Shown here piece by piece: positions 1 to 64,000 of a stretch of DNA of 64,000 nucleotides. Within the stretch, counting starts at the first letter, position 1; every line of letters begins with the position of its first letter. The notes under the pieces are model-generated. The model searched no databases. It was not told where the DNA came from and saw only the letters and a program-made list of their open reading frames with translations. This DNA is from Candidatus Microgenomates bacterium. Its GTDB lineage: Bacteria; Patescibacteriota; Microgenomatia; UBA8517; JACQJR01. Made by a program: the position numbers and the translations under genes. The stretch spans positions 2,557 to 66,556 of the forward strand of contig JACQJR010000002.1 in the NCBI GenBank assembly GCA_016204995.1, in the 5' to 3' direction.

Positions 1-708
1 GGCTGGTTGAGGCGGATTAACCTTTAAACCATCTTGGCCATTAGCAACCTTCCATAAATAAATTCCCTGTTTACCCAGTAAAACTGCCAGATGATTTTTA
101 TCCATCTGTCCTAGTTGACCAATAGTATTAATACCTAAGTTATTTAAAAACACAGTTGTTTTACGGCCGCAACCAGGTAATTTAGCAAGTGGCAACGGAG
201 ATAGAAATTGACGCTCACTGCCAGCTGGAACTTCAGTTAAACCAGACGGCTTTTTAAAACCGGAGGCAATTTTGGTTACTGTTTTTTGGGCGGAAATTCC
301 TACCGAACAAGTGATACCGAGCTTTGCTACTACTTGGCGCTGAATGTTGCTGGCTATTTGCCAGGGAGTACCTAAATTTTCCGTACCGCTTAAATCTAAA
401 TATAGTTCGTCCAAAGACACTTGTTCAACGGTAGGGGAATATTGCGAGCAAATTTCCACAAATTTAAGTGAAGCTTCTTCGTATTTAGCAAAATTGACCG
501 GCAAAAAAATAGCCCCAGGACAAAGCCGACGAGCGCGAAAGATAGGCATCCCAGAATGAATACCATGGAGACGCGCTTCGTATGAGGCAGTAGAAACTAC
601 CCCCCGCAAGGTGTGACCGCCGACAATCACCGGTTTGCCACGAAAGTAAGGATGATCTCGCTGTTCAACGGACGCAAAAAAGGCATCTAAATCAACATGG
701 GCAATCAT
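1..708 (-). CDS. dinB: DNA polymerase IV (Y-family translesion polymerase), N-terminal part; the gene continues past the window start
   Basis: Minus-strand translation from the ATG at 706-708 gives MIAHVDLDAFFASVEQRDHPYFRGKPVIVGGHTLRG..., the canonical DinB/UmuC N-terminus. There is no stop before the window edge, so it is absent from the ORF track. Confidence 0.8.
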   Translation of the reverse strand, partial: MIAHVDLDAFFASVEQRDHPYFRGKPVIVGGHTLRGVVSTASYEARLHGIHSGMPIFRARRLCPGAIFLPVNFAKYEEASLKFVEICSQYSPTVEQVSLDELYLDLSGTENLGTPWQIASNIQRQVVAKLGITCSVGISAQKTVTKIASGFKKPSGLTEVPAGSERQFLSPLPLAKLPGCGRKTTVFLNNLGINTIGQLGQMDKNHLAVLLGKQGIYLWKVANGQDGLKVNPPQPA

Positions 709-810
709 CTCTCTTTTGTATACGAAAAAAAACCGAATAATGTCAAGCCCCGATTAAACTCCGATTAAATCGGAGAAATCGAGGTTGCCCGCATCTGATA
801 AAATTATTCT

Positions 811-1833
811 ATGGGTAAAATCCTGCTCGTAGTGGGAACGCTACTTATTACTATCGGTGCCGCCTGGCTTCTCAAAACTCACAACACGCCTGCTGACATT
901 ATTTCTCCTTTATTACCTAAACCTACTCCCTTAATTCAATATACAATGGAAAATTTAAGAAGCCGGACATACAGCGGCAGTCAAATTGTCCTAGAAAAAG
1001 TGATTAAAAAGGAGCCAACTTTTACCTCTTATTTATTCTCTTTCACTAGTGAGGGTAAAAAGGTCACCGGCCAAGCTAACCTGCCTGCTGGCGCAGACAA
1101 GCCTGCGCAGGCAGGTCTACCAGCCGGTAAGGGACCATTTCCAGTTATTTTAATGAATAGAGGCTATGTGGATAAGGAGGTTTACTTTACCGGCGTAGGC
1201 ACTCGCAAAGCGGCGGGTGAATTTGCCAAAGCCGGTTTTATCACCCTGGCGCCTGATTTTTTGGGCTTTGGCGGATCCGATCCTTCCAGCAGCGACATTT
1301 TAGAAACCAGGTTTGAAAAACCAATTACGGTTATTAACCTATTTCAATCAATTGAAACTTTATCACAAGCAGATAAAGAAAACGTCTTTATGTGGGGACA
1401 TTCCAATGGCGGACAAGTCAGTCTGTTAACTTTAGAAATCTTGCAAAAGCCAATTCCGACAGTTTTATGGGCGCCGGTCACTCGTAGTTTTCCTGAATCG
1501 GTTCTGGATTATGTAGGTGAGCTAGACGACCAAGGCCGGATGGTGGTAGCTTCCATCAGCGCTTTTGTAGAAACTTATGATAAAGATAAATTTTCCGTTA
1601 CGCCATATTTGGCCGATATCACTGCTCCTTTTCAAATTAATCAAGGCACGGCTGATGTTTTGGTTAAAGAAGAATGGACGGCTGAATTTGTTAAACAGAT
1701 GAAAAACCTGGGTAAAGATATAACTTATTATGTTTATCCTAAAAATGACCACAATTTAAGCCGGGATTGGGACCTAGTCGTAGCCCGCAATATCCAGTTC
1801 TACAAAAAACACTTAAAGTTGTCTAACCCATAG
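811..1833 (+). CDS. Membrane-anchored alpha/beta-hydrolase (dienelactone hydrolase / S9 peptidase-like esterase)
   Basis: N-terminal TM helix; nucleophile elbow GHSNGG (GxSxG); overall alpha/beta-hydrolase layout (ILMNRGYVD ... FMWGHSNGGQVSLL ... DH). Confidence 0.6.
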   Translation: MGKILLVVGTLLITIGAAWLLKTHNTPADIISPLLPKPTPLIQYTMENLRSRTYSGSQIVLEKVIKKEPTFTSYLFSFTSEGKKVTGQANLPAGADKPAQAGLPAGKGPFPVILMNRGYVDKEVYFTGVGTRKAAGEFAKAGFITLAPDFLGFGGSDPSSSDILETRFEKPITVINLFQSIETLSQADKENVFMWGHSNGGQVSLLTLEILQKPIPTVLWAPVTRSFPESVLDYVGELDDQGRMVVASISAFVETYDKDKFSVTPYLADITAPFQINQGTADVLVKEEWTAEFVKQMKNLGKDITYYVYPKNDHNLSRDWDLVVARNIQFYKKHLKLSNP

Positions 1834-2048
1834 TGAAGTGGTATAATAATAGCAAACTTGGCTGTGTTTAAAGTAAGCTTTTTTGCATGGTTTACTCCGA
1901 GCATAGCGAGGAGCACTTTGACATATCAGTTAGTGGAGAATCTTTCGTTTAGGCACAAGCTAAAGGCTGAGAAGAGCTATTTTTTTCATCCGCTAGCTTT
2001 TGCCTGGGCGGAGGTAAGAAAGTAAAAATTTAAGGGAGGACCATTGCG

Positions 2049-2465
2049 ATGACAACGCAGTCAGCAGTGAGCGAAAAAACTGCGCCTTGTCCCTGGAGAA
2101 ATGAAGAAGTGGCTTTCGTCGCTTCGGTTGATTTCTCCTTGATCAGAGATGCATGTCTACAAGACCTAGGGCCGGGAGAATTCCTAAGCTACCTTACTAG
2201 ACCACAACGTCTGCAAGGTCAATTATGGTGGCATTTGGAACGAAATCCCCAAAATTGCAAATTTGAAATGGTCAAACTGCTTGACAAGAGAATGGAAAAA
2301 GCAGACAAATGTTTGAAATTTCAGAAACTCCTGGCAGGAGGTCTCAGCGTTATGGACGAAATACATCTGAAAAGATGTCCCTTCTGTCAAAGAGATCTGC
2401 GACAGATCAAGGCTAAGCTACCTTACTACGCCGAGTTCTACGAGGAGCACTCACGACCTAGCTAG
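2049..2465 (+). CDS. Hypothetical protein with C-terminal CPFC motif; GC content looks higher than its neighbours
   Basis: 138-aa ORF with an RBS-like GGAGG upstream, followed by a hairpin plus T-run terminator. Confidence 0.3.
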   Translation: MTTQSAVSEKTAPCPWRNEEVAFVASVDFSLIRDACLQDLGPGEFLSYLTRPQRLQGQLWWHLERNPQNCKFEMVKLLDKRMEKADKCLKFQKLLAGGLSVMDEIHLKRCPFCQRDLRQIKAKLPYYAEFYEEHSRPS

Positions 2466-2473
2466 CTGAAACA

Positions 2474-2497
2474 GGGAGACCGCCCTCTCCCTTTTTC
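2474..2497 (+). terminator. Rho-independent terminator
   Basis: GGGAGA-ccgccc-TCTCCC hairpin followed by TTTTT, directly after the stop of the 2049..2465 ORF. Confidence 0.55.
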
Positions 2498-2526
2498 TAT
2501 CTAGAAGATTTTATAAGGAGAAAAAG

Positions 2527-2775
2527 ATGAATGACAATCAGGTAACGATAGAAACAGAGTGTAAAGATTGCGGAGCCACTGGGGTCTATCATGGATATGC
2601 GGAACCAGAAGGAGTCGGAGTCATTTGTTACAAGTGCGATGGCACAGGTAAGATAGATTTGACGTACATTCCCTTCACTGGTCGCAAAAAGAGAAGTGAC
2701 ATTCGCAACGTCATCAGGCATTCTCCTAATGAGGTTACCTACGAAGAGTTCCTAAGGGGTAGAATGCCTTCTTAA
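2527..2775 (+). CDS. Small zinc-ribbon protein with two DnaJ-type CxxCxGxG repeats
   Basis: CKDCGATG and CYKCDGTG motifs; AAGGAG RBS 8 nt upstream of the ATG. Confidence 0.4.
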   Translation: MNDNQVTIETECKDCGATGVYHGYAEPEGVGVICYKCDGTGKIDLTYIPFTGRKKRSDIRNVIRHSPNEVTYEEFLRGRMPS

Positions 2776-2805
2776 AACAAAATATCCACAACTGAATAAT
2801 GTTCT

Positions 2806-2881
2806 CAAAGGCACCTAAAGGTGATATATAAATTTGTCGCTTAAACGCGATTTAAATTTTTTATATACCCCAAGGTGCCTT
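2806..2881. repeat. Nested palindromic element AAAGGCACCT ... AGGTGCCTTT(TTT) enclosing an AT-rich inner palindrome
   Basis: 10-bp inverted arms at 2810-2819 and 2872-2881, with a T-run after the 3' arm; REP-like or a long-loop terminator. Confidence 0.4.
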
Positions 2882-2923
2882 TTTTCTTGCCTAAAATTAG
2901 CCAAATATAGTCTAAATCCCTAT

Positions 2924-2970
2924 GTGTCCTATCTAGTCCACCTCTAAGGTGATTTACTATTGACACCTTA
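2924..2970. repeat. REP-like palindromic repeat, left copy flanking RAYT-1
   Basis: GGTGTCCTATCTAGTCCACCTCTAAGGTGATTTACTATTGACACCTTA contains the hairpin TAAGGTG-N12-CACCTTA. A near-identical copy lies downstream of the RAYT gene. Confidence 0.6.
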
Positions 2971-2998
2971 TTAAATATACAGTTAAAGTATAATAAGC

Positions 2999-3673
2999 AT
3001 GCCCGGAAGAGAGACTGTTTTAGCCAATAATCAAATCTACCATATAGTCAATAGGGGCATAGCCCACCAACCACTTTTTTTAACCAAAAGAGATTATAGA
3101 AGAGCTATAGATGCGTTATTTTATTACCAAAATAGTAATCCCCCTATTAGATATTCAAAATTTCTGACTTTATCGCGTTCCAGGAGAGAAGAATTATTAA
3201 AATTATCTCAAAGAAGACAAAATTTCCTAGGTGAAATAATTTGTTATTGCCTTATGCCAAATCATTTCCACTTTTTAGTTAGACAGTTAAAAAATAATGG
3301 CATATCTACTTTAATTAGTAATTTCAGTAATAGCTACACTAAATATTTCAATACCAAAAATAGGCGTAGGGGTCCGATCCTGGAAGGTAAGTTTAAGGCT
3401 ATCAGAATTGAAACCGATGAACAGCTCTTACATGTATCTCGGTATATACATTTAAACCCTTATACGGGATACGTCGTTAAAAATCTTAATGAATTAGAAA
3501 ACTATCCTTATTCTTCATTTTCGGAATATTTAGGTAAGACGCAACTTGAATTATGTAGTAAAAATATTATCCTTACCCAATTCAAAAATCCCTTTCTCTA
3601 TAAAAAATTCGTGTTTGATAATGCAAATTATCAAAGAGAGCTAGATAAGATTAAACACTTATTACTAGAATAA
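2999..3673 (+). CDS. REP-associated tyrosine transposase (RAYT, IS200/IS605 TnpA-like Y1 HUH transposase)
   Basis: HUH motif in CYCLMPNHFHFLV and a catalytic Tyr region (HVSRYIHLNPY); flanked by paired REP hairpins. Confidence 0.75.
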   Translation: MPGRETVLANNQIYHIVNRGIAHQPLFLTKRDYRRAIDALFYYQNSNPPIRYSKFLTLSRSRREELLKLSQRRQNFLGEIICYCLMPNHFHFLVRQLKNNGISTLISNFSNSYTKYFNTKNRRRGPILEGKFKAIRIETDEQLLHVSRYIHLNPYTGYVVKNLNELENYPYSSFSEYLGKTQLELCSKNIILTQFKNPFLYKKFVFDNANYQRELDKIKHLLLE

Positions 3674-3688
3674 AATCGTAAATGCCAA

Positions 3689-3735
3689 GGTGTCCTAGCT
3701 TAATCATCTCTAAGGTGTTTTACTATTGACACCTG
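3689..3735. repeat. REP-like palindromic repeat, right copy flanking RAYT-1
   Basis: GGTGTCCTAGCTTAATCATCTCTAAGGTGTTTTACTATTGACACCTG; the same core (CTCTAAGGTG-TTTACTATTGACACCT) as at 2924-2970. Confidence 0.6.
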
Positions 3736-3789
3736 TTTCCAAAATATTTAAAAAGAGTCTTGACAAAATTTGATAATCGCGATTAAATG

Positions 3790-3898
3790 GAAAGTAGATA
3801 TCAAGAGAGCGGCGAGAGAGATGACTCTATGACCCGCCAGCAACCCGAGCGCCGGGTGCTAAATTCATAAAAAGATAGGTCCCGATAAAATCGGGAAA
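3790..3898 (+). promoter_or_regulatory. Putative SAM-I/IV-like (S-box) riboswitch leader of metK
   Basis: AUCAAGAGAGCGGCGAGAGAGAUGACUCUAUGACCCGCCAGCAACC ... GGGUGCUAAAUUC matches S-box core signatures (AUCAAGAG-GG-GAG-GA, AUGA kink-turn, GCAACC, GGUGCUAAAUYC). A CCCGAUAAAAUCGGG hairpin sits next to the metK RBS. Confidence 0.5.
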
Positions 3899-3902
3899 GA
3901 AT

Positions 3903-5009
3903 ATGAATTACACAATTTTTACTTCAGAATCGGTCTGTTCAGGCCACCCCGATAAAATCTGCGACCAAATTTCCGATAGCATTGTGGACGCGGCTCTCGC
4001 GACTGATCCCAAAAGCCGCGTAGCCGTAGAAACTTTAGTCACCACCAATAAAGTAGTTTTGGCCGGCGAAGTAACTTGTGCCCAAAAACTGCCTTACCAA
4101 AAAATTGCCCGCGAGGTGATTTACAAACTCGGCTACACCGATCATATTTTTAATTTTTCTCATAATTCACCGATTAGTGTTTTTATTCATGAGCAGTCAC
4201 CGGATATCGCAACAGGCGTGGATGATGGCGGAGCAGGCGACCAGGGGATGATGTTTGGCTATGCCGCAAGCGAAACCACCGAACTGATGCCTTTACCCAT
4301 TACCATTTGCCATCAACTGGCTCAAAAAATAGACGAACTGCGAGAAACTAAAAAATTGCCATATCTTTATCCGGACGGCAAAACTGAAGTTAAAGTCACT
4401 TATAAAAATGGCCAGCCGGTGTCAGTGGATAAAGTAATCCTAGCCGCACCTCATGCCAGAAAAGTCAGCCGAGAACAAGTTTTAGATGATCTCTACAAGT
4501 ATGCTGTCAAACCAGTCTTATCTTCCCTAGGCTTTAAAATTGCCAAAAAACAGGTAGTGTTAAATGGCACCGGCGTCTGGCATCAGGGCGGACCAGCGGC
4601 TGATACCGGCGTCACCGGCCGAAAAATTATTGTAGATACTTATGGCGGCATGTCCCGTCACGGCGGCGGAGCTTTTTCCGGCAAAGACCCGACTAAAGTG
4701 GATAGAAGCGGGGCTTATGCGGCCAGATTTTTAGCTAAAAATATTGTGGCGGCAAAACTTGCCAAACGCTGTGAAGTCCAAATTGCCTATGTGATTGGCG
4801 AGCGCCAGCCCATTTCCGTAGACATAGAAACTTTTGGCACCGGCAAAAGGCCCAATTTATATATTAGAAGCTTTGCCAAAAAATTATTGGATCTATCAGT
4901 TCCCGGCATCATTTCCGGCTTAAACTTGCGCCAACCGATCTATTCCAAAGCCGCCGCTTATGGCCATTTCGGCCGTCCCGACTTCCCCTGGGAAAAAATT
5001 GTGGTATAA
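3903..5009 (+). CDS. metK: S-adenosylmethionine synthetase
   Basis: FTSESVCSGHPDKICDQISD, GAGDQGMMFGYA, GGGAFSGKDPTKVDRSGAYAAR; near-complete alignment to MetK. Confidence 0.95.
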   Translation: MNYTIFTSESVCSGHPDKICDQISDSIVDAALATDPKSRVAVETLVTTNKVVLAGEVTCAQKLPYQKIAREVIYKLGYTDHIFNFSHNSPISVFIHEQSPDIATGVDDGGAGDQGMMFGYAASETTELMPLPITICHQLAQKIDELRETKKLPYLYPDGKTEVKVTYKNGQPVSVDKVILAAPHARKVSREQVLDDLYKYAVKPVLSSLGFKIAKKQVVLNGTGVWHQGGPAADTGVTGRKIIVDTYGGMSRHGGGAFSGKDPTKVDRSGAYAARFLAKNIVAAKLAKRCEVQIAYVIGERQPISVDIETFGTGKRPNLYIRSFAKKLLDLSVPGIISGLNLRQPIYSKAAAYGHFGRPDFPWEKIVV

Positions 5010-5028
5010 AATGTAACTGGCTGCCATC

Positions 5029-6150
5029 ATGAAGACGGGAATTGCTACTTTTGGCTTGGATTATGGGAAGTGTCCGCCCTGGTTATTTGAGCGGATGAAG
5101 CGGCTGGGCAGGCTGATTACTGAAGCCATTGTTTTAGAGTATGGCAATAATGAATTTGTCCGCCGGATGTCCGACCCCTTTTTCTTCCAATCTTTCGGCA
5201 CAGTTCTGGCTTTTGACTGGGATGCTTCTGGTTTAACTACCACTACCACTGGTGCTTTAAAAGAAGCTTTGCGGGGAACAGAACGAAGTTTAGGAATTTT
5301 TGTAGCTGGCGGCAAAGGCAAAACTTCTATGAAAACGCCGGATGATATAACGCGTTTTGCCCAGTGGCACAGTTTTAATCCCACCCCTTTAGTTTATGCT
5401 TCCAAAATGGCTGCTAAAGTAGATAATACAGCCGTCCAAGATGGATTTACCCTCTATCATCATTCCTTTGTCTTCACCCTTCGACAGGGCTCAGGGCAGG
5501 CTAAAGAAGGAATATGGACTGTTATTCAGCAGGGAATGAATACGGAAAAGGGAAGGGCCAGAAGATATCATTGGTTATCTGAAAAAGTGGCAGATTTCGT
5601 GGAAGAACCACACGCCGGAATTAAGGATTCCGGAATGTCCAATGTCAAATTTCCAATTTCCAATGAAAAGACATTAAATTTAGTTGCCAAGAAAAGCAGG
5701 AAAACCAGAGATACCAGCGCCAAACTTGTTAACAGTGATTTCCCGAATCTAGTGAAAGACGGCATTAAGGCTTTAGATTATATTAATTTCAAGTTTGACC
5801 GTAAAAGGCTTGAAAAATCAGTTCAATTTGCCCACGATCAGAAACCTGCAAATTTTGAAAAGCTTTTGGGAATTAAAGGCATCGGGCCAAAAACTATCCG
5901 TGCCCTCTCGCTCATTTCAGAAATTATTTATGGCGCCAAACCTTCTTATGCCGATCCGGCCCGTTATTCTTATGCCCATGGCGGCAAAGATGCTATTCCT
6001 TATCCGGTTGATAAAAAGACTTATGATACTTCAATTTCTGTCCTGGAACGGGCTGTCAAAAAAGCCCGCCTAGGTTATTACGAAAGACTAAAAGCTCTCA
6101 AAAAATTACAAAATTATTCGGGGCTTGACAACAGTAAACGCCAAGAATAA
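5029..6150 (+). CDS. Conserved hypothetical protein with C-terminal helix-hairpin-helix (resembles the DUF763 family)
   Basis: N-terminus MKTGIATFGLDYGKCPPWLFERM ... FDWDASGLTTTTT and the HhH motif LLGIKGIGPKTIRAL; starts 19 nt after metK. Confidence 0.35.
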   Translation: MKTGIATFGLDYGKCPPWLFERMKRLGRLITEAIVLEYGNNEFVRRMSDPFFFQSFGTVLAFDWDASGLTTTTTGALKEALRGTERSLGIFVAGGKGKTSMKTPDDITRFAQWHSFNPTPLVYASKMAAKVDNTAVQDGFTLYHHSFVFTLRQGSGQAKEGIWTVIQQGMNTEKGRARRYHWLSEKVADFVEEPHAGIKDSGMSNVKFPISNEKTLNLVAKKSRKTRDTSAKLVNSDFPNLVKDGIKALDYINFKFDRKRLEKSVQFAHDQKPANFEKLLGIKGIGPKTIRALSLISEIIYGAKPSYADPARYSYAHGGKDAIPYPVDKKTYDTSISVLERAVKKARLGYYERLKALKKLQNYSGLDNSKRQE

Positions 6151-7333
6151 CCTAAAGTTAATTCAACTCATGGTTGTAGAAACAAGACAGCTGGACCGTC
6201 TGACTTCCCCAGGGAGACAACTCTCCATTTCCGACTTACCAGAAATAGTTGAGCAACTTTCCCCCGAAGAAAAAGAGCGCTTTAATATCCAATATGAAGC
6301 CAGAACCACCATCGGGCATTTAACTTTCCCGGAACAGATGAAAGCTAAACTTCCCCAACTATTAGGCCCCGACGTTAGTCTGGAAGAGGCCTCAAATCAA
6401 CTCCTCACCTTTATTCAAGACCGTTTCATCAAAGAAGAAGCTGTCTATAATCTTTTAAGATCACGTCGACCGCGCACCACTACCACCGAAAGTCTCTTTA
6501 AAAAGGCGATTGTTGAAAAAAAAGATGATTGTTCGTTCTGCGATCCGGAAAATAGCACTCCGGTTAATGGTTCGGCACGGATTAGAAAGGGAAAGGTCAT
6601 CTCCTCCGGCAATCTCACACCTTTTGCTGATTACCACGAACTTTTAATATTTAATCATGATCCCTATGAAATTGAATGGGAAACTTTTAGTGATATTATG
6701 GACTGCGCTATAGAAATGATTAATTATCAGTATCTAAAAGATCCCACCATAAAAAATTTTGAGCTGATTATGAATTTTGGCTTCAAAGCCGGCGCCTCTA
6801 TTCCCCATGGTCATGCTCAAGTATTGGGATTCAGGGGTAGTATGCATCGCTTCATAGTTGAGCACTATAATGCCATGGCTAATATTTACAAATCTGTCTA
6901 CCAGCAGGATTTTTGGGAAGATAAATTTAAGATACATCAGTCTTTGGGATTAGGATGGAATACGGGAGAAGATGTTTGGACTCTAGCGACCTTAACTCCT
7001 AAAAAAAATAGGGGGTTGACTATTTTTGATAACATCTCTAACAGATTTGGGGTTTCTACAGAGTTTAAAAATACTTTCTATCAATCATTAAGATTTATGT
7101 TTGACGAAGAAGCCGTAGAAGAATTTAATTTTGCTCTTCTCTTTCCACCTTTTGGACGTAATGATGACTATTGGAAAAATAGTCGTAATTTTGTTATTTT
7201 TGTAGATCGGGGTAGTTCTCGTACTCCTACTAATGATATGGGGGCGATGGAAGCGATCACCGGACTGGTAGTAGTAGAGCAGGATCCATTTCGCTGGGGA
7301 ACAAAATTAGGTAAATATCTCCAAGCGGCTTAA
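6125..7333 (+). CDS. GalT-family (HIT-superfamily branch III) nucleotidyltransferase-like protein with a low-complexity N-terminal extension
   Basis: CSFC zinc knuckle plus ...NFGFKAGASIPHGHAQVLG, comparable to the GalT FENKG..SNPHPHGQ active-site region; overlaps the upstream gene by 26 nt. Confidence 0.45.
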   Translation: MTTVNAKNNLKLIQLMVVETRQLDRLTSPGRQLSISDLPEIVEQLSPEEKERFNIQYEARTTIGHLTFPEQMKAKLPQLLGPDVSLEEASNQLLTFIQDRFIKEEAVYNLLRSRRPRTTTTESLFKKAIVEKKDDCSFCDPENSTPVNGSARIRKGKVISSGNLTPFADYHELLIFNHDPYEIEWETFSDIMDCAIEMINYQYLKDPTIKNFELIMNFGFKAGASIPHGHAQVLGFRGSMHRFIVEHYNAMANIYKSVYQQDFWEDKFKIHQSLGLGWNTGEDVWTLATLTPKKNRGLTIFDNISNRFGVSTEFKNTFYQSLRFMFDEEAVEEFNFALLFPPFGRNDDYWKNSRNFVIFVDRGSSRTPTNDMGAMEAITGLVVVEQDPFRWGTKLGKYLQAA

Positions 7334-7344
7334 TTTAACACACT

Positions 7345-8394
7345 ATGGTAACAGAAAAAATAATAGCTCGCGAAACATTTATTGATAGAATTTATGGCGA
7401 AATGGAAATTACTGATCCTTTAGCCTTGGAAATCATTGAATCACCCACCCTACAAAGATTAAAACATATTCAACAAATGGGCACTTATAATCGAGCCCTA
7501 CCGCATATTAATACCACTCGTTTTGAACACTCGCTAGGTGTTTATTATCTATTGGGCCGCTTTGGAGCAAGTCGCGAAGAACAAATTGCCGGCCTATTGC
7601 ATGATGTATCACATACAGTTTTTTCTCATGTGATGGACCATATGATTGGGGATCAGCTGGAACAAAATCACCAAGATAATATCCAACATGATTTTATATT
7701 AAATTCTGAAATTCCTCGCATAATAAGACGCCACCATGTTGATCATGAAGTAATCTTGGATGATGAGTCTTATAAATTGCTGGACCAAAAATTACCTGAT
7801 TTATGCGCCGATCGTCTGGATTATGGAATCCGCGATAGTGTGGTTTGTGGGGTAACCAACCCTGACCAAACAGCCAAATTCTTAGACCATTTACATTTTA
7901 TTGATGGAAAATGGGTCTTTGATGATGTGGATGTGGCCCGTGATTACACTGAAATGAGTATGAAAATGGCAGAAAGGTGGTGGGCTCCTGCCTGGGGAGT
8001 CTTACAATTTAAAATTATGTCAGAAGCCCTACGTTTGGGACTAGACAGCAGAATAATTACTTATTTTGATTTATTTTCTACCGATGATGAAGTCTGGAAT
8101 AAATTACAAGATTCGGGTCATGAAAAAATTGGCCAATACTTGGCTTGGATTACTAATATCCACGACATTCTCTTTGAGATCTGCGAAGAGGAGGGGGCTG
8201 ACTTTACCTTACAGTCTAAATATCGCGGAGTTGACCCCTTAGTAGATTTAAACCATCACGATCATACTGTTATAGATATGTATAAACATCATTTTGTGGC
8301 TAGAATTTCTCAACTTTTCCCTGACTTCAAAATTAAAACGGAAAGGCTCCGTCAAGCCATTGAAACACCTCACTATGTTCGCATTATTGCCTAA
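7345..8394 (+). CDS. HD-domain phosphohydrolase (COG1078 / SAMHD1-like dNTPase family)
   Basis: LQRLKHIQQMG ... RFEHSLGVYYL ... LLHDVSHTVFSH HD signature. Confidence 0.65.
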   Translation: MVTEKIIARETFIDRIYGEMEITDPLALEIIESPTLQRLKHIQQMGTYNRALPHINTTRFEHSLGVYYLLGRFGASREEQIAGLLHDVSHTVFSHVMDHMIGDQLEQNHQDNIQHDFILNSEIPRIIRRHHVDHEVILDDESYKLLDQKLPDLCADRLDYGIRDSVVCGVTNPDQTAKFLDHLHFIDGKWVFDDVDVARDYTEMSMKMAERWWAPAWGVLQFKIMSEALRLGLDSRIITYFDLFSTDDEVWNKLQDSGHEKIGQYLAWITNIHDILFEICEEEGADFTLQSKYRGVDPLVDLNHHDHTVIDMYKHHFVARISQLFPDFKIKTERLRQAIETPHYVRIIA

Positions 8395-9512
8395 ACCGTT
8401 GTTTTATTGGAGAAACGACTACCCACCAAATCATTAATAGATTTAATGCCCCGTTTATTCATATGCGCTACCAGCTCCCGATTAATTTTACCGGGTAAAG
8501 CCGGACCTTCACCCACAAGGCCTGTCACAATCTGTATCACTTTAGCCCCTGATTTGATTTTCTCTAAAGCCGTGACTGCATCTTTGACTCCTCCCACCCC
8601 GATTATTTCTATCTGGCCTTTTGTTTCTCGCCAAATATGGGAAATTTTGGTCGTGGCCATTTCGCGAAAATCCGGATCGTCGCCGGACAAACCGCCTTCG
8701 CGATTTCTCCACTTGTTGCCATACTTGGCTTTAATACGGACGTCAATAGTAGTGTTGGTGGCCACAATGCCGCTTAAATTATGGTCTGCTACCACTCTAA
8801 TCACATCGTTAGCTGCTTCTTCTGTTAAATCTGGCGCGATTTTGACAAAAAGCGGCTTTGGCCCGCCCAACTCTATCATCTTAGAATTGACCGCCTGAAC
8901 AATATCGGTCAAGGGCTCTCTATCCTGCAGTCTACGCAAACCAGGCGTATTAGGAGAAGAAACATTAATCACAAAATAATCGGCATATTGATATAAAACT
9001 CCCGCCACCACTGCATATTCGGCCGGTGCCTGGCGATCAGGCGTATTTCTATTTTTGCCGATATTAACCCCTATCGGGATGCCGTTATTTTCATACTTTG
9101 CCAAATTGGCCGCCACCTGTTTAACTCCCGGGCTATTAAAACCCAAATGATTAAGCGCGACTCCTGGCCCAATTATAAATTGACGAGGCTTGGGATTACC
9201 AGGCTGCTGAAAAGCTAAAACTGAACCTACCTCCACGCCGGAAAAACCTAAAGTGTATAAACTTTTAACTGCCCGGCCGGCCTTATCCCAACCGGCTCCT
9301 ACCATGAGAGGATTGTCAAAACTGACTCCACCCAAAACAATGTGTAATTTTTCGTGGGTATACCGGCGATGATGATAGGCCAGCAACAACTCTAAGACTT
9401 TTAGGGTAAAAGATGATTTTTCGGCCAAATGCAGAGTTTCCCGGGCATAGTCATGCCAGGTTTCTGAATCCAGTCTGATTAGTAACGGTCGGATAATTTC
9501 CTGATAAGTCAA
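8391..9512 (-). CDS. pyrD: Dihydroorotate dehydrogenase (class 2-like)
   Basis: NPLMVGAGWDKAG, GVNIGKN, NVSSPNTPGLR, VKIAPDL, GIVATNTT, GGLSG motifs. Confidence 0.8.
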   Translation of the reverse strand: MTYQEIIRPLLIRLDSETWHDYARETLHLAEKSSFTLKVLELLLAYHHRRYTHEKLHIVLGGVSFDNPLMVGAGWDKAGRAVKSLYTLGFSGVEVGSVLAFQQPGNPKPRQFIIGPGVALNHLGFNSPGVKQVAANLAKYENNGIPIGVNIGKNRNTPDRQAPAEYAVVAGVLYQYADYFVINVSSPNTPGLRRLQDREPLTDIVQAVNSKMIELGGPKPLFVKIAPDLTEEAANDVIRVVADHNLSGIVATNTTIDVRIKAKYGNKWRNREGGLSGDDPDFREMATTKISHIWRETKGQIEIIGVGGVKDAVTALEKIKSGAKVIQIVTGLVGEGPALPGKINRELVAHMNKRGIKSINDLVGSRFSNKTTV

Positions 9513-9586
9513 CTTACTATCTAATGTAGCACAAAAATAAGCAGCGTCAATTGCATCCTGGAGGCTAAAAGAGTATAATTAGCCTC

Positions 9587-10441
9587 ATGGATAATAAAAA
9601 TAAGGCCGTGGTGGCTCGCCAGGAAGATGGCACTATTCAAATTACTTTAACTATTCCTCAAACCGAGGTAAGTCGCGTTGAGAGTGAGGTAGTCGTAGAA
9701 CTAGCCCGCGATGTTGAGGTAGCGGGTTTTCGCAAAGGCCAAGCTCCCCTGGAAGAAGCCAGAAAAAAGATACCTACTCAAGTGGTGGTGGAACGAATTT
9801 TAAGTAAAGTTTTACCATCTGCTTATAACAAGGCTGTTGCAGAAAATAGTATTAAGCCTTTTTTGTCCCCTCGTTTTGAACTAATTAACGTAAGCACGGA
9901 TGTTGACTGGCAAATTCGGGCTATTACCTGTGAAGCACCACAAGTTACAGTAGGAGATTACCAAAAAGAAGTGGCGGCAGCCCAACGCACGAGTAACTTA
10001 TGGGTACCAGGCAAAGACAAAAAAGAGCCTACACTGGAAGAGAAGGAAAATTTAGTGCTGGAAACATTACTTAAAACTAGCAAAGTCACAATTCCCGCTC
10101 CTTTAATTGAGGAGGAGGTGGCTCATCGCTTGTCACAACTAATTGACCAAACCCAAAAATTAGGCCTAACTGTGGAGCAGTACTTAGCCTCTACCGGTAA
10201 AACTGTGGATCAATTAAAAGCAGAATATAAGCTACAGGCTGATGCTCAAATTAAAAGCATGTTAATTCTGTCACAAATTGCTGAAAAAGAAGGCATTAAA
10301 ATCGGCGAAGAAGATATAAATAAGGTTATTAATCCTAACGGCGAGATTGCCAAACAACCGCCATCAGAGGCTCAAAAAGAGGTCTTAAAAAGCATTTTAG
10401 CCCGTCGGGCTGCGCTTGACAAATTAGTGGCCGCGATTTAA
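9587..10441 (+). CDS. tig: Trigger factor, short form
   Basis: The N-terminal ribosome-binding region, including AGFRKGQAPLE, aligns to the TF signature GFRKGKVP; 284 aa, apparently lacking a full PPIase domain. Confidence 0.6.
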   Translation: MDNKNKAVVARQEDGTIQITLTIPQTEVSRVESEVVVELARDVEVAGFRKGQAPLEEARKKIPTQVVVERILSKVLPSAYNKAVAENSIKPFLSPRFELINVSTDVDWQIRAITCEAPQVTVGDYQKEVAAAQRTSNLWVPGKDKKEPTLEEKENLVLETLLKTSKVTIPAPLIEEEVAHRLSQLIDQTQKLGLTVEQYLASTGKTVDQLKAEYKLQADAQIKSMLILSQIAEKEGIKIGEEDINKVINPNGEIAKQPPSEAQKEVLKSILARRAALDKLVAAI

Positions 10442-10453
10442 ACTGGAGCCAAT

Positions 10454-11095
10454 ATGGATACTAAAACAAAACCAGCCCAAAATGGTCGAAAACCTCTCAA
10501 TAAAACCCAGCTTTTGGAAACGCTACAGGGGTTGGGCGGCGATGCCTTTTCTTCCTTAACTCGCGACGTAGGTACGGAAATTCCCAAAGAGATTTTTAAG
10601 CAGATTTTTGGTCTTCCCGAGAAGAAAATTTCGGGAAATCTCGCACCGGGCGAATCCGTCAATATGGAAGTCATGATGTCCGGCCAGCATGAGACCCAAA
10701 AACAAGCCCAAACACAATTAATTCGCGAAAGACAAATACATGCCGAAGAGCAAAGATTAACTTCTAAAAAACAGCAGGAATTAAAAATGCAGCTGTCAGT
10801 TTTAATACAGGAGGTGGGACAGCTTGCTCAAACTACCCAAGGTTTAACTAAAGAAATCCAAGTAGCAGCTATGTCGGCTCCGATTGAACCAGGAGTTTAT
10901 CATGTCATCTTTTTTGAAAAATTAATCACTTTTATCCAATCATTCCGCAAGAAAATTGAAAATGCTTCGGAATGGATTGGGACTTACAACGGCCGGGCTA
11001 AAAAACGGGCTAATTCCTTCTGGGGCCAAGTCGGCATATCAGGAGCTAAAAGATTACTTTCTACCGAAGACACCGTTACCCGCTCCGCAGGCTAA
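10454..11095 (+). CDS. Hypothetical protein (coiled-coil)
   Basis: 213-aa ORF that fills the gap exactly; no recognisable motif. Confidence 0.3.
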   Translation: MDTKTKPAQNGRKPLNKTQLLETLQGLGGDAFSSLTRDVGTEIPKEIFKQIFGLPEKKISGNLAPGESVNMEVMMSGQHETQKQAQTQLIRERQIHAEEQRLTSKKQQELKMQLSVLIQEVGQLAQTTQGLTKEIQVAAMSAPIEPGVYHVIFFEKLITFIQSFRKKIENASEWIGTYNGRAKKRANSFWGQVGISGAKRLLSTEDTVTRSAG

Positions 11096-11098
11096 TTT

Positions 11099-11482
11099 AT
11101 GGTAGAAAGAACTAAACTCACTATAGATAATATTGCTGCCGCCAAAGAATTAGTTAATCAAAAACAAGTTGACCCGGCCTTGCTATTTAACGAACTGAAC
11201 TCTATCGCCGCTCAAGTTAAAAGGGAATCAGTTTACAGTAAATTGAGCCGTATGCCAGAACCCCAAACAGCAGATGATTATTTTGATCAAGCTATTGATT
11301 TAATTAAACAAGATGCTTATGGCAGTCGTCGTTTTGGAATAACGGTAGGGGACTATCTAACAAAGGCTGAAGAGATAGCAAAAGAATCTGGTTCTGAAAA
11401 AAGAGTAGTATATAAGTGGGTTAGAGAAAATTTAGACGTTTACTACGAAATCCAGAAAAGACACTGGTGGGCCAATTATTAG
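11099..11482 (+). CDS. Hypothetical protein
   Basis: 127-aa ORF 3 nt after the preceding gene. Confidence 0.3.
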   Translation: MVERTKLTIDNIAAAKELVNQKQVDPALLFNELNSIAAQVKRESVYSKLSRMPEPQTADDYFDQAIDLIKQDAYGSRRFGITVGDYLTKAEEIAKESGSEKRVVYKWVRENLDVYYEIQKRHWWANY

Positions 11483-11556
11483 TGGACGCTAGAGGACTCG
11501 AACCTCTGACCTCTTTCACGTCAAGAAAGCGCTCTAGCCAACTGAGCTAAGCGTCC
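11483..11556 (-). tRNA. tRNA-Val (anticodon GAC)
   Basis: Reverse complement GGACGCTTAGCTCAGTTGGCTAGAGCGCTTTCTTGACGTGAAAGAGGTCAGAGGTTCGAGTCCTCTAGCGTCCA folds as a 74-nt cloverleaf with GTTCGAGTC T-loop and anticodon loop TTGACGT; no encoded CCA. Confidence 0.8.
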
Positions 11557-11897
11557 GATAAATCTATTATATCAACTTTTGCCGCCATAATAAAGTCATT
11601 AATTGTTAAACCACCGGAAATGTGAGTGGTGAAATTAACTGTTACCCGACACCAGCCAACATATAAATCCGGGTGATGTCCTTGTTCTTCAGAAATATTG
11701 GCCACTTTTTCTACAAATTTAATGCCATCAAGATATTTTTTAAATCTAAATCTTTTGACAAGTTTTAATCTGTTCTTTTCTTTGTCTTCTACTATTTGCC
11801 AATTATCAATTTCTTTTAAATATTTTTTAGCATCGGCGAGCGTTAAATGAGGTGTTTTGGCGCTACAGGGAAAACACTTTTCAGCCCTTAAATTCAT
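11547..11897 (-). CDS. phhB: Pterin-4a-carbinolamine dehydratase (PCD/DCoH)
   Basis: EEQGHHPDLYVGWCRVTVNFTTHISGGLTINDFIMAAKVD matches the PCD signature (HHP ... H ... D). Start chosen at the internal Met (MNLRAEK); the 3' end overlaps the tRNA by 10 nt. Confidence 0.65.
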   Translation of the reverse strand: MNLRAEKCFPCSAKTPHLTLADAKKYLKEIDNWQIVEDKEKNRLKLVKRFRFKKYLDGIKFVEKVANISEEQGHHPDLYVGWCRVTVNFTTHISGGLTINDFIMAAKVDIIDLSDA

Positions 11898-11993
11898 ACT
11901 AATTAGTATAGCATTAAATTTACACTCTTGACAAACGAGTATAATTATTTGTAAAGTCAAAAAAATCAATTAACAATTGATTGAAATAGTCAG

Positions 11994-13097
11994 ATGCCGA
12001 AAAATTCTCATAACAATTATTTTAAAGAAAAAGTCCGCGCGATTTCCGTCTCCAAAAAATCTATCTCTCAATTATTAACAGAAATGGAAACTACTGGTTT
12101 TCAAGGAAGAAAACTAGCGGAAGTGGTCAAAGCGTGGGAGGGAATGATTAAAGATAAAAATACCACCACCATCATGGGTTATGCCGGATCTCTTTCTACC
12201 ACTGGTCAATGGAAATTGATTAATTGGTTAATGGAAAACCATTATATTGATATTTTGGTCGCGACTGGCGCTAATTTGTCAGAAGACATTGTGGAAGCAA
12301 TGGGTTATTCTTACTGGAAAGGAACGCATTTAGCAGATGACGTGGAATTATTAAAAGCTGATGTTAATCGCTATTTAGACGTTTTCGGCAAAGAAACTGA
12401 TTACATGGACATGACGGAAATGATTGCTGAATTTTATGTAAAAGAGTTAGAGCAAGATTATCCTTATTCTTCCCGAGAAATTCTTAATCGCTTTGGTAAG
12501 TGGCTGGGGAAGAAAAAAATTAACAGTATTGTGGCGACAGCTGCCAAAAATAATATTCCGGTTTTTTGTCCGGCCATTGTGGATAGTCCTTATGGCGACG
12601 CAGGCCTGATCGCCAAAGCCCAGGGATTTAATTTAGTGATTGATAACATGAAAGATTACAAAGAATTTATGACGGTGGGAGAAAAAGTTAAAGATACCGG
12701 CGTAATTTATATCGGCGGGGGAGTGCCTAAAGATTTTATTCAACTTTTGGCTGTTACTTCTGACTTAATGTATCCGGAGCGGGTCATCCCGGGAAGGAAA
12801 CCTAAGATCTTTCGAGCCAAGAGATCAAACGGCAAACATTTAATGGAAAGTTATTATCCTCACAAATTTGCCATTCAAATTACCACTGACAGCCCGCAAT
12901 GGGGAGGATTATCCGGTTGCACCTTTGAAGAGGCCACCAGTTGGGGTAAAGAAGAAATTGACGGCATTAAAGTACAGTGTTATTGCGACGCCACTATTGC
13001 CTTGCCAATTATCACTCATGCTTTAAACGAAAGGGTTAAAGGTAAAAGAATCGGCCAAAATTTATCCTCGGTATTTGAAAATCACAAATCTAAATGA
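11994..13097 (+). CDS. Deoxyhypusine synthase-like protein (DHS / homospermidine synthase family)
   Basis: TTGFQGRKLAEVV, IDILVATGANLSEDIVEAMG, NNIPVFCPAIVDSPYGD, YIGGGVPKDFI and EEATSWGKE align block-by-block with eukaryotic/archaeal DHS. Confidence 0.75.
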   Translation: MPKNSHNNYFKEKVRAISVSKKSISQLLTEMETTGFQGRKLAEVVKAWEGMIKDKNTTTIMGYAGSLSTTGQWKLINWLMENHYIDILVATGANLSEDIVEAMGYSYWKGTHLADDVELLKADVNRYLDVFGKETDYMDMTEMIAEFYVKELEQDYPYSSREILNRFGKWLGKKKINSIVATAAKNNIPVFCPAIVDSPYGDAGLIAKAQGFNLVIDNMKDYKEFMTVGEKVKDTGVIYIGGGVPKDFIQLLAVTSDLMYPERVIPGRKPKIFRAKRSNGKHLMESYYPHKFAIQITTDSPQWGGLSGCTFEEATSWGKEEIDGIKVQCYCDATIALPIITHALNERVKGKRIGQNLSSVFENHKSK

Positions 13098-13993
13098 AGT
13101 CTTCTCCTATATCTTACCCTGCCACCGAACCATTTAATTTCGCCGGAGTTGACGTACAAAATTACAGCTCGGCACGGGTGGCCGTTTTTCCAGTTCCCTA
13201 CAGTTCTACCACTTATTGGAAGTCCACTACCAAAGAAGGTCCAAGAAGTATTATTGAATCGTCGCGCCATATGGAATTGTGGGATGAAGAATTAGGCAAA
13301 GACACTTCGCAAGTTGGCATTTACACCATGCCGGAACTGGAAGTTTCTAAAAATTCTCCCCTGGAGACAACACAGCGAATTGAAAAAGTAGTAGCCAGCT
13401 TACTTAAAGATAAAAAATTGCCTTTAATGTTAGGCGGGGAACATTCTATTACTTTGGGAGCAGTCATGGCTTGTGCTAAAAAATATCCGGCTAGCCAGCT
13501 GTCTGTTTTACAACTTGATGCCCATACTGACTCGCGCTCGGAATTTGAAGGCACCAAATATCATCATGGTTGCACCATGCGCCGAGTGGTAGAGGATTTA
13601 AAAGCCTCGGTAACACATGTGGGAATTCGTTCCACTAGTGAAGAAGAGCAAAGTTTTTTGAAAAAGTCCAAAAAAAATCATGTTTTTTATGCCCCTGCCT
13701 GCGCAGGCAGGCCCGATATACCAGTTGAAGAAATTATCGCCACTTTGGCAAAAAACGTTTATATCACCATTGATTTGGATGTGTTAGATCTGGGAATTAT
13801 GCCGGCAGTCGGCACCCCAGAACCAGGCGGCATTGGTTGGTATGAAACTTTAAACTTAATAAAAAATGTGGCAAAAGAGAGAAATATTGTCGGTTTTGAT
13901 ATTGTGGAATTGGCACCCATTCCTGGCATGGAAGGACCAAATTTTCTGGCCGCCAAACTGGCTTACAAAATATTAGGTTACATTTTTAGCTGA
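13094..13993 (+). CDS. speB: Agmatinase / ureohydrolase (arginase family)
   Basis: LGGEHSIT, LQLDAHTDSR, ITIDLDVLD and GFDIVELAP manganese-site motifs. Confidence 0.8.
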   Translation: MKSSPISYPATEPFNFAGVDVQNYSSARVAVFPVPYSSTTYWKSTTKEGPRSIIESSRHMELWDEELGKDTSQVGIYTMPELEVSKNSPLETTQRIEKVVASLLKDKKLPLMLGGEHSITLGAVMACAKKYPASQLSVLQLDAHTDSRSEFEGTKYHHGCTMRRVVEDLKASVTHVGIRSTSEEEQSFLKKSKKNHVFYAPACAGRPDIPVEEIIATLAKNVYITIDLDVLDLGIMPAVGTPEPGGIGWYETLNLIKNVAKERNIVGFDIVELAPIPGMEGPNFLAAKLAYKILGYIFS

Positions 13994-14037
13994 TTTAATA
14001 TTGACATCTATCTTCACACCCCTGTTATACTAATCTT

Positions 14038-14310
14038 ATGAAGACTAAAAACCATTTAGATAAAAAGCTTAGCCAGGAATTGAGCATCTTTGAGGTTAAA
14101 ATGGATCTCAAACTGGATAGCTTAAAAGATGGGATTGATGATAATTCCAGAAAGTACCGTGATCAGATTTTACAAGGCCTAGACGAAGTAATGGGGGAAT
14201 TACAAACTTTACGTCAAGAAAATACAATCGGCTTTCATCAAATAAAAGAAAGGCTCGATAATCACAATAGAGGAATTAAACATTTAGAGCATTTTACAAA
14301 AGCTATATAA
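14038..14310 (+). CDS. Small hypothetical coiled-coil protein
   Basis: 90-aa ORF, AT-rich. Confidence 0.3.
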   Translation: MKTKNHLDKKLSQELSIFEVKMDLKLDSLKDGIDDNSRKYRDQILQGLDEVMGELQTLRQENTIGFHQIKERLDNHNRGIKHLEHFTKAI

Positions 14311-14313
14311 ATT

Positions 14314-14919
14314 TTATCTCTTAGCGACAGCCCTTATTACACCTATTGCCTTTATAGAATCCATCCAACGTTCCTCTGGTTTCATAATTTTTCCCTGTTG
14401 ATCATAGTTGAAATATGGCATCATTATTGTTGGTTTAACATTCCGAAATCCTCTTCTTACTAACACTCCCTTATAAACATCTATTTCATCTGTTAATTCG
14501 TTATGTGATGAACGATCTATGAAAGAAATTGCATCTGGAGGACCAAGTAAACCACCTACTTCATTCTGTCCCCATGCATGAGGACGCCAAATTTTAATAG
14601 TATTTATATTTACCGCTCTAATAATATATTCTGCTCTTTCATGATATCCTAAAAAATGCACTAAAGTCCCTGGTTCTAAAGCGTGTAAATCAATAAATCC
14701 TACTGGTTCTATTCTTTCTAAAGGTAAATTAGGAGTTTGTTCATTGATAGGATCTGCTCTCCAAACATCAATAGGTCCTCCCCCCTTCCTCATCCACTCT
14801 CTTTCTTTTTCTCTTGTAACTCTGCTCTTAATCATATCCCAGGTGGGCCTTTCAATCATCCGCTGACTTGGCTTGGCCGCTTCTGAAGAAATTTGAGGTT
14901 GTTCTGTATTTTCGTCCAT
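14314..14919 (-). CDS. Hypothetical protein (201 aa, Cys-free); function not recognised
   Basis: Lone minus-strand ORF between plus-strand operons; visibly more AT-rich than its neighbours. Confidence 0.3.
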   Translation of the reverse strand: MDENTEQPQISSEAAKPSQRMIERPTWDMIKSRVTREKEREWMRKGGGPIDVWRADPINEQTPNLPLERIEPVGFIDLHALEPGTLVHFLGYHERAEYIIRAVNINTIKIWRPHAWGQNEVGGLLGPPDAISFIDRSSHNELTDEIDVYKGVLVRRGFRNVKPTIMMPYFNYDQQGKIMKPEERWMDSIKAIGVIRAVAKR

Positions 14920-14962
14920 CTATACCACTATTCCTATTTATTATGGTAAAATTACTCATTAG

Positions 14963-16198
14963 ATGTCAAATAATTTAAAAGATCATCGTCAGATTGGTCA
15001 GGAGCAAGAAATATTTTTTACTAATGATATCGCCCCCGGCGCTCCTTTTTGGCTACCGCGTGGCATGATTATTTTTAAGGAACTGGAAAAATATATCAGA
15101 GAATTAACTGAAAAAGCCGGCTACCAGGAAACCTCTACTCCGATTATGGTTAAAAGCGAACTGTTTAAACAATCCGGCCATTGGGAGAAATTCGGAGAAC
15201 ATAACATGTACAATCTACAGCTTTCCGATGAGGAAAATGACAATCAAGCTGTTTCTTACTCTTTAAAACCAATGAATTGTCCGGAATCAACTGTCATTTA
15301 TCGTTTCCGGCCCAGGAGTTATAAAGAATTACCTTTAAGACTTGCAGAAATTGGAAGGCTTCATCGCCGGGAAAAATCAGGTGAGGTAAATGGCTTACTA
15401 CGAGTCCGTCAGTTAACGATGGATGATGCTCATATCTATGTCGCAGAAGAGCAAATTTTTGAAGAAATAGGAAATATTTTATATATGATGATGACTTTTT
15501 ACGAAAATTTTGGTTTTGAGTATGAATTTAGACTAGCCACTAGACCAGAAAAAAGGGCTGGAACTGATCAAATGTGGGATAAAGCAGAAAATGCTTTAAA
15601 AGAAGCTTTGATAAGAAAAGGGATTCAAGCGGGAGATAAACTAGGGGATGGAGCCTTCTACGGTCCTAAAATTGACTTGCATATTAAAGATAGCCAAGGC
15701 AGAGAATGGCAACTGGCCACAGTCCAATTAGATTTTCATCAACCAGAAGCTTTTAAGCTGGAATATATTGATGGGGATGGTCAAAAACAACAGCCAGTCA
15801 TGATCCACCGGGCCATTTTCGGCTCCTTCGAAAGATTTTTAGGTATTTTAATGGAACATTTTCAAGGCGCTTTTCCCTTATGGCTGTCACCAGTTCAAAC
15901 CATGGTAATTCCCATCACTGATAAAAATATAGATTACGCCAATCAAGTTTTTAATCAATTGAAAGAGGCTAATATCCGAGTGGAATTAGACGACCGGTCA
16001 GAAACTATGCAAGCACGCGTCCGTGATGCTGAATTGCAAAAAGTTCCATATATAATAGTAGTGGGAGAAAAGGAAGAAAAAGACCATAATATTTCTATTA
16101 GAACCAGAGGTCAAAAAGAAATCCGTCAGGACGAAACAGAAAGTTTTGTGGAACAAATCAGGAAGAATATTGAAAAAAGAAGCACTAAACTGGTATAA
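14963..16198 (+). CDS. thrS: Threonyl-tRNA synthetase, catalytic and anticodon-binding domains only (no N-terminal TGS/editing domains)
   Basis: DHRQIGQEQEIFF ... APGAPFWLPRGM ... class II motifs and C-terminal anticodon-binding domain; 411 aa against roughly 640 for canonical ThrRS. Confidence 0.85.
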   Translation: MSNNLKDHRQIGQEQEIFFTNDIAPGAPFWLPRGMIIFKELEKYIRELTEKAGYQETSTPIMVKSELFKQSGHWEKFGEHNMYNLQLSDEENDNQAVSYSLKPMNCPESTVIYRFRPRSYKELPLRLAEIGRLHRREKSGEVNGLLRVRQLTMDDAHIYVAEEQIFEEIGNILYMMMTFYENFGFEYEFRLATRPEKRAGTDQMWDKAENALKEALIRKGIQAGDKLGDGAFYGPKIDLHIKDSQGREWQLATVQLDFHQPEAFKLEYIDGDGQKQQPVMIHRAIFGSFERFLGILMEHFQGAFPLWLSPVQTMVIPITDKNIDYANQVFNQLKEANIRVELDDRSETMQARVRDAELQKVPYIIVVGEKEEKDHNISIRTRGQKEIRQDETESFVEQIRKNIEKRSTKLV

Positions 16199-16212
16199 TA
16201 CCATAAGTTAAC

Positions 16213-16770
16213 TTGAGAAGCGGACAGTTTAACAAAATACATTTTCGCAAAAACGAGCAAATTGCCAGTAGCAGTTTGCGGGTAATTGGAGCTGATGGCA
16301 AGCAAATTGGTATTTTAACACGGGAAGAGGCACTGGCTAAGGCGCAAGAGCAAGAATTAGATCTGGTGGAGATTGCGCCTAAGGCCAACCCGCCTGTTGC
16401 TAAAATTATTGATTTTAGCAAACTATTATACGAACAAGAGAAAAAGGAGAGAGCAGAACGGAAAAGCGCCAAAAAAGGCAGTGCTTTAAAAGAAATTTGG
16501 TTTACTGCCTTTATTGCGGAAAATGATTATTTAACCAGGCTGGAAAGAACCAAAGAATTTTTAGGTGAAGGGGCTAAAGTCAGAATTGCTATCAAATCTA
16601 AAAAGAGATTGAATAATAACCAACCTCTTTTTAATATGATAAATCGGGTAGTTGGTGACTTAAGTGCAGTTGCCAGACCAGAGCAACCACCAAAAATGTT
16701 CGGCAGGCAATTAATTTGTACCTTAGCACCAAGTGGAGGTAATGTTGAAAATGCCAAAAATGAAATCTAA
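16213..16770 (+). CDS. infC: Translation initiation factor IF-3
   Basis: [54 protein letters not shown] aligns to IF3; a non-AUG start is probable. Confidence 0.8.
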
Positions 16771-16939
16771 AAGATCAATTTTAAGAAGATTTAAAGTTAC
16801 TGCTACTGGTAAAATTATGCATCTGCGCAGTTTTAAAAGGCATTTGAAGTCAAATAAGAGTGCCCGAGCCAGACGCCAAAAGGAAATTGCCTTAACTGGA
16901 TCAAATTATAAAAAAGTAAAGAAGATGTTGCATTTTTAG
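16751..16939 (+). CDS. rpmI: 50S ribosomal protein L35
   Basis: [31 protein letters not shown]; start placed at the internal Met of the longer ORF. Confidence 0.8.
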
Positions 16940-17095
16940 AGTGGGTAAACAAACTAAATCATTTAGACAAACTAAATCTGCCAGATCTGGCGATAGATCG
17001 GCAAGTAGTTTCAGTAGATATAATCGTATGCAACCATATCTTAATCTTAAAGGGAAAGGAGTTGGAGGGAAACCGTAGGTGTCCTTCCAGATATT

Positions 17096-17443
17096 GTGTC
17101 TAGAGTCAAAAGTATTACCAGAAAACGTCATAAAAAAGTCTTAAAGGCGGCTCGCGGTTTTCGGCAGGCTCGCCGCACGCGCTTCCAAACCGCCCGTGAG
17201 GCTGTCCTGCATGCCGGTCAATATGCTTATATTGGCCGCAAACAAAAGAAAAGAAATATCCGCACTTTATGGATTGAAAGATTAAACGCTGCCGTCCGCG
17301 AGCAGGGCCTGTCTTACAGTAAATTTATGTCGGGATTGAAAAAAGCTAATATTAACTTAAACCGACAAACTTTATCGCAACTAGCAATTCGCGAACCGGA
17401 AACCTTTAGCCAAATAGTTGAGCAGATCAAGGCCAAAATTTAA
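17096..17443 (+). CDS. rplT: 50S ribosomal protein L20 (GTG start)
   Basis: (M)SRVKSITRKRHKKVLKAARGFRQARR ... canonical L20. Confidence 0.85.
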   Translation: MSRVKSITRKRHKKVLKAARGFRQARRTRFQTAREAVLHAGQYAYIGRKQKKRNIRTLWIERLNAAVREQGLSYSKFMSGLKKANINLNRQTLSQLAIREPETFSQIVEQIKAKI

Positions 17444-17470
17444 CGGCCTTTTCCACTCAACTAAATCAAA

Positions 17471-17497
17471 GCTTCCTAATTGGAAGCTTTTTTTGTA
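17471..17497 (+). terminator. Hairpin plus T-run (partial terminator or attenuator) between rplT and pheS
   Basis: AAGCTTCC-taat-TGGAAGCTT followed by TTTTTTT. Confidence 0.45.
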
Positions 17498-17507
17498 CAA
17501 TTTAAAT

Positions 17508-18542
17508 ATGTCTGAAGAACAAATTCATAACTTAAGGAACGAAGCCCTATCGCTCATTATGGGCACCACAACACAGGAGGAGTTGGAAAATCTGCGGATT
17601 AATTATCTGGGCCGCCAGGGCAAAATTAATCAGGCCACTGCCGAATTAAAAAATTTACCAGCAGAAAAAAAATCCGTGGTCGGCAAAATCATCAACGATG
17701 CCAAAGTGGCAATAGAAAATGCTCTGTTTGCTCAAAAAGAAAAACTGTCTACCAAAGATGGTCAAACGACTTGGTTTGATCCCACTATCCCCAGCGTTCA
17801 ACCCCAACGTGGACATCTTCACTTAGTCACTTATGCCATAGAAGAAATCTCGCAAATTTTTAACCATCTTGGTTTCGTCCGTGTCCGCTACCCGGAAGTA
17901 GAGTGGGATTGGTTTGCTTTTGAATCGCTCAATATGCCTGCTTCTCATCCGGCTCGCGATGAATGGGAAACTTTTTTTGTGGATACTAAATCCCACCCCA
18001 AATATGGCAATATGGTCCTCACTCCTCATACTTCCAGCGGTCAAGTTAGAGAAATGGAAAGGGTAAAGATGCCGCCTATCCGGATGATTAATATTGCCAA
18101 ATGCTATCGCCGTCAGTCTGATGTTTCCCATGTACCAATGTTTCATCAATTTGAAGGATTGGTGGTAGACAAAGATATTTCCATCGTTCATCTCAAAGGG
18201 ACTTTGGATTATTTTGCCCGCCGGTTTTTCGGTGCCAGCAGGAAAATAAGACTGCGACCATATCACTTTCAATTTACCGAACCGTCATTTGAAGTAGATG
18301 TCAGTTGCGGCGTCTGTAATGGTAGCGGCTGCAAACTTTGTAAAGCCGGCTGGCTGGAACTAGGCGGCGCCGGTATGGTTCACCCAAATGTCTTAACAAA
18401 TGGCGGTATTGATCCAAGCAAGTTTTGCGGTTTCGCCTTCGGTTGGGGAGTAGAAAGAACTTTTATGATGAAAGCCGGCATCAAAATTGATGATATCAGA
18501 ATACTTTACAACGCAGACCTTAGGTTTTTAAAACAGTTCTAG
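17508..18542 (+). CDS. pheS: Phenylalanyl-tRNA synthetase alpha subunit
   Basis: Class II core (FVDTKSHPKYGNMVLTPHTSSGQVR ... FQFEGLVVDKD ... GWGVERTFMM); start at the internal ATG after the terminator hairpin. Confidence 0.85.
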   Translation: MSEEQIHNLRNEALSLIMGTTTQEELENLRINYLGRQGKINQATAELKNLPAEKKSVVGKIINDAKVAIENALFAQKEKLSTKDGQTTWFDPTIPSVQPQRGHLHLVTYAIEEISQIFNHLGFVRVRYPEVEWDWFAFESLNMPASHPARDEWETFFVDTKSHPKYGNMVLTPHTSSGQVREMERVKMPPIRMINIAKCYRRQSDVSHVPMFHQFEGLVVDKDISIVHLKGTLDYFARRFFGASRKIRLRPYHFQFTEPSFEVDVSCGVCNGSGCKLCKAGWLELGGAGMVHPNVLTNGGIDPSKFCGFAFGWGVERTFMMKAGIKIDDIRILYNADLRFLKQF

Positions 18543-18588
18543 TTTTAGGTCAATTAGAAATTAGAATAATTAGGTTAATTCTATTTAT

Positions 18589-20538
18589 ATGGATATTAAA
18601 GTACCAGATTCGTGGCTGCGGGAGTATTTAGAAACTCCGGCCAAGCCAAGCCAGATTGCCCAGTATTTGTCTTTGTGCGGCCCCTCGGTAGAACGCGTTA
18701 ACAAAGTAGGTAAGGATTTTGTTTATGAAATTGAAGTTACTACCAATCGGGTAGATAGCGCCGGCATTTTCGGTATTGCCCGCGAGGCTGCTGCTATTCT
18801 GCCTCGCTTTAATCTATCAGCCAAACTGATTCCACCGAAAGTTTTAAGTCGCCACAGTTTTGCCAGTAGTGTAGATTACTTGAAAGTTAAAATTGACCAC
18901 AGCCTTTGCCAACGATTTACCGCTGTATTAATTAAAGATGTCCAGATTAAACCGTCGCCGGAGTGGATGGTAGATAGGTTAAGAAAAGTAGGAGTTAAAG
19001 TAATTAATAATGTGGTGGATATTTCTAACTATTTAATGTATGGGTTAGGTCAACCAACTCATACTTTTGATTATGATAAAATAAAAAACTCCATCATGAT
19101 TTTACGTCCTGCCAAAAAGGGCGAGAAAATTATCACACTGGATGGTAAAAGCCATACCCTACCTGGCGGAGATATTATAATTGTTGATGGCAGCGGAAGA
19201 TTGATTGATTTAGCTGGCATTATGGGAGGACAAAATTCCGCTGTGGATAATACCACCAAAAACGTTTTACTTTTCGTCCAGCATTATAATCCGACCCAGA
19301 TTAGAAAAACGGTCATGAGTCTGGCCTATCGCACTGATGCTGCCACACTTTTCGAAAAAGATTTAGACCCTGAAGGCGTTACCCCTACTATCCAAACCGG
19401 CATAGAGTTATTGGAAAAATTAACCGGCGGCAAAGCAGAGGATAAAATTTTGGATCTTTATCCCTATCCATATCAAGTCAAAAAAATTAATATCACCTTG
19501 GATTTTATCCAAACCAGACTGGGCATAAATATTACTAAAAATGAACTTAGTAAAATTTTATTATCGCTTGGTTTTGAAAATAAATGGAGCGGCGGTAAAT
19601 TAGAAGTTGATGTGCCGTCATGGCGCAGTAATGATGTAAATATCAGTGAAGATATCTTAGAAGAAGTAGCCAGACTTTATGGATATCACAACTTGCCCAG
19701 TCAGATCATGCCGGGTATTATTCCCGAACCGCCAGAGGTTACACCGTTTGCATATGAACTTAAGGTTAAACAGCTGCTGAAAGGTTGGGGAGCAGTAGAA
19801 GTTTATACTTCCTCTCTGGTACCACAAAACTTTATCGGCAAAGATATCGCCCTGAAATTAAAAAACCCTTTGGGCAAAGAGGGGGAATATTTACGAATTT
19901 CTTTGGAACCCTCTTTACTCACAGCTGCTAAACAAAACTCTCGCGCTACTAATCCTTTTCATTTAATTGAAATCGCTAATGTTTACCTGCCTGCGCAGGC
20001 AGGCCTGCCTCGTAAAGGCGATTTACCGGAGGAAAAAATGATGCTGGCCGGTATCACCGCCGGCTTTCCATTTACTCAAACCAAAGGCCTGGTAGAAGTA
20101 TTATTGGCTGAATTAAATATGGAGGCAGACTTTATACCAGCAAATAATGGAGCAATTATTAAGCAGGGGAAAACTGTTTTGGGACAATTAAAAGTAATAG
20201 ATGACGCCCGCATCTATTATGAATTTGATATGGCAACTCTGCGAAATTTAAGTAAACCCTTCTCCACCTTCCATCCCATTCCGAAATATCCCGGCCAAAT
20301 TGAAGATTTGTCAGCAATTTTCCCGTCACGTTCCCTAGTAGGAAAAGTCATCAAAGCTATCTCGGCTCTTGACCCGCAAATTGCTGATTTTCAATTAATT
20401 GATACTTACGAAAATAGCAAAACTTTTAGAGTTGTTTATCAAAACCCGGATAAAACTTTAACCGATAATGAAGTTGCCAAAATTCGCGGAAAAGTTATTA
20501 AGACTTTAGCAAATAAATTTGGAGCCAGGATTAAGTAA
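18589..20538 (+). CDS. pheT: Phenylalanyl-tRNA synthetase beta subunit (short, 649 aa)
   Basis: B3/B4, B5 and class II-like core with C-terminal FDX-ACB domain; directly follows pheS. Confidence 0.85.
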   Translation: MDIKVPDSWLREYLETPAKPSQIAQYLSLCGPSVERVNKVGKDFVYEIEVTTNRVDSAGIFGIAREAAAILPRFNLSAKLIPPKVLSRHSFASSVDYLKVKIDHSLCQRFTAVLIKDVQIKPSPEWMVDRLRKVGVKVINNVVDISNYLMYGLGQPTHTFDYDKIKNSIMILRPAKKGEKIITLDGKSHTLPGGDIIIVDGSGRLIDLAGIMGGQNSAVDNTTKNVLLFVQHYNPTQIRKTVMSLAYRTDAATLFEKDLDPEGVTPTIQTGIELLEKLTGGKAEDKILDLYPYPYQVKKINITLDFIQTRLGINITKNELSKILLSLGFENKWSGGKLEVDVPSWRSNDVNISEDILEEVARLYGYHNLPSQIMPGIIPEPPEVTPFAYELKVKQLLKGWGAVEVYTSSLVPQNFIGKDIALKLKNPLGKEGEYLRISLEPSLLTAAKQNSRATNPFHLIEIANVYLPAQAGLPRKGDLPEEKMMLAGITAGFPFTQTKGLVEVLLAELNMEADFIPANNGAIIKQGKTVLGQLKVIDDARIYYEFDMATLRNLSKPFSTFHPIPKYPGQIEDLSAIFPSRSLVGKVIKAISALDPQIADFQLIDTYENSKTFRVVYQNPDKTLTDNEVAKIRGKVIKTLANKFGARIK

Positions 20539-20561
20539 CCACGAAGTGGCCCTTTCAGGGC

Positions 20562-20963
20562 TTAATGAATTAAATTGGGATTGGTGCCGCGTCTGACTTG
20601 GGCTTTTACTCTTCGCTCATGCAATTTCTCACCTTCCGACACGGGAATTTTGTTTGATGCTTCCACTCTTTTTAAAACAACCTGCCGGTTACGCTCTGCC
20701 TGTGCTTCGCGAACCGCACTTAGTTGAATAGATTGCCCCCTGGAGCGAGTTACCCCATCTTCACAAGGAATAAGTTCTGCCAAGTAATTACTAACTTCCG
20801 GAGTAAAAGATTGATGCAATTTCTGTCTTTCTTCCTCACGCCTAGTCATTGCTTCCGCGGTCCGACCAGCAAGCTCAAATTGATGCCAAAGATCGTATAA
20901 ACCTTGAGCTACTTGCTCAAAATTCGAGGTTTGTTTTTGTTCTTTTTGCTTAATTTCTACCAT
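20562..20963 (-). CDS. Hypothetical protein (133 aa)
   Basis: ORF only; Arg/Glu-rich. Confidence 0.3.
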   Translation of the reverse strand: MVEIKQKEQKQTSNFEQVAQGLYDLWHQFELAGRTAEAMTRREEERQKLHQSFTPEVSNYLAELIPCEDGVTRSRGQSIQLSAVREAQAERNRQVVLKRVEASNKIPVSEGEKLHERRVKAQVRRGTNPNLIH

Positions 20964-21022
20964 AAATTGAAGGTATTTCGGGAAACTTTACATCATCTAA
21001 AAATAAAAATCAAGTAGGCAAA

Positions 21023-23551
21023 TTACAAAGAGGCAGGAGTGGGGGTGGCGCCGACAGTAACGGTAATCTTGCGATCTGTTTCGCGGCCGCTTTGATCGCG
21101 GGCTTTAACCCGTAAGGTGTGAGTACCAACAGTAGTATTAATTGTAGTCGTAAAAGGAGTGCTGGTAAAAGTAGCCACTTTTTGTCCGTCCAGTTCAAAC
21201 TCCACTTGACTGATTTTCTCTATAGAAGAAATTTTAACTCTCATCTCAAAAGTATTACTGGTTAAATTTTGATTATCCTTAGGCGTATCAAAATCAATAT
21301 TAATGGGAGTGGAACCACAATAATCTGACGGCGGATGGTAGCGCGAATCAGCTTGGGTAGTCAGCCATAAATTAATTCCTTCTTGCCAACGGTTGGCGCC
21401 GAGAGCGGCCGTTGGATCGTCTTCACGGATAACAAAATACTCTTTTTCATCATAATTACCCGAGGCGATATCGCTGGGGGTAGCAATCTTACCTTCATTC
21501 TTACAGATTTTCAGTTTCTTATGAATCGGGTCATCTCCTTGAGGTTCAGTGCCGCTAATAAATATCTCGGACCGCGCCGTAAACCCATCATGAGCAGCAA
21601 ATCCTGATAAACCATCCACGTCTTCAGTTACAATTCCTTCTGGCTGAATGAAGCTAGTATTATCTTTCTCTCGCAAAGCAGCCTGCATAATCCGCCGCCA
21701 AATTGGGGCCGCCCCAGTCACACCAGAAGAAACGTTTTTCATTGGTGAATTATCATTGTTACCTACCCACACCCCCGCCGCCACTTGACCAGCCGTCCAA
21801 CCAATAGTCCAATTATCCCGCTTATCATTAGTGGTACCGGTTTTAACCGCGACAGTCCGTCCGGGAACAACTAGGGATGAAGCCCGACCAAAAACATCCA
21901 CCCGAGCCTCATTATCAGACAAAATATGAGAAATTAAATATGCCTGTTGGGGAGTAATAACTTGCTTGCCGGCTGTAGGTTTAGTTTCCTCTAGTATTTT
22001 ACCGTTTTTATCTTCCACTTTCAAAATAGCAATTGGCTCTACCCGTTTCCCGCCATTGGCAAAAGCGGTATAAGCCCGAGTGATATCCAAAAGTCTTACT
22101 TCGCCGCCGCCCAAAGTGACTGACAACCCCACCCGGGAAAGATTGGTCTGGGTTGGCTCAAGAGTGGTAATACCTAAATCATAGGCAGTTTTCATCATAT
22201 CCTTGATGCCCACCAAACTTAACAGTTTCACCGCCACAATGTTGATAGAATTAGCCAAAGCGTAGCGCAGCTGTAATGGCCCGCGATATTTGCCGTCATA
22301 ATTAACTGGCTTGTAATCAGGTTGACCAACTCCGCCGGGAAAAACAGTTTCTACATCCATTAGCATGGTGGAGGGAGTATAGCCTTTTTTGAAAGCAGTC
22401 AGATAAGTCACCGGCTTAATGGCTGAACCAGGCTGCCGTAAAGACAACGTCACATTCACCTGACCGTCATAATCTTCTGCCTGGAAATCTTTGCTGCCCA
22501 CCATGGCTAAAATTTCTCCCGTATTAACATCTAAAACCACGCTGGCACCATTAGTAATATGCAAACTCTCCACTTTTTTAATTTCTTCCGCCACAATTTT
22601 TTGCGCCTCTTCCTGTAATTTACTATCCAAAGTAGTAGTTACTTTTAACCCTCCGTTTTCCACTATCTCTTTACCATATTTTGCTTCTAAAATTCCCTGG
22701 ACATAAGTTACAAAGTGAGGCGCTTTAAAACCGGCGCCCTTATTGGCAAAAACTACATTTGGCAGTTCTTTATTAGCCTCCTTCTCCTGGTCACTCGTGA
22801 TATAACCATCTTCCCTCATTCGGCGAAGCACATTCTGGGCCCGGCCGATATAGGCCTTAGGAGTACTGCTAAAAGGAGAATAAACTGAAGGCCGTTGCGG
22901 CAAACCTGCTAAAATCGCCGCCTCCACCAAGGTTAAATCTGCCACTCTTTTCCCAAAATAAGTTTGGGCTGCTGATTCCACTCCATAAGCCGTACCACCA
23001 TAGGGAGCTTCATTTAAATACATTTCCAAAATTTGGTCTTTACTAAATTTATGCTCTATTTGAACCGCTAAAATAAATTCTCGGACTTTTCTAAAAATCG
23101 TCCGCTCGGAACTTAACAGGACATTTTTAACTAATTGTTGAGTTAGAGTAGAACCGCCTTCAATTTTGCCCCGAGTAGCAATGTTTAACATAGCCCTTAG
23201 AATTCCTGAAGTATCAAAGCCTTCATGCTTATAAAAATTTTTATCTTCAATAGCCACAGTTGCTTGTTTAACATAAGGGGGAATTTCGGCTAGCTTAACC
23301 GCCGTTCTTTTTTTATCTACAAAGACATCGTAAAGCGATTCGCCATTTCTGTCATAGATTTTAGTGGAAAAGCCTTCTTGTCTGACTATTTTATCGGGTG
23401 AGGGGAGTCCTAAAGCCAGTAGGGGAAAGGCGATAAAACTGCCGGCAAAAAGTAAAAGGATGGCAAAAAAGATGAGCTTGGCCAGTTTGGCCCAAAATCG
23501 CCCGTGCTGAACACTACGATGGGCTGGTGTATATGAATAATACTCGCGCAC
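21023..23551 (-). CDS. mrcA: Penicillin-binding protein 1A (bifunctional glycosyltransferase/transpeptidase) with C-terminal Ig-like domain
   Basis: GT51 motifs EDKNFYKHEGFD and GGSTLTQQLVKN; transpeptidase motifs SAIKP (SxxK), SxN and KTGTT; N-terminal TM helix. Confidence 0.85.
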   Translation of the reverse strand: MREYYSYTPAHRSVQHGRFWAKLAKLIFFAILLLFAGSFIAFPLLALGLPSPDKIVRQEGFSTKIYDRNGESLYDVFVDKKRTAVKLAEIPPYVKQATVAIEDKNFYKHEGFDTSGILRAMLNIATRGKIEGGSTLTQQLVKNVLLSSERTIFRKVREFILAVQIEHKFSKDQILEMYLNEAPYGGTAYGVESAAQTYFGKRVADLTLVEAAILAGLPQRPSVYSPFSSTPKAYIGRAQNVLRRMREDGYITSDQEKEANKELPNVVFANKGAGFKAPHFVTYVQGILEAKYGKEIVENGGLKVTTTLDSKLQEEAQKIVAEEIKKVESLHITNGASVVLDVNTGEILAMVGSKDFQAEDYDGQVNVTLSLRQPGSAIKPVTYLTAFKKGYTPSTMLMDVETVFPGGVGQPDYKPVNYDGKYRGPLQLRYALANSINIVAVKLLSLVGIKDMMKTAYDLGITTLEPTQTNLSRVGLSVTLGGGEVRLLDITRAYTAFANGGKRVEPIAILKVEDKNGKILEETKPTAGKQVITPQQAYLISHILSDNEARVDVFGRASSLVVPGRTVAVKTGTTNDKRDNWTIGWTAGQVAAGVWVGNNDNSPMKNVSSGVTGAAPIWRRIMQAALREKDNTSFIQPEGIVTEDVDGLSGFAAHDGFTARSEIFISGTEPQGDDPIHKKLKICKNEGKIATPSDIASGNYDEKEYFVIREDDPTAALGANRWQEGINLWLTTQADSRYHPPSDYCGSTPINIDFDTPKDNQNLTSNTFEMRVKISSIEKISQVEFELDGQKVATFTSTPFTTTINTTVGTHTLRVKARDQSGRETDRKITVTVGATPTPASL

Positions 23552-23594
23552 TCTCCTTGCATTATAGCAAGAGCGTACATATAATTAAAATACT

Positions 23595-24764
23595 ATGGAT
23601 CTTTTAGAAGCGTTATCTAGGTGGACTACTGATATTTTACCAAGTAGAGAAGAATTTCTTAAAGTTATTCAACAAAAGAAACTGGTAATTTATCATGGAG
23701 TTGATCCCACTGGACCAGATCTCCACCTTGGACATTCAACAAACCTTCTTTTAATGCGTGCATTTCAGGATGCGGATCATCACGTCATTTTATTATTTGG
23801 CGACTTCACTGCGCGCATTGGTGATCCGACCGATAAAACAGCCACCCGTAAAGCTCTTACCGAAGAAGAAATCCAAATCAATCTAGCTACCTATAAAGAG
23901 CAAGCTAGCAAAATATTGCGATTTGAGGGCGAAAATCCTGTGGAGATCCGTTTTAACAATGATTGGTTAGGAAAAATGCCAGCTGCTGATTTTCTTACAC
24001 TGGCATCTCATATTACTCACCAACAACTTATTGAACGGGACATGTTCCAAAAACGTATTCAAGAAGGCAAAAATATATTCATGCATGAGTTACTCTACCC
24101 GCTTTTCCAGGGTTATGATTCAGTGGCAATGAAAGTTGATGCAGAAATAGGGGGAAGAGATCAATTATTTAATATGATGGTGGGAAGAAATCTAGTAAAA
24201 GACTATCTCAAAAAAGAGAAATTTGTTATTACCACGCCATTACTTATTAATCCTAAGACAAATAAAAAACTAATGAATAAATCAGAGGGAACATATATCG
24301 CAATTAATGATTCACCAGAGGAAATGTTCAATAAAATAATGTCCATGCCGGATGAAGTAGTAAAAACTTGTTTTATCTACTGTACCACTTTACTAATGGC
24401 AGAAATTCAATCAATTAAAATGCCGGCCATGGATACTAAAAAGCGTTTAGCTTGGGAGATTGTTAAATTTTACCATGATGAAAAGGCCGCCAACGAAGCC
24501 CAAGAAAATTTCTCACGAGTTTTTCAGCAAAAAGAAGCGCCGGACAATATTACTGAAATAAAAGTGGGCCAGTCAGAAGTTGATTTAATAAATCTATTGA
24601 CTGAAAATAATCTGGCCAAAAGTAGAGGAGAGGCCAAAAGATTATTGACTGACGGGGCTTTAGAACTTGATAGTCAGGTAATTACCAATTCTACTGCTTC
24701 CATCAAGAGTGATGCTGTTTTAAAAATCGGCAAACATAGATTTGTAAAATTAGTTGTATCCTGA
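23595..24764 (+). CDS. tyrS: Tyrosyl-tRNA synthetase
   Basis: HLGH (HIGH) motif, KMSKS-like LMNKSEG and a C-terminal S4 domain. Confidence 0.8.
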   Translation: MDLLEALSRWTTDILPSREEFLKVIQQKKLVIYHGVDPTGPDLHLGHSTNLLLMRAFQDADHHVILLFGDFTARIGDPTDKTATRKALTEEEIQINLATYKEQASKILRFEGENPVEIRFNNDWLGKMPAADFLTLASHITHQQLIERDMFQKRIQEGKNIFMHELLYPLFQGYDSVAMKVDAEIGGRDQLFNMMVGRNLVKDYLKKEKFVITTPLLINPKTNKKLMNKSEGTYIAINDSPEEMFNKIMSMPDEVVKTCFIYCTTLLMAEIQSIKMPAMDTKKRLAWEIVKFYHDEKAANEAQENFSRVFQQKEAPDNITEIKVGQSEVDLINLLTENNLAKSRGEAKRLLTDGALELDSQVITNSTASIKSDAVLKIGKHRFVKLVVS

Positions 24765-24780
24765 AAGGACGATTTTATCG

Positions 24781-24884
24781 TGAGCGAAAAAACCATCAAA
24801 AAAATTTGGACAGTGATTATTGTCATTGCCGGATTAAGTCTGATTATTTCCACTTTTCTGCCGCTGTTATTCGCCCTGCGATGA
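24781..24884 (+). CDS. Possible 34-aa hydrophobic micro-protein (GTG start) translationally coupled to recG
   Basis: VSEKTIKKIWTVIIVIAGLSLIISTFLPLLFALR; its stop overlaps the recG ATG (ATGA). Confidence 0.2.
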
Positions 24885-26890
24885 AACTAGTTGCTAAAGT
24901 TTCCGAGTTGCCTTTCATCGGTCCAGTCTATGCCAAAAGATTAGCTAGACTTAACATCAAAACTTTGGCCGATTTACTTTATCACTTTCCCTATCGCTAT
25001 CACGATTTTAGTATTATTTCTCCTATTTCCAGAGTTCAGTTAGGTGAAATAGTTACCATCCGCGGCAAAATTATTTCTATTAAAAATATCTATACCAAAA
25101 ATCGTAAGATTATCCAACAAGCGATAGTGGAAGATGATAGCGGTCAAATTGAAATAATTTGGTTCAATCAAAGATATATTCCCAACGTTTTACCAGCAGG
25201 CAGTCAAGTCTCTCTGGCTGGCAAAATTGGTTTATTTAATAATAAATTGGTGATGGAATCTCCAGATTACGAAAAAATCACCTCACCAAACCAACTCACA
25301 ATCCATACCGGTCGCCTGGTCCCCATTTATCCGGAAACATCCAGCATCCCTTCCAAATGGCTAAGAAGTAGAGTGGCCCAGTTTTTACCAGAAGCAGAGG
25401 TAGAAGAGTTTTTACCCCTTCAATTAATTAAAAGGTCTCATTTGCCCGATATAAAATCCTCTCTGCAGCAGATCCACTTTCCCCAAAATTTAGAAGAGGC
25501 TCAAAAATCAAGAGAACGTTTTGCTTTTGAAGAATTATTATTATTACATTTATCTATCCTTGAACGAAAAAATAGTTGGCAAAAACAAGAATCATGTTAC
25601 ATCTTAGATATCCCCCAAAAAGATTTGGCAAAATTCATGGGTAACTTACCTTTTGTTTTGACAAATTCCCAGCGGCAAGCCGTCAATGAAATATTAGCTG
25701 ATTTAACGCGTCCATCACCGATGAACCGACTTTTGGAGGGTGATGTCGGCTCCGGTAAAACTGTAGTGGCAGCGATTGCGGCTTATGTAATTACCAAAAA
25801 TAATTTGCAAACCATAATGTTAGCCCCCACTCAAATTCTCGCCCAACAACATTTTGATACATTATCAAGATTACTTAATCCCTATAATATTAAATTCCAT
25901 CTTATTACTGGTGGCAAAAAAATTGGACATTACGACGTAGTCGTTGGTACTCATGCCCTCTTCCACCAGAAACAACCACTGGATCGACTGGGGTTAGTCG
26001 TGATTGATGAACAACACAAATTCGGCGTAGAACAAAGAGCAATTCTTTTAGGGAAAAATCTCAAAGCTTGTTTGCCGCACGTCTTAACCATGACTGCCAC
26101 TCCTATTCCCCGCACAGTGGCACTCACTCTTTATGGTGATTTGGATTTATCTGTTTTAACAGAACTTCCGGCCGGCCGCAAAAAAATTAAAACTTGGGTC
26201 GTACCACCCCAAAAAAGAGATGGGGCTTATCAGTGGATTAGCAAGCGGGTTAAAAACGGCGAACAAGTATTTATTGTTTGTCCACTGATAGAGGAGTCAG
26301 AAATTGAAAGTATGAAATCCGTCAGAGCCGCTACCGCCGAGTTTAATCAATTAAAAGAGCAAATTTTCCCTGATTTAAAATTAGGACTGTTACATGGCAA
26401 GTTAAAAGCAAACCAAAAAGATGAAGTAATTAAAAAATTCCGCGAGCGCCAAATTGATATTTTAGTGGCCACTCCGGTAGTGGAGGTAGGAATTGATATA
26501 TCTAATGCCACGGTCATGATGGTAGAAGCCGCCGATCGTTTTGGTTTAGCCCAACTGCATCAGTTAAGAGGACGGGTGGGCAGGAGAGAACTGCAATCAT
26601 ATTGTCTGCTTTTTACCGAATCCACCACACCTAAAACTATCTCCAGACTGCATGCCTTAGAAGAAGCCAAAAGCGGATCAGAACTGGCAGAACTGGATTT
26701 AAAATTGCGTGGCCCGGGAGAAGTTTTTGGCACTCGCCAGCATGGTTTTCCGGAATTAAAAGTGGCAAATTTTGGCGATCTGGAATTAATCAAAAAAACT
26801 AAAGAGGCTGCCCAAGAAATATTTCCTTCACTATCTAAATTCCCTAAATTAAAATCCCACCTCAAAACCCATCTAGTTGTAGCTAATTAA
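24881..26890 (+). CDS. recG: ATP-dependent DNA helicase RecG
   Basis: Wedge/OB region; helicase motifs GDVGSGKT and DEQHKFG; C-terminal TRG motif region. Confidence 0.85.
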   Translation: MKLVAKVSELPFIGPVYAKRLARLNIKTLADLLYHFPYRYHDFSIISPISRVQLGEIVTIRGKIISIKNIYTKNRKIIQQAIVEDDSGQIEIIWFNQRYIPNVLPAGSQVSLAGKIGLFNNKLVMESPDYEKITSPNQLTIHTGRLVPIYPETSSIPSKWLRSRVAQFLPEAEVEEFLPLQLIKRSHLPDIKSSLQQIHFPQNLEEAQKSRERFAFEELLLLHLSILERKNSWQKQESCYILDIPQKDLAKFMGNLPFVLTNSQRQAVNEILADLTRPSPMNRLLEGDVGSGKTVVAAIAAYVITKNNLQTIMLAPTQILAQQHFDTLSRLLNPYNIKFHLITGGKKIGHYDVVVGTHALFHQKQPLDRLGLVVIDEQHKFGVEQRAILLGKNLKACLPHVLTMTATPIPRTVALTLYGDLDLSVLTELPAGRKKIKTWVVPPQKRDGAYQWISKRVKNGEQVFIVCPLIEESEIESMKSVRAATAEFNQLKEQIFPDLKLGLLHGKLKANQKDEVIKKFRERQIDILVATPVVEVGIDISNATVMMVEAADRFGLAQLHQLRGRVGRRELQSYCLLFTESTTPKTISRLHALEEAKSGSELAELDLKLRGPGEVFGTRQHGFPELKVANFGDLELIKKTKEAAQEIFPSLSKFPKLKSHLKTHLVVAN

Positions 26891-26911
26891 AAATTTTGGT
26901 ATAATTTACAC

Positions 26912-27073
26912 ATGGCAGCGTTACCAAAGAAAAAACATACTAGATCAAGAACCGGCAAAAGGCGAGGTCGAAAACACTTAGCTTTACCCAATATCATTAT
27001 TTGTGCCAGTTGCGGCAAACCAAAGCTTTCTCATATCATTTGCCCCTCTTGTGGTGTCTATGGCAAAAAGTAA
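26912..27073 (+). CDS. rpmF: 50S ribosomal protein L32
   Basis: [53 protein letters not shown] (53 aa, below the ORF-track cutoff). Confidence 0.8.
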
Positions 27074-27422
27074 CATTGACGAACGTCACCAAAGACGAGT
27101 CTCTGCCTTAAAACAACTCTTCGCCCAGGACTTTACCAATCAAGGCTCTCTCACACCTCTGGCTAAATCAGTGTTAGCAAAGCAAGCTGAAATTGATCCT
27201 TTAATCGTAAATGCCGCTCCAGCTTGGCCTCTGGAACAAATTAATAAAGTAGATTTAGCTATCTTAAGGCTTGCCATTTATGAATTGTCAATTAAAAAAG
27301 AACCAATTAAAGTAATTATTAACGAAGCTGTGGAGTTGGCCAAAGAATTTGGGGGAGAATCTTCTTCTTCATTTGTCAACGGAGTTCTTGGTAAAATTGT
27401 ACAATATGACAGTAAACAGTGA
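27060..27422 (+). CDS. nusB: Transcription antitermination factor NusB-like
   Basis: [19 protein letters not shown] ... [31 protein letters not shown], a NusB-family fold; start at MAKSN, overlapping the rpmF 3' end in another frame. Confidence 0.65.
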
Positions 27423-28083
27423 AGAAAACCTAGAAAAGCGTTTAGAGGTAAAATTTAATAATCAAAAATTACTTCACCTAGCTTTAATTCACCGCTCTTA
27501 TTTGAATGAGTCGGCAGAAACTGAATCTAACGAGCGGCTGGAGTTTCTGGGCGATGCAGTTCTGGAATTTATTGTTTCGGCTAAACTTTTCGGTCAATTT
27601 CCTGGCTTTGATGAGGGAGAATTAACAGCTTTACGTTCCAAACTTGTCAATACCGCCTCTTTGGCGAATCTGGCCCGGGAGCTGCATTTGGGAGAAGCTT
27701 TATATATTTCCCGCGGCGAAGATGAAAACGGAGGACGAAATAATCCGACGCTTTTAGCTGATACTTTTGAAGCGGTGATTGGAGCTTTATTTTTAGATCA
27801 GGGTATCGGTATATGTCAGAAACTGCTTGATAAACTCCTCATGCCCCAAGCCGCTCGCGACCTGACCAATTTAAAAGACCCTAAAAGTTTGCTGCAGGAA
27901 ATTGTCCAAAGACAAGGTAATCGCGCTCCAGTTTATAAAGTAATCAGCGAAGAGGGGCCACATCATGCCAAATTATTCACCGTTAGTGTTGTGATAAATA
28001 ACCAATCATTGGCTACCGGCACTGGTAAAAGCAAGAAAGAGGCCCAGGAGCAAGCAGCCAAAATTGCCTTAGAGAGCATCTAA
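27406..28083 (+). CDS. rnc: Ribonuclease III
   Basis: [16 protein letters not shown] RNase III signature plus a C-terminal dsRBD ([10 protein letters not shown] ... [14 protein letters not shown]). Confidence 0.85.
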
Positions 28084-28100
28084 ATGCTATAATTGCCAAC

Positions 28101-28322
28101 ATGTTAAAAATTCGCTTGTCTAGAATTGGTAAAAAGAACCAACCGCATTACCGGATTGTGGTAACAGAGGCTCGCAGTCGCAGAAACGGCGCACCCGTTG
28201 CGACCATCGGCAGCTGGCATCCAGGTGAAGACAAAATTGTCCTCTCCAAGGCAGAGTATGAAACTTGGCTGCATAAGGGAGCCCAGCCGACCGCAGCTGT
28301 CAGACAACTAGCCACTAAATAA
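28101..28322 (+). CDS. rpsP: 30S ribosomal protein S16
   Basis: MLKIRLSRIGKKNQPHYRIVV. Confidence 0.85.
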   Translation: MLKIRLSRIGKKNQPHYRIVVTEARSRRNGAPVATIGSWHPGEDKIVLSKAEYETWLHKGAQPTAAVRQLATK

Positions 28323-28328
28323 TTAATC

Positions 28329-28562
28329 ATGGAAGATCTAATTAAATTTTTAGCTCAAGAAATTACGGGTGTTGAAGATGTAACTATTGCCGCAACTGAA
28401 CAGGATGGCATAACTATTTATACCGTTACTTTACCTAAGGAAAATATCGGTCAATTTATCGGCAAGTCTGGCCGTATTATCAGCGCTATTCGGACCGTCA
28501 CCGGTATTCGGGCGGCCAAGGAAAACATTCGTTTTAATATTGAGGTGGCGGAGAAAGCTTAA
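28329..28562 (+). CDS. KH-domain RNA-binding protein (YlqC/UPF0109-like)
   Basis: IGKSGRIISAIRTV KH GxxG loop; conserved position after rpsP. Confidence 0.7.
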   Translation: MEDLIKFLAQEITGVEDVTIAATEQDGITIYTVTLPKENIGQFIGKSGRIISAIRTVTGIRAAKENIRFNIEVAEKA

Positions 28563-28583
28563 ACCGAGCTTGGCCTAGAAAGG

Positions 28584-29294
28584 CTAGAAGGAAAAAGGAT
28601 TAAGCCGACCACTTTCACCACTTGTTTCTACGACCGTTCCCACGCTAACTACTTGTCTAAACTGATTAATTTGGGTCAGGAGCTGATTTTCTTCACTTGT
28701 TAATTGAGGCAGAAGACTATCAATATTACCAAGTTTGGTTGGCAGATTCTGCCAATAAGTGTTAACTGTCACGCTCGCTGTGACAATACCGGAGGTTACG
28801 GACATCCTACCAGCACCAATTCTAACAACAGGTAAAGATCTGGCTGCATCGTTTAAAAAGTTAGCGACATTCACGACCGGACCCTCCACTTCTATTTTGA
28901 CGGCATTTTCTCCTTCGGTCGCCTCCACTTTTTTGGCGACACTCTGTTCTTCGGAATTCTCTTCAATTTGTACCCCTATCCGTTTAATGATGACGCCGGC
29001 ACTCGCTGCTGCTTCACGAATTCTAGCCATCACTAAAAGGGGGCTAGGTTTTTCCGGCAAGGCCAGCGAGGCAATGGTAGCAGAGTTACTTAATTTACTC
29101 TTGTTCATATTTTTCAGTTGGTCGCGTTTGTCCTCTAAGGCTTTAACCGATTGAGCGAGTTCTGCTACTTCCTTGTTGATCGCCAAAGTTTTTTGAATTA
29201 AGGGAATACTGGCTATAAATAAAAATATGACGATGGCGAGCATCGCGACCGGCATTAAAAATACCTTAAGGCTGATTAAATTATTTAGTCTCAT
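28584..29294 (-). CDS. pilO: Type IV pilus assembly protein PilO-like
   Basis: Single N-terminal TM followed by coiled-coil; sits downstream of pilM-pilN in the same operon. Confidence 0.45.
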   Translation of the reverse strand: MRLNNLISLKVFLMPVAMLAIVIFLFIASIPLIQKTLAINKEVAELAQSVKALEDKRDQLKNMNKSKLSNSATIASLALPEKPSPLLVMARIREAAASAGVIIKRIGVQIEENSEEQSVAKKVEATEGENAVKIEVEGPVVNVANFLNDAARSLPVVRIGAGRMSVTSGIVTASVTVNTYWQNLPTKLGNIDSLLPQLTSEENQLLTQINQFRQVVSVGTVVETSGESGRLNPFSF

Positions 29295-29817
29295 TTTGTA
29301 GGGTCAAAGTAACCTGACTGTTGTAAATTCCTTCCTTGGCCCGGGTGATGCTATCCAGGGAGACCGCATTTATTTCTTTGTCAGCTGATAAATTGTCTAT
29401 AAATTTACCTAAAGTCGCCGTATTAGGAGCAGCAATAGTCAAGCGAATTTTGTCACTGGCGGTAGTTAAATCTACCAATTCCACCCCAGAAACGGCAACT
29501 AGATTATTCGTCAAAACCAAGCCTTGGGTAAAAGTAAGGCCTTTTTGAGCCAGCCTGCGTAATAAATTAGCCACCCTGTCCTTCAGCAGCACATGGGCCG
29601 ATTCCTGCTCTTTTAGTTTGGCCACTTCGGAACTTGTGATTTCATAAGCCGCTTTTAATTTATTCTGCTTTTGAATGACGAAGAAAAAATATCCCCCCGC
29701 GACTAGGGCGCCGGCTAGATAAATTGCCAAAAAAACTGTGGCTACTTTCTGTAGCTGCTTTGCCTGGAGCACTTCCCGGCCGTTGCCAAAAGTTTGCGGG
29801 AGCAGGGTGATGGCCAT
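29281..29817 (-). CDS. pilN: Type IV pilus assembly protein PilN-like
   Basis: TM plus coiled-coil bitopic protein immediately after pilM; 14-nt overlap. Confidence 0.45.
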   Translation of the reverse strand: MAITLLPQTFGNGREVLQAKQLQKVATVFLAIYLAGALVAGGYFFFVIQKQNKLKAAYEITSSEVAKLKEQESAHVLLKDRVANLLRRLAQKGLTFTQGLVLTNNLVAVSGVELVDLTTASDKIRLTIAAPNTATLGKFIDNLSADKEINAVSLDSITRAKEGIYNSQVTLTLQNETK

Positions 29818-29823
29818 AATAAA

Positions 29824-30822
29824 TTAATCTCTCAAAGCCAGTCCTACAGAAATGGCATATAAAGGTGCAAAAGGAGCCAGAGCCTGACCTGTTTTAACAT
29901 CCAATATAACTTGCGCAAAGGGGTTGCCAATACTAACCTCTACTCCCAAACCTTCGGCAATGGCAGGAACGATATCAGGAAGACCGGAGGTACCGCCGCT
30001 TAAAACCACCATATCAATGGGCAGTTGAGAATGGTCCTGCTGCCAAAAAGCCCGGGCTTTGGCGAGCTCATCCACCATTTGAGCTACCAGTGGCGAAAGC
30101 ACTTGTTTTACTTTACCTTCTAAAGAAGCCGTCAAACCGTAGGTTCTTTTGTATTCTTCGGCTTGGGTAGCTTCAATACCAATACCCTGGGCCACGGCTC
30201 GTGTCAAAGCCTCACCCGCCAGAGGCGCCGACCGCGTAAACATTAATTGGCGATTAGAGGCTACAGCAATATCGGCGCTGCTGGCCCCAAAATCAATAAT
30301 CAGAGCAGTTTTACCGGTCGGAGCCAAGGCGCGCGTTAAAGCCAACAGCTCTGTTTCCACTGCCACCGGTGTCAATCCCGCCGCCGTAATCACTTTCAGA
30401 TATTTATTAACTGCCGTTTTGGGAGAAGCCACCAGCAAAACTTCTACTCCTTTCTCGCTGCGACTGACAATTTCATAATCAAGCTCTGCCTCTTTTTTAG
30501 GAATGGGAATGTAACCTTCGGCCTGCCACTGAATAGCTGATGAGATCTCTTCGTTAGACAAAGGAGGAAAAGAAACCAAGCGGGTATAAACTAAAGATTC
30601 TGACAGAGCAAAAACCACGTTTTTGGTAGTAACTTTGGCATCGGCGATTAATTTTTTAATAGTTTCCGAAATTTTGAGCAGGTCTTGTTCTGATTCAGAG
30701 GCCAATCCGCGAGGTGGTGCTTGCACTACGCCAGCCGCTACCAGTTTAATATTTTTACCCTCACGGGCCAGTTGGACCAGTTTAATGGAATGAGAACCGA
30801 TGTCCAAACCGAAATGACTCAT
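29824..30822 (-). CDS. pilM: Type IV pilus assembly protein PilM (actin-like ATPase fold)
   Basis: MSHFGLDIGSHSIKLVQL ... actin/FtsA-like phosphate loops; overlaps the upstream gene by 4 nt. Confidence 0.75.
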   Translation of the reverse strand: MSHFGLDIGSHSIKLVQLAREGKNIKLVAAGVVQAPPRGLASESEQDLLKISETIKKLIADAKVTTKNVVFALSESLVYTRLVSFPPLSNEEISSAIQWQAEGYIPIPKKEAELDYEIVSRSEKGVEVLLVASPKTAVNKYLKVITAAGLTPVAVETELLALTRALAPTGKTALIIDFGASSADIAVASNRQLMFTRSAPLAGEALTRAVAQGIGIEATQAEEYKRTYGLTASLEGKVKQVLSPLVAQMVDELAKARAFWQQDHSQLPIDMVVLSGGTSGLPDIVPAIAEGLGVEVSIGNPFAQVILDVKTGQALAPFAPLYAISVGLALRD

Positions 30823-31715
30823 TTGGTTAACCCCCCTCCATAATTAAAAGCGGCAAAATCAAACACTGGCGGCAAATCGGCATAAGATTCAAAGACTTGG
30901 ATTTTGCGGGTTGCGTCGCCTGATTTACCCTCCGAAGTGATCGTTTGACCTTGCATGGGGAAATTAACACCGGCGTTCACGCCGACTGGATGAGCTAAAA
31001 TAATGTTATAAATTAATCTGACTCTGGCTGCCTGTGGTCCGGCGATTTGATTCCCATTGGCACGGCTGGTAACATTCAGACTGCTAAAACTAATATTAGC
31101 CCCAAAAGCATAATCCTGCTGGTCAATGGTACAACCACTGATATCAGGGGCGGTAAAATTATTGCTGGCTCTTCGGCTGGAATTAGAATCATAGGCTGCC
31201 CGGGCTACTTTATAATCAGAACCCTCTTTGTAAAGAATAGTAACCTCGGCGGCCGGGGTCAGACCACCATTAGGGTCAGTCCCAGCAGTACCCCAGCAAA
31301 CCTTCAAGGTATCACCAGTAAAACACTTCCCATCGCTACAACTTAAATTACCGCTATCATCATGCGAAACCAGCCAGACGTTAAGAGCATCGCCGGAAGC
31401 GAATTTACCAAGCGGGGTAAAATTGGGCGTGCCGCCAGTACCTTCCACGCTCACGGTCACCGTAGTTGCGCTACCTAAATCCAGATCGCCCGGTTGACCA
31501 ATTAGGGCGCGTTCTATACCAGCTTCCGCCGCCGAAAAAGCCCGGGCCGATTCTTTTTCGCGGGTGGTAACGGCTACGTCCGTGATAGAACGAGAAATTA
31601 GGGAAAGAGCCACAGTAGAAGCCACCGCCAAAACGAGAAGAATAATAACTAAAGCCTGCCCAGTTTGGGCAATTAGGCTATTAGGTAATTGGGTTGTTGG
31701 GCGGACAGATGACAT
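30819..31715 (-). CDS. PilX-like pilus-associated membrane protein (putative minor pilin/adhesin)
   Basis: N-terminus GQALVIILLVLAVASTVALSL resembles the PilX N-terminal domain; Gly/Thr/Ser-rich extracellular portion. Confidence 0.35.
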   Translation of the reverse strand: MSSVRPTTQLPNSLIAQTGQALVIILLVLAVASTVALSLISRSITDVAVTTREKESARAFSAAEAGIERALIGQPGDLDLGSATTVTVSVEGTGGTPNFTPLGKFASGDALNVWLVSHDDSGNLSCSDGKCFTGDTLKVCWGTAGTDPNGGLTPAAEVTILYKEGSDYKVARAAYDSNSSRRASNNFTAPDISGCTIDQQDYAFGANISFSSLNVTSRANGNQIAGPQAARVRLIYNIILAHPVGVNAGVNFPMQGQTITSEGKSGDATRKIQVFESYADLPPVFDFAAFNYGGGLTK

Positions 31716-31755
31716 TAATTTACTTTAACAAGCCAGCCGCCCACTGTCAACAAGC

Positions 31756-32289
31756 TTAGCTTAGCTTAACTTTTTGTCCTCTTTTTAATTTAAATTCTTT
31801 AAAAAGTAGAGAAACTACGCCCTCATCCAGACAATCTTCTTTTTTAAAACCCAGCTTTTCCGCTATCTCGTAAACTTTTTCTTCACTCTCTGCTTCTATT
31901 TCTACTAAAGGTTTAAGGCGGGGAAACCAGTCAATGTTTATCAAAACTCCATCTAAATACCAATCCTGACGGTGATGCCCATATTCTACCCGTAAATCGG
32001 GGACTGGCAGAATTTGATCCATCATGGCAATTGTATATTCATAATTTTTAACATCTGTTTCCCATTCATGGTATCCCAATCCATCAGCAAAATTACTTTT
32101 CAGATTAAGTTGTATAGAACCATTAGAAGCTTTACGGACTCTTAAGCTCTTTCTTCCCTCGCCCGGTACCCACCAGACCACTTGATCTAAATCCAACTCT
32201 CTTTCCAATTTCGCCCCCAGTTTTTTCAATTTGGCCTGAATGACTTTGGGATTAATATTTAAAATCTTGGCTTCTATTTCTCTATGCAT
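31756..32289 (-). CDS. CYTH-domain protein (triphosphate tunnel metalloenzyme)
   Basis: N-terminal EIEAKIL (ExExK) motif and 177-aa size. Confidence 0.55.
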   Translation of the reverse strand: MHREIEAKILNINPKVIQAKLKKLGAKLERELDLDQVVWWVPGEGRKSLRVRKASNGSIQLNLKSNFADGLGYHEWETDVKNYEYTIAMMDQILPVPDLRVEYGHHRQDWYLDGVLINIDWFPRLKPLVEIEAESEEKVYEIAEKLGFKKEDCLDEGVVSLLFKEFKLKRGQKVKLS

Positions 32290-32463
32290 ATTAGTAAATA
32301 GTAATTAGAGGTTAGAGCTTTGTAAAAATGCTACAATTAATTTATCCTACAGTCAATGGTAATTAATTCATTTGAAGTATAGCGTGACCAAAAGAATTTA
32401 ATTTTAGTATAAACTCAAAACACTTCGGGAGTGAGATAGCTTTACACATTAGTAATATACAGT

Positions 32464-33885
32464 TTATTTACCAATGGCTGCCTGCCGGAGGTTAAAAATT
32501 TCCTTTAGATCGCCATCTACAATCAATTTTCCCTCTACTGGTCTCGGCATATATAATTTAACTTCACCTTCTTTGGTTCCGCCAGGCGGAACAGTAATAT
32601 TTAAGTACTCATAACGATAAGCGCTGGCTGTAGAAGTCTCATAAAAAATACCGTCTGTAGCAAAAATCCCTGGGAAGAGTAAATTAAAGGTTTGGTTATC
32701 GCCAATATTATCGTTTTTAAATCTTAGTTTTAAAGTAATATCTATTTTTCCATCATTAGAAGGTCGTAATTTTTGCTGAACTTCTAAAAAGTCAATGCGG
32801 CCCTTGTTAGGTGTAGAAAAGGAAGTACCAACTAGTTCTTTAAAGGAAGAATCAGGTAAATCGGTAGGAAATTTAAAACTATTAATATCAACTAAACCTT
32901 TTTTAAAATCAATTTCAGTGAAATTGGGAACTTGTAATATAGTTGGAGTGGTTTTTCCCGATATCCTACAATTAGTTTGCCCAAAACTGGCTTCATTAAC
33001 TCCTCCGTAAGCACCATAATGCCATGTGCCTATCAGGCGAAATTTCGGAGGAATGCTTACTTGACCAATATCAGACCCAAAACTGCCACATGAGTATTGA
33101 AAACCCTCTTGAGTTAAAACTTGTACCGGGCCTATTGTGCTATTCGCTAAGGATAACGAGACTAAAGAAACTGTATCCTTGCCTGTATTTTCAAAACCAT
33201 ATAATAATGTAACCCATTTCCAACCTTCCTCTTGAGTCTTATCTTCTTGGACAGTAGTATAAGGACCGTATCTATTAAAAAGTCTCCCTTTGCTTGTTTC
33301 GATTCTAAAAGGAAGTGCTTTAAGCTGATTTGACTTTAGAATTTCTTTAGTTGGGGAAGGTTCTGTTAGGGAATTTTGAGAAGCGGCTTGGATACGTGGA
33401 GAAAGAGAAGCTGCATCAGCCATAGGCATAGTACCACTGGGATTAATGTAATATTTGCTATTATTTTCTCCCTTGGTTTTATCTAAAGCTACCATCATGC
33501 TGGAAAATTTCACCCTGGATCCATAAACCTCACCACTGCCGCATAAATCTTTAAAAGTAACACTGGCTTGTTCAGCCGCACCCATTAAAGCACCGTAGAT
33601 ACTCTCCCGCACGGTCACTGCCTCAACTTTGCACCCCTTTAATTGTTTAGCCATTTGTGTCACATATTCCTGGATTGACTGGTCACGGCGAAGGTCTGGT
33701 GCGACCAAAGTCATGGCTTTATTAGAATCGCCATTACTAAGAGCATTGACAAAATCCATAGCAATTTGTTCTTGCGGAGGACGGCCGGAACTGCAAGCCT
33801 CAAGTAAAGTTACAGAAGCTACCCCTAAGAGTGATAACCAATTCTTGCGTTCCATGCTCATTTTCGGTTTACCATTTCCCGACAT
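32464..33885 (-). CDS. Large lipoprotein of unknown function
   Basis: Signal peptide with lipobox LLEAC|SS; 473 aa, Gly/Thr-rich. Confidence 0.35.
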   Translation of the reverse strand: MSGNGKPKMSMERKNWLSLLGVASVTLLEACSSGRPPQEQIAMDFVNALSNGDSNKAMTLVAPDLRRDQSIQEYVTQMAKQLKGCKVEAVTVRESIYGALMGAAEQASVTFKDLCGSGEVYGSRVKFSSMMVALDKTKGENNSKYYINPSGTMPMADAASLSPRIQAASQNSLTEPSPTKEILKSNQLKALPFRIETSKGRLFNRYGPYTTVQEDKTQEEGWKWVTLLYGFENTGKDTVSLVSLSLANSTIGPVQVLTQEGFQYSCGSFGSDIGQVSIPPKFRLIGTWHYGAYGGVNEASFGQTNCRISGKTTPTILQVPNFTEIDFKKGLVDINSFKFPTDLPDSSFKELVGTSFSTPNKGRIDFLEVQQKLRPSNDGKIDITLKLRFKNDNIGDNQTFNLLFPGIFATDGIFYETSTASAYRYEYLNITVPPGGTKEGEVKLYMPRPVEGKLIVDGDLKEIFNLRQAAIGK

Positions 33886-33921
33886 TATAAGTCAAGAGGG
33901 GAATAAGCTATAATAATAGCC

Positions 33922-34726
33922 ATGGCACAAATTTTGGCCGTAAAACTAGGCGGCAGTATCATTACTTCTAAAAAAGAAGGTGAGCCGGAAATTAAGAGGG
34001 AAGTAATTTTAAGACTGGCCCAAGAAATAAAAGCCGCCAGAACTAAAAAATTTTTTGATTTAATTTTAGTCCATGGCGTCGGCTCTTTTGGACATGGCCT
34101 AGCTAAAAAATATAAATTATGGGAAGGGCTTAAAAATAAATCGCAAATTATCCCTTTCGCCCAAACCCAAGCTCAAACTATTACCCTAAACCATCATGTT
34201 TTGGAAATTTTTCATTCTGTAGGACTGCCGGTGATGGGAGTTAATCCAACTACTATCATTTTGCAAAAGGATAAAAATTTATTAACTTTTGAAACGCGAG
34301 TTATTAAGCATCTATTAGATAACCACTTTATTCCAGTTTTATATGGGACGATCGTCCAAGATAAAAATTTAACTTTTTCCATTTGTTCCGGCGATACCAT
34401 ATTAATGTATTTGGCTAAAAAATTTAATGCCCAAAAAGCTATTTTTTGCCAGTGACGTGGACGGAGTTTTTACCCAAGATCCCAATTTAAATAGCAATGC
34501 TCAACTTATTCCTGAAATTAACAAGAAAAATTTCCTACAAGTGATTAAAGGCACTAGCGGGTCGGCGAGCGTAATTGATATTGGTGGGGGAATGAAGGGA
34601 AAATTAGAAGAAATTCACACTCTTTCACCCGGCATAGAAACTTGGATTATTAATGGTAACAAAAGAGGAATTCTTAAAAATTTACTGGTGAGTCAGACTA
34701 AGCAGGGGACTAAAATTATTCTCTAG
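33922..34726 (+). pseudogene. Isopentenyl phosphate kinase (amino-acid kinase family) interrupted by a +1 frameshift in a T6 run
   Basis: ORF 33922-34455 (VKLGGSII ... HGVGSFGH ... SGDTILMYLAKKF) and ORF 34427-34726 (FASDVDGVFTQDP ... GGMKGK) are the N- and C-terminal halves of one IPK. Removing one T at 34442-34447 restores ...KAIFASDVDG. Confidence 0.55.
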
Positions 34727-35216
34727 GTTCTAGGGGAACTGGTGCTGTTTCTCTGATTATTCCATGTTTACCTGCTTGCAGGTCTTCTATCATCTCTACC
34801 ACTCCTTGACGCACCCATAAATCTATCAGCTCGGCCGGCGACATCCATAATGGCTTGGTCACTTCCGAATCAGGCGGCACATTATCTTCCTGCAATAATT
34901 CCACATCCATTCTGTAAAAGGTAAGACCGGCCACTCCTATACCATACATGCCCACCCTTTCAATCTTCCTAATTTGAATAATACCATTACCTAACTCTTC
35001 TTCTGCTAATCTAAAAAGGGTGTCAAAATGCGTTTCTTCCACCTTCATTGTTTCCATGGGGATGCTTCTCATTCCGGCCATTTTGCCATATTCTGGGCGA
35101 TTGGTGGTTCCCTCAATGGTATATAAAAGACCACTAGGAAGAATAATGGCAGCTGCTACAGCTTGAAGCTTCCTTTTTTCCGGCGAGATAGATAACTCTA
35201 TAGATCTTTCTACCAT
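34716..35216 (-). CDS. Hypothetical protein (weak Nudix-like RLAEEELG motif)
   Basis: 166-aa ORF; only partial resemblance to a Nudix box. Confidence 0.25.
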   Translation of the reverse strand: MVERSIELSISPEKRKLQAVAAAIILPSGLLYTIEGTTNRPEYGKMAGMRSIPMETMKVEETHFDTLFRLAEEELGNGIIQIRKIERVGMYGIGVAGLTFYRMDVELLQEDNVPPDSEVTKPLWMSPAELIDLWVRQGVVEMIEDLQAGKHGIIRETAPVPLEPRE

Positions 35217-35245
35217 ATAGGTATATTATATACACATCTGTATGT

Positions 35246-35791
35246 ATGTCAAAAAATAATTCTCGACAGATTATTCTGGCTTGTAATGAGCAAGGAAATT
35301 TTCAAGAATATATTCCCAAAGAAGTGGGACATGCCGGTAATGGCAAAAGACATCTGGCTATTACAGTTTTAATTTATAATGACAAGGGGGAAGTGCTTCT
35401 CCAGCAAAGAAAACATAAAGTTTTTGATAATATTTGGGATATCACCGGCGCCACGCATCCCCTACATAGAGAAGATAATACCGATGAGAATTTTACCGAA
35501 GCCACTTTAAGATGCATTAAGCGGGAATATAACATTGACCCTCTCCCGCTACAGAATTTAGGCTCATTTAATTATGATGCCCAATATGGGGATTTGTGCG
35601 AAAATGAACATTGCGCCATGATGCTAGGGGAATACAATGGCCCCCTAAAACTTAATAATGAGGTAGGATATTCTTACAAATGGATGGATAAAAATGAGTT
35701 TCTGGCCGATATTCGCAAAAATCCACAAAAATATTCTGCCTGGGCGAAAAAGGGAGTGGAGATTTTAAAGAAAAAAGGGTTTTTTATCTAA
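35246..35791 (+). CDS. Isopentenyl-diphosphate isomerase type 1-like Nudix protein (lacks the canonical catalytic Cys)
   Basis: HLAITVLIYNDKGEVLLQQRK, WDITGATHP (compare IDI WTNSVCGHP), RCIKREYNI, ENEHCAMM and YKWMD align with E. coli Idi blocks. Confidence 0.55.
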   Translation: MSKNNSRQIILACNEQGNFQEYIPKEVGHAGNGKRHLAITVLIYNDKGEVLLQQRKHKVFDNIWDITGATHPLHREDNTDENFTEATLRCIKREYNIDPLPLQNLGSFNYDAQYGDLCENEHCAMMLGEYNGPLKLNNEVGYSYKWMDKNEFLADIRKNPQKYSAWAKKGVEILKKKGFFI

Positions 35792-35835
35792 AATTGCCTC
35801 TTGCAAAAGCAGAATAATTATTACTATAGTAAATT

Positions 35836-36801
35836 ATGACCGAACGTAACTCGTCGCGAGATCCGACTTTCTTTGAGACCCGCCGAAGGCTCAATAAATT
35901 ACTTCTTGTTGCCCCTTTTATACTTCCTGAACTATTAATTGCTTGTGCTCCTGAAAGTAAAGTTGCTACCCAACCAAAAGAGCTACCTGCCAATATCCGA
36001 GCTATGTTGCCTGAAAGCATCGCCCGGGCTACAGAAGAAGCCATGCAACCTAAAAAGGAAGTAAAAGGAGCATCTGCTCAAGACATAAAAATTACTAAAC
36101 CTGTGTTCACCAATTGCAACGAAGAAAATGTATGGGGAGGATGGGTTGTGGAGTTAGGCAACAAAAATTATTTTCTTAAAAAGGGGCAATTTTCTATTGA
36201 AAAACAGACTCCGAGCGGTTCAGTAATCAGTAAAAAGGAGCTTTTGGATGTAAAATTGGCAGCCGGTTCAACTTATTTTATTCCGGCAATTACCAAAAGT
36301 GGTGCCATAACTCATAATGGTGAGGGTTCAAAATTAGGAAGAGTTAATTTAACTTTAGATGGATCCTTAGACTGGAGTCAAGTTGATGGATCTGATAAAG
36401 AATATAGCTTCATTACTAATTTTGGGGGGTTTGGCAAATTTAAGCCCCAGGAGTTTATGTATATGAATGGCTACAATATTGTTTATTATTATCCAGCAAC
36501 ATACTTTAAAGTAAATGTTAAAAATCAGGGAGAAAGGGGAATAAATAAACTTTCTATCTTCGGTATTCTGTTAAGTTCTAAAGGGGAATTATTGGACATT
36601 TTTGTTTCGCCAGGTCTAGTAAGAAGTGGTGGAAAAGGAGTTGGTATCCCTTATGGGAAAGAGGAAGCAGTAATGGCAGTCTCTCTAAGTGAAAGCGGTC
36701 AATGCGTTAATACTAAATATGGCGGCCCCACCGAACTTCTTTATTGGGTTTATTTTGAAACCCACACCGGCATGCCGGTGGTAAAACACGAAACTATATA
36801 A
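35836..36801 (+). CDS. Lipoprotein of unknown function
   Basis: Lipobox LLIACAP; 321 aa. Confidence 0.35.
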   Translation: MTERNSSRDPTFFETRRRLNKLLLVAPFILPELLIACAPESKVATQPKELPANIRAMLPESIARATEEAMQPKKEVKGASAQDIKITKPVFTNCNEENVWGGWVVELGNKNYFLKKGQFSIEKQTPSGSVISKKELLDVKLAAGSTYFIPAITKSGAITHNGEGSKLGRVNLTLDGSLDWSQVDGSDKEYSFITNFGGFGKFKPQEFMYMNGYNIVYYYPATYFKVNVKNQGERGINKLSIFGILLSSKGELLDIFVSPGLVRSGGKGVGIPYGKEEAVMAVSLSESGQCVNTKYGGPTELLYWVYFETHTGMPVVKHETI

Positions 36802-36803
36802 AT

Positions 36804-37319
36804 TTATTTATTCCTTAACTGGACTTGGGAGGAAACGTTAGCAGTGGCTTTTTCTCGGGCGTCGGTGGTGGTGCCGCTTTGAGTTAGCGTAAAAGAAATA
36901 TTAACTACATTAAGAGAAGAATTACAGCTAAATTGACAAGCTGACACATTAACTGCCGAAGTAGTTAGCCTGGCTCCGTTAGAAGCAATATAGGCATCAT
37001 CGGCTGGCGTCATCTGACAATTAAAACGGCCGGGTTGGCCATAAAAATCCAAATAATCAATCAAAGTGGCACTACAATTAGTAATAGAAGTGGCATTCCG
37101 AAAATGACGCTCCATTACCTCCAAAGCATAATCAGCTTCCTGTCGCACAGCTTGAGTTACCTCCACCTTACGTTTGTTAATAAAAATGGTGGAAATAGAT
37201 TGGGTGGCAAAAAGGGCAATTACCACAAACAGCGAAAGTCCCACCAAAAGTTCAATAAGAGTGAATCCCAATGTAGAATTGAGAATGTATAATTTATAAT
37301 TTCTGAATTTTTTATACAT
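36804..37319 (-). CDS. Type IV pilin-like protein (prepilin; leader MYKKFRNYKLYILNSTLG|FTLIELL)
   Basis: G|FTLIELLVG class III signal with E5 and a hydrophobic alpha1 helix. Confidence 0.55.
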   Translation of the reverse strand: MYKKFRNYKLYILNSTLGFTLIELLVGLSLFVVIALFATQSISTIFINKRKVEVTQAVRQEADYALEVMERHFRNATSITNCSATLIDYLDFYGQPGRFNCQMTPADDAYIASNGARLTTSAVNVSACQFSCNSSLNVVNISFTLTQSGTTTDAREKATANVSSQVQLRNK

Positions 37320-37343
37320 TATAAATTGTAAATTTTACATTAA

Positions 37344-37787
37344 TTAATATTTTGTAAATTTAGAACTTAATTTAGTTTCATGCGTCCCCTTACTATCCGC
37401 CCAGAACACCCGCACTTCGGCATCAATTTCACTGTCAGATACTGTTGTTAATTTAATCTCCCGCGCCAGCAAACTACTGGAGATACAGCTACCACCGGTG
37501 GCCGGCCAGGCCAGAGGAGTAGGGAAAGGCGGCGCCGAAAAACACCAGGTGCCGGTTTTCCCTGCAAAATTATCCCAATTAGCGTTTCTGGTCGCTCTCA
37601 AAAACTCCATCACCGCCGTCGCATCCCGATTGGCATTACTTTGAGTTTGAGAAAAAGAAACATTAGAAATAGAAGTTGTGGTTAAATTAATTAAAGCTAA
37701 AACTATAATAGCCGCCACCCCCAAAGCCGCAATCAGCTCTACCAAGGTGAAGCCTTTATTTAGCATTTGGCATTTAGCATTTGGCAT
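37344..37787 (-). CDS. Type IV pilin-like protein (leader MPNAKCQMLNKG|FTLVEL)
   Basis: Class III signal peptide; leader encoded by two tandem 14-mers. Confidence 0.55.
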   Translation of the reverse strand: MPNAKCQMLNKGFTLVELIAALGVAAIIVLALINLTTTSISNVSFSQTQSNANRDATAVMEFLRATRNANWDNFAGKTGTWCFSAPPFPTPLAWPATGGSCISSSLLAREIKLTTVSDSEIDAEVRVFWADSKGTHETKLSSKFTKY

Positions 37788-37792
37788 TTTTT

Positions 37793-38299
37793 TTACTCTA
37801 TCTTTCCCGCCTTGGTAACAATAATAGTGGCAGTTTTTTCAGTTGCAGTTTGAAGAAAAGTAAAAGTGGCATCTTCTGCCCCCAGCGCCAGCACTTTAAA
37901 TAAGATAGAAACCGGCCCGGCGTTTTTGGTAATACCAAAGGGAATGTTAACTGTTTTTTCAGTGGCATCATCTGTGGCGCAATCGGCAATTACATCATAG
38001 CTGGTACTTGTAAAATTTATCTTCCAACCCACTAAATCCCCAGTACAACCGCTTGGTTTTTCGCCACTTGCCGCTTTTTGTTGAGCCAGCTGCAAATCGC
38101 TTTTAATTAGCCTGACTGCTTCTGATAATTGCTGCCGACTGTTAAAATCCCGATAAGAGGCATAACCAATTAATGACACAGTCACGATAATAGAAATCAC
38201 TGCCAACAGCTCAATGAGGGTAAAACCAAATGTAGAATTGAGAATGTATAATTTAGAATCAGGAAATTTCCGAAAAATTGTAAATTGTAAATTTTGCAT
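37793..38299 (-). CDS. Type IV pilin-like protein (leader MQNLQFTIFRKFPDSKLYILNSTFG|FTLIELL)
   Basis: Class III signal peptide with E5. Confidence 0.55.
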   Translation of the reverse strand: MQNLQFTIFRKFPDSKLYILNSTFGFTLIELLAVISIIVTVSLIGYASYRDFNSRQQLSEAVRLIKSDLQLAQQKAASGEKPSGCTGDLVGWKINFTSTSYDVIADCATDDATEKTVNIPFGITKNAGPVSILFKVLALGAEDATFTFLQTATEKTATIIVTKAGKIE

Positions 38300-38309
38300 T
38301 ATACATTAC

Positions 38310-38783
38310 TTAAGGATTTGTGACTTTGTAGTTACAAGTCAATGTGCAGTCACTACCACAGCCAGACACGCTGCTGCCGCCAGTTTCCAGATAGGCGCAT
38401 AAAGCATAAGTAGTACCATTTGAACTATAAGAATATTTAGAAGTGGGATTTTGCGGATCCTGTGGCACCCCATCTATATAAATATTGGTTGTGGCACAAG
38501 AGGCAGGCGTGCCATCACCTTTAAGCTGGGCTGTGGAACCAAAACTAAGGCTGGTTGGGTAATCACCGCAATCAGCTCTATAAAGATCCAAACCGGAGGC
38601 AATTTTACCCAAATCTCCTTTGCGCTGGGTATCCCGACCTTGCCCCCGCACACCACCCAGGGCGGAAAGTGAAATACCCATAATCACTCCGATGATAGAT
38701 AACACTACTAAAAGCTCAATCAAGGTGAAACCGTGCGAGGCGCGGAATTTTGTAAATTGTAAATTGTAAATTGTAAATTTCAT
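38310..38783 (-). CDS. Type IV pilin-like protein (leader MKFTIYNLQFTKFRASHG|FTLIELL)
   Basis: Start set at the internal ATG at 38781-38783 so that it abuts the stop of the upstream pilin; Cys-rich C-terminal domain. Confidence 0.55.
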   Translation of the reverse strand: MKFTIYNLQFTKFRASHGFTLIELLVVLSIIGVIMGISLSALGGVRGQGRDTQRKGDLGKIASGLDLYRADCGDYPTSLSFGSTAQLKGDGTPASCATTNIYIDGVPQDPQNPTSKYSYSSNGTTYALCAYLETGGSSVSGCGSDCTLTCNYKVTNP

Positions 38784-38785
38784 AC

Positions 38786-39277
38786 CTATATTGGACAATT
38801 GCCCCCACTTTCTTGCCAATTACTGGGTAAACTGCCTTTGCCGCTTTTACCGGTGGAGCACACAAACCAATACTTATTAGCCTCACCCTCTAGCTTGGCG
38901 TATAAATAGTATTTGGTGGCCGTCGCCCCTCCCGAACCATTAGAGTTATAGCGATAATATAAAGTACTGGTGCTATCGGTAGTAGAACTGAGGTCCTCTA
39001 AACATCCGCCTGGTAAATAATTGTTTGGCGTGGTTAAAGCACTACAAAGAGAAGAAATGTCACCGCGATTAACTAATAGTAGAGAAGGGTATAAATTATT
39101 GTTGCCATTGGCATAGGCTTCCACCGCTTTGCGATACTCACTTAAGTCCGATCTTCTTTGTACATCCCTGACCTGTTTTTGAGCAGCGGGATAAACATTC
39201 AAACCAATAGTGGCCAGCACCCCCATAATGCCGATGACCACCAATAGTTCAATAAGAGTGAAGCCTTTTAAGTGCAT
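38786..39277 (-). CDS. Type IV pilin (short canonical leader MHLKG|FTLIELL)
   Basis: Canonical prepilin N-terminus and a C-terminal Cys pair. Confidence 0.65.
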   Translation of the reverse strand: MHLKGFTLIELLVVIGIMGVLATIGLNVYPAAQKQVRDVQRRSDLSEYRKAVEAYANGNNNLYPSLLLVNRGDISSLCSALTTPNNYLPGGCLEDLSSTTDSTSTLYYRYNSNGSGGATATKYYLYAKLEGEANKYWFVCSTGKSGKGSLPSNWQESGGNCPI

Positions 39278-39765
39278 AAGTCGCTTTTAGCTCCGCTGGG
39301 CCCAAAATGCAACTTCCAGAAATTTTTACCCCCGCTGGAACCTGAACTGTGGTAATTCCTGTCCGTCGCTGGTACCTCCCTTTCTAAACGAATCTCTAAA
39401 CAATAATCCTGGCCGTCAGATATATATTGGTAATAATATGGTTCTGTATTTTTAGGATCAGTAGGAACGGCGCTGCCGGGAAGATAAGAACTAAGTCCGC
39501 CTATCCAAGTCGCGCCGGCAATACTGTTACACCAAGAGGTGCATTGAGAACCGATATCTCCAGTTTGCCCGGCATATCTATTTTTATCGGTATAAAATTG
39601 CTGTAAGGCGGCCACTATTTTTCGCCCGTCGTCAATTCGTTGGCTATCACGAGCCTTAGCTAAGGCCCCAGGGAAAGTGTTAATACCCACTGTGGCCAAA
39701 ACGCCCATAATGGCAATGACGACCAGCAGCTCAATTAAGGTAAAACCAGGCAGTATTTTTTTCAT
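39268..39765 (-). CDS. Type IV pilin (leader MKKILPG|FTLIELL)
   Basis: Canonical prepilin N-terminus; candidate major pilin. Confidence 0.65.
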   Translation of the reverse strand: MKKILPGFTLIELLVVIAIMGVLATVGINTFPGALAKARDSQRIDDGRKIVAALQQFYTDKNRYAGQTGDIGSQCTSWCNSIAGATWIGGLSSYLPGSAVPTDPKNTEPYYYQYISDGQDYCLEIRLEREVPATDRNYHSSGSSGGKNFWKLHFGPSGAKSDLCT

Positions 39766-39769
39766 TTTG

Positions 39770-40327
39770 TTACTCCACTTTTAAAAGTTTTTTAACCGGC
39801 TTAATACTTGATGTAATCCCATAATTGCATATTTCCCGACCGCATGCAAGTTGCCATTTTTCAATCTCGGAACTTCTGGCTGGGTCCTGCATCCGTACTA
39901 AATGGGCGAAAATTTGAATATCATAGCCATCTGACAGGTAATAAAAAGAATTGCCCTGTCCTTGGCGGGGATCAAGAGGAATGGGATCAAGGTAGGGCGG
40001 GTAAGTGGGATCGCGCAAATCTACCAGTTTATCAAAACCCCACTCGCACGGCCGAAGATTTTTGGGGTCGCCGCAAGCTAAAATTTTACCATCCTGACTT
40101 CGGGGAAACTTATTAAAATCTTTCTGATATTTTTCCAAAGCATGGACGACGGCACTGGCATTAGCTTTTCTTTGTTCATCTTGAGATTTAACCTTAGAAT
40201 CCTGGAAGTTAAACAAAGCCACCAGTAAAATGGCTATGATAATTCCACAAACTCCCAGAAACTCCGGCAAAGTCATGCCGGAATTAATTGAAAATTGAGA
40301 ATTGAAAATTGAAAATTTATTCACCAA
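39770..40327 (-). CDS. Pilin-like protein (leader (M)VNKFSIFNSQFSINSG|MTLPEFL; TTG/GTG start)
   Basis: G|MTLPE with E5 retained, hydrophobic helix, C-terminal Cys pair. Confidence 0.5.
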   Translation of the reverse strand: MVNKFSIFNSQFSINSGMTLPEFLGVCGIIIAILLVALFNFQDSKVKSQDEQRKANASAVVHALEKYQKDFNKFPRSQDGKILACGDPKNLRPCEWGFDKLVDLRDPTYPPYLDPIPLDPRQGQGNSFYYLSDGYDIQIFAHLVRMQDPARSSEIEKWQLACGREICNYGITSSIKPVKKLLKVE

Positions 40328-40331
40328 TTCA

Positions 40332-41081
40332 TTATAGTCCTACTAACTTACTAATTTCTCCCCCAAAAAGCATCGTCAAAATCGTCCCGATTATCAAAAA
40401 CGGCCCAAAGGGGATCGGCTTGCCAAAATGGGCGCGCTTTACTGCAACCAGTGCTAATCCCACCATCGCCCCCGAAATAAAAGCTACAAAAAAAGCCAAA
40501 TAAGTATTAACTCCTAAAATTAACCCCATCGCAAAGGCCAACTTGACATCTCCCAAACCCATGCCGCGGCCTAAAGTAACCCAATTAACTAGCAGCAAAA
40601 ATAGAGCGGACATGCTGGCCCAGAAGAAATTAATAGAAATCGCAGAAGGAGCAAATAAAATTAAAAATATTAAGTTAAGAGTTAAAAGTGGAAAAAGCAA
40701 CACGTCCGGAATAATCATTTTTTCTATATCCACTACCGCAATGGCGATTAACAAAGTAGCTGTAAGCAACATTATTCCCAAATACCAACCATCATCCCAA
40801 AATTTTAAACCTATGAGTAAAAATACCACTCCTGTCGTAATCTCCAAAAGGGGATAGCGGAGGGAAATTTTTTTATGACACTGGCGGCATCTACCATGCA
40901 AAATCGCATATGAGAGTAGAGGAATATTGTCATACCAGGAAATTTGCTGATGACATTTAGGACAAGCGCTTCTACGCCATAAGTTTTTCCAGGAAAACTT
41001 CGGTTTTGCTACTTCATAAGTCAACGAAGATAAAAAAGAACCAATGACTAACCCCAGTAGAAAAAAAATCAATCCCGCCAT
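40332..41081 (-). CDS. pilD: Prepilin peptidase (A24 family)
   Basis: N-terminal tetra-Cys zinc motif CPKCHQQ ... CRQCHKK; polytopic membrane protein with catalytic Asp region. Confidence 0.8.
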   Translation of the reverse strand: MAGLIFFLLGLVIGSFLSSLTYEVAKPKFSWKNLWRRSACPKCHQQISWYDNIPLLSYAILHGRCRQCHKKISLRYPLLEITTGVVFLLIGLKFWDDGWYLGIMLLTATLLIAIAVVDIEKMIIPDVLLFPLLTLNLIFLILFAPSAISINFFWASMSALFLLLVNWVTLGRGMGLGDVKLAFAMGLILGVNTYLAFFVAFISGAMVGLALVAVKRAHFGKPIPFGPFLIIGTILTMLFGGEISKLVGL

Positions 41082-41096
41082 TAATTCATTGTAGCA

Positions 41097-41624
41097 TTAA
41101 AGCGCGAAGTCTTGCGGACCGGCAACAGGTGGTTGGCAAACTATACCGGATCTATTATCAGCTGACGACCAGACAAAGAAAGTTTGATCAACAGCTGCAG
41201 GCAGGCATCTGGCTCGTTCGGCTTTAGATTCCATTTTGGCATAGACAATCATAAATCTATCAAGCTTAAATCCTTCCCGCGGAACAACACTTTCTCTACT
41301 GCTTTCCGCAAAGCAAAATCCCTGGTCACTGACGGCATCTTGGGCGCACAGTGGCGAATAACCCGGCGAGGATGGATTTTTAACCGGCAAGTCTAATACC
41401 TCTGCCTCCTGTAAAGTCTTGATAAAGCTACCTGCTGGATATACCTTATTTTTTTGGTAAAACTTAGCTAAAGCACCGCCCAGGGCATTAATAGAATCTT
41501 TCCGCTCCGCATCCAACTTCTTTCTATTCTGCTCCGCCGGATCAATCGCCAAGTACGCCGTTATTCCCAAAATAACTACTAACACTATCGCCGCTAACCA
41601 CTCTAATCCTGCTTTCCATCTCAT
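41097..41624 (-). CDS. Pilin-domain protein without a canonical prepilin cleavage motif (pseudopilin-like paralogue)
   Basis: N-terminal TM MRWKAGLEWLAAIVLVVILG. The body (AIDPAEQNRKKLDAERKDSINALGGALAKFY) is homologous to the neighbouring pilin's ALDPAEQLARTRDSSRVTSISDLGKATAAYY. Confidence 0.4.
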   Translation of the reverse strand: MRWKAGLEWLAAIVLVVILGITAYLAIDPAEQNRKKLDAERKDSINALGGALAKFYQKNKVYPAGSFIKTLQEAEVLDLPVKNPSSPGYSPLCAQDAVSDQGFCFAESSRESVVPREGFKLDRFMIVYAKMESKAERARCLPAAVDQTFFVWSSADNRSGIVCQPPVAGPQDFAL

Positions 41625-41642
41625 GCCTACATTATATTACCT

Positions 41643-42200
41643 TTAGGGAATAAATGATAAAGCAAATGGTAACCCTGGCTCTGAACAAGTCACACCAGCT
41701 CTATTTTGGCTAGCTGCCCAAACAAAATATCTAACTCTATTAGCAACAGGTGTACCAGAATCATTACAAAATGTCGTACCCTTACTCTTCTGTGATTTTG
41801 ATTCTAACTTAGCATAAACCACTGCATCGCCGTTACCAGAGCTTGACATATTGTAACAAAAGTTGTTTTGGTTAAAACCCACAGTACAACCAGCATCGCC
41901 GCTGGAATAAGATTGGTTAGTTGGACCTGTCTTAAGTTCTCCTGCATTAATTAGGGTGGTAATCCAAGTAGTATCTGCTGTCGGATAGGCACTTTGATTT
42001 ACATAATAAGCTGCTGTAGCTTTTCCTAAATCACTAATACTGGTAACCCTAGAACTATCGCGAGTACGAGCCAGCTGTTCAGCTGGATCAAGAGCCACCA
42101 ATACCGCTGCCGTTAACACACCCAATACCGCAATCACAATCAAAAGTTCAATTAAGGTAAAACCTCGCTTAATTTTCAATTGTAAATTATCAATTCTCAA
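41643..42200 (-). CDS. Type IV pilin (leader (M)RIDNLQLKIKRG|FTLIELL)
   Basis: Class III signal; C-terminal Cys pair. Confidence 0.6.
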   Translation of the reverse strand: MRIDNLQLKIKRGFTLIELLIVIAVLGVLTAAVLVALDPAEQLARTRDSSRVTSISDLGKATAAYYVNQSAYPTADTTWITTLINAGELKTGPTNQSYSSGDAGCTVGFNQNNFCYNMSSSGNGDAVVYAKLESKSQKSKGTTFCNDSGTPVANRVRYFVWAASQNRAGVTCSEPGLPFALSFIP

Positions 42201-42245
42201 TTATCTGTTCACCTCCTTTTGTTATCTAATTTCATCATGACTTAT

Positions 42246-43448
42246 TTAAAATTGGCTTGTCAAGTTGTAAATGGGCAAAATAATGGCAATCACGAGAATT
42301 CCTACTCCTAAACCTAACACTACCATCACGATGGGCTCAATAGCCGAGGTTAGCGCTTTCACCTGCTGTTCTGAATCCTGTTCGTAAATATGGGAAGTTT
42401 TTTCCAGAATTTCATTTAATTTACCTGTTTCTTCGCCCACGGCGATCATTCTGGTCATCATCGGCGGAAAAGCCTGCGGCTGCTGGCCTAAAGCCCAAGC
42501 TAAAGGAAATCCTTTTTCCACGTCACGGGTGGCCGTTCTAACGCCGGAAGCTAAAATTTCATTACCAACAATTCGCGACACCACCCCCAGCGATTCTAAA
42601 ATAGAGACGCCCGCTCCCACCAGTAGCCCTAAAGTCCGGGTAAATTCCGTCAGCATAATCTGCCGATTCAACGGCCCCATAATAGGAACTTTGAGCATAA
42701 AACCATCCCAGGCTCGTTTGCCCACCGGAGTTTTGCGAAACATCCCCAAACCCCAAATCAGAATAATTATCGCCATCGCCATCAAATACCAAAATTTGGT
42801 CATAAAATGCGACACATTGATTAAAGCGACAGTCACTCCCGGCAGTTTGGCATTAAACTCCTCATAAATTTTAGCCAGCTTGGGCACCACAAAAACCATC
42901 ATCACTGTCACCACCGCCGCCATACCGATAATCACAATCATAGGATAGATGAGGGCGCCTTTCACTTTAGACCGAAACTCCCGCTCTTTTTCCAAATTAT
43001 CAGCCAGCCGGGCCAAAACGGTATCCAAAAGACCGCCGGTTTCCGCCGCCCGCACCAGAGCAATGTAAACTGGCGAAAAAACTTGGGGGTGCTTTTCCAA
43101 GGCCGCCGCCAGCGACGAACCTCCCTCAATATCCATTAAGAGATTGCCGGCAATTTGCGACATGTGTCCGGCCGATTGAGTCCGCAAAATTGATAAAGAC
43201 TCGGTGATAGTGACGCCGGCTGAAATCATGGTGGAAAACTGGCGGGTGAAAGTAGCTACTTCCGAGAGATTGACTTTGCCGCGGAAATTTTTAAGGCCTT
43301 CTAACAGATTTAATCCCGATTCAATTTTGATGACAATTAAACCCTTTTCTCGCAAGACCCGGGCGGCAGCCTCGGCACTGGCAGCTTCCACTTTGCCGAC
43401 CATTTTCTTGCCTTCGGGGTTTCTAGCTTGATAATTAAATTGGCGCAT
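42246..43448 (-). CDS. pilC: Type IV pilus platform protein PilC (GspF family)
   Basis: Two GspF repeats, 3 TM segments, 400 aa. Confidence 0.8.
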   Translation of the reverse strand: MRQFNYQARNPEGKKMVGKVEAASAEAAARVLREKGLIVIKIESGLNLLEGLKNFRGKVNLSEVATFTRQFSTMISAGVTITESLSILRTQSAGHMSQIAGNLLMDIEGGSSLAAALEKHPQVFSPVYIALVRAAETGGLLDTVLARLADNLEKEREFRSKVKGALIYPMIVIIGMAAVVTVMMVFVVPKLAKIYEEFNAKLPGVTVALINVSHFMTKFWYLMAMAIIILIWGLGMFRKTPVGKRAWDGFMLKVPIMGPLNRQIMLTEFTRTLGLLVGAGVSILESLGVVSRIVGNEILASGVRTATRDVEKGFPLAWALGQQPQAFPPMMTRMIAVGEETGKLNEILEKTSHIYEQDSEQQVKALTSAIEPIVMVVLGLGVGILVIAIILPIYNLTSQF

Positions 43449-43453
43449 AAGTT

Positions 43454-44512
43454 TTAAGCCTTGATTAATCTGGTTAAATCTTCGCTGTGGAGCGAGTAAC
43501 TTTGGGCAATTTCCAGAGTGATTTTACCTTCCTTGACCAATTTGGCCAAAGTTGTTTCCAGGCTAATCATGCCGACTTCGCCGGAAGTCTGAATAATAGA
43601 ATCTATCTGATGGGTCTTGCCTTCGCGGACCACCGTCTGAATGGCTGGCGTCCCCAACATCACCTCATAAGCCAGCACCCGTCGGCCATCAATACCCGGC
43701 AGTAAACGTTGGGAAAAAACCCCTTCCAAAACCGAAGACAGCTGTAATTTAATCTGCTCCTGCTGTTCGCGCGGGAAAACATCCACGATCCGATCAATGG
43801 TCTGGGCGGCAGAATTAGTGTGAAGAGTCGCAAAAACTAGATGCCCGGTTTCAGCGATGGTCAAAGCCGAGGAGATAGTCTCCAAGTCCCGCATCTCGCC
43901 CACTAAAACCACGTTAGGATCTTCCCGCAAAACCGATCGTAGAGAAATTCCCCAAGAATGGGTATCCAAAGTCATCTCCCGTTGGGTGATAATTGATTTT
44001 TCCGGCTTAAAAATGAATTCAATAGGGTCTTCAATGGTCACAATATGCTCGGCCCGCTCCTTGTTAATTTCGTTTAAAATGGCAGCCAGAGTGGTAGATT
44101 TGCCATGTCCGGTCGGGCCGGTGACTAGAACAAAACCTTGACGTAAAGTGGCAAAGTTATGACAGATAGAAGGCAAGCCCAGACTATCAATATCGGGAAT
44201 AATGAGAGGCAGGCGGCGAAAAGAAGCGGCCGGCGTGCCGCGTTGAAAATAAGCATTCACCCGGAAGCGAGCCTTTTCCGAAAAAGACAGCGAAAAATCC
44301 AGTTCTTTGTTGACAAAAAAACGCTCGGCCTGTTCGGCGGCCATCACCTGCCGCAGATTTTTTTCTATCTCTTCGGCTGTGATAGGGGACTCGTTCTGAA
44401 CCGGATAAAGCACCCCTTCCACTCGTAAAGTCGGGGGCAAACCCACAATTAAATGAAGGTCTGAAGCGTTACGATCAACTGTTAATTGCAATAATTGTTT
44501 TATCTCCATCAT
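43454..44512 (-). CDS. pilT: Twitching-motility retraction ATPase PilT
   Basis: Walker A GPTGHGKST; Asp box, Walker B and His box of PilT/GspE ATPases; 352 aa. Confidence 0.8.
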   Translation of the reverse strand: MMEIKQLLQLTVDRNASDLHLIVGLPPTLRVEGVLYPVQNESPITAEEIEKNLRQVMAAEQAERFFVNKELDFSLSFSEKARFRVNAYFQRGTPAASFRRLPLIIPDIDSLGLPSICHNFATLRQGFVLVTGPTGHGKSTTLAAILNEINKERAEHIVTIEDPIEFIFKPEKSIITQREMTLDTHSWGISLRSVLREDPNVVLVGEMRDLETISSALTIAETGHLVFATLHTNSAAQTIDRIVDVFPREQQEQIKLQLSSVLEGVFSQRLLPGIDGRRVLAYEVMLGTPAIQTVVREGKTHQIDSIIQTSGEVGMISLETTLAKLVKEGKITLEIAQSYSLHSEDLTRLIKA

Positions 44513-46245
44513 TCTTCTGCTACCCGCAGAACTTCTTCAATCGTCGTTATTCCTTCCACTGCCTTTAAGTATCCATCTTGCTTCATGGTCACCATACCTT
44601 CTTCAATGGCCTGTTTTTGAATTTCCGAAGCAGGCGAGCGCTCCAGAATCAACCGACCGACTTTTTCCGAGACCGGTATTACTTCAAACAATCCCACCCT
44701 GCCAAAATAACCGGTCATGTTACATTCGCTATCTCCTTTGCCGCGAAACAACTCCACCTTTTTATCCGCGGGCAAAAGTTTTCCTAACACTTTTTGAATA
44801 TCGGCCGCAATTGGTTTATCCGGCTCAAACGACTCTTTACAAACTGTGTGAATTTTACGAACCACCCGTTGGGCAAGTATTGCCGTAATGGAAGAAGCCA
44901 GAAGGAATGGCTCGGCACCCATATCTAATAGACGAGGCAGGGCACCGGAGGCGTCATTGGTATGCAATGTCGCAAAAACCAAGTGGCCGGTCAGTGATGC
45001 TTGGATAGCCAGATCGGCCGTTTCGTGATCGCGAATTTCTCCCACCATAATGATATTGGGATCCTGACGCAAAAAAGAGCGTAAACCAGAAGCAAAAGTA
45101 AGTCCTGCGTCCGGATTAACCTGGACTTGATTAATACCGGTAATTTGGTATTCCACCGGATCTTCCAGGGTAACAATATTAACTTTGGGGGTGTTAATCC
45201 TGTTTAAAACTGAATAAAGAGTGGTGGTTTTACCCGAGCCGGTCGGACCGCAGACCAAAATAATGCCGTGCGGTCGCAAAATGGCATCCTCCAGATTTTT
45301 TAAAGCTCGGCCGCGCACTCCCAATTCCGGCAAATCCGGCACCCCGCCGGTTTTTTTCAGAAGTCTCATGACCACTTTTTCCCCATGCACCGTCGGCAGG
45401 GTGGAAATCCGCAAATCCACCTCTTCGGCGCCGGTCTTAAAACTCATCCGGCCGTCCTGCGGCGCCCTTTTTTCATCAATCTTCATACCGGAAAGAATTT
45501 TGATGCGGGATACCAGCGAATCATGCACCTCCCGTGGCAAAGTCAGTTTTTCATGCAGAATTCCGTCAATCCGATAACGAACACGGGTTCTTTTTTCTTC
45601 CGATTCAATATGAATATCCGAAGCTCGCGACTTAACAGCAAATTCCAAAAGGTTGGTGACAATTTTAGCGATTGGCTCTTCCCGAATCACTTGCCCCAAA
45701 GCCCGGACATCGTAAGAACCACTACTTTGAGGCGCCGCCTCTTTGACCGCCTGGCTGACTTCGGTTGAGAGACTACTAGAGTAGCGCTCATTGATTGCTT
45801 TTGTAAGCTGTGAAGGGGCGACGGCCACGACTTTAACTTTATAGCCGGTCCGCTGCTCCGCAAATTCCACGGCCGGCACATCCAAGGGATTGGCCATGGC
45901 CAAAGTCAGTTCACGCCTGGCCTCATCTATTGACACCGGCAAGACCAAAAAACGGCTGGCTACTGCCTGGGGCACTAAAGCCAAAACTTGAGGGTTAGTG
46001 GGAATGTCGGAAATCTCCAGATATGGAATATTGTAAAGAGCGGCTTTAGCTCGGGTAATGGCTGCCTCGCTGGCTAAAGAACGTTGGCTTAAAATTTCTT
46101 CGGGGTTTTGCCCGGTCTGGACTACGGCCAGCTTGACTGCTTCGGCGGCCTTAATATCAAGATCTTTATTGGCCACTAAAATATCGATTAAATTCGGCCC
46201 CGATCCAACCGTGGTCGGCGCAGTGGCAGAGGCAGTGTTGGGCAT
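44509..46245 (-). CDS. pilB: Type IV pilus assembly ATPase PilB (GspE family)
   Basis: N-terminal GSPII domain, Walker A GPTGSGKTT and a tetra-Cys motif; 578 aa. Confidence 0.8.
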   Translation of the reverse strand: MPNTASATAPTTVGSGPNLIDILVANKDLDIKAAEAVKLAVVQTGQNPEEILSQRSLASEAAITRAKAALYNIPYLEISDIPTNPQVLALVPQAVASRFLVLPVSIDEARRELTLAMANPLDVPAVEFAEQRTGYKVKVVAVAPSQLTKAINERYSSSLSTEVSQAVKEAAPQSSGSYDVRALGQVIREEPIAKIVTNLLEFAVKSRASDIHIESEEKRTRVRYRIDGILHEKLTLPREVHDSLVSRIKILSGMKIDEKRAPQDGRMSFKTGAEEVDLRISTLPTVHGEKVVMRLLKKTGGVPDLPELGVRGRALKNLEDAILRPHGIILVCGPTGSGKTTTLYSVLNRINTPKVNIVTLEDPVEYQITGINQVQVNPDAGLTFASGLRSFLRQDPNIIMVGEIRDHETADLAIQASLTGHLVFATLHTNDASGALPRLLDMGAEPFLLASSITAILAQRVVRKIHTVCKESFEPDKPIAADIQKVLGKLLPADKKVELFRGKGDSECNMTGYFGRVGLFEVIPVSEKVGRLILERSPASEIQKQAIEEGMVTMKQDGYLKAVEGITTIEEVLRVAEE

Positions 46246-46288
46246 AGTTCCATTATGTCGTAATTCTTGTTAAAATGTCAATAAAAAC

Positions 46289-46375
46289 ATCTCAAATCTT
46301 AGATCTCAAAACTCAAAACCAAAACGAAAAGATTTAAGATATGGATTTGACATTTGAGATTTACGTTTTGAGTTA
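46289..46375. promoter_or_regulatory. Extended imperfect palindrome in the divergent pilB/holB intergenic region (candidate operator/promoter)
   Basis: ATCTCAAATCTTAGATCTCAAAACTCAAAAC ... ATTTGAGATTTACGTTTTGAGTT; the two arms are reverse complements (AACTCAAAAC/GTTTTGAGTT, ATCTCAAAT/ATTTGAGAT). Confidence 0.4.
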
Positions 46376-46381
46376 ATTACA

Positions 46382-47029
46382 ATGCACGCTTATTTAGTAA
46401 CCGGCAACAACTCTGGCTTAATTAATAAGGAAATTGACGAACTGTTGCGAATTCATCAGGTGGCGCTTACTTATTTACAAACTCTCACCAGCGAAACCAA
46501 TTATGGTATTCGCGAAATTCGCGATATTAATAAATCTCTGGCCATTCAACTGACCAAAAAGGGGGAATTTAGGGCTTTAGTTATTCGCGATGCCCAGTTA
46601 ATGACTACCGAGGCCCAAAATGCCTTTTTGAAAACTCTGGAAGAACCGCCCAGCGACACTATTATTATATTAACAGCCTCGCAAGGCGAGGCCTTGCTGG
46701 AAACTATTGTTTCCCGGTGTCTGGTGATTAATACCATATCACAGTCACCAGACATTAATTTGGCAGAACAAGCAAAAATTTATGAAGAATTGGCTAAGTC
46801 TGATATGGGAGAAAGGGTCAGGATGGCCGAAACTATCGGTAAAAATAGGGAAGAAGCCTTGCAATTTGTAGAGGCGCAACTATCTTTCTTACATCACATG
46901 CTCCACGAGGATACCCTTCAGGCGAACACGAGACCACACCTGTTTCAACAGCTTCTCCAATCCCAGCAAGATTTAACCCATAACGTTAATCCCAAAATGG
47001 TCCTCTTTGAACTGTTTCGCGCGTATTGA
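46382..47029 (+). CDS. holB: DNA polymerase III clamp-loader subunit delta-prime-like (AAA+)
   Basis: ...AQNAFLKTLEEPPSDTIIILTA ... SRCLVIN matches the HolB sensor regions; lacks an intact Walker A, as expected for delta-prime. Confidence 0.5.
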   Translation: MHAYLVTGNNSGLINKEIDELLRIHQVALTYLQTLTSETNYGIREIRDINKSLAIQLTKKGEFRALVIRDAQLMTTEAQNAFLKTLEEPPSDTIIILTASQGEALLETIVSRCLVINTISQSPDINLAEQAKIYEELAKSDMGERVRMAETIGKNREEALQFVEAQLSFLHHMLHEDTLQANTRPHLFQQLLQSQQDLTHNVNPKMVLFELFRAY

Positions 47030-47065
47030 CCCTTGTAATTTGAGCGTGATTTTTGTATAATTTAA

Positions 47066-49060
<1,995 letters not shown>

Positions 49061-49139
49061 ATTTCGCAAGCGCAATCCTGAGCGTAGCCGAAGGGCGAAG
49101 ATGGCTAATTTGGATATTTAGATATATAATTAAAAGGCT

Positions 49140-49766
49140 ATGGAAGATCCAGTAGAAATATCAAAAGAGAGGGAACCTGAACAGACCAAGATACACTTGA
49201 ACGAAAAATTCAATCCCTTTCAGATGGAGATAATTCCTTATAAGAAAGAATCACACTATATAGGCCATGGACTTCCAATAGATCTATATTACTGGGAGAG
49301 ACAGGAAGCTGAAAAAGTCTACCCATCAAAAGAAGTAAATTTTACTTTAAGTATTAATGGTTTGCCTGATTTACATTTAAAAGCAGCTGTAACGGTAAGA
49401 CCAGATATCGAAGATAAACCAGATAATCCACTTAATTTTTTTGTAGAAGGCAAAGCCAACAATTTACATGATAAAGAATTAGTGGAACGTGCTCATGAAA
49501 AAACAGCAATGCTGCATGTACCTGCTTTTTATAAATTTAAACCTGAAGTCTTACCTATAATGGAACGCTTACGTTGTAAGGCTACTTTTCCTGATGGCAC
49601 TACTAATGAATTACCATATAGTAAAAGTGGTTTATATAGTGAAGGTATATTGTCATTCAGTTTATTTTCTCTTTCCCTGGAAGAAGGAAAAGATGAAATT
49701 ATTAAGGGAATTCAATTAGAGTTTTCTATAGCTCCAGAAGAGCCATCTTCTACTCCAAATCAGTAA
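49140..49766 (+). CDS. Hypothetical protein (208 aa)
   Basis: ORF only. Confidence 0.3.
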   Translation: MEDPVEISKEREPEQTKIHLNEKFNPFQMEIIPYKKESHYIGHGLPIDLYYWERQEAEKVYPSKEVNFTLSINGLPDLHLKAAVTVRPDIEDKPDNPLNFFVEGKANNLHDKELVERAHEKTAMLHVPAFYKFKPEVLPIMERLRCKATFPDGTTNELPYSKSGLYSEGILSFSLFSLSLEEGKDEIIKGIQLEFSIAPEEPSSTPNQ

Positions 49767-49807
49767 CTGATTAGAAAAATTCATATTAAAGTAGTATCAT
49801 ACCTCTC

Positions 49808-50572
49808 ATGGCGACAGATTTATACGAAAACAAAGCTAGTTCTGCTATTAGCTTGGAAAATATCTATAAAAAATTTGGCACAGTCCAAGCTTTAAATGGA
49901 GTTAATTTAACTGTTGAAAGAGGAACAGTTTTGGCTCTGTTAGGTCCTAATGGCGCTGGCAAAACCACTTTAATCCGCATCTTAACCACCTTACTAGAGG
50001 CAAGTAGCGGTGTAGCAAGAGTTGCTGGCTACGATGTCAGCAGGGAAACTAATAAAGTCCGGCAAATTATCGGTTTAACCGGCCAATACGCGGCCATTGA
50101 TGAAAATTTAACTGGTTTGGAAAATTTGGAATTGGTAGGCCACCTCTATCATTTAAACAAAACAGAAATTAATCAAAAAGCTAAGGATTTATTACAAAAA
50201 TTTGATTTGATAGAAGCTGCTAACCGACTGGCTAAAACTTATTCCGGAGGCATGCGGCGTCGGTTGGATTTGGCAGCCAGTTTAATTGGCAAACCGCAGA
50301 TTTTATTTTTGGACGAACCGACTACTGGCCTAGACCCGAAAGCCAGGCGGGAAATGTGGCAAACAATTAAAAATTTAGTGCAAGAGGGGATTACCATTCT
50401 TTTAACCACTCAATATATGGAAGAGGCCGAATATTTGGCAGATCATATCGCCATTATTAACCATGGCCAAATTATTGAACAAGGCACCTCTCGCGAGCTG
50501 AAGGCCAAACTAGGGTATTCTACACTAGACGAAGTCTTTTTAACTTTAACCGAACATGAACGCCCTTTCTGA
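49808..50572 (+). CDS. ABC transporter ATP-binding protein (DrrA/ABC-2 type)
   Basis: Walker A GPNGAGKTT, signature YSGGMRRRL, Walker B ILFLDEPT. Confidence 0.8.
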   Translation: MATDLYENKASSAISLENIYKKFGTVQALNGVNLTVERGTVLALLGPNGAGKTTLIRILTTLLEASSGVARVAGYDVSRETNKVRQIIGLTGQYAAIDENLTGLENLELVGHLYHLNKTEINQKAKDLLQKFDLIEAANRLAKTYSGGMRRRLDLAASLIGKPQILFLDEPTTGLDPKARREMWQTIKNLVQEGITILLTTQYMEEAEYLADHIAIINHGQIIEQGTSRELKAKLGYSTLDEVFLTLTEHERPF

Positions 50573-51311
50573 TATTTTAGTTTTAACGGAACGGAATTTG
50601 TTGCGCTACGCCCGAATTCCGCAGCTGTTGATTTTTTCCACCATCCAGCCGATTATGTTTGTGTTATTGTTTGCTTATGTTTTTGGGGGGGCCATCCGTA
50701 CTCCTGGCGGCAGTTATATTAATTATTTAATTCCCGGCATTATTGTCCAAAGCGTTATCTTTGGATCTATTCAAACGGGTATTGGTTTAGCTGATGATTT
50801 ATCACACGGTTTAATTGACCGTTTTCGCTCTTTGCCCATTACTCGCGTTGCAGTTTTAGCCGCCAGAACCTTAGCCGACACTTTCCGTAATATTTTTGTA
50901 GTGCTTTTGATGACTGGTGTAGGTATGATAATTGGTTTTCAACCCGAAGGAAGTATCTTAAATCTTTTGCTGGCTTTTATTCTCACTATTTTGTTTGGTT
51001 TTGCCTTTTCCTGGATTTCCGCTACCATCGGCTTGGTAATCCGCGAGGTGGAAACCGTCCAAGTAGCCGGATTTATCTGGATGTTCCCCCTGGTTTTTGC
51101 CAGTTCCATTTTCGTACCGATTGAGACCATGCCTGAATGGCTCGCGGCATTTGCCAAAGTCAACCCGATTACCGTGACGGTCAATGCTGTGAGAGCGCTG
51201 GTTTTGGGTGGCAAGGTGGAAAATAATATCAGCTACTCCCTGATTTGGACAGTAGTTATTTTGGCTATCTTTATTCCTCTGGCTGTTATCATCTATCGCC
51301 GCCGGACTTAA
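50556..51311 (+). CDS. ABC-2 type transporter permease
   Basis: Six predicted TM helices; overlaps the ATPase gene by 17 nt. Confidence 0.7.
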
Positions 51312-51361
51312 AACCACTTTCCTCTTTACAGCCTCAATCGTTATCTTGTATAATTTTTATA

Positions 51362-53371
51362 ATGCTGGAATTCTTTTCGCAGTATACTTTTCCGATTGTG
51401 TTGGGATCGGCCGGGCTGGCTGTTCTTTACGCCCTTTATTTAATTTCCCAAATTGTGAGAGAGCCTCGCGGCAATGAAACGATGATCAAAATTGCTGATG
51501 CTATTTACGAAGGCGCCAATGCTTATCTGAAAAGACAATATAGCGTCGTAGCAGGTATTGCGGCCTTGCTGGCGGTCATTATTACCGTTGTCCTTGGTTT
51601 ACATGTCGCGGTAGGTTTTTTATTAGGCGCGACTTTATCGGCTGCCGCCGGTATTATCGGCATGCATGTTTCAGTTAGAGCTAACGTCCGGGTGGCCCAA
51701 GCAGCTCAAAAGGGGATGGCCGCCGCTCTTAATCTCTCTTTTAAGGGTGGAGCAGTTACCGGTTTATTAGTAGCAGGATTAGCACTACTGGCTGTGACTG
51801 TGACTTTCGTCTTTGCCACCAATGTCCTTGGTTTACCCCAATCTCAAGTGATGACCACTTTAGTTGGATTAGGTTTTGGCGGTTCTTTAATTTCTGTTTT
51901 CGCCCGACTGGGCGGGGGAATTTTTACCAAAGCGGCTGATGTCGGCACTGACATGGTCGGCAAAATTGAAAAGGGAATTCCGGAAGATGATATCCGAAAT
52001 CCTGGAGTAATTGCTGATCAAGTGGGCGATAACGTCGGAGACTGCGCCGGTATGGCGGCTGATTTATTTGAAACTTATGTGGTGACGGCTGTTGCCACTA
52101 TGCTACTTGGCGTACTGGGAGGTCGGGGAGAAACGGTGATTACTTTTCCCTTACTGGTTGGTGCAGTAGCACTCCTAGCCACTATTATCGGTACTTTATT
52201 TGTCAAACTACCTAAATCCGGCAGTATCATGGCCGCTTTGTACCAGGGCTTAATTGCGACTGTTATTCTAACTGCCATTTTACTTTTTCCCATCACCAAA
52301 GCCTATTTTGGCCTCGGCATGTTCGTGGCTATTATCGTCGGCTTTGCCCTCTCTTTAATCATGGTAGCTATCACTGAATATTTCACCTCTAAAAAATTTA
52401 GCCAGGTTAGAAATCTGGCCCAGAGCGGCGAAACCGGCCATGCCACTAACATGATTGCCGGTCTGGCTTTGTCTTTACGTTCCACTTTTATGCCCATTTT
52501 AGCTATCGGCCTTGGTACCTTAATTGCTTATCAAGCCGGCGGACTTTATGGAATTGCTGTCGCCGCCGCCGCCATGTTGTCATTAACCGGTATGGTGGTC
52601 GCAATTGACGCCTTTGGCCCGATTACTGATAACGCCGGCGGTATTGCTGAAATGGCAAATTTACCCGAAAAAACTCGTAAAGTCACGGATGCCTTGGACG
52701 CAGTCGGCAACACTACCAAAGCTGTTACTAAAGCTTATGCTATTGCCTCGGCTGGCCTAGCCGCTCTAGTTTTATTTGCCTCTTATACTCAAGAATTAGG
52801 CGCAGGATCGGCTTTGAGTTTTTCTCTGGCCAGTCCCACAGTTTTAGTAGGATTATTTATTGGTGGAGCTTTGCCATATTTATTTGCCAGTTTTGCTATG
52901 GAATCAGTCGGCAAAGCTGCTGGCGCTGTCGCTACCGAAATCCGCCGCCAGTTTAAAGAAGATAAAGGAATTATGAAAGGTACCAGTAAGCCTGACTACC
53001 ACCGAGCTGTTGATTTGGTAACACGGGCAGCTTTAAGGGAGATGATTACGCCAGCACTTTTACCCATCCTCGTACCGATAATTGTGGCCTTTACTCTAGG
53101 TGCTCAAGCTTTGGGCGGATTATTGTTAGGTACGATTGTCACCGGACTATTTATTGGTTTATCTATGACTACGGGGGGAGCAGCCTGGGATAATGCTAAA
53201 AAATATATTGAAGATGGACATTTTGGCGGCAAAGGCAGTTTTGCCCATCAAGCCGCTGTGACTGGCGATACTGTCGGCGATCCCTATAAAGATACTGCCG
53301 GTCCGGCCATTAACCCGATGATTAAAGTAGCCAACATCGTCGCCCTGCTTTTAGCCCCGCTTTTGGCCTAA
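51362..53371 (+). CDS. hppA: Membrane-bound proton/sodium-translocating pyrophosphatase
   Basis: [18 protein letters not shown] and [18 protein letters not shown] motifs; start taken at internal Met MLEFFSQ, which removes the overlap with the upstream permease. Confidence 0.85.
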
Positions 53372-53382
53372 AACCCCTCTTT

Positions 53383-53753
53383 GTCATTGCGAGCGAAGCG
53401 AAGCAATCTCTACAATATAATGGATGGAGCAGAAACAATATTATACTTATATAGCTACCAACAAAGGTAATAATGTAATTTACACCGGTGTGACTAACAA
53501 TTTAATCCGCCGAATTTTTTGAACACAAAAATAAATTAGCTTCAGGTTTTACCTCCAAATATAACATCAATAAATTAGTTTATTATGAAGTTTTTAATGA
53601 TATTAATGAGGCTATAAAGAGAGAAAAGCAGATTAAAGGTGGATCAAGAGCTAAAAAATTAAAGTTAGTAGAGACAATAAATCCAGAATTTAAAGATCTA
53701 TATGAGGATATTGTTAGATGAGATTGCTTCGTCGCCACGCTCCTCGCAATGAC
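53383..53753. mobile_element. Miniature element: GIY-YIG nuclease gene bounded by imperfect terminal inverted repeats
   Basis: Left end GTCATTGCGAGCGAAGCGAAGCAATC (53383-53408); right end GATTGCTTCGTCGCCACGCTCCTCGCAATGAC (53721-53753), whose reverse complement is GTCATTGCGAG ... GAAGCAATC. Sits in the hppA-gyrA spacer. Confidence 0.5.
53424..53720 (+). pseudogene. Small GIY-YIG nuclease (UPF0213-like) with a +1 frameshift in a T6 run
   Basis: MEQKQYYTYIATNKGNNVIYTGVTNNLIRRIF, then a frame change, then EHKNKLASGFTSKYNINKLVYYEVFNDINEAIKREKQIKGGSRAKKLKL... The GIY..YIG, R and E-x-KQIK-W/GSRAKK motifs are intact; removing one T at 53515-53520 fuses the frames. Confidence 0.6.
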
Positions 53754-53824
53754 ATAGTATGGGTAAGTTTCCCCCAAACTTGTCCTTGATTGTTTAGCTT
53801 CATTTCAAGTATAATTAAATAATT

Positions 53825-56434
53825 ATGCCCGATCAAAATATTGGCAAAATTCAGCCGATAGAAATCACTAAAGAGCTTCAGAAATCTTACCTTGATTATG
53901 CCATGTCAGTGATCGTGGCCCGCGCACTTCCTGATGTTAAAGACGGCCTCAAACCGGTTCACCGCCGAATTTTATATGCCATGTACCGGATGGGTTTGCG
54001 GCCTGGTGGAGCTTTTACCAAATCGGCCAAAGTAGTCGGAGAAGTCTTGGGTAAATACCATCCCCACGGCGACATGCCGGTTTACGATGCACTAGTCCGT
54101 TTGGCTCAAGATTTTTCCATGCGCTATCCCTTGGTAGATGGGCAGGGAAATTTTGGTTCAGTGGACGGCGATCCGCCGGCGGCTATGCGTTACACCGAAG
54201 TTAGGTTGCCACAAATTGCCTTGGAAATGCTGGCTGATTTAGACAGCGATACCCTGGAATGGACGGAAAATTTTGACGCCACTCTCAAAGAACCGGTTTT
54301 TTTGCCGGCCAAATTACCAAATTTGCTCTTGATGGGCGCTGACGGCATTGCTGTGGGTATGGCCACTAAAATCCCACCGCATAATTTAAGAGAAATCGCC
54401 GCGGCCATTACCATTACTATTAATAAAGGAGCTATTACGCCTCTCGCCGACGGCCAGGAATCAGGCTCCGAATTTGCCATTAAAAAAATTGAGTTGGAAG
54501 TCAGTCAAGGCAAAACTACCACACCCATCACTGAAATGACAGTACCTCATTTTAGTTTTGATTCTGATGTCACTACTGAAGAATTAGTAGCTTTGATGCC
54601 TGGTCCGGATTTTCCCACTGGCGGGGCAATTTATGATGCAAAATCCTTAGTGGAAATCTACGCCACCGGCCGGGGTAAAATTATCGTCCGGGGAATTGCC
54701 AAAATTGAAGAAGGGGGTAAGGGCAAAACCAAAATCACCATCACCGAAATTCCTTATCAAGTTAATAAATCGCAACTGGTAGCTCGAATTGCCCAACTGG
54801 CCCGCGATAAAAAAATTGTTGGTATTTCCGATTTGCGCGATGAATCGGACAGAACCGGCATGTCCGTAGTGATTGAACTGAAAAAAGACGCTAAACCCAA
54901 AGCAGTTTTAAATAATCTTTACAAGCACACGGCTTTACAAAGCAGTTTTCCGGCCAACTTTGTGGCTTTGGTAGACGGCGTACCGCATACTTTAACCTTA
55001 AAACGGATTTTAACTCAATATATTGATCATAGACAACAAGTCGTCGTCCGGCGGACAGTTTTTGAACTGCGCGAGAGCCGCCGCCGGGCCCATATTTTAG
55101 ATGGTTTAAAAATTGCCCTGGACAATTTGGATGCTGTCATTGAAACCATCCGCCGGGCAGCCGATGCCGATGAAGCCAAAAGTAAGCTAATGAGTAAGTT
55201 TGGCTTGTCAGAACTACAAACTATTGCTATTTTAGATATGCAGTTACGTCGTTTGGCCAGACTTGAGCGAGAGAAAATTGAAGCCGAATGGAAAGAGTTG
55301 CAAGCTAAAATTAAAGACCTGGAAGGAATTTTAACTACGCCGAAGCGAATTTTAGAAATTATCCAAACTGAACTGAAAGAATTAACAGCCAAATACGGCG
55401 ATGAACGCCGCACCAAAATTTATCAAACTAAACTAGGCGAATTTTCCCAGGAAGATTTAGTAGCAAAAGAAGAAACTTTAATCACTTTAACTTCTGGCGG
55501 CTATATTAAACGAGTGCCTTTGGCAACTTACAGGCAGCAGGCCCGCGGAGGCAAAGGAGTCTTAGGTATGTCAGATAAAAAAGAAGATGAGATCGTTCAT
55601 TTAACTAGCGCTTCTACTCATGACCAGCTTTTGGCTTTTACTGATCGCGGCCGGGTTTTTGCCACACCGGTTTGGGAAATTCCTGAAACCAGCCGTTTAG
55701 CCCGCGGCCAAGCTTTAGTTAATCTAATTAATATTGAACAAGGCGAAGAAATTCAAACGATTTTACCCATGACTAAAGAGGGCGGACATAAATTCTTACT
55801 GATGGCGACTCAAAAAGGAGTCATTAAGAAAACTGCCCTGACGCAATTTGCCAATATCAGAAGCCGCGGTATCACTGCTATCAAATTAGAAAAGGGTGAT
55901 AAATTGGTCTGGGTCAAACCTACCCTCGGTACTGATCATGTTTTATTGGTGACTCAAAAAGGTAAAGCTATTAAATTTCGGGAAGAAAATGTGCGATCCA
56001 CTGGCCGCGACACCATGGGAGTCCGAGGTATTAGGTTATCAACCGGCGATACATTGGTAGGCATGGAGGTAATTGCCAGCCAGGACAGCAGCCAAGTTGA
56101 CGGTAGAAAAAAACCATTTACCGACGTTTTGGTCGTTACTGAACACGGTATCGGCAAAAGAACGCCGATTAAATTGTTTACTGTTCAAGGCCGCGGCGGC
56201 GTCGGTATTAAACTCGCCAATATTAACAGCAAAACGGGTAGTATTGTCTCCGCTTTTTTTGTCACCGAAGACATTGACCAAATCGTCATCACCTCCCGCG
56301 GCAACCAAGTTATCAAAATGCCCCTGCGCAACGTGCCGGTTTTGGGCCGCAATACTCAAGGAGTCATTCTAATGCGATTTGCCGATAAAGGGGATACGGT
56401 AGCGGCCGTGGCCACTCTGGAAAAAGAAGTTTAA
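53825..56434 (+). CDS. gyrA: DNA gyrase subunit A
   Basis: [28 protein letters not shown], catalytic Tyr region ([10 protein letters not shown]) and C-terminal beta-pinwheel repeats. Confidence 0.9.
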
Positions 56435-56455
56435 GTAGACCTTGGCCTATGAAGG

Positions 56456-57082
56456 CTAAAAAATCTTCACTTTGGCTTTTTGCTTCAGCTCCTGAAACTT
56501 TGCTTGAATAATCTGCATTAGTTTTTGCTGTTTCACCGCTTCTTCTGCTTCTTTTTTCTGACCGGCCGAATCAGTAGCTGTTAATTGAGTCTTATTTTCT
56601 TTAATAAATTTATCAATTTCTTCCGCCGAGATTGAAGCTTCACTCTCATACATTTTTTTGACTGCCAGTTCAATTCTAATCTGTTCGGTAAAGCTGGCCC
56701 GATTTTGTCCTTGATAAGACAAAACCTGGGCAAAGGCTTCTTTGCCGCCGTATTGTTCTTCCAATTTATTAACCTGTTCATTAACCTCGGCTTGGGTGGG
56801 AATGGCATTGCGACTGGCCGCCTCGCCCAAAATAACTTTTTCGTTAATCAAATTTTCTAAACCGACAATGCGATAATCTTGATTGAGTCGCCCAAAGAGC
56901 TCAATGCTGGTGATCGGATAACCATTGACCGTCGCGGCAATAAACCAGCCGGGCCTAACAACGCCTAGCACGACCAGCACCGCTATCACTCCTACCACCC
57001 ACAACCATTTTTTGCTAAATTTTACGGGAAAACGAGAAGTTGTGCTCACCAATTCTTTTTCTCTCGGCATAATCCTAATCAT
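56456..57082 (-). CDS. Membrane-anchored SurA-N-terminal-domain-like chaperone (no PPIase domain)
   Basis: TM anchor plus a helical domain similar to PpiD/PrsA N-terminal regions. Confidence 0.35.
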   Translation of the reverse strand: MIRIMPREKELVSTTSRFPVKFSKKWLWVVGVIAVLVVLGVVRPGWFIAATVNGYPITSIELFGRLNQDYRIVGLENLINEKVILGEAASRNAIPTQAEVNEQVNKLEEQYGGKEAFAQVLSYQGQNRASFTEQIRIELAVKKMYESEASISAEEIDKFIKENKTQLTATDSAGQKKEAEEAVKQQKLMQIIQAKFQELKQKAKVKIF

Positions 57083-57135
57083 ATCAATCCAGCCTCAATA
57101 ACACAAGGGGGAATTATTAACGAAAGTAACCTTCC

Positions 57136-57172
57136 GACCTACGAGGTCGTACGCACGACACCTCGTAGGTGT
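57136..57172. repeat. REP-like hairpin (family 2) flanking RAYT-2
   Basis: GACCTACGAGGTCGtacgcacgaCACCTCGTAGGTG with an 11-bp perfect stem. Confidence 0.6.
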
Positions 57173-57176
57173 AAAT

Positions 57177-57779
57177 CTAACCATCAAAAGTTAGATGCTC
57201 TATAAATGGATCTTTCTGGAATTTTATATTTGCTTTAACAAACTCTCTATAATCATTCACTGGATCTTTTGACGGAAAATATTCTAGAATTACCTCTTTA
57301 TTAACCAATTCATCTTTTTTATTCAATAAATAAGCTGCCAGCGAAGACCATTGATAGTTTAGAAGTTTCTCAAAAACATCACCTCCTAGATAAAGAAGCT
57401 CAACTGGATTTAAATGAATGTATCTAGAAAGATGGATTAGGTATTCATCCTTTTCCACCCTTTTAGCTTTAAATCGCCCCTGGAATAGTGAACCAACCAA
57501 ATCATACTTAACATTTATATATCTGGAATGGCTATTACAAATATCTGACATGAATCTACTTATTGAGTTATCAATTATTTGCTTAACTAGAAAATGAATA
57601 TGGTTTGGCATTAAGCAGTAAGTTAAAATTTCTAGAGGGTATTTCTTCTTATATTCAACTACTTTTTCTAAAAACCTTTCGTAATCTCTATAGTGAAAGA
57701 AGATTGACTGCTTTCTATTTCCTCGGTTATAAATGTGGTAATAACCTCCCGTCTCAAAATACCTAGGAGAAGTAGCCAT
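57177..57779 (-). CDS. REP-associated tyrosine transposase (RAYT, IS200-like), second copy
   Basis: MATSPRYFETGGYYHIYNRG ... ILTYCLMPNHIHFLV (HUH) ... LSRYIHLNPV (Tyr). Start placed at the internal Met; the longer ORF would read through the REP hairpin. Confidence 0.7.
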   Translation of the reverse strand: MATSPRYFETGGYYHIYNRGNRKQSIFFHYRDYERFLEKVVEYKKKYPLEILTYCLMPNHIHFLVKQIIDNSISRFMSDICNSHSRYINVKYDLVGSLFQGRFKAKRVEKDEYLIHLSRYIHLNPVELLYLGGDVFEKLLNYQWSSLAAYLLNKKDELVNKEVILEYFPSKDPVNDYREFVKANIKFQKDPFIEHLTFDG

Positions 57780-57792
57780 TATCTTAAGTTTA

Positions 57793-57828
57793 GACCTACG
57801 AGGTGGCAAATTCAACACCTCGTAGGTC
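57793..57828. repeat. REP-like hairpin (family 2), second copy
   Basis: GACCTACGAGGTGgcaaattcaaCACCTCGTAGGTC with a 13-bp perfect stem, between RAYT-2 and xerC. Confidence 0.6.
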
Positions 57829-57837
57829 GGTGATATT

Positions 57838-58767
57838 TTATTTATTTCCTCTATGAAAGGCTTCGTGAACTTCACGCAGTTGTTTATTTGTCACATGGGT
57901 GTAAATTTGGGTGGTCGCAATATTTTTGTGTCCCAACATTTCTTGCACACTCCTTAAATCAGCCCCAGCCATCAGTAAATCTGTGGCAAAAGAATGACGC
58001 ATGACGTGAGGCGTAACTTCTACCGGTAATTTTATTTTATGGCTGTATTTTTTAATCATCCGTTGGATTGAGCGGGGAGTGAGGCGCATTTTTTCATCCT
58101 CGGCTACCACATCAGTTTTACCGGTCATGCTGATAAAAAGCGGTTTGTAATTATCTTCTCTAACAGCTAAATAATCACGGATATATTCGGCGGCCCGGCG
58201 GGAAACAAAAACCACCCGCGGCTTTCGGCCTTTACCGATAATGCCAAACTCCCGATGATCCAGATCAATTTTATCGCGATCTAAACTAACCAACTCTGAT
58301 ACCCGCAGGCCGGTAGAAAAAAGTAATTCTAAAATGGCTTTATCGCGCTTGCCGCGGGGTGTGGATAAAGTAGGAGCGGCCAGCATCCTTTCCACCTGTT
58401 CACCATTTAAAAAAGTAGGGGAGGATCCTTCGGCTTTGGGTAAATCCAGTTTTTCCGGCCCAATGACCTCATAATCATTTTTGCGCAAATATTTTAAAAA
58501 GGCCCGCAGAGCAATAATATGGTAACTTTGGGTCTTCAAAGAAAGGGTTGCGCCACCAATATCTAAGCGAGATAGGTAAACACGGTACTTACGGATAGTT
58601 TCGGCAGTAATAGCCGATAAACTGGGATTTTTAACTTCTTTACTTAACCAATTTTCAAATCTGCGCAGATAATGATTATAGTTGCGAATGGTCAAGGGAG
58701 AAACATTCTTTTCCACTTCCAGATATTCTAAAAATTGACTAATAAAACCAGCTAAACTCTCCAGCAT
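57838..58767 (-). CDS. xerC: Tyrosine site-specific recombinase XerC/XerD family
   Basis: N-terminal core-binding domain (FLEYLEVEKNVSPLTIRNY) and catalytic R..HxxR..Y region (HVMRHSFATDLL ... GHKNIATTQIYTHV). Confidence 0.8.
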   Translation of the reverse strand: MLESLAGFISQFLEYLEVEKNVSPLTIRNYNHYLRRFENWLSKEVKNPSLSAITAETIRKYRVYLSRLDIGGATLSLKTQSYHIIALRAFLKYLRKNDYEVIGPEKLDLPKAEGSSPTFLNGEQVERMLAAPTLSTPRGKRDKAILELLFSTGLRVSELVSLDRDKIDLDHREFGIIGKGRKPRVVFVSRRAAEYIRDYLAVREDNYKPLFISMTGKTDVVAEDEKMRLTPRSIQRMIKKYSHKIKLPVEVTPHVMRHSFATDLLMAGADLRSVQEMLGHKNIATTQIYTHVTNKQLREVHEAFHRGNK

Positions 58768-58824
58768 CCTAAAATTATTGTACGACTCTATTCAACTAGT
58801 TTCAAGATGTGATAAAATAAATTA

Positions 58825-59628
58825 ATGGAAGTTGGAGGAATTTTTGAAGGTATTGGTAATATTTTTAAGCGTAAAGAGCCTAAAGTATTAGCACCCAAAG
58901 AAAATCGTTGGAGCTATAATTATTTCCGCGAATATCTATTAGCCAGTCTCCGAGGCAAAGATTTTTTACTTCCACAAGATCAATATCCGGATAAAATAGA
59001 GTTAAGCCCTGACTGGTATATTACTCTCAATCAAATGCGTCAGGAGACCCAAGATGGGTTTGAAAGATGGGCATTAATTGGATTTAAGGAGGATAAAAGA
59101 ACTCTTTATTTACCTAGATTAACAGCCAAAGGGCTGTCAGATAAAGTTACACCCGATATCATGAATGCACAAATAAACAAGGCAAGATCACAGGTTGGTA
59201 TTGTAGACTTACTAGGACATATTCACTCTCACCCCAGAGGCCCATTTTTACAACCTGAAGATTCATCTACTTCGGCATTTTCTGCTCATGATTTGTATTT
59301 CTCGGTTGCCAAACCACAACCAATGTTCATGCTAGCCTTAGTAGAAGGTAATGAAAATCTATTTGTTTTTCGCGCCAAGGACAGTGAGGACCTAGACAGA
59401 AGTATATTTAATCAAGAATCTTTTTCAAATTACTGGCAAGAAAAAATGCTTTCAGCAAGAAACATAAATTGGGGCATGGCCGAACGTCATCGCCTGGTTC
59501 TTTATCGAAGCAAAGCCGGTCAAGATTTAGAAAAAGTCTTTCCACCGAGAACATCATTAGCTACTAACAATAAACAAGTCCAAGAAGGAAGAGTAGTAGG
59601 AATAAAAGTAATGAGTCCTAATAAATAA
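58825..59628 (+). CDS. Hypothetical protein with JAB/MPN-like HxHPxG motif
   Basis: GIVDLLGHIHSHPRGPFLQPEDS resembles the RadC/JAMM metal site (HNHPSG..PS..D); weak. Confidence 0.3.
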   Translation: MEVGGIFEGIGNIFKRKEPKVLAPKENRWSYNYFREYLLASLRGKDFLLPQDQYPDKIELSPDWYITLNQMRQETQDGFERWALIGFKEDKRTLYLPRLTAKGLSDKVTPDIMNAQINKARSQVGIVDLLGHIHSHPRGPFLQPEDSSTSAFSAHDLYFSVAKPQPMFMLALVEGNENLFVFRAKDSEDLDRSIFNQESFSNYWQEKMLSARNINWGMAERHRLVLYRSKAGQDLEKVFPPRTSLATNNKQVQEGRVVGIKVMSPNK

Positions 59629-60068
59629 TGGGAAATCAAAATTCACCTCGACAAATCAACATTCGTTTAAATCTACCTCAACTTAGGAATAAAGGAACAA
59701 TAATTCTCCTTACTTTACCTGTAATAATAATATCGTATTTTTTATTAGGGCTTAGCGGGTTAATAATCTTATCACCTTTAGTATTATTAATTGTCTCGAT
59801 CATGATTGGAGGTTATAAAGATTCTGGACACGGAGCAAACAGGACATTAAATTTTCTTAAAGTTGCTGTCCCAATTAGTTTAGTATTAGGTGTAATTTTA
59901 ACAAATCTTCTAGGTATAATATGTACTGCAGACGGAGGACCAAGATGTAAACCAGAACTTCATGTTTCTTTGATAGCAGGATTAATTTTATTGATAGTTT
60001 GGATAATATTTGTGTATATAGGGAAATTAATAAAGTATCTATTAAGGTCTATTAAACATTCTAATTAA
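59628..60068 (+). CDS. Small integral membrane protein (hypothetical)
   Basis: Three to four predicted TM helices; start overlaps the stop of the preceding gene. Confidence 0.3.
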   Translation: MGNQNSPRQINIRLNLPQLRNKGTIILLTLPVIIISYFLLGLSGLIILSPLVLLIVSIMIGGYKDSGHGANRTLNFLKVAVPISLVLGVILTNLLGIICTADGGPRCKPELHVSLIAGLILLIVWIIFVYIGKLIKYLLRSIKHSN

Positions 60069-60077
60069 TTGAATATT

Positions 60078-62252
60078 TTAATTAGGCTTACCTACAACTT
60101 TAGCCACTTCAGCCAAAAAAAGATCAGTTCTTAATAAGACGCTGTGGGCAGGAAGAGTATTGGGATCACCAGCCTCCCATATGAATTTTACCTTATACCC
60201 CTCTATTTCCTTTTTAGAATTATTAACGATAGCAACTTCTTGTTTTACTAAACCATCATAAGAATTAGTAAAAGTAAAAAATTCTACGCCTTCTGCTTGC
60301 AAGATAAGAGCAGAATCCTCAACTGCTTTTGAAGTATTAGGATCATCCCCGAGTTTAATAAAATCTTTTGCAGCATCTCCCAGAAAACTACCTAAGTTAT
60401 CTATATCTATGGGGAAAAATGCTTTATTAATTCCCTTAAGGGGACTATCAATAGTTATCGCTCTACAGATAGACTCAGGATAAGTTAGAGCTAGCTGCTC
60501 GACCATATAACCTCCCTGGCTATGACCAACTAAAATAAATTGTGTTAAAGGAAAAAGTATTTTAGCTCTTTCTAAGAAAAGTTTTACCCTTTCTGTGTTT
60601 TCAGATATGTGACGTTTTGAATGACTCTCTTTATAGAAATCAGGTTTAATTATTCTCTTACCTTGTCCATCTTGGGACAATTCAACGTTATATGTTAGCT
60701 CTAAAAATTGGATGTCACTCCAACCAATAAGTTTTAAACCATCTTTCATTTTAGAAAATTTTTCAATCTGATATTCACTAGTAGAAGCGGATAGACCTTT
60801 TATAGAAGAATCCCAACCATCAATAAAAATAATCATAATAGGACGTTGGGGATCAACCAAAGAACCATTCCAATCAATAAATAAATCTTTAGGAAAGTCT
60901 TTCTTATCTATTTTATCTGATAACCATTGAGGAATTTCCCAAATTTTAAAATTTCTTTGCCGCAATTTAGAAAATTTATTTAAATCTTCTTCAACCTTAT
61001 ATCTGCCCCCGTTATTCAAATACCAATTACTCTTATCAGGTAAAGAAACTAAATTACCTTCACTGAATCCTAACTTATTTTTTGACTCGGGGATTTGGGA
61101 AATTAAATCTTCAGAAATATTTTTCGGTTTTGGGGCGGCAAAAATTTCCCAAACAGTAGGGGAGACAGAATACTTTCGACCTTGATTAAGGAAAAACATC
61201 CCCTTATCCGTTTTTACAAAATCACCCTCGCCAATAGAAGTAGAATGAACGGAAAAGAAAGTATCGCCGCGAGGTGAGGTACCGGCTGCGCCTAAACTTA
61301 TTTTTTCACCGGTAGTCACAGAAATAACAAATATTTCGGCCTGAAACGGCTCCCGCGCATTAATATTAGTGATGGTATCTGTATACCCAATCAGCCAGTC
61401 AGGCCATAAAAAGTTAGAAGGAATTAGCTGATTATTTTTATCGTACTTGATAGATGTCTTTTTAGTAACGGTATTTTCCTTAACTTTATATAAATAGATA
61501 TCAATCGCCCTTGCCTCATAATTAAGTTTATGAATTAAAGCTTCATTATCACTTATATAAATAAAGTTTCTTTTACGGCCCCACCTTTCCAAAACCACAT
61601 CCGTTCCTTTGATTGGTTTAACCTCGTGTTCCAAATCTGGTATGGCGACAAGTTTGTTTCTATCCGTCATAAAAGAATTGCTATTAAAATCCCATACATA
61701 GGTTTGAGTGGCAGGGTCACTTTCTCCACCACCAGTTATAGCCAACATTGATCCATCAACTGACCACGCCAAAACACCATAAGGAGACGAGATAGGAAAG
61801 TCCACCGCAAAAGCTTTAGATATCTGGCCGTGATCTAAATCAACTAGGTGAACATTACGGATATATTTACCAGGAGAGAAAAGACGAGAGGAAATAGCTA
61901 ATTTTTGTCCGTCAGGAGAAAAAGCTAAATCAAATGGACTGGGGTTATCAAAACGGGACGGCAAGACACCCTTAAAAATATCACCCCTATCCGGATTACT
62001 AACAGTGATTTGGCCATTTCTATCAATCGTGGCAAAGGTAAAACTGGATACACCCTTAATAAGCTCTAACTTCGGCTCTTCAACCCATTTAATAACTTCC
62101 GGCTGGAATTTGCGCTCTGGAATATCTAATTTTTTGTCGCCATCTTCACAGGCTACTAAAAATGAGGCAATCAGAGGAGCTCCTATTACAGTTCCTGCCA
62201 CCTTGGCACCATCTCCCAAGAATCTTCTCCTATCTCCGCGCCACTCAACCAC
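60078..62252 (-). CDS. Tat-secreted beta-propeller (TolB/WD40-like) protein fused to a C-terminal alpha/beta-hydrolase (lipase/esterase) domain
   Basis: Twin-arginine motif RRRFLGDGAKVAG; repeated FSPDGQKLA / WSVDGSMLA propeller blades; lipase nucleophile elbow LVGHSQGGYM. Confidence 0.5.
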   Translation of the reverse strand: MVEWRGDRRRFLGDGAKVAGTVIGAPLIASFLVACEDGDKKLDIPERKFQPEVIKWVEEPKLELIKGVSSFTFATIDRNGQITVSNPDRGDIFKGVLPSRFDNPSPFDLAFSPDGQKLAISSRLFSPGKYIRNVHLVDLDHGQISKAFAVDFPISSPYGVLAWSVDGSMLAITGGGESDPATQTYVWDFNSNSFMTDRNKLVAIPDLEHEVKPIKGTDVVLERWGRKRNFIYISDNEALIHKLNYEARAIDIYLYKVKENTVTKKTSIKYDKNNQLIPSNFLWPDWLIGYTDTITNINAREPFQAEIFVISVTTGEKISLGAAGTSPRGDTFFSVHSTSIGEGDFVKTDKGMFFLNQGRKYSVSPTVWEIFAAPKPKNISEDLISQIPESKNKLGFSEGNLVSLPDKSNWYLNNGGRYKVEEDLNKFSKLRQRNFKIWEIPQWLSDKIDKKDFPKDLFIDWNGSLVDPQRPIMIIFIDGWDSSIKGLSASTSEYQIEKFSKMKDGLKLIGWSDIQFLELTYNVELSQDGQGKRIIKPDFYKESHSKRHISENTERVKLFLERAKILFPLTQFILVGHSQGGYMVEQLALTYPESICRAITIDSPLKGINKAFFPIDIDNLGSFLGDAAKDFIKLGDDPNTSKAVEDSALILQAEGVEFFTFTNSYDGLVKQEVAIVNNSKKEIEGYKVKFIWEAGDPNTLPAHSVLLRTDLFLAEVAKVVGKPN

Positions 62253-62512
62253 CGTTCCAGTTTAAAAACAAAAGATAATTTTTGTCAAATGAAAAATTTT
62301 ACGAAAGTTTGGTTAGGGGAGAGAAGTAGGCACAGCTGGCTAGATTATTCGTCTTTTGTTCGGAAAGGACTTTTTAGACATAGATAACAAAAAGAGAGAA
62401 AAATAGAACAGTAAACAGTTTGCATTATTAATTATAAATTGTAAATTATACATTGAGTGCTTTAAGACACGCTCTTCTCTGGCAAATTGGTTTGACGTCG
62501 CAAAAGTATTAT

Positions 62513-62939
62513 TGTGCGACCTACTATGATTTTGTTCCCTGTTGTGGATGGACACGCTATAATAAGCAGAGCTTGTTACTCGTCCACTATGTGGACTTCG
62601 TAATAGCCCCTACAACGCCCTTTTGGGGAGTGAGACGACTACTTGTATATCCCGAATTATCTGACTAATCTCTATCTTAACGACTTCTGCCTTAAAAAAC
62701 GTTAGTGCCACCGGGCCTTCGGGTTTTGTAAGAAAGGGATGTTGAAAAATTATCCACATAGAGCCCCGAAGGGGTGGCGTCGCCATATCAGACTGTATCA
62801 TTTGAAGCTAATTATTCTTACTGGCAGGAGCCAGGAGAAGCGCTAGGCTCAAAGCTGGTTTAGCACCGGCCTGTCTAATCTGCGTGAAAATTTAACCGCT
62901 TTTTCGTGAAAACTCCCTATGGCACTATAGGTCGCACAA
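62513..62939. other. Noncoding structured region bounded by a 12-bp perfect inverted repeat (candidate ncRNA or MITE-like element)
   Basis: TTGTGCGACCTA (62513-62524) and TAGGTCGCACAA (62928-62939). Internal hairpin GCCACCGGGCCTTCGGG ... CCCCGAAGGGGTGGCG (62707-62779). No ORF longer than 71 aa, and GC is above typical intergenic levels. Confidence 0.25.
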
Positions 62940-63031
62940 CTAAACTTGTCCTTCATTCTATCCTCTCCCCTTTCTCGCCAGTAGTCTGAAAAATTTTCTA
63001 ATCTCTAAGCTCTAGCATCTAAGTTCTAGCC

Positions 63032-63802
63032 TCAGCCACCCCATCTGGCGCTCACGTAAACTGCAATCGCTACCACCAAGCCCACCAGCAGGTACTCCTT
63101 CACAGTTTTAGCAAAAAGCCGGTTTTGTAAATAGGCTTGAGTTAAACCTAAAATTACATACAAAATACTGGTTAGAAACAAGGAGGATACCAACACTGTC
63201 AATGGCCACAAGGAAATCATAAAGGAAATCTCCCCTACGATCAATCCGGCCACGCCTGCTAATTGCCAAACGCGCCTGCTAATTTTATCCGACAACTCTA
63301 TTGACCAGAGATTTTGCAAAAGTAACGGCAAAGCCAAAAAGGCGGCTATCAAAGCATTAAAGTGCGGGTAAAGCCGGAAGGACCATAAGGTGTCAAATAA
63401 AAAGAAAGACGCCAGTAAAGTTAGTAAAAAACCGACCGCGTGAGCAGCCCGCAACAGAGCGATCGTCCGGATGGAAGCCACGTTATAAATATTGGAAGTT
63501 AAAAGAAGGGCGTACATACCTAAACCATACAGCAAAACCACCGGCAAACGGGCTAACTGTGAAGCTGGCAGCAAAAAATAGAATAAACCGACGCCGGCCG
63601 TAAAAAGCACCGGTAAAACCAAGGTTAAAACTGTGGCGTTAAACCTCAAACTATCCCGCAAAGCCCAAAAGGATAAAATTAAAGAAACCCCAATAACCAC
63701 TAAAATCGCCTCGTAGCGAAACAGAAAATTGGACAACTGAATAAATAAGAAAGCGCTTGATAAAATACCAGAGGTCAGTAAAAATTTTCTTCTTTTACTC
63801 AT
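63032..63802 (-). CDS. Polytopic membrane protein (hypothetical, about 8 TM helices)
   Basis: 256-aa hydrophobic ORF; its start overlaps the stop of the upstream yebC-like gene by 8 nt. Confidence 0.4.
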   Translation of the reverse strand: MSKRRKFLLTSGILSSAFLFIQLSNFLFRYEAILVVIGVSLILSFWALRDSLRFNATVLTLVLPVLFTAGVGLFYFLLPASQLARLPVVLLYGLGMYALLLTSNIYNVASIRTIALLRAAHAVGFLLTLLASFFLFDTLWSFRLYPHFNALIAAFLALPLLLQNLWSIELSDKISRRVWQLAGVAGLIVGEISFMISLWPLTVLVSSLFLTSILYVILGLTQAYLQNRLFAKTVKEYLLVGLVVAIAVYVSARWGG

Positions 63803-64000
63803 GGATATCTAAATTGGCATAAACTGCCTGCACATCGTCATGATTTTGCAAGGTTTCCAGAAAACTGACTACTTTTTGCGCCTCATCCGACCCTAAACTT
63901 ACCAGATTAAGCGGTTTCATGGTCAGTTCGGCGCTAACCACCCCAAACCCCAGACCGGCAATTTTTTCGCGGGTGTTATTAAGTTCCGCCGGCTTAGTGT
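63795..64000 (-). CDS. yebC: YebC/PmpR-family transcriptional regulatory protein, C-terminal part (gene begins beyond the window end)
   Basis: Minus-strand translation ...GFGVVSAELTMKPLNLVSLGSDEAQKVVSFLETLQNHDDVQAVYANLDIHE* matches the YebC C-terminus (LEDLDDVQNVYTN). Confidence 0.65.
   Translation of the reverse strand, partial: TKPAELNNTREKIAGLGFGVVSAELTMKPLNLVSLGSDEAQKVVSFLETLQNHDDVQAVYANLDIHE

Follow-up and report, generated by a model that had tools for sequence, protein, structure and literature searches.

Heptanucleotide tandem arrays at the starts of pilin genes in a Microgenomates bacterium, tentatively explained as slippage products tolerated in the prepilin leader

Six of the nine pilin-like genes in a type IV pilus operon of an uncultivated CPR "Microgenomates" bacterium begin with period-7 tandem arrays, and in at least four of them (38310, 37793, 36804 and 39770) the ribosomal reading frame runs through the repeats, producing long leaders rich in N, Q, F, I, Y, T and K. 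The explanation that we tentatively favor is that these are heptanucleotide microsatellites born of slippage and tolerated in a leader that is cleaved off, with no dedicated switch. All coordinates are positions in the window, the 64,000-nt stretch of DNA that was analyzed, and arrays were called with Tandem Repeats Finder (TRF). The initial annotation had described heptamer arrays at the 5′ ends of at least six of eight pilin genes: TRF reports these arrays with period 7 and the six genes stand, although the operon holds nine pilin-like genes. Its main components are as follows.

36804..46245, minus strand: type IV pilus operon (open reading frames, Pfam, related CPR loci)
44509-46245, minus strand: pilB (open reading frames, Pfam)
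43454-44512, minus strand: pilT (open reading frames, Pfam)
42246-43448, minus strand: pilC (open reading frames, Pfam)
40332..41081, minus strand: prepilin peptidase PilD (Pfam A24_N_bact and Peptidase_A24; alignment)

The pilin arrays all lie on the coding (minus) strand, and their host genes carry the Pfam N_methyl prepilin motif. Gene 38310-38783 encodes a GspG-like pilin (Pfam N_methyl and T2SSG) whose 157-aa product is identical in the NCBI annotation (P0001); 39770-40324 is prepilin-like, with a 184-aa NCBI product that begins at the GTG at 40324 (P0137). The 36804 and 37793 proteins are paralogues with 34% identity. The pilD gene of the window is free of heptamer arrays, and its product is the enzyme that cleaves off the repeat-encoded leaders. 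Promoter-like sites are found upstream of pilin 41643 (TTGACA-18-CATGAT, together with AGGAGG) and of pilB (TTGACA-18-CATAAT). The arrays and related 7-periodic stretches of the window are listed below.

38750..38779, minus strand: (AATTTAC) x4.3, 100% matches; first unit 2 nt past the ATG at 38783 of pilin 38310 (TRF)
40286..40317, minus strand: AATTTTC AATTTTC AATTCTC AATTTTC, 4.6 units, 92%; leader of 39770-40324 (TRF)
42171..42205, minus strand: AATTGAT AATTTAC AATTGAA AATTAAG, degenerate, 5.0 copies, 78%; 5′ end of pilin 41643-42200 (TRF)
37758..37789, minus strand: (AAATGCY) x4.6, 88%, or a perfect 14-mer x2.3; start of pilin 37344-37787 (TRF)
38275..38293, minus strand: (AATTTAC) x2.7, 100%; from 4 nt past the ATG at 38299 of minor pilin 37793-38299 (TRF)
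38229..38259, minus strand: AAATTAT ACATTCT CAATTCT ACATT; second 7-periodic stretch in the 37793 leader, reaching to the G-1 codon (TRF)
37270..37343, minus strand: 5′ module of pilin 36804-37319 (TRF at 37284-37302 and 37312-37342, exact match, alignment)
62424..62454, minus strand: AATGTAT AATTTAC AATTTAT AATTAAT; non-coding, no adjoining pilin (TRF)
5634..5665, plus strand: AATGTCC AATGTCA AATTTCC AATTTCC; in frame inside the DUF763 gene 5029-6150 (TRF, Pfam)
46285..46365, minus strand: 7-periodic GTTTTGA/GATTTGA and AAATCTC/AAATGTC units flanking the pilB promoter-like site (sequence; TRF at 46305-46325)

The 38750-38779 array, which codes for FTIYNLQFT within the 18-aa leader MKFTIYNLQFTKFRASHG, is the perfect four-copy tract noted earlier; it is the only array both perfect and at least four units long, the rest being degenerate or at most 2.7 units. 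The 39770 leader is MNKFSIFNSQFSINSG, followed by MTLPEFL. In 37344, the array contains four ATGs spaced 7 nt apart, two of which (37787 and 37766) are in frame, as the initial annotation had it, and in 41643 an alternative in-frame TTG at 42179 gives the leader MKIKRG. Counting G-1, the leaders are 18 aa (38310), 25 aa (37793), 18 aa (36804), 16 aa (39770, from the GTG at 40324), 13 or 6 aa (41643) and 12 or 5 aa (37344), that is, 12-25 aa rather than the 18-30 aa first proposed, and an ordinary 5-6 aa from the second in-frame starts of the latter two genes, which lie beyond most of the array.

Placement of the arrays in leader-coding DNA, also claimed initially, applies to the four translated cases but not to the AATTTAY array (AATGTAA AATTTAC AATTTAT, 37320-37343) that lies upstream of the ATG at 37319 of 36804. 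The leader of this gene, MYKKFRNYKLYILNSTLG, does include AAATTAT-type units, along with a block shared with the 38229-38259 stretch of 37793. That block, AAATTATACATTCTCAATTCTACATT, indeed recurs exactly (37270-37295 and 38229-38254; expected 0). The motif is also present outside pilin coding sequence, as had been noted, both upstream of 36804 and in the 62424-62454 array, which is 24/25 identical to 37321-37343 and for which an Rfam search returned no family. With up to 2 mismatches, AATTTACAATTTAC occurs 13 times versus 2.2 expected, a count reached in 0 of 100 shuffles. Because one array runs in frame through the DUF763 gene, the repeat class is not restricted to pilins.

The preference for period 7 is CPR-wide. 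Across the window and a further 160 CPR pilus loci (2.32 Mb), we found 63 distinct period-7 arrays, compared with 9, 19, 8, 2, 0, 0 and 1 arrays of periods 5, 6, 8, 9, 10, 11 and 12, respectively, and with 0-1 period-7 arrays in local-composition shuffles. Their units vary widely among lineages (AATTTCA, CAACTTT, AATCCCT, AGTAATC and others). Twenty-two lie upstream of genes, and for 15 of these the gap to the start codon is at most 11 nt; another 8, all with stop-free units, fall in pilin leaders; and 23 are in frame inside genes, including LigA, GyrB, PolA and two length-variable PilD loops (alignment). Pilin starts are 3.5-fold enriched in arrays (13/412 versus 15/1641, P 0.0014). Eleven arrays fall in the set's 77 distinct PilD genes, a coding-array density of 17.7 per 100 kb that is 15-fold that of other genes (Poisson P 5e-10); the density in pilins is 3-fold that of other genes, and PilB, PilC and PilT contain no arrays in 480 kb of coding sequence.

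Several comparisons suggest that change is readily tolerated in the leader. Leaders of 4-7 aa (MRKG type) prevail among orthologues of 38310, with long ones scattered among them, from which we conclude that the arrays are lineage-specific expansions; its nearest homologues (57-60% identity) lack arrays. Homologues of 39770 share G|FT..E behind leaders of 3-13 aa, leaders in the 37793 family range from 3 to 57 aa, and within a cluster of 90% identity (P0033) the leader has been swapped outright (7, 16 and 53 aa). Hairpin-element insertions of 21-51 nt also occur in leaders.

Arrays have few copies (3-5) and are stable, with a turnover among close strains that appears typical of microsatellites. 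At the same site in pilins at least 90% identical, locus L169 carries (AATTTAC)4, L174 (AATTTTC)4 and seven other contigs a single unit: the change between 1 and 4 units keeps the frame, and that from AATTTAC to AATTTTC is concerted. Two loci 99.2% identical carry an intergenic (AATCCCT)7 versus 4. The length differences observed are multiples of three units, and a Woesebacteria orthologue (P0031) carries five perfect units, a length retained by 10 of its 11 sequence variants. AATTTAC directly follows the ATG at the same position even in orthologues that are 39% (L169) and 48-52% (L183) identical. In L183, the orthologues of 37793 and 37344 have (AATTTAC)3.3 and (AAGTGCA)4.3 in the same places, and heptamer arrays open consecutive minor-pilin genes there as in the window; a distinct module of ~65-70 nt (ATG, hairpin and A-rich heptads) precedes two L183 pilin genes.

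The initial annotation had interpreted the tracts as contingency loci, in which slipped-strand mispairing would toggle the frames of pilins. We consider this doubtful, and equally its extension to pilD in other CPR genomes and the variant in which an array before a start codon would grade expression. The idea draws on the position of a non-triplet unit between the sole start codon and the mature 38310 pilin: in our frame model 1, 4 or 7 copies place the ATG in frame, with 2, 5 or 8 there is no start, and with 3, 6 or 9 only a distant GTG. The expected frame shift on copy-number change thus holds for this gene, but expression of 37344 and 41643 should be insensitive to copy number because each has a downstream in-frame start. 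The arrays concentrate, as contingency tracts do, in genes for a surface structure and for the enzyme that processes it; orthologous positions are kept while units change in concert, as if repetitiveness itself were retained; and heptamer tracts control the HMW adhesins of Haemophilus influenzae (PMC12721329). Comparison of related strains, proposed earlier as a check, did reveal varying copy number but no frame-shifted allele: out-of-frame alleles number 0 of 442 distinct CPR pilin and 0 of 77 PilD genes, sequences in which minority alleles would not show because they are consensus assemblies. Five of the six pilin arrays are short or degenerate, and the 3-5, mostly interrupted units compare with at least 11 in hmw and 8-14 in other H. 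influenzae heptamer tracts. The near-constant Woesebacteria array, the steps of three units and the presence of like arrays in the essential genes LigA, GyrB and PolA also argue against switching. In each of four samples, short-read Logan contigs that elsewhere match the window at 100% end at the two longest arrays (at least 4 units) but run through the shorter ones; the DUF763 array is spanned unbroken in three samples. The break points fall within 1-4 nt of those predicted for co-occurring longer alleles (at least 5 units for 38750-38779; +21 nt for 40286-40317), as contingency would have it. However, a co-occurring lineage whose L169-like orthologue shares one 31-mer would put the break at 38750-38779 exactly where it falls (38751), and the contig breaks are therefore no proof of within-population variation.

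It also seems unlikely that the AATT-phased heptads are a cis-regulatory module, akin to the portable DNA-level element that the initial annotation had offered as its alternative, be it a set of putative protein sites (a DNA operator array resembling those of ribbon-helix-helix repressors, or RNA bound by a translational regulator) or part of a promoter or initiation region; nor is it any likelier that such a module, where many genes lack a 5′ UTR, could be accommodated only where the coding sequence begins or just within it, with the dispensable pilin leader giving it room. The occurrence of arrays before the ATG (36804; L034, L027, L035 and L064), after it (38310 and 37793) and at the non-pilin site 62424-62454 points to an element acting at the nucleic-acid level rather than as peptide. 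Consistent with this, the shared 26-27-nt block is identical between 36804 and 37793 while the adjoining codons for FTLIELL show 7 synonymous differences (alignment), AATTTAC recurs in distant orthologues, L183 repeats its own module, and upstream arrays hug start codons much as the Beggiatoaceae TAACTGA repeats do. Shine-Dalgarno sites are few in this genome, 21 of 62 genes have a TATAAT box 3-13 nt ahead of the start, and (AATTTAC)n can be read as TTTACA-17 nt-TACAAT. Upstream arrays are enriched in −35-like units (5/22 versus 1.1 expected, P 0.004) but not in −10-like units (2/22 versus 3.7 expected). Against regulation, units are diverse among lineages and change in concert between close strains, the closest 38310 homologues are array-free, AATTTAC is not over-represented outside arrays, array regions are not less structured than shuffles (z −2.45 to +0.57), the loop arrays of LigA, GyrB and PolA make no obvious regulatory sense, and we identified neither a candidate binding protein nor a ribbon-helix-helix gene. 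Highly improbable, in our view, is a recombination module, in which shared arrays and blocks would supply the short homology through which neighboring pilin genes undergo gene conversion or deletion; the outcome, either swapped 5′ ends or a new pilin body behind a given start, is just as improbable. AATTTAC units do form direct repeats, all oriented alike, at 38750, 38275 and 37321, the shared block has the look of a conversion tract in stopping exactly at the G-1 codon between diverged flanks, and L183 has a different module common to two of its pilin genes. Nevertheless, the homologies are just 19-30 nt, the Logan contigs and related loci contain no recombinant or deleted arrangement, and 36804 and 37793 are true paralogues, so that common descent plus constraint can also explain their block.

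Known repeats in cleaved N-terminal signals include the (CTCTT)n of Neisseria opa, ~7-28 units in the Sec signal-peptide region with high-frequency switching, and the poly-G tract in the signal-peptide region of Neisseria pilC. Like the CPR leader arrays, these are non-triplet repeats with copy-dependent frame that leave the mature protein unaffected, but the long opa tract belongs to a Sec signal peptide, whereas the CPR arrays lie in class III prepilin leaders. Heptad operators (WATCACW x7-10) near promoters are bound by the omega repressor of plasmid pSM19035, a small DNA-binding protein, one dimer per unit. As in the CPR arrays the 7-bp units are tandem, and the omega case shows that proteins can bind a lattice with a 7-bp register, but the CPR unit sequence is not conserved across lineages.

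The hmw1A/hmw2A genes of H. influenzae have 11-38 upstream ATCTTTC units (PMC12721329; PMC2651432), and heptamer tracts proven to phase-vary contain at least 8-11 (same sources). There too a 7-nt unit adjoins a surface-adhesion gene, whose expression changes as slippage alters copy number; however, the hmw tracts are hypervariable and, in the 5′ UTR, pair with a G-rich partner in a hairpin that RNase III processes, whereas the CPR arrays comprise 3-5 units and lack a partner sequence, and the variation seen in them is between strains. The TAACTGA direct repeats of marine Beggiatoaceae and some Cyanobacteria and Bacteroidetes, for which a translational regulatory role has been proposed only, are similar heptamers (PMC4679880): 2-6 copies per set, mostly a few nt upstream of start codons where Shine-Dalgarno sites are rare, with occasional in-ORF copies at the protein periphery. 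They differ in being one genome-wide unit with forward stops in all frames and no pilus link, CPR units being variable by locus and lineage and stop-free in leaders. According to PMC4679880 (citing Mrazek 2007) and PMC4692102, heptanucleotide repeats dominate long simple-sequence repeats in many prokaryotes, and both their excess and polymerase slippage as its cause are already published ideas. The repeats described in PMC4692102 (cyanobacteria; Xanthomonas GGGAATC; Nostoc GGGGAYT) resemble the CPR arrays in being tandem, direct, few in copy, over-represented relative to other unit lengths, mostly intergenic and strain-variable in length, with slippage proposed; these are G-rich, unlike the AT-rich, AATT-phased CPR units, a large share of which are coding and translated (leaders, PilD loops).

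For the tolerated-microsatellite explanation, we infer that replication slippage creates and homogenizes arrays in AT-rich DNA near gene starts. They would be kept where sequence barely matters, namely in the bases before start codons, in length-variable protein loops and chiefly in the prepilin leader, which PilD removes after the conserved Gly. Survivors would be arrays whose units are stop-free and whose copy number does not shift the start codon out of frame; effects on expression, if any, would be incidental. Tolerance alone fails to explain the excess of arrays in PilD and pilins and their absence from PilB, PilC and PilT; the enrichment at pilin starts, the recurrence of AATTTAC in distant orthologues, the 36804/37793 block and the Logan breaks also speak against this explanation. 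Were the more doubtful contingency explanation to be the true one, the population would always be a mixture of cells differing in pilus composition.

The region corresponds to the distal half of a minus-strand type IV pilus operon, in which the assembly genes share a locus with the prepilins:

44509-46245, minus strand, pilB
43454-44512, minus strand, pilT
42246-43448, minus strand, pilC
40332-41081, minus strand, pilD

From open reading frames and Pfam matches we count nine pilin-like genes in the operon, not the eight of the initial annotation, and we refer to them by their lower coordinates. Seven match Pfam PF07963 (N_methyl) and show the features of a class III signal peptide: a leader ending in Gly (G-1, after which the prepilin peptidase PilD cuts), a hydrophobic N-terminus and Glu at +5. 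The cleavage region of 39770 reads G↓MTLPEF; its homologues have G↓FT..E and hence are prepilins, with leaders of 3-13 aa. The 38310 pilin has exactly the sequence of an NCBI 'Candidatus Microgenomates bacterium' protein whose annotated start is the ATG at 38783. The best PilC identities in the GTDB genome set and JGI metagenomes are 51-54%, to Collierbacteria, Woesebacteria and other Microgenomates/Patescibacteria; PilC scans of these two sets returned no relative above 54% identity for a direct comparison of copy number, and the window organism itself was matched only in public Logan contigs.

We confirm that pilin 5' ends carry heptamer arrays. Tandem Repeats Finder and our own scans find 7-nt units repeated head to tail at every site at which the initial annotation had placed them:

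38750-38779, (AATTTAC) x4.3, perfect (array 1, leader of 38310)
40286-40317, 4.6 units, 92% matches (array 2, leader of 39770)
42171-42205, period-7 array, 78% matches
37758-37789, period-7 array, alternatively a perfect 14-mer x2.3
38275-38293, 2.7 perfect units
38229-38259, period-7 array
37284-37302, period-7 array
37312-37342, period-7 array
62424-62454, period-7 array outside the pilin cluster
5634-5665, period-7 array outside the pilin cluster
46305-46325, period-7 array outside the pilin cluster

Six pilin-like genes have arrays, as had been claimed, and a two-unit AATTTAC probe with at most two mismatches gives 13 matches where 2.2 are expected. Two details needed correction: only the array in the 38310 leader is both perfect and at least four units long, and the leaders, put at 18-30 aa, measure 12-25 aa. 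Past most of the array, 37344 and 41643 have another start in frame, from which the leaders would be of an ordinary size, 5-6 aa, and in 36804 an AATTTAY array lies 5' of the ATG. 36804 and 37793 give a gap-free alignment over ~100 nt of their 5' regions, and the block said to be common to them is indeed an exact match: the identical 27-nt stretch stops at the G-1 codon, and the next eight codons contain 7 synonymous differences.

Elsewhere in the window, the divergent promoter region of pilB and a holB-like gene (46285-46365) has two 7-periodic stretches of related units, GTTTTGA/GATTTGA and AAATCTC/AAATGTC, in opposite orientation. The minus strand at 62460-63030, flanked by a DUF5656 gene and the 62424-62454 array, runs for ~570 nt with no ORF above 71 aa; Rfam gave no match to a known RNA family at this non-coding stretch or at the arrays. 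A 26-aa hydrophobic ORF begins at the ATG at 62425, with a TATAAT box 5 nt ahead. AATTTAC and AATTGAA look like pieces of the conserved FTLIE codons (TTTAC..., TTAATTGAA) when the units, including those of 41643-42200, are compared with the sequence conserved in all pilins, GGT TTT ACC TTA ATT GAA. As an idea only, this FTLIE-coding sequence may be the recurrent seed of the same repeat in unrelated pilins.

Heptanucleotide repeats prove to be a lineage-wide genomic feature of CPR. In a survey set of the window plus 160 CPR pilus loci fetched via PilC (2.32 Mb), there are 63 distinct tandem arrays of at least 4 units with period 7, against 9, 19, 8, 2, 0, 0 and 1 with periods 5, 6, 8, 9, 10, 11 and 12, and 0-1 period-7 arrays in shuffles that preserve local composition. 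The units are AT-rich, often AATT-phased and lineage-dependent (AATTTCA, CAACTTT, AATTCTC, AATCCCT, AGTAATC and others). Upstream arrays number 15 at non-pilin genes and 7 at pilins, and 15 of these 22 end no more than 11 nt from the start codon; a further 8 lie inside pilin leaders, 23 are in frame within other coding sequence, and the remainder are intergenic. In their abundance of heptamers the CPR arrays agree with the long simple-sequence repeats of prokaryotes, among which heptamers are reported as most abundant and polymerase slippage has been proposed as the cause (Mrazek 2007, as relayed by PMC4679880; PMC4692102). In placement, they come nearest to the TAACTGA repeats of Beggiatoaceae, found just 5' of start codons. 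The window arrays are heptanucleotide microsatellites, a repeat class common among CPR genomes, here embedded in, and translated with, cleaved prepilin leaders.

Two loci of the comparison set carry several such repeats each. L140 has an AGTAATC/AGTAATT unit at four sites within 4 kb (4780-4880, 6253-6313, 6977-7015 and 8090-8128), with up to 14 AGTAATC-type copies before pilC, ~8 before a pilin and the reverse complement inside PilD; units common to one genome in this way are hard to explain by random slippage alone. L032 (Patescibacteria) has six heptamer arrays in 12 kb (4437-4470, 13795-13829, 13849-13887, 14781-14808, 15345-15372 and 15782-15820), among them a (CATTTGA)4 that forms a perfect TTGACA box every 7 nt directly 5' of a pilin with a (CAACTTT)4 leader.

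Coding arrays are densest in PilD, at 17.7 per 100 kb (11 in 77 distinct genes, Poisson P 5e-10), which is 15-fold above other genes; pilins have 3.8 and other genes 1.2 per 100 kb, and PilB, PilC and PilT have none in 480 kb. At pilin starts arrays are enriched 3.5-fold (P 0.0014), or 2.65-fold (P 0.02) with the window left out. The PilD arrays occur in frame in two length-variable loops in many CPR genomes and represent perhaps 6-7 independent events; they include:

L035, 12460-12494, PilD array
L050, 12891-12932, PilD array
L053, 9155-9222, PilD array
L055, 12145-12181, PilD array
L068, 11084-11117, PilD array
L130, 12347-12384, PilD array
L132, 12258-12299, PilD array with the window's unit, AATTTAC (peptide FNLQFTIYNL)
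L033, 4210-4252, PilD array
L140, 8090-8128, PilD array
L166, 9877-9910, PilD array

CPR pilin 5' ends are unusually plastic in general, through heptamer arrays, hairpin insertions and tandem duplications, and leader lengths run from 3 aa to above 50 aa. Among 119 homologues of 38310, leaders of 4-7 aa (MRKG type) are commonest and long ones are scattered, several of the latter carrying cyclic permutations of one repeat peptide (MKKFSIYNLQFTRNG, MKKIYNLQFTIYNSKKG, MTVKISNFKFQISNFG); the nearest homologues (57-60% identity) have no array. Leaders of the 37793 family measure 3-57 aa (median 11), and within the single 90%-identity cluster of P0033 there are wholly different leaders of 7, 16 and 53 aa. 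Collierbacteria strains with ~90-95% DNA identity differ by GC-rich, hairpin-type insertions of 21-51 nt (for example ATTGCCAC...CGCAATGACG) that lie in frame and exactly in the leader, turning MKG-type leaders into leaders of 15-20 aa (L008 at ~13217, 13657 and 14528 vs L101/L125; L021 at 7459 vs L116; L106 at 11274 vs L110); the same type of element is also intergenic. Other pilins have a tandem duplication of the KGFTLI segment. Six 38310 homologues (P0049, P0050, P0054, P0063, P0067 and P0101) have an extra upstream cleavage-site segment, MKKGFTLIRTLL...QQG↓FTLIELL. In them the pilin N-terminus is duplicated in tandem, giving rise to a pseudo-cleavage site. The prepilin leader appears to be a place where repeat DNA is tolerated.

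Turnover of arrays can be followed in one cluster of pilins at least 90% identical, where a single site has three states: ATGAAAAAA plus (ATTTACA)x4 in L169, a single unit in seven contigs of the L170-L177 set, which come from six samples, and (AATTTTC)x4 in L174. These states differ by an in-frame three-unit length change and by a concerted change of every unit. Similarly, Falkowbacteria loci that are 99.2% identical have 7 (L051/L157) or 4 (L160) AATCCCT units 7 nt ahead of a response-regulator gene. We infer from the concerted AATTTAC to AATTTTC change and the whole-unit indels that the arrays are probably generated by replication slippage. At greater distance, the syntenic relative L183 (47-50% protein identity) has arrays at the starts of orthologous genes: (AATTTAC)3.3 and (ATTCTTA)3.6 in the orthologue of 37793, (AAGTGCA)4.3 in that of 37344, and at least four TTTTCAC units ahead of the next gene, where the contig ends inside the array. 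AATTTAC directly past the ATG recurs in orthologues of 39-52% identity. Two different L183 pilin genes also share a 5' module of ~65-70 nt (356-420 and 1893-1960), ATGTTAAGCARAGCTTGGCCCTTCGGGCTAAATT... together with A-rich heptads, whose hairpin portion recurs in reverse orientation within the leader of a third (868-885).

Tolerance leaves the enrichment, the distant recurrence of AATTTAC and the conserved 27-nt stretch unexplained, above all the clustering of arrays in pilin leaders and PilD, and so a functional role, as a switch or as a cis-regulatory module, is still alive. The initial annotation read the repeats as slipped-strand contingency tracts, and its frame logic works out for 38310, in which a non-triplet repeat separates the only ATG from the mature pilin: at copy numbers of 1, 4 and 7 the gene is read from the ATG, at 2, 5 and 8 it has no start at all, and at 3, 6 and 9 a distant GTG is the only start left. 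Arrays as on/off switches are possible but unsupported by the available consensus data. The window tracts, none with more than 4.3 perfect units and all but one of the six degenerate, fall below the length and perfection associated with hypermutability, whereas demonstrated heptamer switches are far longer (at least 11 units in hmw tracts, 8-14 in others; PMC12721329; PMC2651432). All 442 distinct pilin genes keep a start in frame, and the 77 PilD genes include no split or out-of-frame copy; the assemblies are consensus ones, however, in which a minority allele would go unseen. A Woesebacteria pilin with five perfect AAATTTC units (L181, 401-450) has an unchanged leader in 10 of its 11 sequence variants across dozens of contigs, and the coding sequences of LigA, GyrB, PolA and an aminoacyl-tRNA synthetase also contain in-frame arrays. 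P0131 ('MIELL...') resembled an out-of-frame allele but is an alternative gene call on the DNA of the 1-unit allele. Stop-free units, in turn, are partly circular as proof of translation, since gene calling absorbs stop-free arrays into ORFs.

The only population-level hint of switching comes from Logan contigs of four samples, 100% identical to the window, which break at the two longest arrays. Of the contig ends that lie next to an array, all seven fall within the two arrays with four or more units (40288-40314 and 38751-38778), whereas the opposite ends vary by sample. Shorter arrays are spanned, and contigs from three samples also span the DUF763 array (5634-5665). Neither array 1 nor array 2 contains a repeated 30-mer, which means that the reads must also contain another sequence. 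In simulation, the observed breaks fall within 1-4 nt of where co-occurring longer alleles (at least 5 units in array 1, or 21 additional nt in array 2) would place them. Because a co-occurring lineage with an (AATTTAC)4 orthologue, as in L169, reproduces the 38751 break of array 1 exactly, the breaks are weakened as proof of heterogeneity and are only suggestive of within-population variation; since contigs break at the arrays, Logan has no full-length alleles across them on record. On balance, we think it improbable that frameshift-prone heptanucleotide tracts in CPR prepilin leaders and PilD are heritable, reversible switches or tuners of pilus composition.

A cis-regulatory module is also possible. 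Of the 62 genes that encode at least 100 aa, 21 have a TATAAT-like box (5/6 or better) whose end lies 3-13 nt, mostly 6-9 nt, ahead of the start codon (for example at 2999, 9587, 23595, 33922, 47069, 53825 and pilD, 40332-41081), and Shine-Dalgarno-like sites precede only 13 of 55 genes in the window. This proximity, together with the scarcity of Shine-Dalgarno-like sites, points to frequent leaderless or near-leaderless mRNAs in the window organism, in which case an operator, if any, would have to sit at or inside the gene start. Unit sequences vary between lineages, as against the conserved promoter-region heptad that, with a cognate small repressor gene, defines the operator array of an omega-type ribbon-helix-helix repressor. 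As a sigma-70 promoter, (AATTTAC)n reads as TTTACA-17-TACAAT, and L034 has TGTACA-17-TACAAT-6 nt-ATG. Among the 22 upstream arrays, -35-like units are enriched (5 vs 1.1 expected), and for this reason we keep the repeat lattice as a minor idea; -10-like units are not (2 vs 3.7 expected) and the 38310 array has no start codon after it, so we rejected it as a general promoter. Nor do the arrays lower structure at starts: for -30 to +60 around start codons, folding z-scores relative to shuffles are -2.45 to +0.57 for array genes and +0.1 to +1.9 for those without. AATTTAC was also rejected as a genome-wide motif of the DNA-uptake type (35 vs 21 expected, the excess being the arrays themselves), as was a leader motif at the peptide level: the units encode the unrelated FTIYNLQ, FSIFNSQ, ISNFKFQ and STFNFQL, and arrays are also untranslated.

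The novelty here is modest: a known repeat class in a new host group and a new location. In practice, start-codon and signal-peptide prediction is unreliable for CPR pilin genes, and short-read assemblies break at heptamer arrays. Type IV pili are believed to play a central part in host attachment and DNA acquisition in CPR/Patescibacteria and, to our knowledge, essentially nothing is established about their regulation. In these organisms the repeats are concentrated in pilin leaders and in the enzyme that cleaves them off. If the switch reading were true, it would mean a contingency-locus system in an uncultivated, non-pathogenic radiation, with its tracts sited in the only stretch of the pilin that processing removes.

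Follow-up and report, generated by a model that had tools for sequence, protein, structure and literature searches.

To our knowledge, no site-specific nucleases other than the Ssn family have been described that act on single-stranded DNA alone; each Ssn nuclease has a hairpin recognition site of its own. Ssn is a single-domain GIY-YIG nuclease of about 94 aa (GIY-YIG cd10448; Chenal et al. 2025, Nat Commun 16:2388, PMC11893778). It cuts only ssDNA, at a position adjoining a hairpin repeat (NTS/SRM). The ssn gene itself is usually flanked by this repeat, and on both sides in 42% of the Ssn homologues (PMC11893778). The repeat is bound solely as ssDNA and solely on the (C/T)GTC-stem-loop-stem strand, and the cut site is located a few nucleotides 5′ of the (C/T)GTC tag. 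Ssn is inactive on dsDNA, RNA and the reverse strand, and SsnA does not bind RNA (PMC11893778). In Neisseria, Ssn restricts the recombination of incoming transforming ssDNA that bears the repeat. The IS-like look of the Ssn modules has been pointed out and domestication has been proposed; the hypothesis of a mobile element was raised in the same study (PMC11893778). The CGTC-tagged REPs are a further group of tagged palindromes, for which a dedicated enzyme is not known and no associated transposase has been found (Di Nocera et al. 2013, PMC3733652).

The locus analysed here is located in a 64-kb stretch of DNA from a Microgenomates bacterium, the whole of which is called the window in the following. 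Positions 53382-53754 very probably constitute an SRM-ssn-SRM module, that is a gene of the Ssn family with inverted hairpin repeats of the cognate type on both sides (Table 1). The module is of an already described type, the "NTS-ssnA-NTS" architecture (Chenal et al. 2025), and not a new sort of element. The sequence-only reading had reported a GIY-YIG ORF of about 97 aa exactly between imperfect inverted ends, placed between hppA and gyrA and interrupted by a +1 frameshift in a T6 run. These observations were confirmed: after repair the ORF encodes 98 aa, and in the hppA/gyrA spacer it is enclosed exactly by a GTCATTGCGAG...GAAGCAATCTC repeat present in two inverted copies. The gap between the hppA stop codon and the left repeat is 11 nt, and the right repeat shares 2 nt with the ssn stop codon. 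The Ssn systems suggest a better interpretation of the "terminal inverted repeats" of that reading: they would be the hairpins (SRM/NTS) that the nuclease itself recognises in ssDNA. The promoter-like site that overlaps the left repeat would place the transcript start approximately at the ATG and thus result in a leaderless mRNA; a -10-like box downstream of the upstream repeat is likewise seen in many homologue loci. The terminator-like hairpin behind the right repeat is probably part of the context and not a component of the unit.

Table 1. Features of the module and neighbouring genes (positions in the window).
Feature	Position	Strand	Sequence, layout or basis
Left hairpin repeat, SRM-like, short form	~53382/53383-53410	+	GTCATTGCGAGCGAAGCGAAGCAATCTC; tag TGTC; outer stem ATTGC/GCAAT; GA/GAA internal loop; inner mini-hairpin GCGAAGC; tail CTC
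Right hairpin repeat, SRM-like, long form	53720-~53753/53754	-	GTCATTGCGAGGAGCGTGGCGACGAAGCAATCTC; minus-strand reading TGTC-ATTGC-GA-G-GA-GCGTGGC-GA-C-GAA-GCAAT-CTC
ssn-type GIY-YIG nuclease gene, disrupted	53424-53721	+	ORF translation and family profile
T6 homopolymer with single-base insertion	53515-53520	+	intact homologues have five or fewer T
Promoter-like site TTGCGA-18 nt-TACAAT, overlaps left repeat	53387-53416	+	9/12 consensus matches; a consensus match, not functional proof
Terminator-like hairpin with T-rich tail	53761-53795	+	just outside the unit, before the gyrA promoter-like site (53786-53815)
H+-PPase (hppA)	51245-53371
GyrA	53825-56434
GyrB	47069-49060

Removal of one T from the T6 run yields the 98-aa protein, which matches the Pfam GIY-YIG family PF01541 at residues 5-79 (E 2.9e-16) and contains no other domain. 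In the family alignment Y9, Y20, R30, H34 and E67 are invariant among the homologues. The link to Ssn runs via a proxy, a protein flanked by the exact Neisseria NTS, and not via SsnA (CAX49033.1) itself. A metagenome scan for the exact NTS (CGTCATTCCCGCGNANGCGGGAATC) revealed three loci with an adjoining GIY-YIG gene, and the family HMM generated from the relatives of the window protein matches the three NTS-adjacent proteins with E values of 1e-33 to 1e-35. One of these loci (L218) has the order NTS(+), 94-aa ORF, NTS(-), and Y6, Y17 and E64 of its ORF correspond to the residues mutated in SsnA (PMC11893778). The window protein aligns with this ORF without gaps over 92 of the 94 residues with 41% identity (E 5e-32), and its catalytic residues Y9, Y20 and E67 align onto Y6, Y17 and E64. 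For comparison, the published criterion for homology to SsnA is E < 1e-10 across more than 75% of its length, with assignment to CDD cd10448 as the alternative mark of the family (PMC11893778). Assignment to the group I intron homing endonucleases was rejected, with a score of 17.3 bits for NCBIfam grpIintron_endo (TIGR01453) against a cut-off of 56. The UPF0213/YhbQ/SLX1-like proteins, which we take to be a separate CDD sub-family, are also small stand-alone GIY-YIG proteins of about 100 aa; similarity to their representative BH0048 (PDB 1zg2) is weak (E 6.4e-4) and they were discarded as the primary family.

The repeats of the window fold into a 5-bp outer stem, a GA/GAA internal loop and an inner stem of 2-8 bp with a loop of mostly 3 nt. 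Among 169 repeat matches picked on their unpaired anchors alone, 133 are fully complementary over the 5-bp outer stem, compared to 48.7 expected with permuted partners, and nine distinct stem sequences are represented. The terminal stem of the inner segment has a mean length of 2.05 bp (0.40 bp in shuffles). This covariation supports the hairpin fold. Nearest-neighbour DNA folding of the two window repeats is weak (-2.7 and -3.2 kcal/mol, z about 0.5-0.7); since these energies are not significant, the hairpin is argued from covariation and not from predicted stability. The published SRM pattern, HGTCWYN(0-2)YYVSBRHN(0-5)WNVSBRGN(0-2)RNCYNB, has no match in the window, although the NTS positive control is matched, and it finds a gene-flanking repeat in only one of 80 homologue loci. 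It is thus their architecture and tag that make the window repeats SRM-like; the published definition does not cover them. They represent a divergent sub-class, in which a G-A internal loop separates the ATTGC/GCAAT outer stem from an inner mini-hairpin of the GNA type. Repeat class and protein sequence go together: the repeat class agrees with that of the nearest protein neighbour in 60 of 63 cases, a value not reached in any of 2000 permutations. The ATTGC sub-class co-segregates with a Gly-for-Trp change in the protein motif KQIKG(G/W)SR, with one diagnostic column, in which 95% of the ATTGC class have G and 100% of the ATYCT class have W.

In the window the repeat is restricted to the two flanking copies and no further copy of the module was found, so that no genomic substrate population is visible there; elsewhere the repeat is abundant. 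It is massively present without the gene, occurs in either orientation relative to genes, and inverted pairs 20-30 bp apart without a gene are common. A full-text literature search revealed nothing relevant on the repeat sequence, on GIY-YIG proteins together with REP, MITE or RAYT, or on YhbQ/UPF0213.

With SsnA and the NTS of Neisseria meningitidis the locus shares a single-domain GIY-YIG protein of about 94-98 aa with equal spacing of the catalytic Tyr, Tyr and Glu. In both, inverted hairpins bracket the gene; their (C/T)GTC tag points outwards, the stem opens with AT, and a C follows it. The wide and patchy spread over phyla, with a separate repeat variant for each protein clade, is also common to this group and the Ssn family. 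Differences concern the stem, which is a perfect 8-bp stem in the NTS and a 5-bp outer stem with a G-A internal loop and a nested mini-hairpin in the window, and the lack of an additional repeat population in the 64 kb. In addition, the window gene is frameshifted, the activity of its repaired product is a prediction, and the host belongs to the Patescibacteria/Microgenomates, a group that is not mentioned in the Ssn family paper (PMC11893778).

The CGTC-tagged REPs (PMC3733652) are similar in being short palindromes with an unpaired CGTC/TGTC tag at one end, a stem starting with AT and a short 3′ tail, and they also occur in many phyla and frequently as head-to-head dimers. Both window repeats and all five aligned copies carry TGTC and their stems start with AT, which fits the tag criterion of this group. 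The stems of the CGTC-tagged REPs are however 8-9 bp long with loops of 4-5 nt, whereas the stem in the window is interrupted. A likeness in architecture only exists to the REPIN-RAYT and IS200/IS605 systems, where a single-copy nuclease gene is accompanied by inverted hairpin repeats that are also dispersed as singles and dimers, and where hairpins are recognised in ssDNA with a conserved unpaired tag at the foot of the stem. These systems use an HUH Y1 tyrosine transposase (Pfam Y1_Tnp), whose reaction proceeds via covalent intermediates and includes rejoining of the DNA. In contrast, the window gene encodes a hydrolytic GIY-YIG nuclease without a known joining step, and the tag is TGTC and not GTAG. 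A real RAYT-like gene with GTAG palindromes is located 3.4 kb away in the same window. GIY-YIG homing endonucleases of the I-TevI type resemble the window protein in their catalytic domain, in being encoded by a small, selfish-looking gene and in their patchy distribution. Homing enzymes bind DNA through a further domain, their cleavage of dsDNA is directed at a specific target gene, and they are encoded in introns or beside this target; the window protein on the other hand has a single domain within its 98 aa, and the element is intergenic with varied contexts.

From the activity of its family members we infer that the repaired protein would cleave at its repeats. The predicted cut sites would lie immediately outside the two repeats: to the left of 53382 in the top strand, within the 11 nt that separate the hppA stop codon from the repeat, and to the right of 53754 in the bottom strand. 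In its present form the unit would keep two cognate hairpins next to a frameshifted gene, with no other repeat copies nearby.

Frame 1 of the ssn ORF runs from the ATG at 53424 to 53519 (MEQKQYYTYIATNKGNNVIYTGVTNNLIRRIF) and ends with a TGA (53520-53522) straight after the T6 run. The +1 frame continues from 53521 with EHKNK...KREKQIKGGSRAKK...VR (ending EDIVR) to the stop codon at 53719-53721. An intact coding sequence is thus absent from the window, and a DNA alignment with four intact homologues showed that the extra T is unique to it. Because of this insertion the window gene is now most likely a pseudogene and the module is probably inactive. It is rather improbable that the gene is still expressed, either because a homopolymer error in sequencing or assembly produced the T6 run or because the ribosome slips by +1 at UUU-UGA as in prfB; in both cases the nuclease would be functional. 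Both halves of the ORF are intact except for the one base, together they match the family profile from end to end (E 2e-12 and 8e-35), and the repaired protein is 82% identical to its best homologue. In the prfB type of frameshift, a tRNA re-pairs one base further on at a stop codon. On A-UUU-UUU-GA such a slip of tRNA-Phe would yield exactly the consensus ...RRIFEHK.... However, the same T6 is found in a Logan contig (L201) from a separate assembly, possibly generated from the same underlying reads. The four close homologues encode this region without the slippery run and the stop codon, so a programmed shift is not conserved, and no Shine-Dalgarno-like stimulator is present upstream of the T6 site.

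Several observations address how the module came to this site. DNA homology between five copies in different contexts, which are about 70-80% alike, starts exactly at TGTCATTGCGA and stops exactly at CGCAATGACA. Relatives in which this spacer holds the gene without inverted ends, which would have spoken against the sequence-only reading, were not found; in the nearest sampled relative (GyrA 75% identical) the hppA-gyrA spacer is 145 nt long and contains neither gene nor repeat, its sequence being too diverged for a base-level junction. A filled/empty pair was identified at the orthologous RNR-CobA site of Daviesbacteria. The GC content of the ORF is 27.8%, compared to 45-47% in the neighbouring genes. 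Judged by the exact ends of homology at the repeats, the empty sites and the low GC, the module is a discrete, horizontally acquired unit, and its donor may have been a lower-GC Microgenomates or a Daviesbacteria-like bacterium. The earlier proposal of a selfish element rather than a housekeeping gene is to this extent retained, but its second part, autonomous or homing-type mobility, is not: the protein is a lone GIY-YIG domain with no extra DNA-binding domain, the unit contains no transposase, and evidence for autonomous transposition was not obtained. The proposed check for empty sites and target duplications revealed the former only, as no direct repeats are present at 27 full modules, the window copy or the filled/empty site. 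Since IS200/IS605 elements also lack target duplications, their absence is weak evidence.

The same findings could be explained by an autonomous mobile element, in which the GIY-YIG protein is a transposase or homing nuclease that moves or copies the 372-bp unit via its inverted repeats, with the solo repeats and inverted pairs as non-autonomous derivatives and the whole as a GIY-YIG counterpart of IS200/IS605 or RAYT/REPIN. We consider this unlikely. The architecture is IS-like, and the exact unit boundaries in five contexts, the filled and empty sites, the low GC and the joint travelling of protein clade and repeat class across phyla are all compatible with it, as is the frequency of gene-less inverted pairs. 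The Logan contig L201 begins exactly at 53383, the left end, as if several left contexts were present in the sample. At a further locus (L205), a solo repeat in the next spacer is identical (28/28) to the repeat of the module and is missing from a relative. The hypothesis has also been raised for Ssn (PMC11893778), and the CGTC-tagged REPs are without a known dedicated enzyme (PMC3733652). Against it stand, besides the missing duplications, a lone 98-aa nuclease domain without known joining activity and a published Ssn activity that consists of ssDNA cleavage only. A strand-transfer transposase, as expected for an insertion sequence, is lacking, and near-identical copies in different contexts were not found: the window contains a single, frameshifted copy in 64 kb, and one identical homologue (P0041) on 24 contigs has the same neighbours every time. 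Clusters of homologues at 90% identity are nearly all singletons, which gives no sign of a recent burst of the gene. An extended version, in which SRM-ssn-SRM is a self-mobilising element, the GIY-YIG nuclease is the missing "dedicated enzyme" of the CGTC/TGTC-tagged REPs, solo and head-to-head repeats (including many in phage contigs) are its derivatives and the Gly/Trp position sets the stem that is recognised, appears to us just as doubtful.

A role of the repeats in RNA, as terminator, stabiliser or regulator of the small gene with the inverted layout pairing the mRNA ends, seems very unlikely. The upstream repeat overlaps the promoter-like site, the downstream repeat overlaps the stop codon, and the complementary copies could form a long stem in the transcript. 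SsnA however does not bind RNA (PMC11893778), repeats are present in both orientations relative to genes, and no relevant Rfam family was found for the window region at a permissive E-value threshold or for 12 related loci at the gathering threshold. Moreover, the conserved features are the orientation tag, the G-A mismatches and GNA triloops such as GCGAAGC. Triloops of the GCGAAGC type are a known DNA mini-hairpin and not a typical stable RNA tetraloop. That a resident small GIY-YIG gene is flanked by a fortuitous palindrome can practically be dismissed. The end 11-mer and 9-mer each occur twice in the window, and as 13 of 100 shuffles reach two occurrences these counts alone are not significant. 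However, a gene placed between inverted repeats is seen again in 27-48 of 80 homologue loci from more than 12 phyla. Repeats defined by their structure are located upstream (+) in 43, downstream (-) in 48 and on both sides in 27 of these loci, and altogether 337 were found compared to 16 in shuffled DNA, which places the arrangement far beyond chance. Together with the exact boundaries, the empty sites in relatives and the co-variation of repeat class and protein clade, this refutes a fortuitous origin.

For the host genome the SRM-ssn-SRM locus is a minor passenger that is probably dead. For the family, it adds a host from the Candidate Phyla Radiation to the Ssn nuclease system. Its repeat sub-class with an interrupted stem escapes the published search pattern, and surveys based on this pattern therefore undercount the system (1/80 of the closest loci). 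The comparative evidence that a gene and two hairpins travel as one unit bears on the spread of repeats and genes. A candidate specificity determinant that can be tested is the Gly/Trp switch, which follows the stem sequence; such a determinant would be of use should Ssn proteins become tools for ssDNA.

The ssn module (window 53382-53754) is a GIY-YIG ORF enclosed by inverted hairpin repeats in the interval between hppA and gyrA. The sequence-only reading had placed this ORF exactly between the inverted repeats, with a +1 frameshift in a T6 run, and the sequence agrees in every detail. The stop codon of the ORF at 53719-53721 shares 2 nt with the right repeat. The premature TGA follows directly after the T6 run (53515-53520), from where the +1 frame continues, so a single-base frameshift breaks the gene. 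Deletion of one T yields a 98-aa protein with a complete GIY-YIG domain (PF01541, E 2.9e-16).

Features of the module and its surroundings, and a further viral repeat example
Feature	Position	Strand	Remarks
gyrB	47069-49060		same region
hppA (H+-pyrophosphatase)	51245-53371		neighbour of the module
left repeat	53383-53410	+	GTCATTGCGAGCGAAGCGAAGCAATCTC
GIY-YIG ORF	ATG 53424 to TGA 53520-53522	+	+1 frame then runs to the stop at 53719-53721
right repeat	53720-53753	-	GTCATTGCGAGGAGCGTGGCGACGAAGCAATCTC
gyrA	53825-56434		neighbour of the module
XerC-like integrase gene	57838-58767		abuts the Y1_Tnp module
viral repeat example	L028 (IMG/VR viral contig) 4600-4670

Repeats with an unpaired CGTC or TGTC tag and stems starting with AT belong to a superfamily of REP-like palindromes that occur mostly as head-to-head dimers and "apparently lack a dedicated transposase" (PMC3733652, Di Nocera et al. 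2013). The Neisseria repeat NTS (CGTCATTCCCGCGMAVGCGGGAATCYRG) and related motifs (SRMs) flank ssnA, a 94-aa single-domain GIY-YIG gene (CDD cd10448) found in many phyla, with repeats on both sides in 42% of the homologues (PMC11893778, Chenal et al. 2025). For binding by SsnA the hairpin must be single-stranded and on the strand with the tag; cleavage follows a few nucleotides 5′ of the hairpin, and the enzyme has no activity on dsDNA, RNA or the opposite strand (PMC11893778). SsnA reduces transformation by NTS-bearing DNA, and its variants Y6A, Y17A and E64A keep binding and lose cutting (PMC11893778). As stand-ins for SsnA we used metagenome contigs with an exact NTS, searching the 120 listed loci with an HMM of the window's relatives. 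Three GIY-YIG genes adjoining an NTS were found, all matching over the full length (E 1e-33 to 1e-35). One of these contigs, L218, carries an NTS on the plus strand (1042-1066), a 94-aa ORF with Y6, Y17 and E64, and an NTS on the minus strand (1381-1405). The window protein aligns with this ORF without gaps (41% identity, E 5e-32), and its Y9, Y20 and E67 fall on Y6, Y17 and E64. The NTS-adjacent homologues and the aligned catalytic residues suggest that the window locus is an SRM-ssn-SRM module, an assignment made via the NTS-flanked proxy protein; with the Ssn/NTS system it shares family homology, putative catalytic residues and architecture.

The published degenerate SRM pattern fits neither window repeat, and just one of the 80 closest homologue loci has a flanking repeat that it matches; no Rfam family matching the repeat was found for the window region and related loci. 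Predicted ssDNA folding energies of the two window repeats are weak, thus the case for a structure rests on covariation. Among hits picked by their unpaired anchors alone, the outer stem pairs perfectly over all 5 bp in 133 of 169 (48.7 expected). The window repeats belong to the ATTGC class, named by its outer stem sequence; other loci have the compensatory outer stems ATTCT/AGAAT, ATCCT/AGGAT, ATGCT/AGCAT, GTCCT/AGGAC and ACCCT/AGGGT. The variable middle is non-random and folds into a small hairpin (GCGNAGC, GCCGAAGGC, GGGCTTGCCC, GGCTCCGAAGGAGCC), the terminal stem of the inner segment being 2.05 bp long on average vs 0.40 in shuffles, and long-form repeats have an additional G...C pair bracketed by GA/GA. 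The window-type repeats form a divergent sub-class in which G-A mismatches interrupt the stem and a mini-hairpin is nested.

In the ATYCT class (L167, L179, L185, L197 and other homologue loci) the upstream stem is often ATTCT and the downstream one ATCCT; the two copies are therefore unlike at a single stem position, where pairing between them would give a T-G wobble. The window module likewise combines a short-form with a long-form repeat. Heterodimers seem to be the usual form, which was pointed out earlier for CGTC families (PMC3733652).

Relatives of the repaired protein number in the thousands (at least 8000 candidates, all listed with E <= 1e-3), the best among the matches listed being 82% identical. 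A homologue scan with one genome per species gave 80 loci (54-74% identity) from Patescibacteria, Cyanobacteria, Chloroflexota, Bacteroidota, Gammaproteobacteria, Omnitrophota, Nitrospirota, Elusimicrobiota, Firmicutes and others. With a strict sequence definition, the repeat is present upstream in 29, downstream in 32 and on both sides in 21 of these loci; with a structure-only definition (TC-N5-GA-...-GA(A)-N5′) in the correct orientation, the numbers are 43, 48 and 27. The latter definition finds 337 repeats in the loci vs 16 in shuffled DNA. Protein and repeat class segregate together: in 60 of 63 cases a protein and its nearest neighbour share the repeat class, a value reached in 0 of 2000 permutations. 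In the column of window residue G73 (KQIKGGSR), 95% of the ATTGC-class proteins have Gly and 100% of the ATYCT class have Trp, as do all three canonical-NTS proteins (L218, L237, L298). This column is a candidate specificity determinant, and the distribution may reflect one ancient split instead of repeated co-evolution. Since both classes are found inside the same phyla, protein and repeat moved between lineages together.

An exact scan of IMG/VR viral contigs for CATTGCGAG-N(3-15)-GAAGCAATC identified at least 180 copies in at least 120 contigs. A GIY-YIG gene lies next to almost none of the listed copies, and only six viral contigs encode an Ssn homologue. Copies stand alone, in inverted pairs spaced by 20-30 bp or in arrays; the pairs, seen in many of the listed contigs, point their GTC tags outward, the same orientation as around the ssn gene. 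ATTGC-class repeats abound in viral contigs that have no ssn gene (e.g., L013, L042 and L028). L013 has six copies on one strand (3339-12742), several of them immediately 5′ of an RBS and ATG, and L042 has four tandem copies with a period of 33 nt (2697-2818). In these phage-like contigs the repeats would be recognition sites for an ssDNA nuclease.

The ssn module is a discrete, acquired unit of foreign base composition. In an alignment of the window module with its four closest homologues, all in different gene contexts, similarity starts exactly at TGTCATTGCGA (53382) and stops exactly at CGCAATGACA (53754), and the flanks are unrelated. Logan contig L201 begins exactly at 53383. The GC content is 27.8% in the ORF and 32% in the whole element vs 41.4% in the window and 45-47% in hppA and gyrA. 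Empty sites were sought in relatives and found. In the closest sampled relative (GyrA 75% identical), with the order gyrB, small ORF, hppA, gyrA, the 145-nt hppA-gyrA spacer contains neither ssn gene nor repeat. In the conserved NrdR-RNR-...-CobA-Lon block of Daviesbacteria, one lineage (L205) has the module, and in relatives with 84% RNR identity the RNR gene is followed by the next gene after 18 nt (L350) or by CobA after 10 nt (L351). The next spacer of L205 holds a solo repeat identical to the module's own (28/28), which is absent from the relative.

The exact boundaries, empty sites and foreign GC content bear out the sequence-only reading as far as a discrete, non-housekeeping unit goes; its autonomous or homing-type mobility was not supported. 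The IS-like layout of NTS-ssnA-NTS would fit an autonomously transposing element, and for that system a domesticated element was suggested by analogy with RAYT/REP (PMC11893778). However, target duplications were found neither at the modules examined nor at the Daviesbacteria filled/empty site, the protein has no domain beyond GIY-YIG, and the module occurs once in the 64 kb, which hold no other copies of the repeat. One identical homologue was seen on 24 contigs, always in the same context, and clustering at 90% identity yields almost exclusively singletons. The pattern is closer to RAYT/REPIN, where one gene is kept mostly by vertical descent and the hairpins are dispersed, than to an active IS.

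The frameshift also allows other readings. The T6 run could be a homopolymer error; it is also present in L201, a second assembly of the same organism, perhaps from the same reads. Alternatively, a prfB-like +1 slip at UUU-UGA could keep the gene readable: the site A-UUU-UUU-GA (53513-53523), with a Phe codon before the in-frame UGA and a U free for +1 re-pairing, is formally identical in layout to the prfB site. We do not favour either. When the DNA is aligned with that of four intact relatives, the extra T stands in the window copy alone, and because the slip site is not conserved in these close homologues, it is probably a plain insertion mutation. We infer that the window copy is now inactive.

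The minus strand also carries a Y1_Tnp (IS200-like/RAYT-like) gene (57177-57779, extending to 57875 if the GTG start is used; PF01797, E 1.7e-15) that is bracketed by palindromes (57134-57172 and 57793-57830) built from ACCTCGTAGGT, which contains GTAG. The window has four half-sites and no other copies, and four were reached in 0 of 100 shuffles. The region 57134-57875 looks like a REP-RAYT module; gyrA would thus lie between a TGTC-tagged repeat/GIY-YIG module and a GTAG-tagged repeat/Y1 module. The gyrB-gyrA interval seems to collect insertions: in the window (47069-53371, compared with L202 1-3855) it holds a 208-aa ORF whose family is unknown, the two genes of an ABC transporter (49808-51311), hppA and the ssn module. 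L202, the closest relative, has only an 83-aa ORF and hppA there, and in the more distant L203 three small ORFs, all unrelated, separate hppA from gyrA. Between RNR and CobA of the Daviesbacteria relatives, a small membrane-protein gene (CBU_0592-like) is variably present (L350 5140-5430 vs L351 5140-5150). In L350, TGTGTTAA(AATGAGCC) occurs at the RNR end and again just before CobA, thus a short direct repeat flanks the inserted block. Among the class II ribonucleotide reductase homologues of Daviesbacteria, many have 1200-1350 aa vs about 880 aa (P0250, P0257, P0263, P0273, P0274 and others). The longer ones contain PF14528, PF14890 and PF05204, absent from the shorter ones, which we take to be intein/homing-endonuclease domains; this would mean intein insertions in the long genes.

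In family members, recognition of the ssDNA hairpin leads to a cut 5′ of the tag (PMC11893778). Here the cuts would be expected immediately beyond the two ends of the unit, on the top strand left of 53382 and on the bottom strand right of 53754. The left repeat may double as promoter (TTGCGA-18-TACAAT), with a predicted transcript start at about the ATG. With its Ssn-family homology and architecture, its hairpins supported by covariation, the joint segregation of protein clade and repeat class, its discrete unit and its frameshift, the locus represents a kind of system already known, described in 2025, and is no surprise to the specialist. Marginally new are the CPR host for an ssn module, the repeat sub-class overlooked by the published SRM pattern, the base-level evidence that gene and hairpins form one transferable unit, and the candidate specificity residue.
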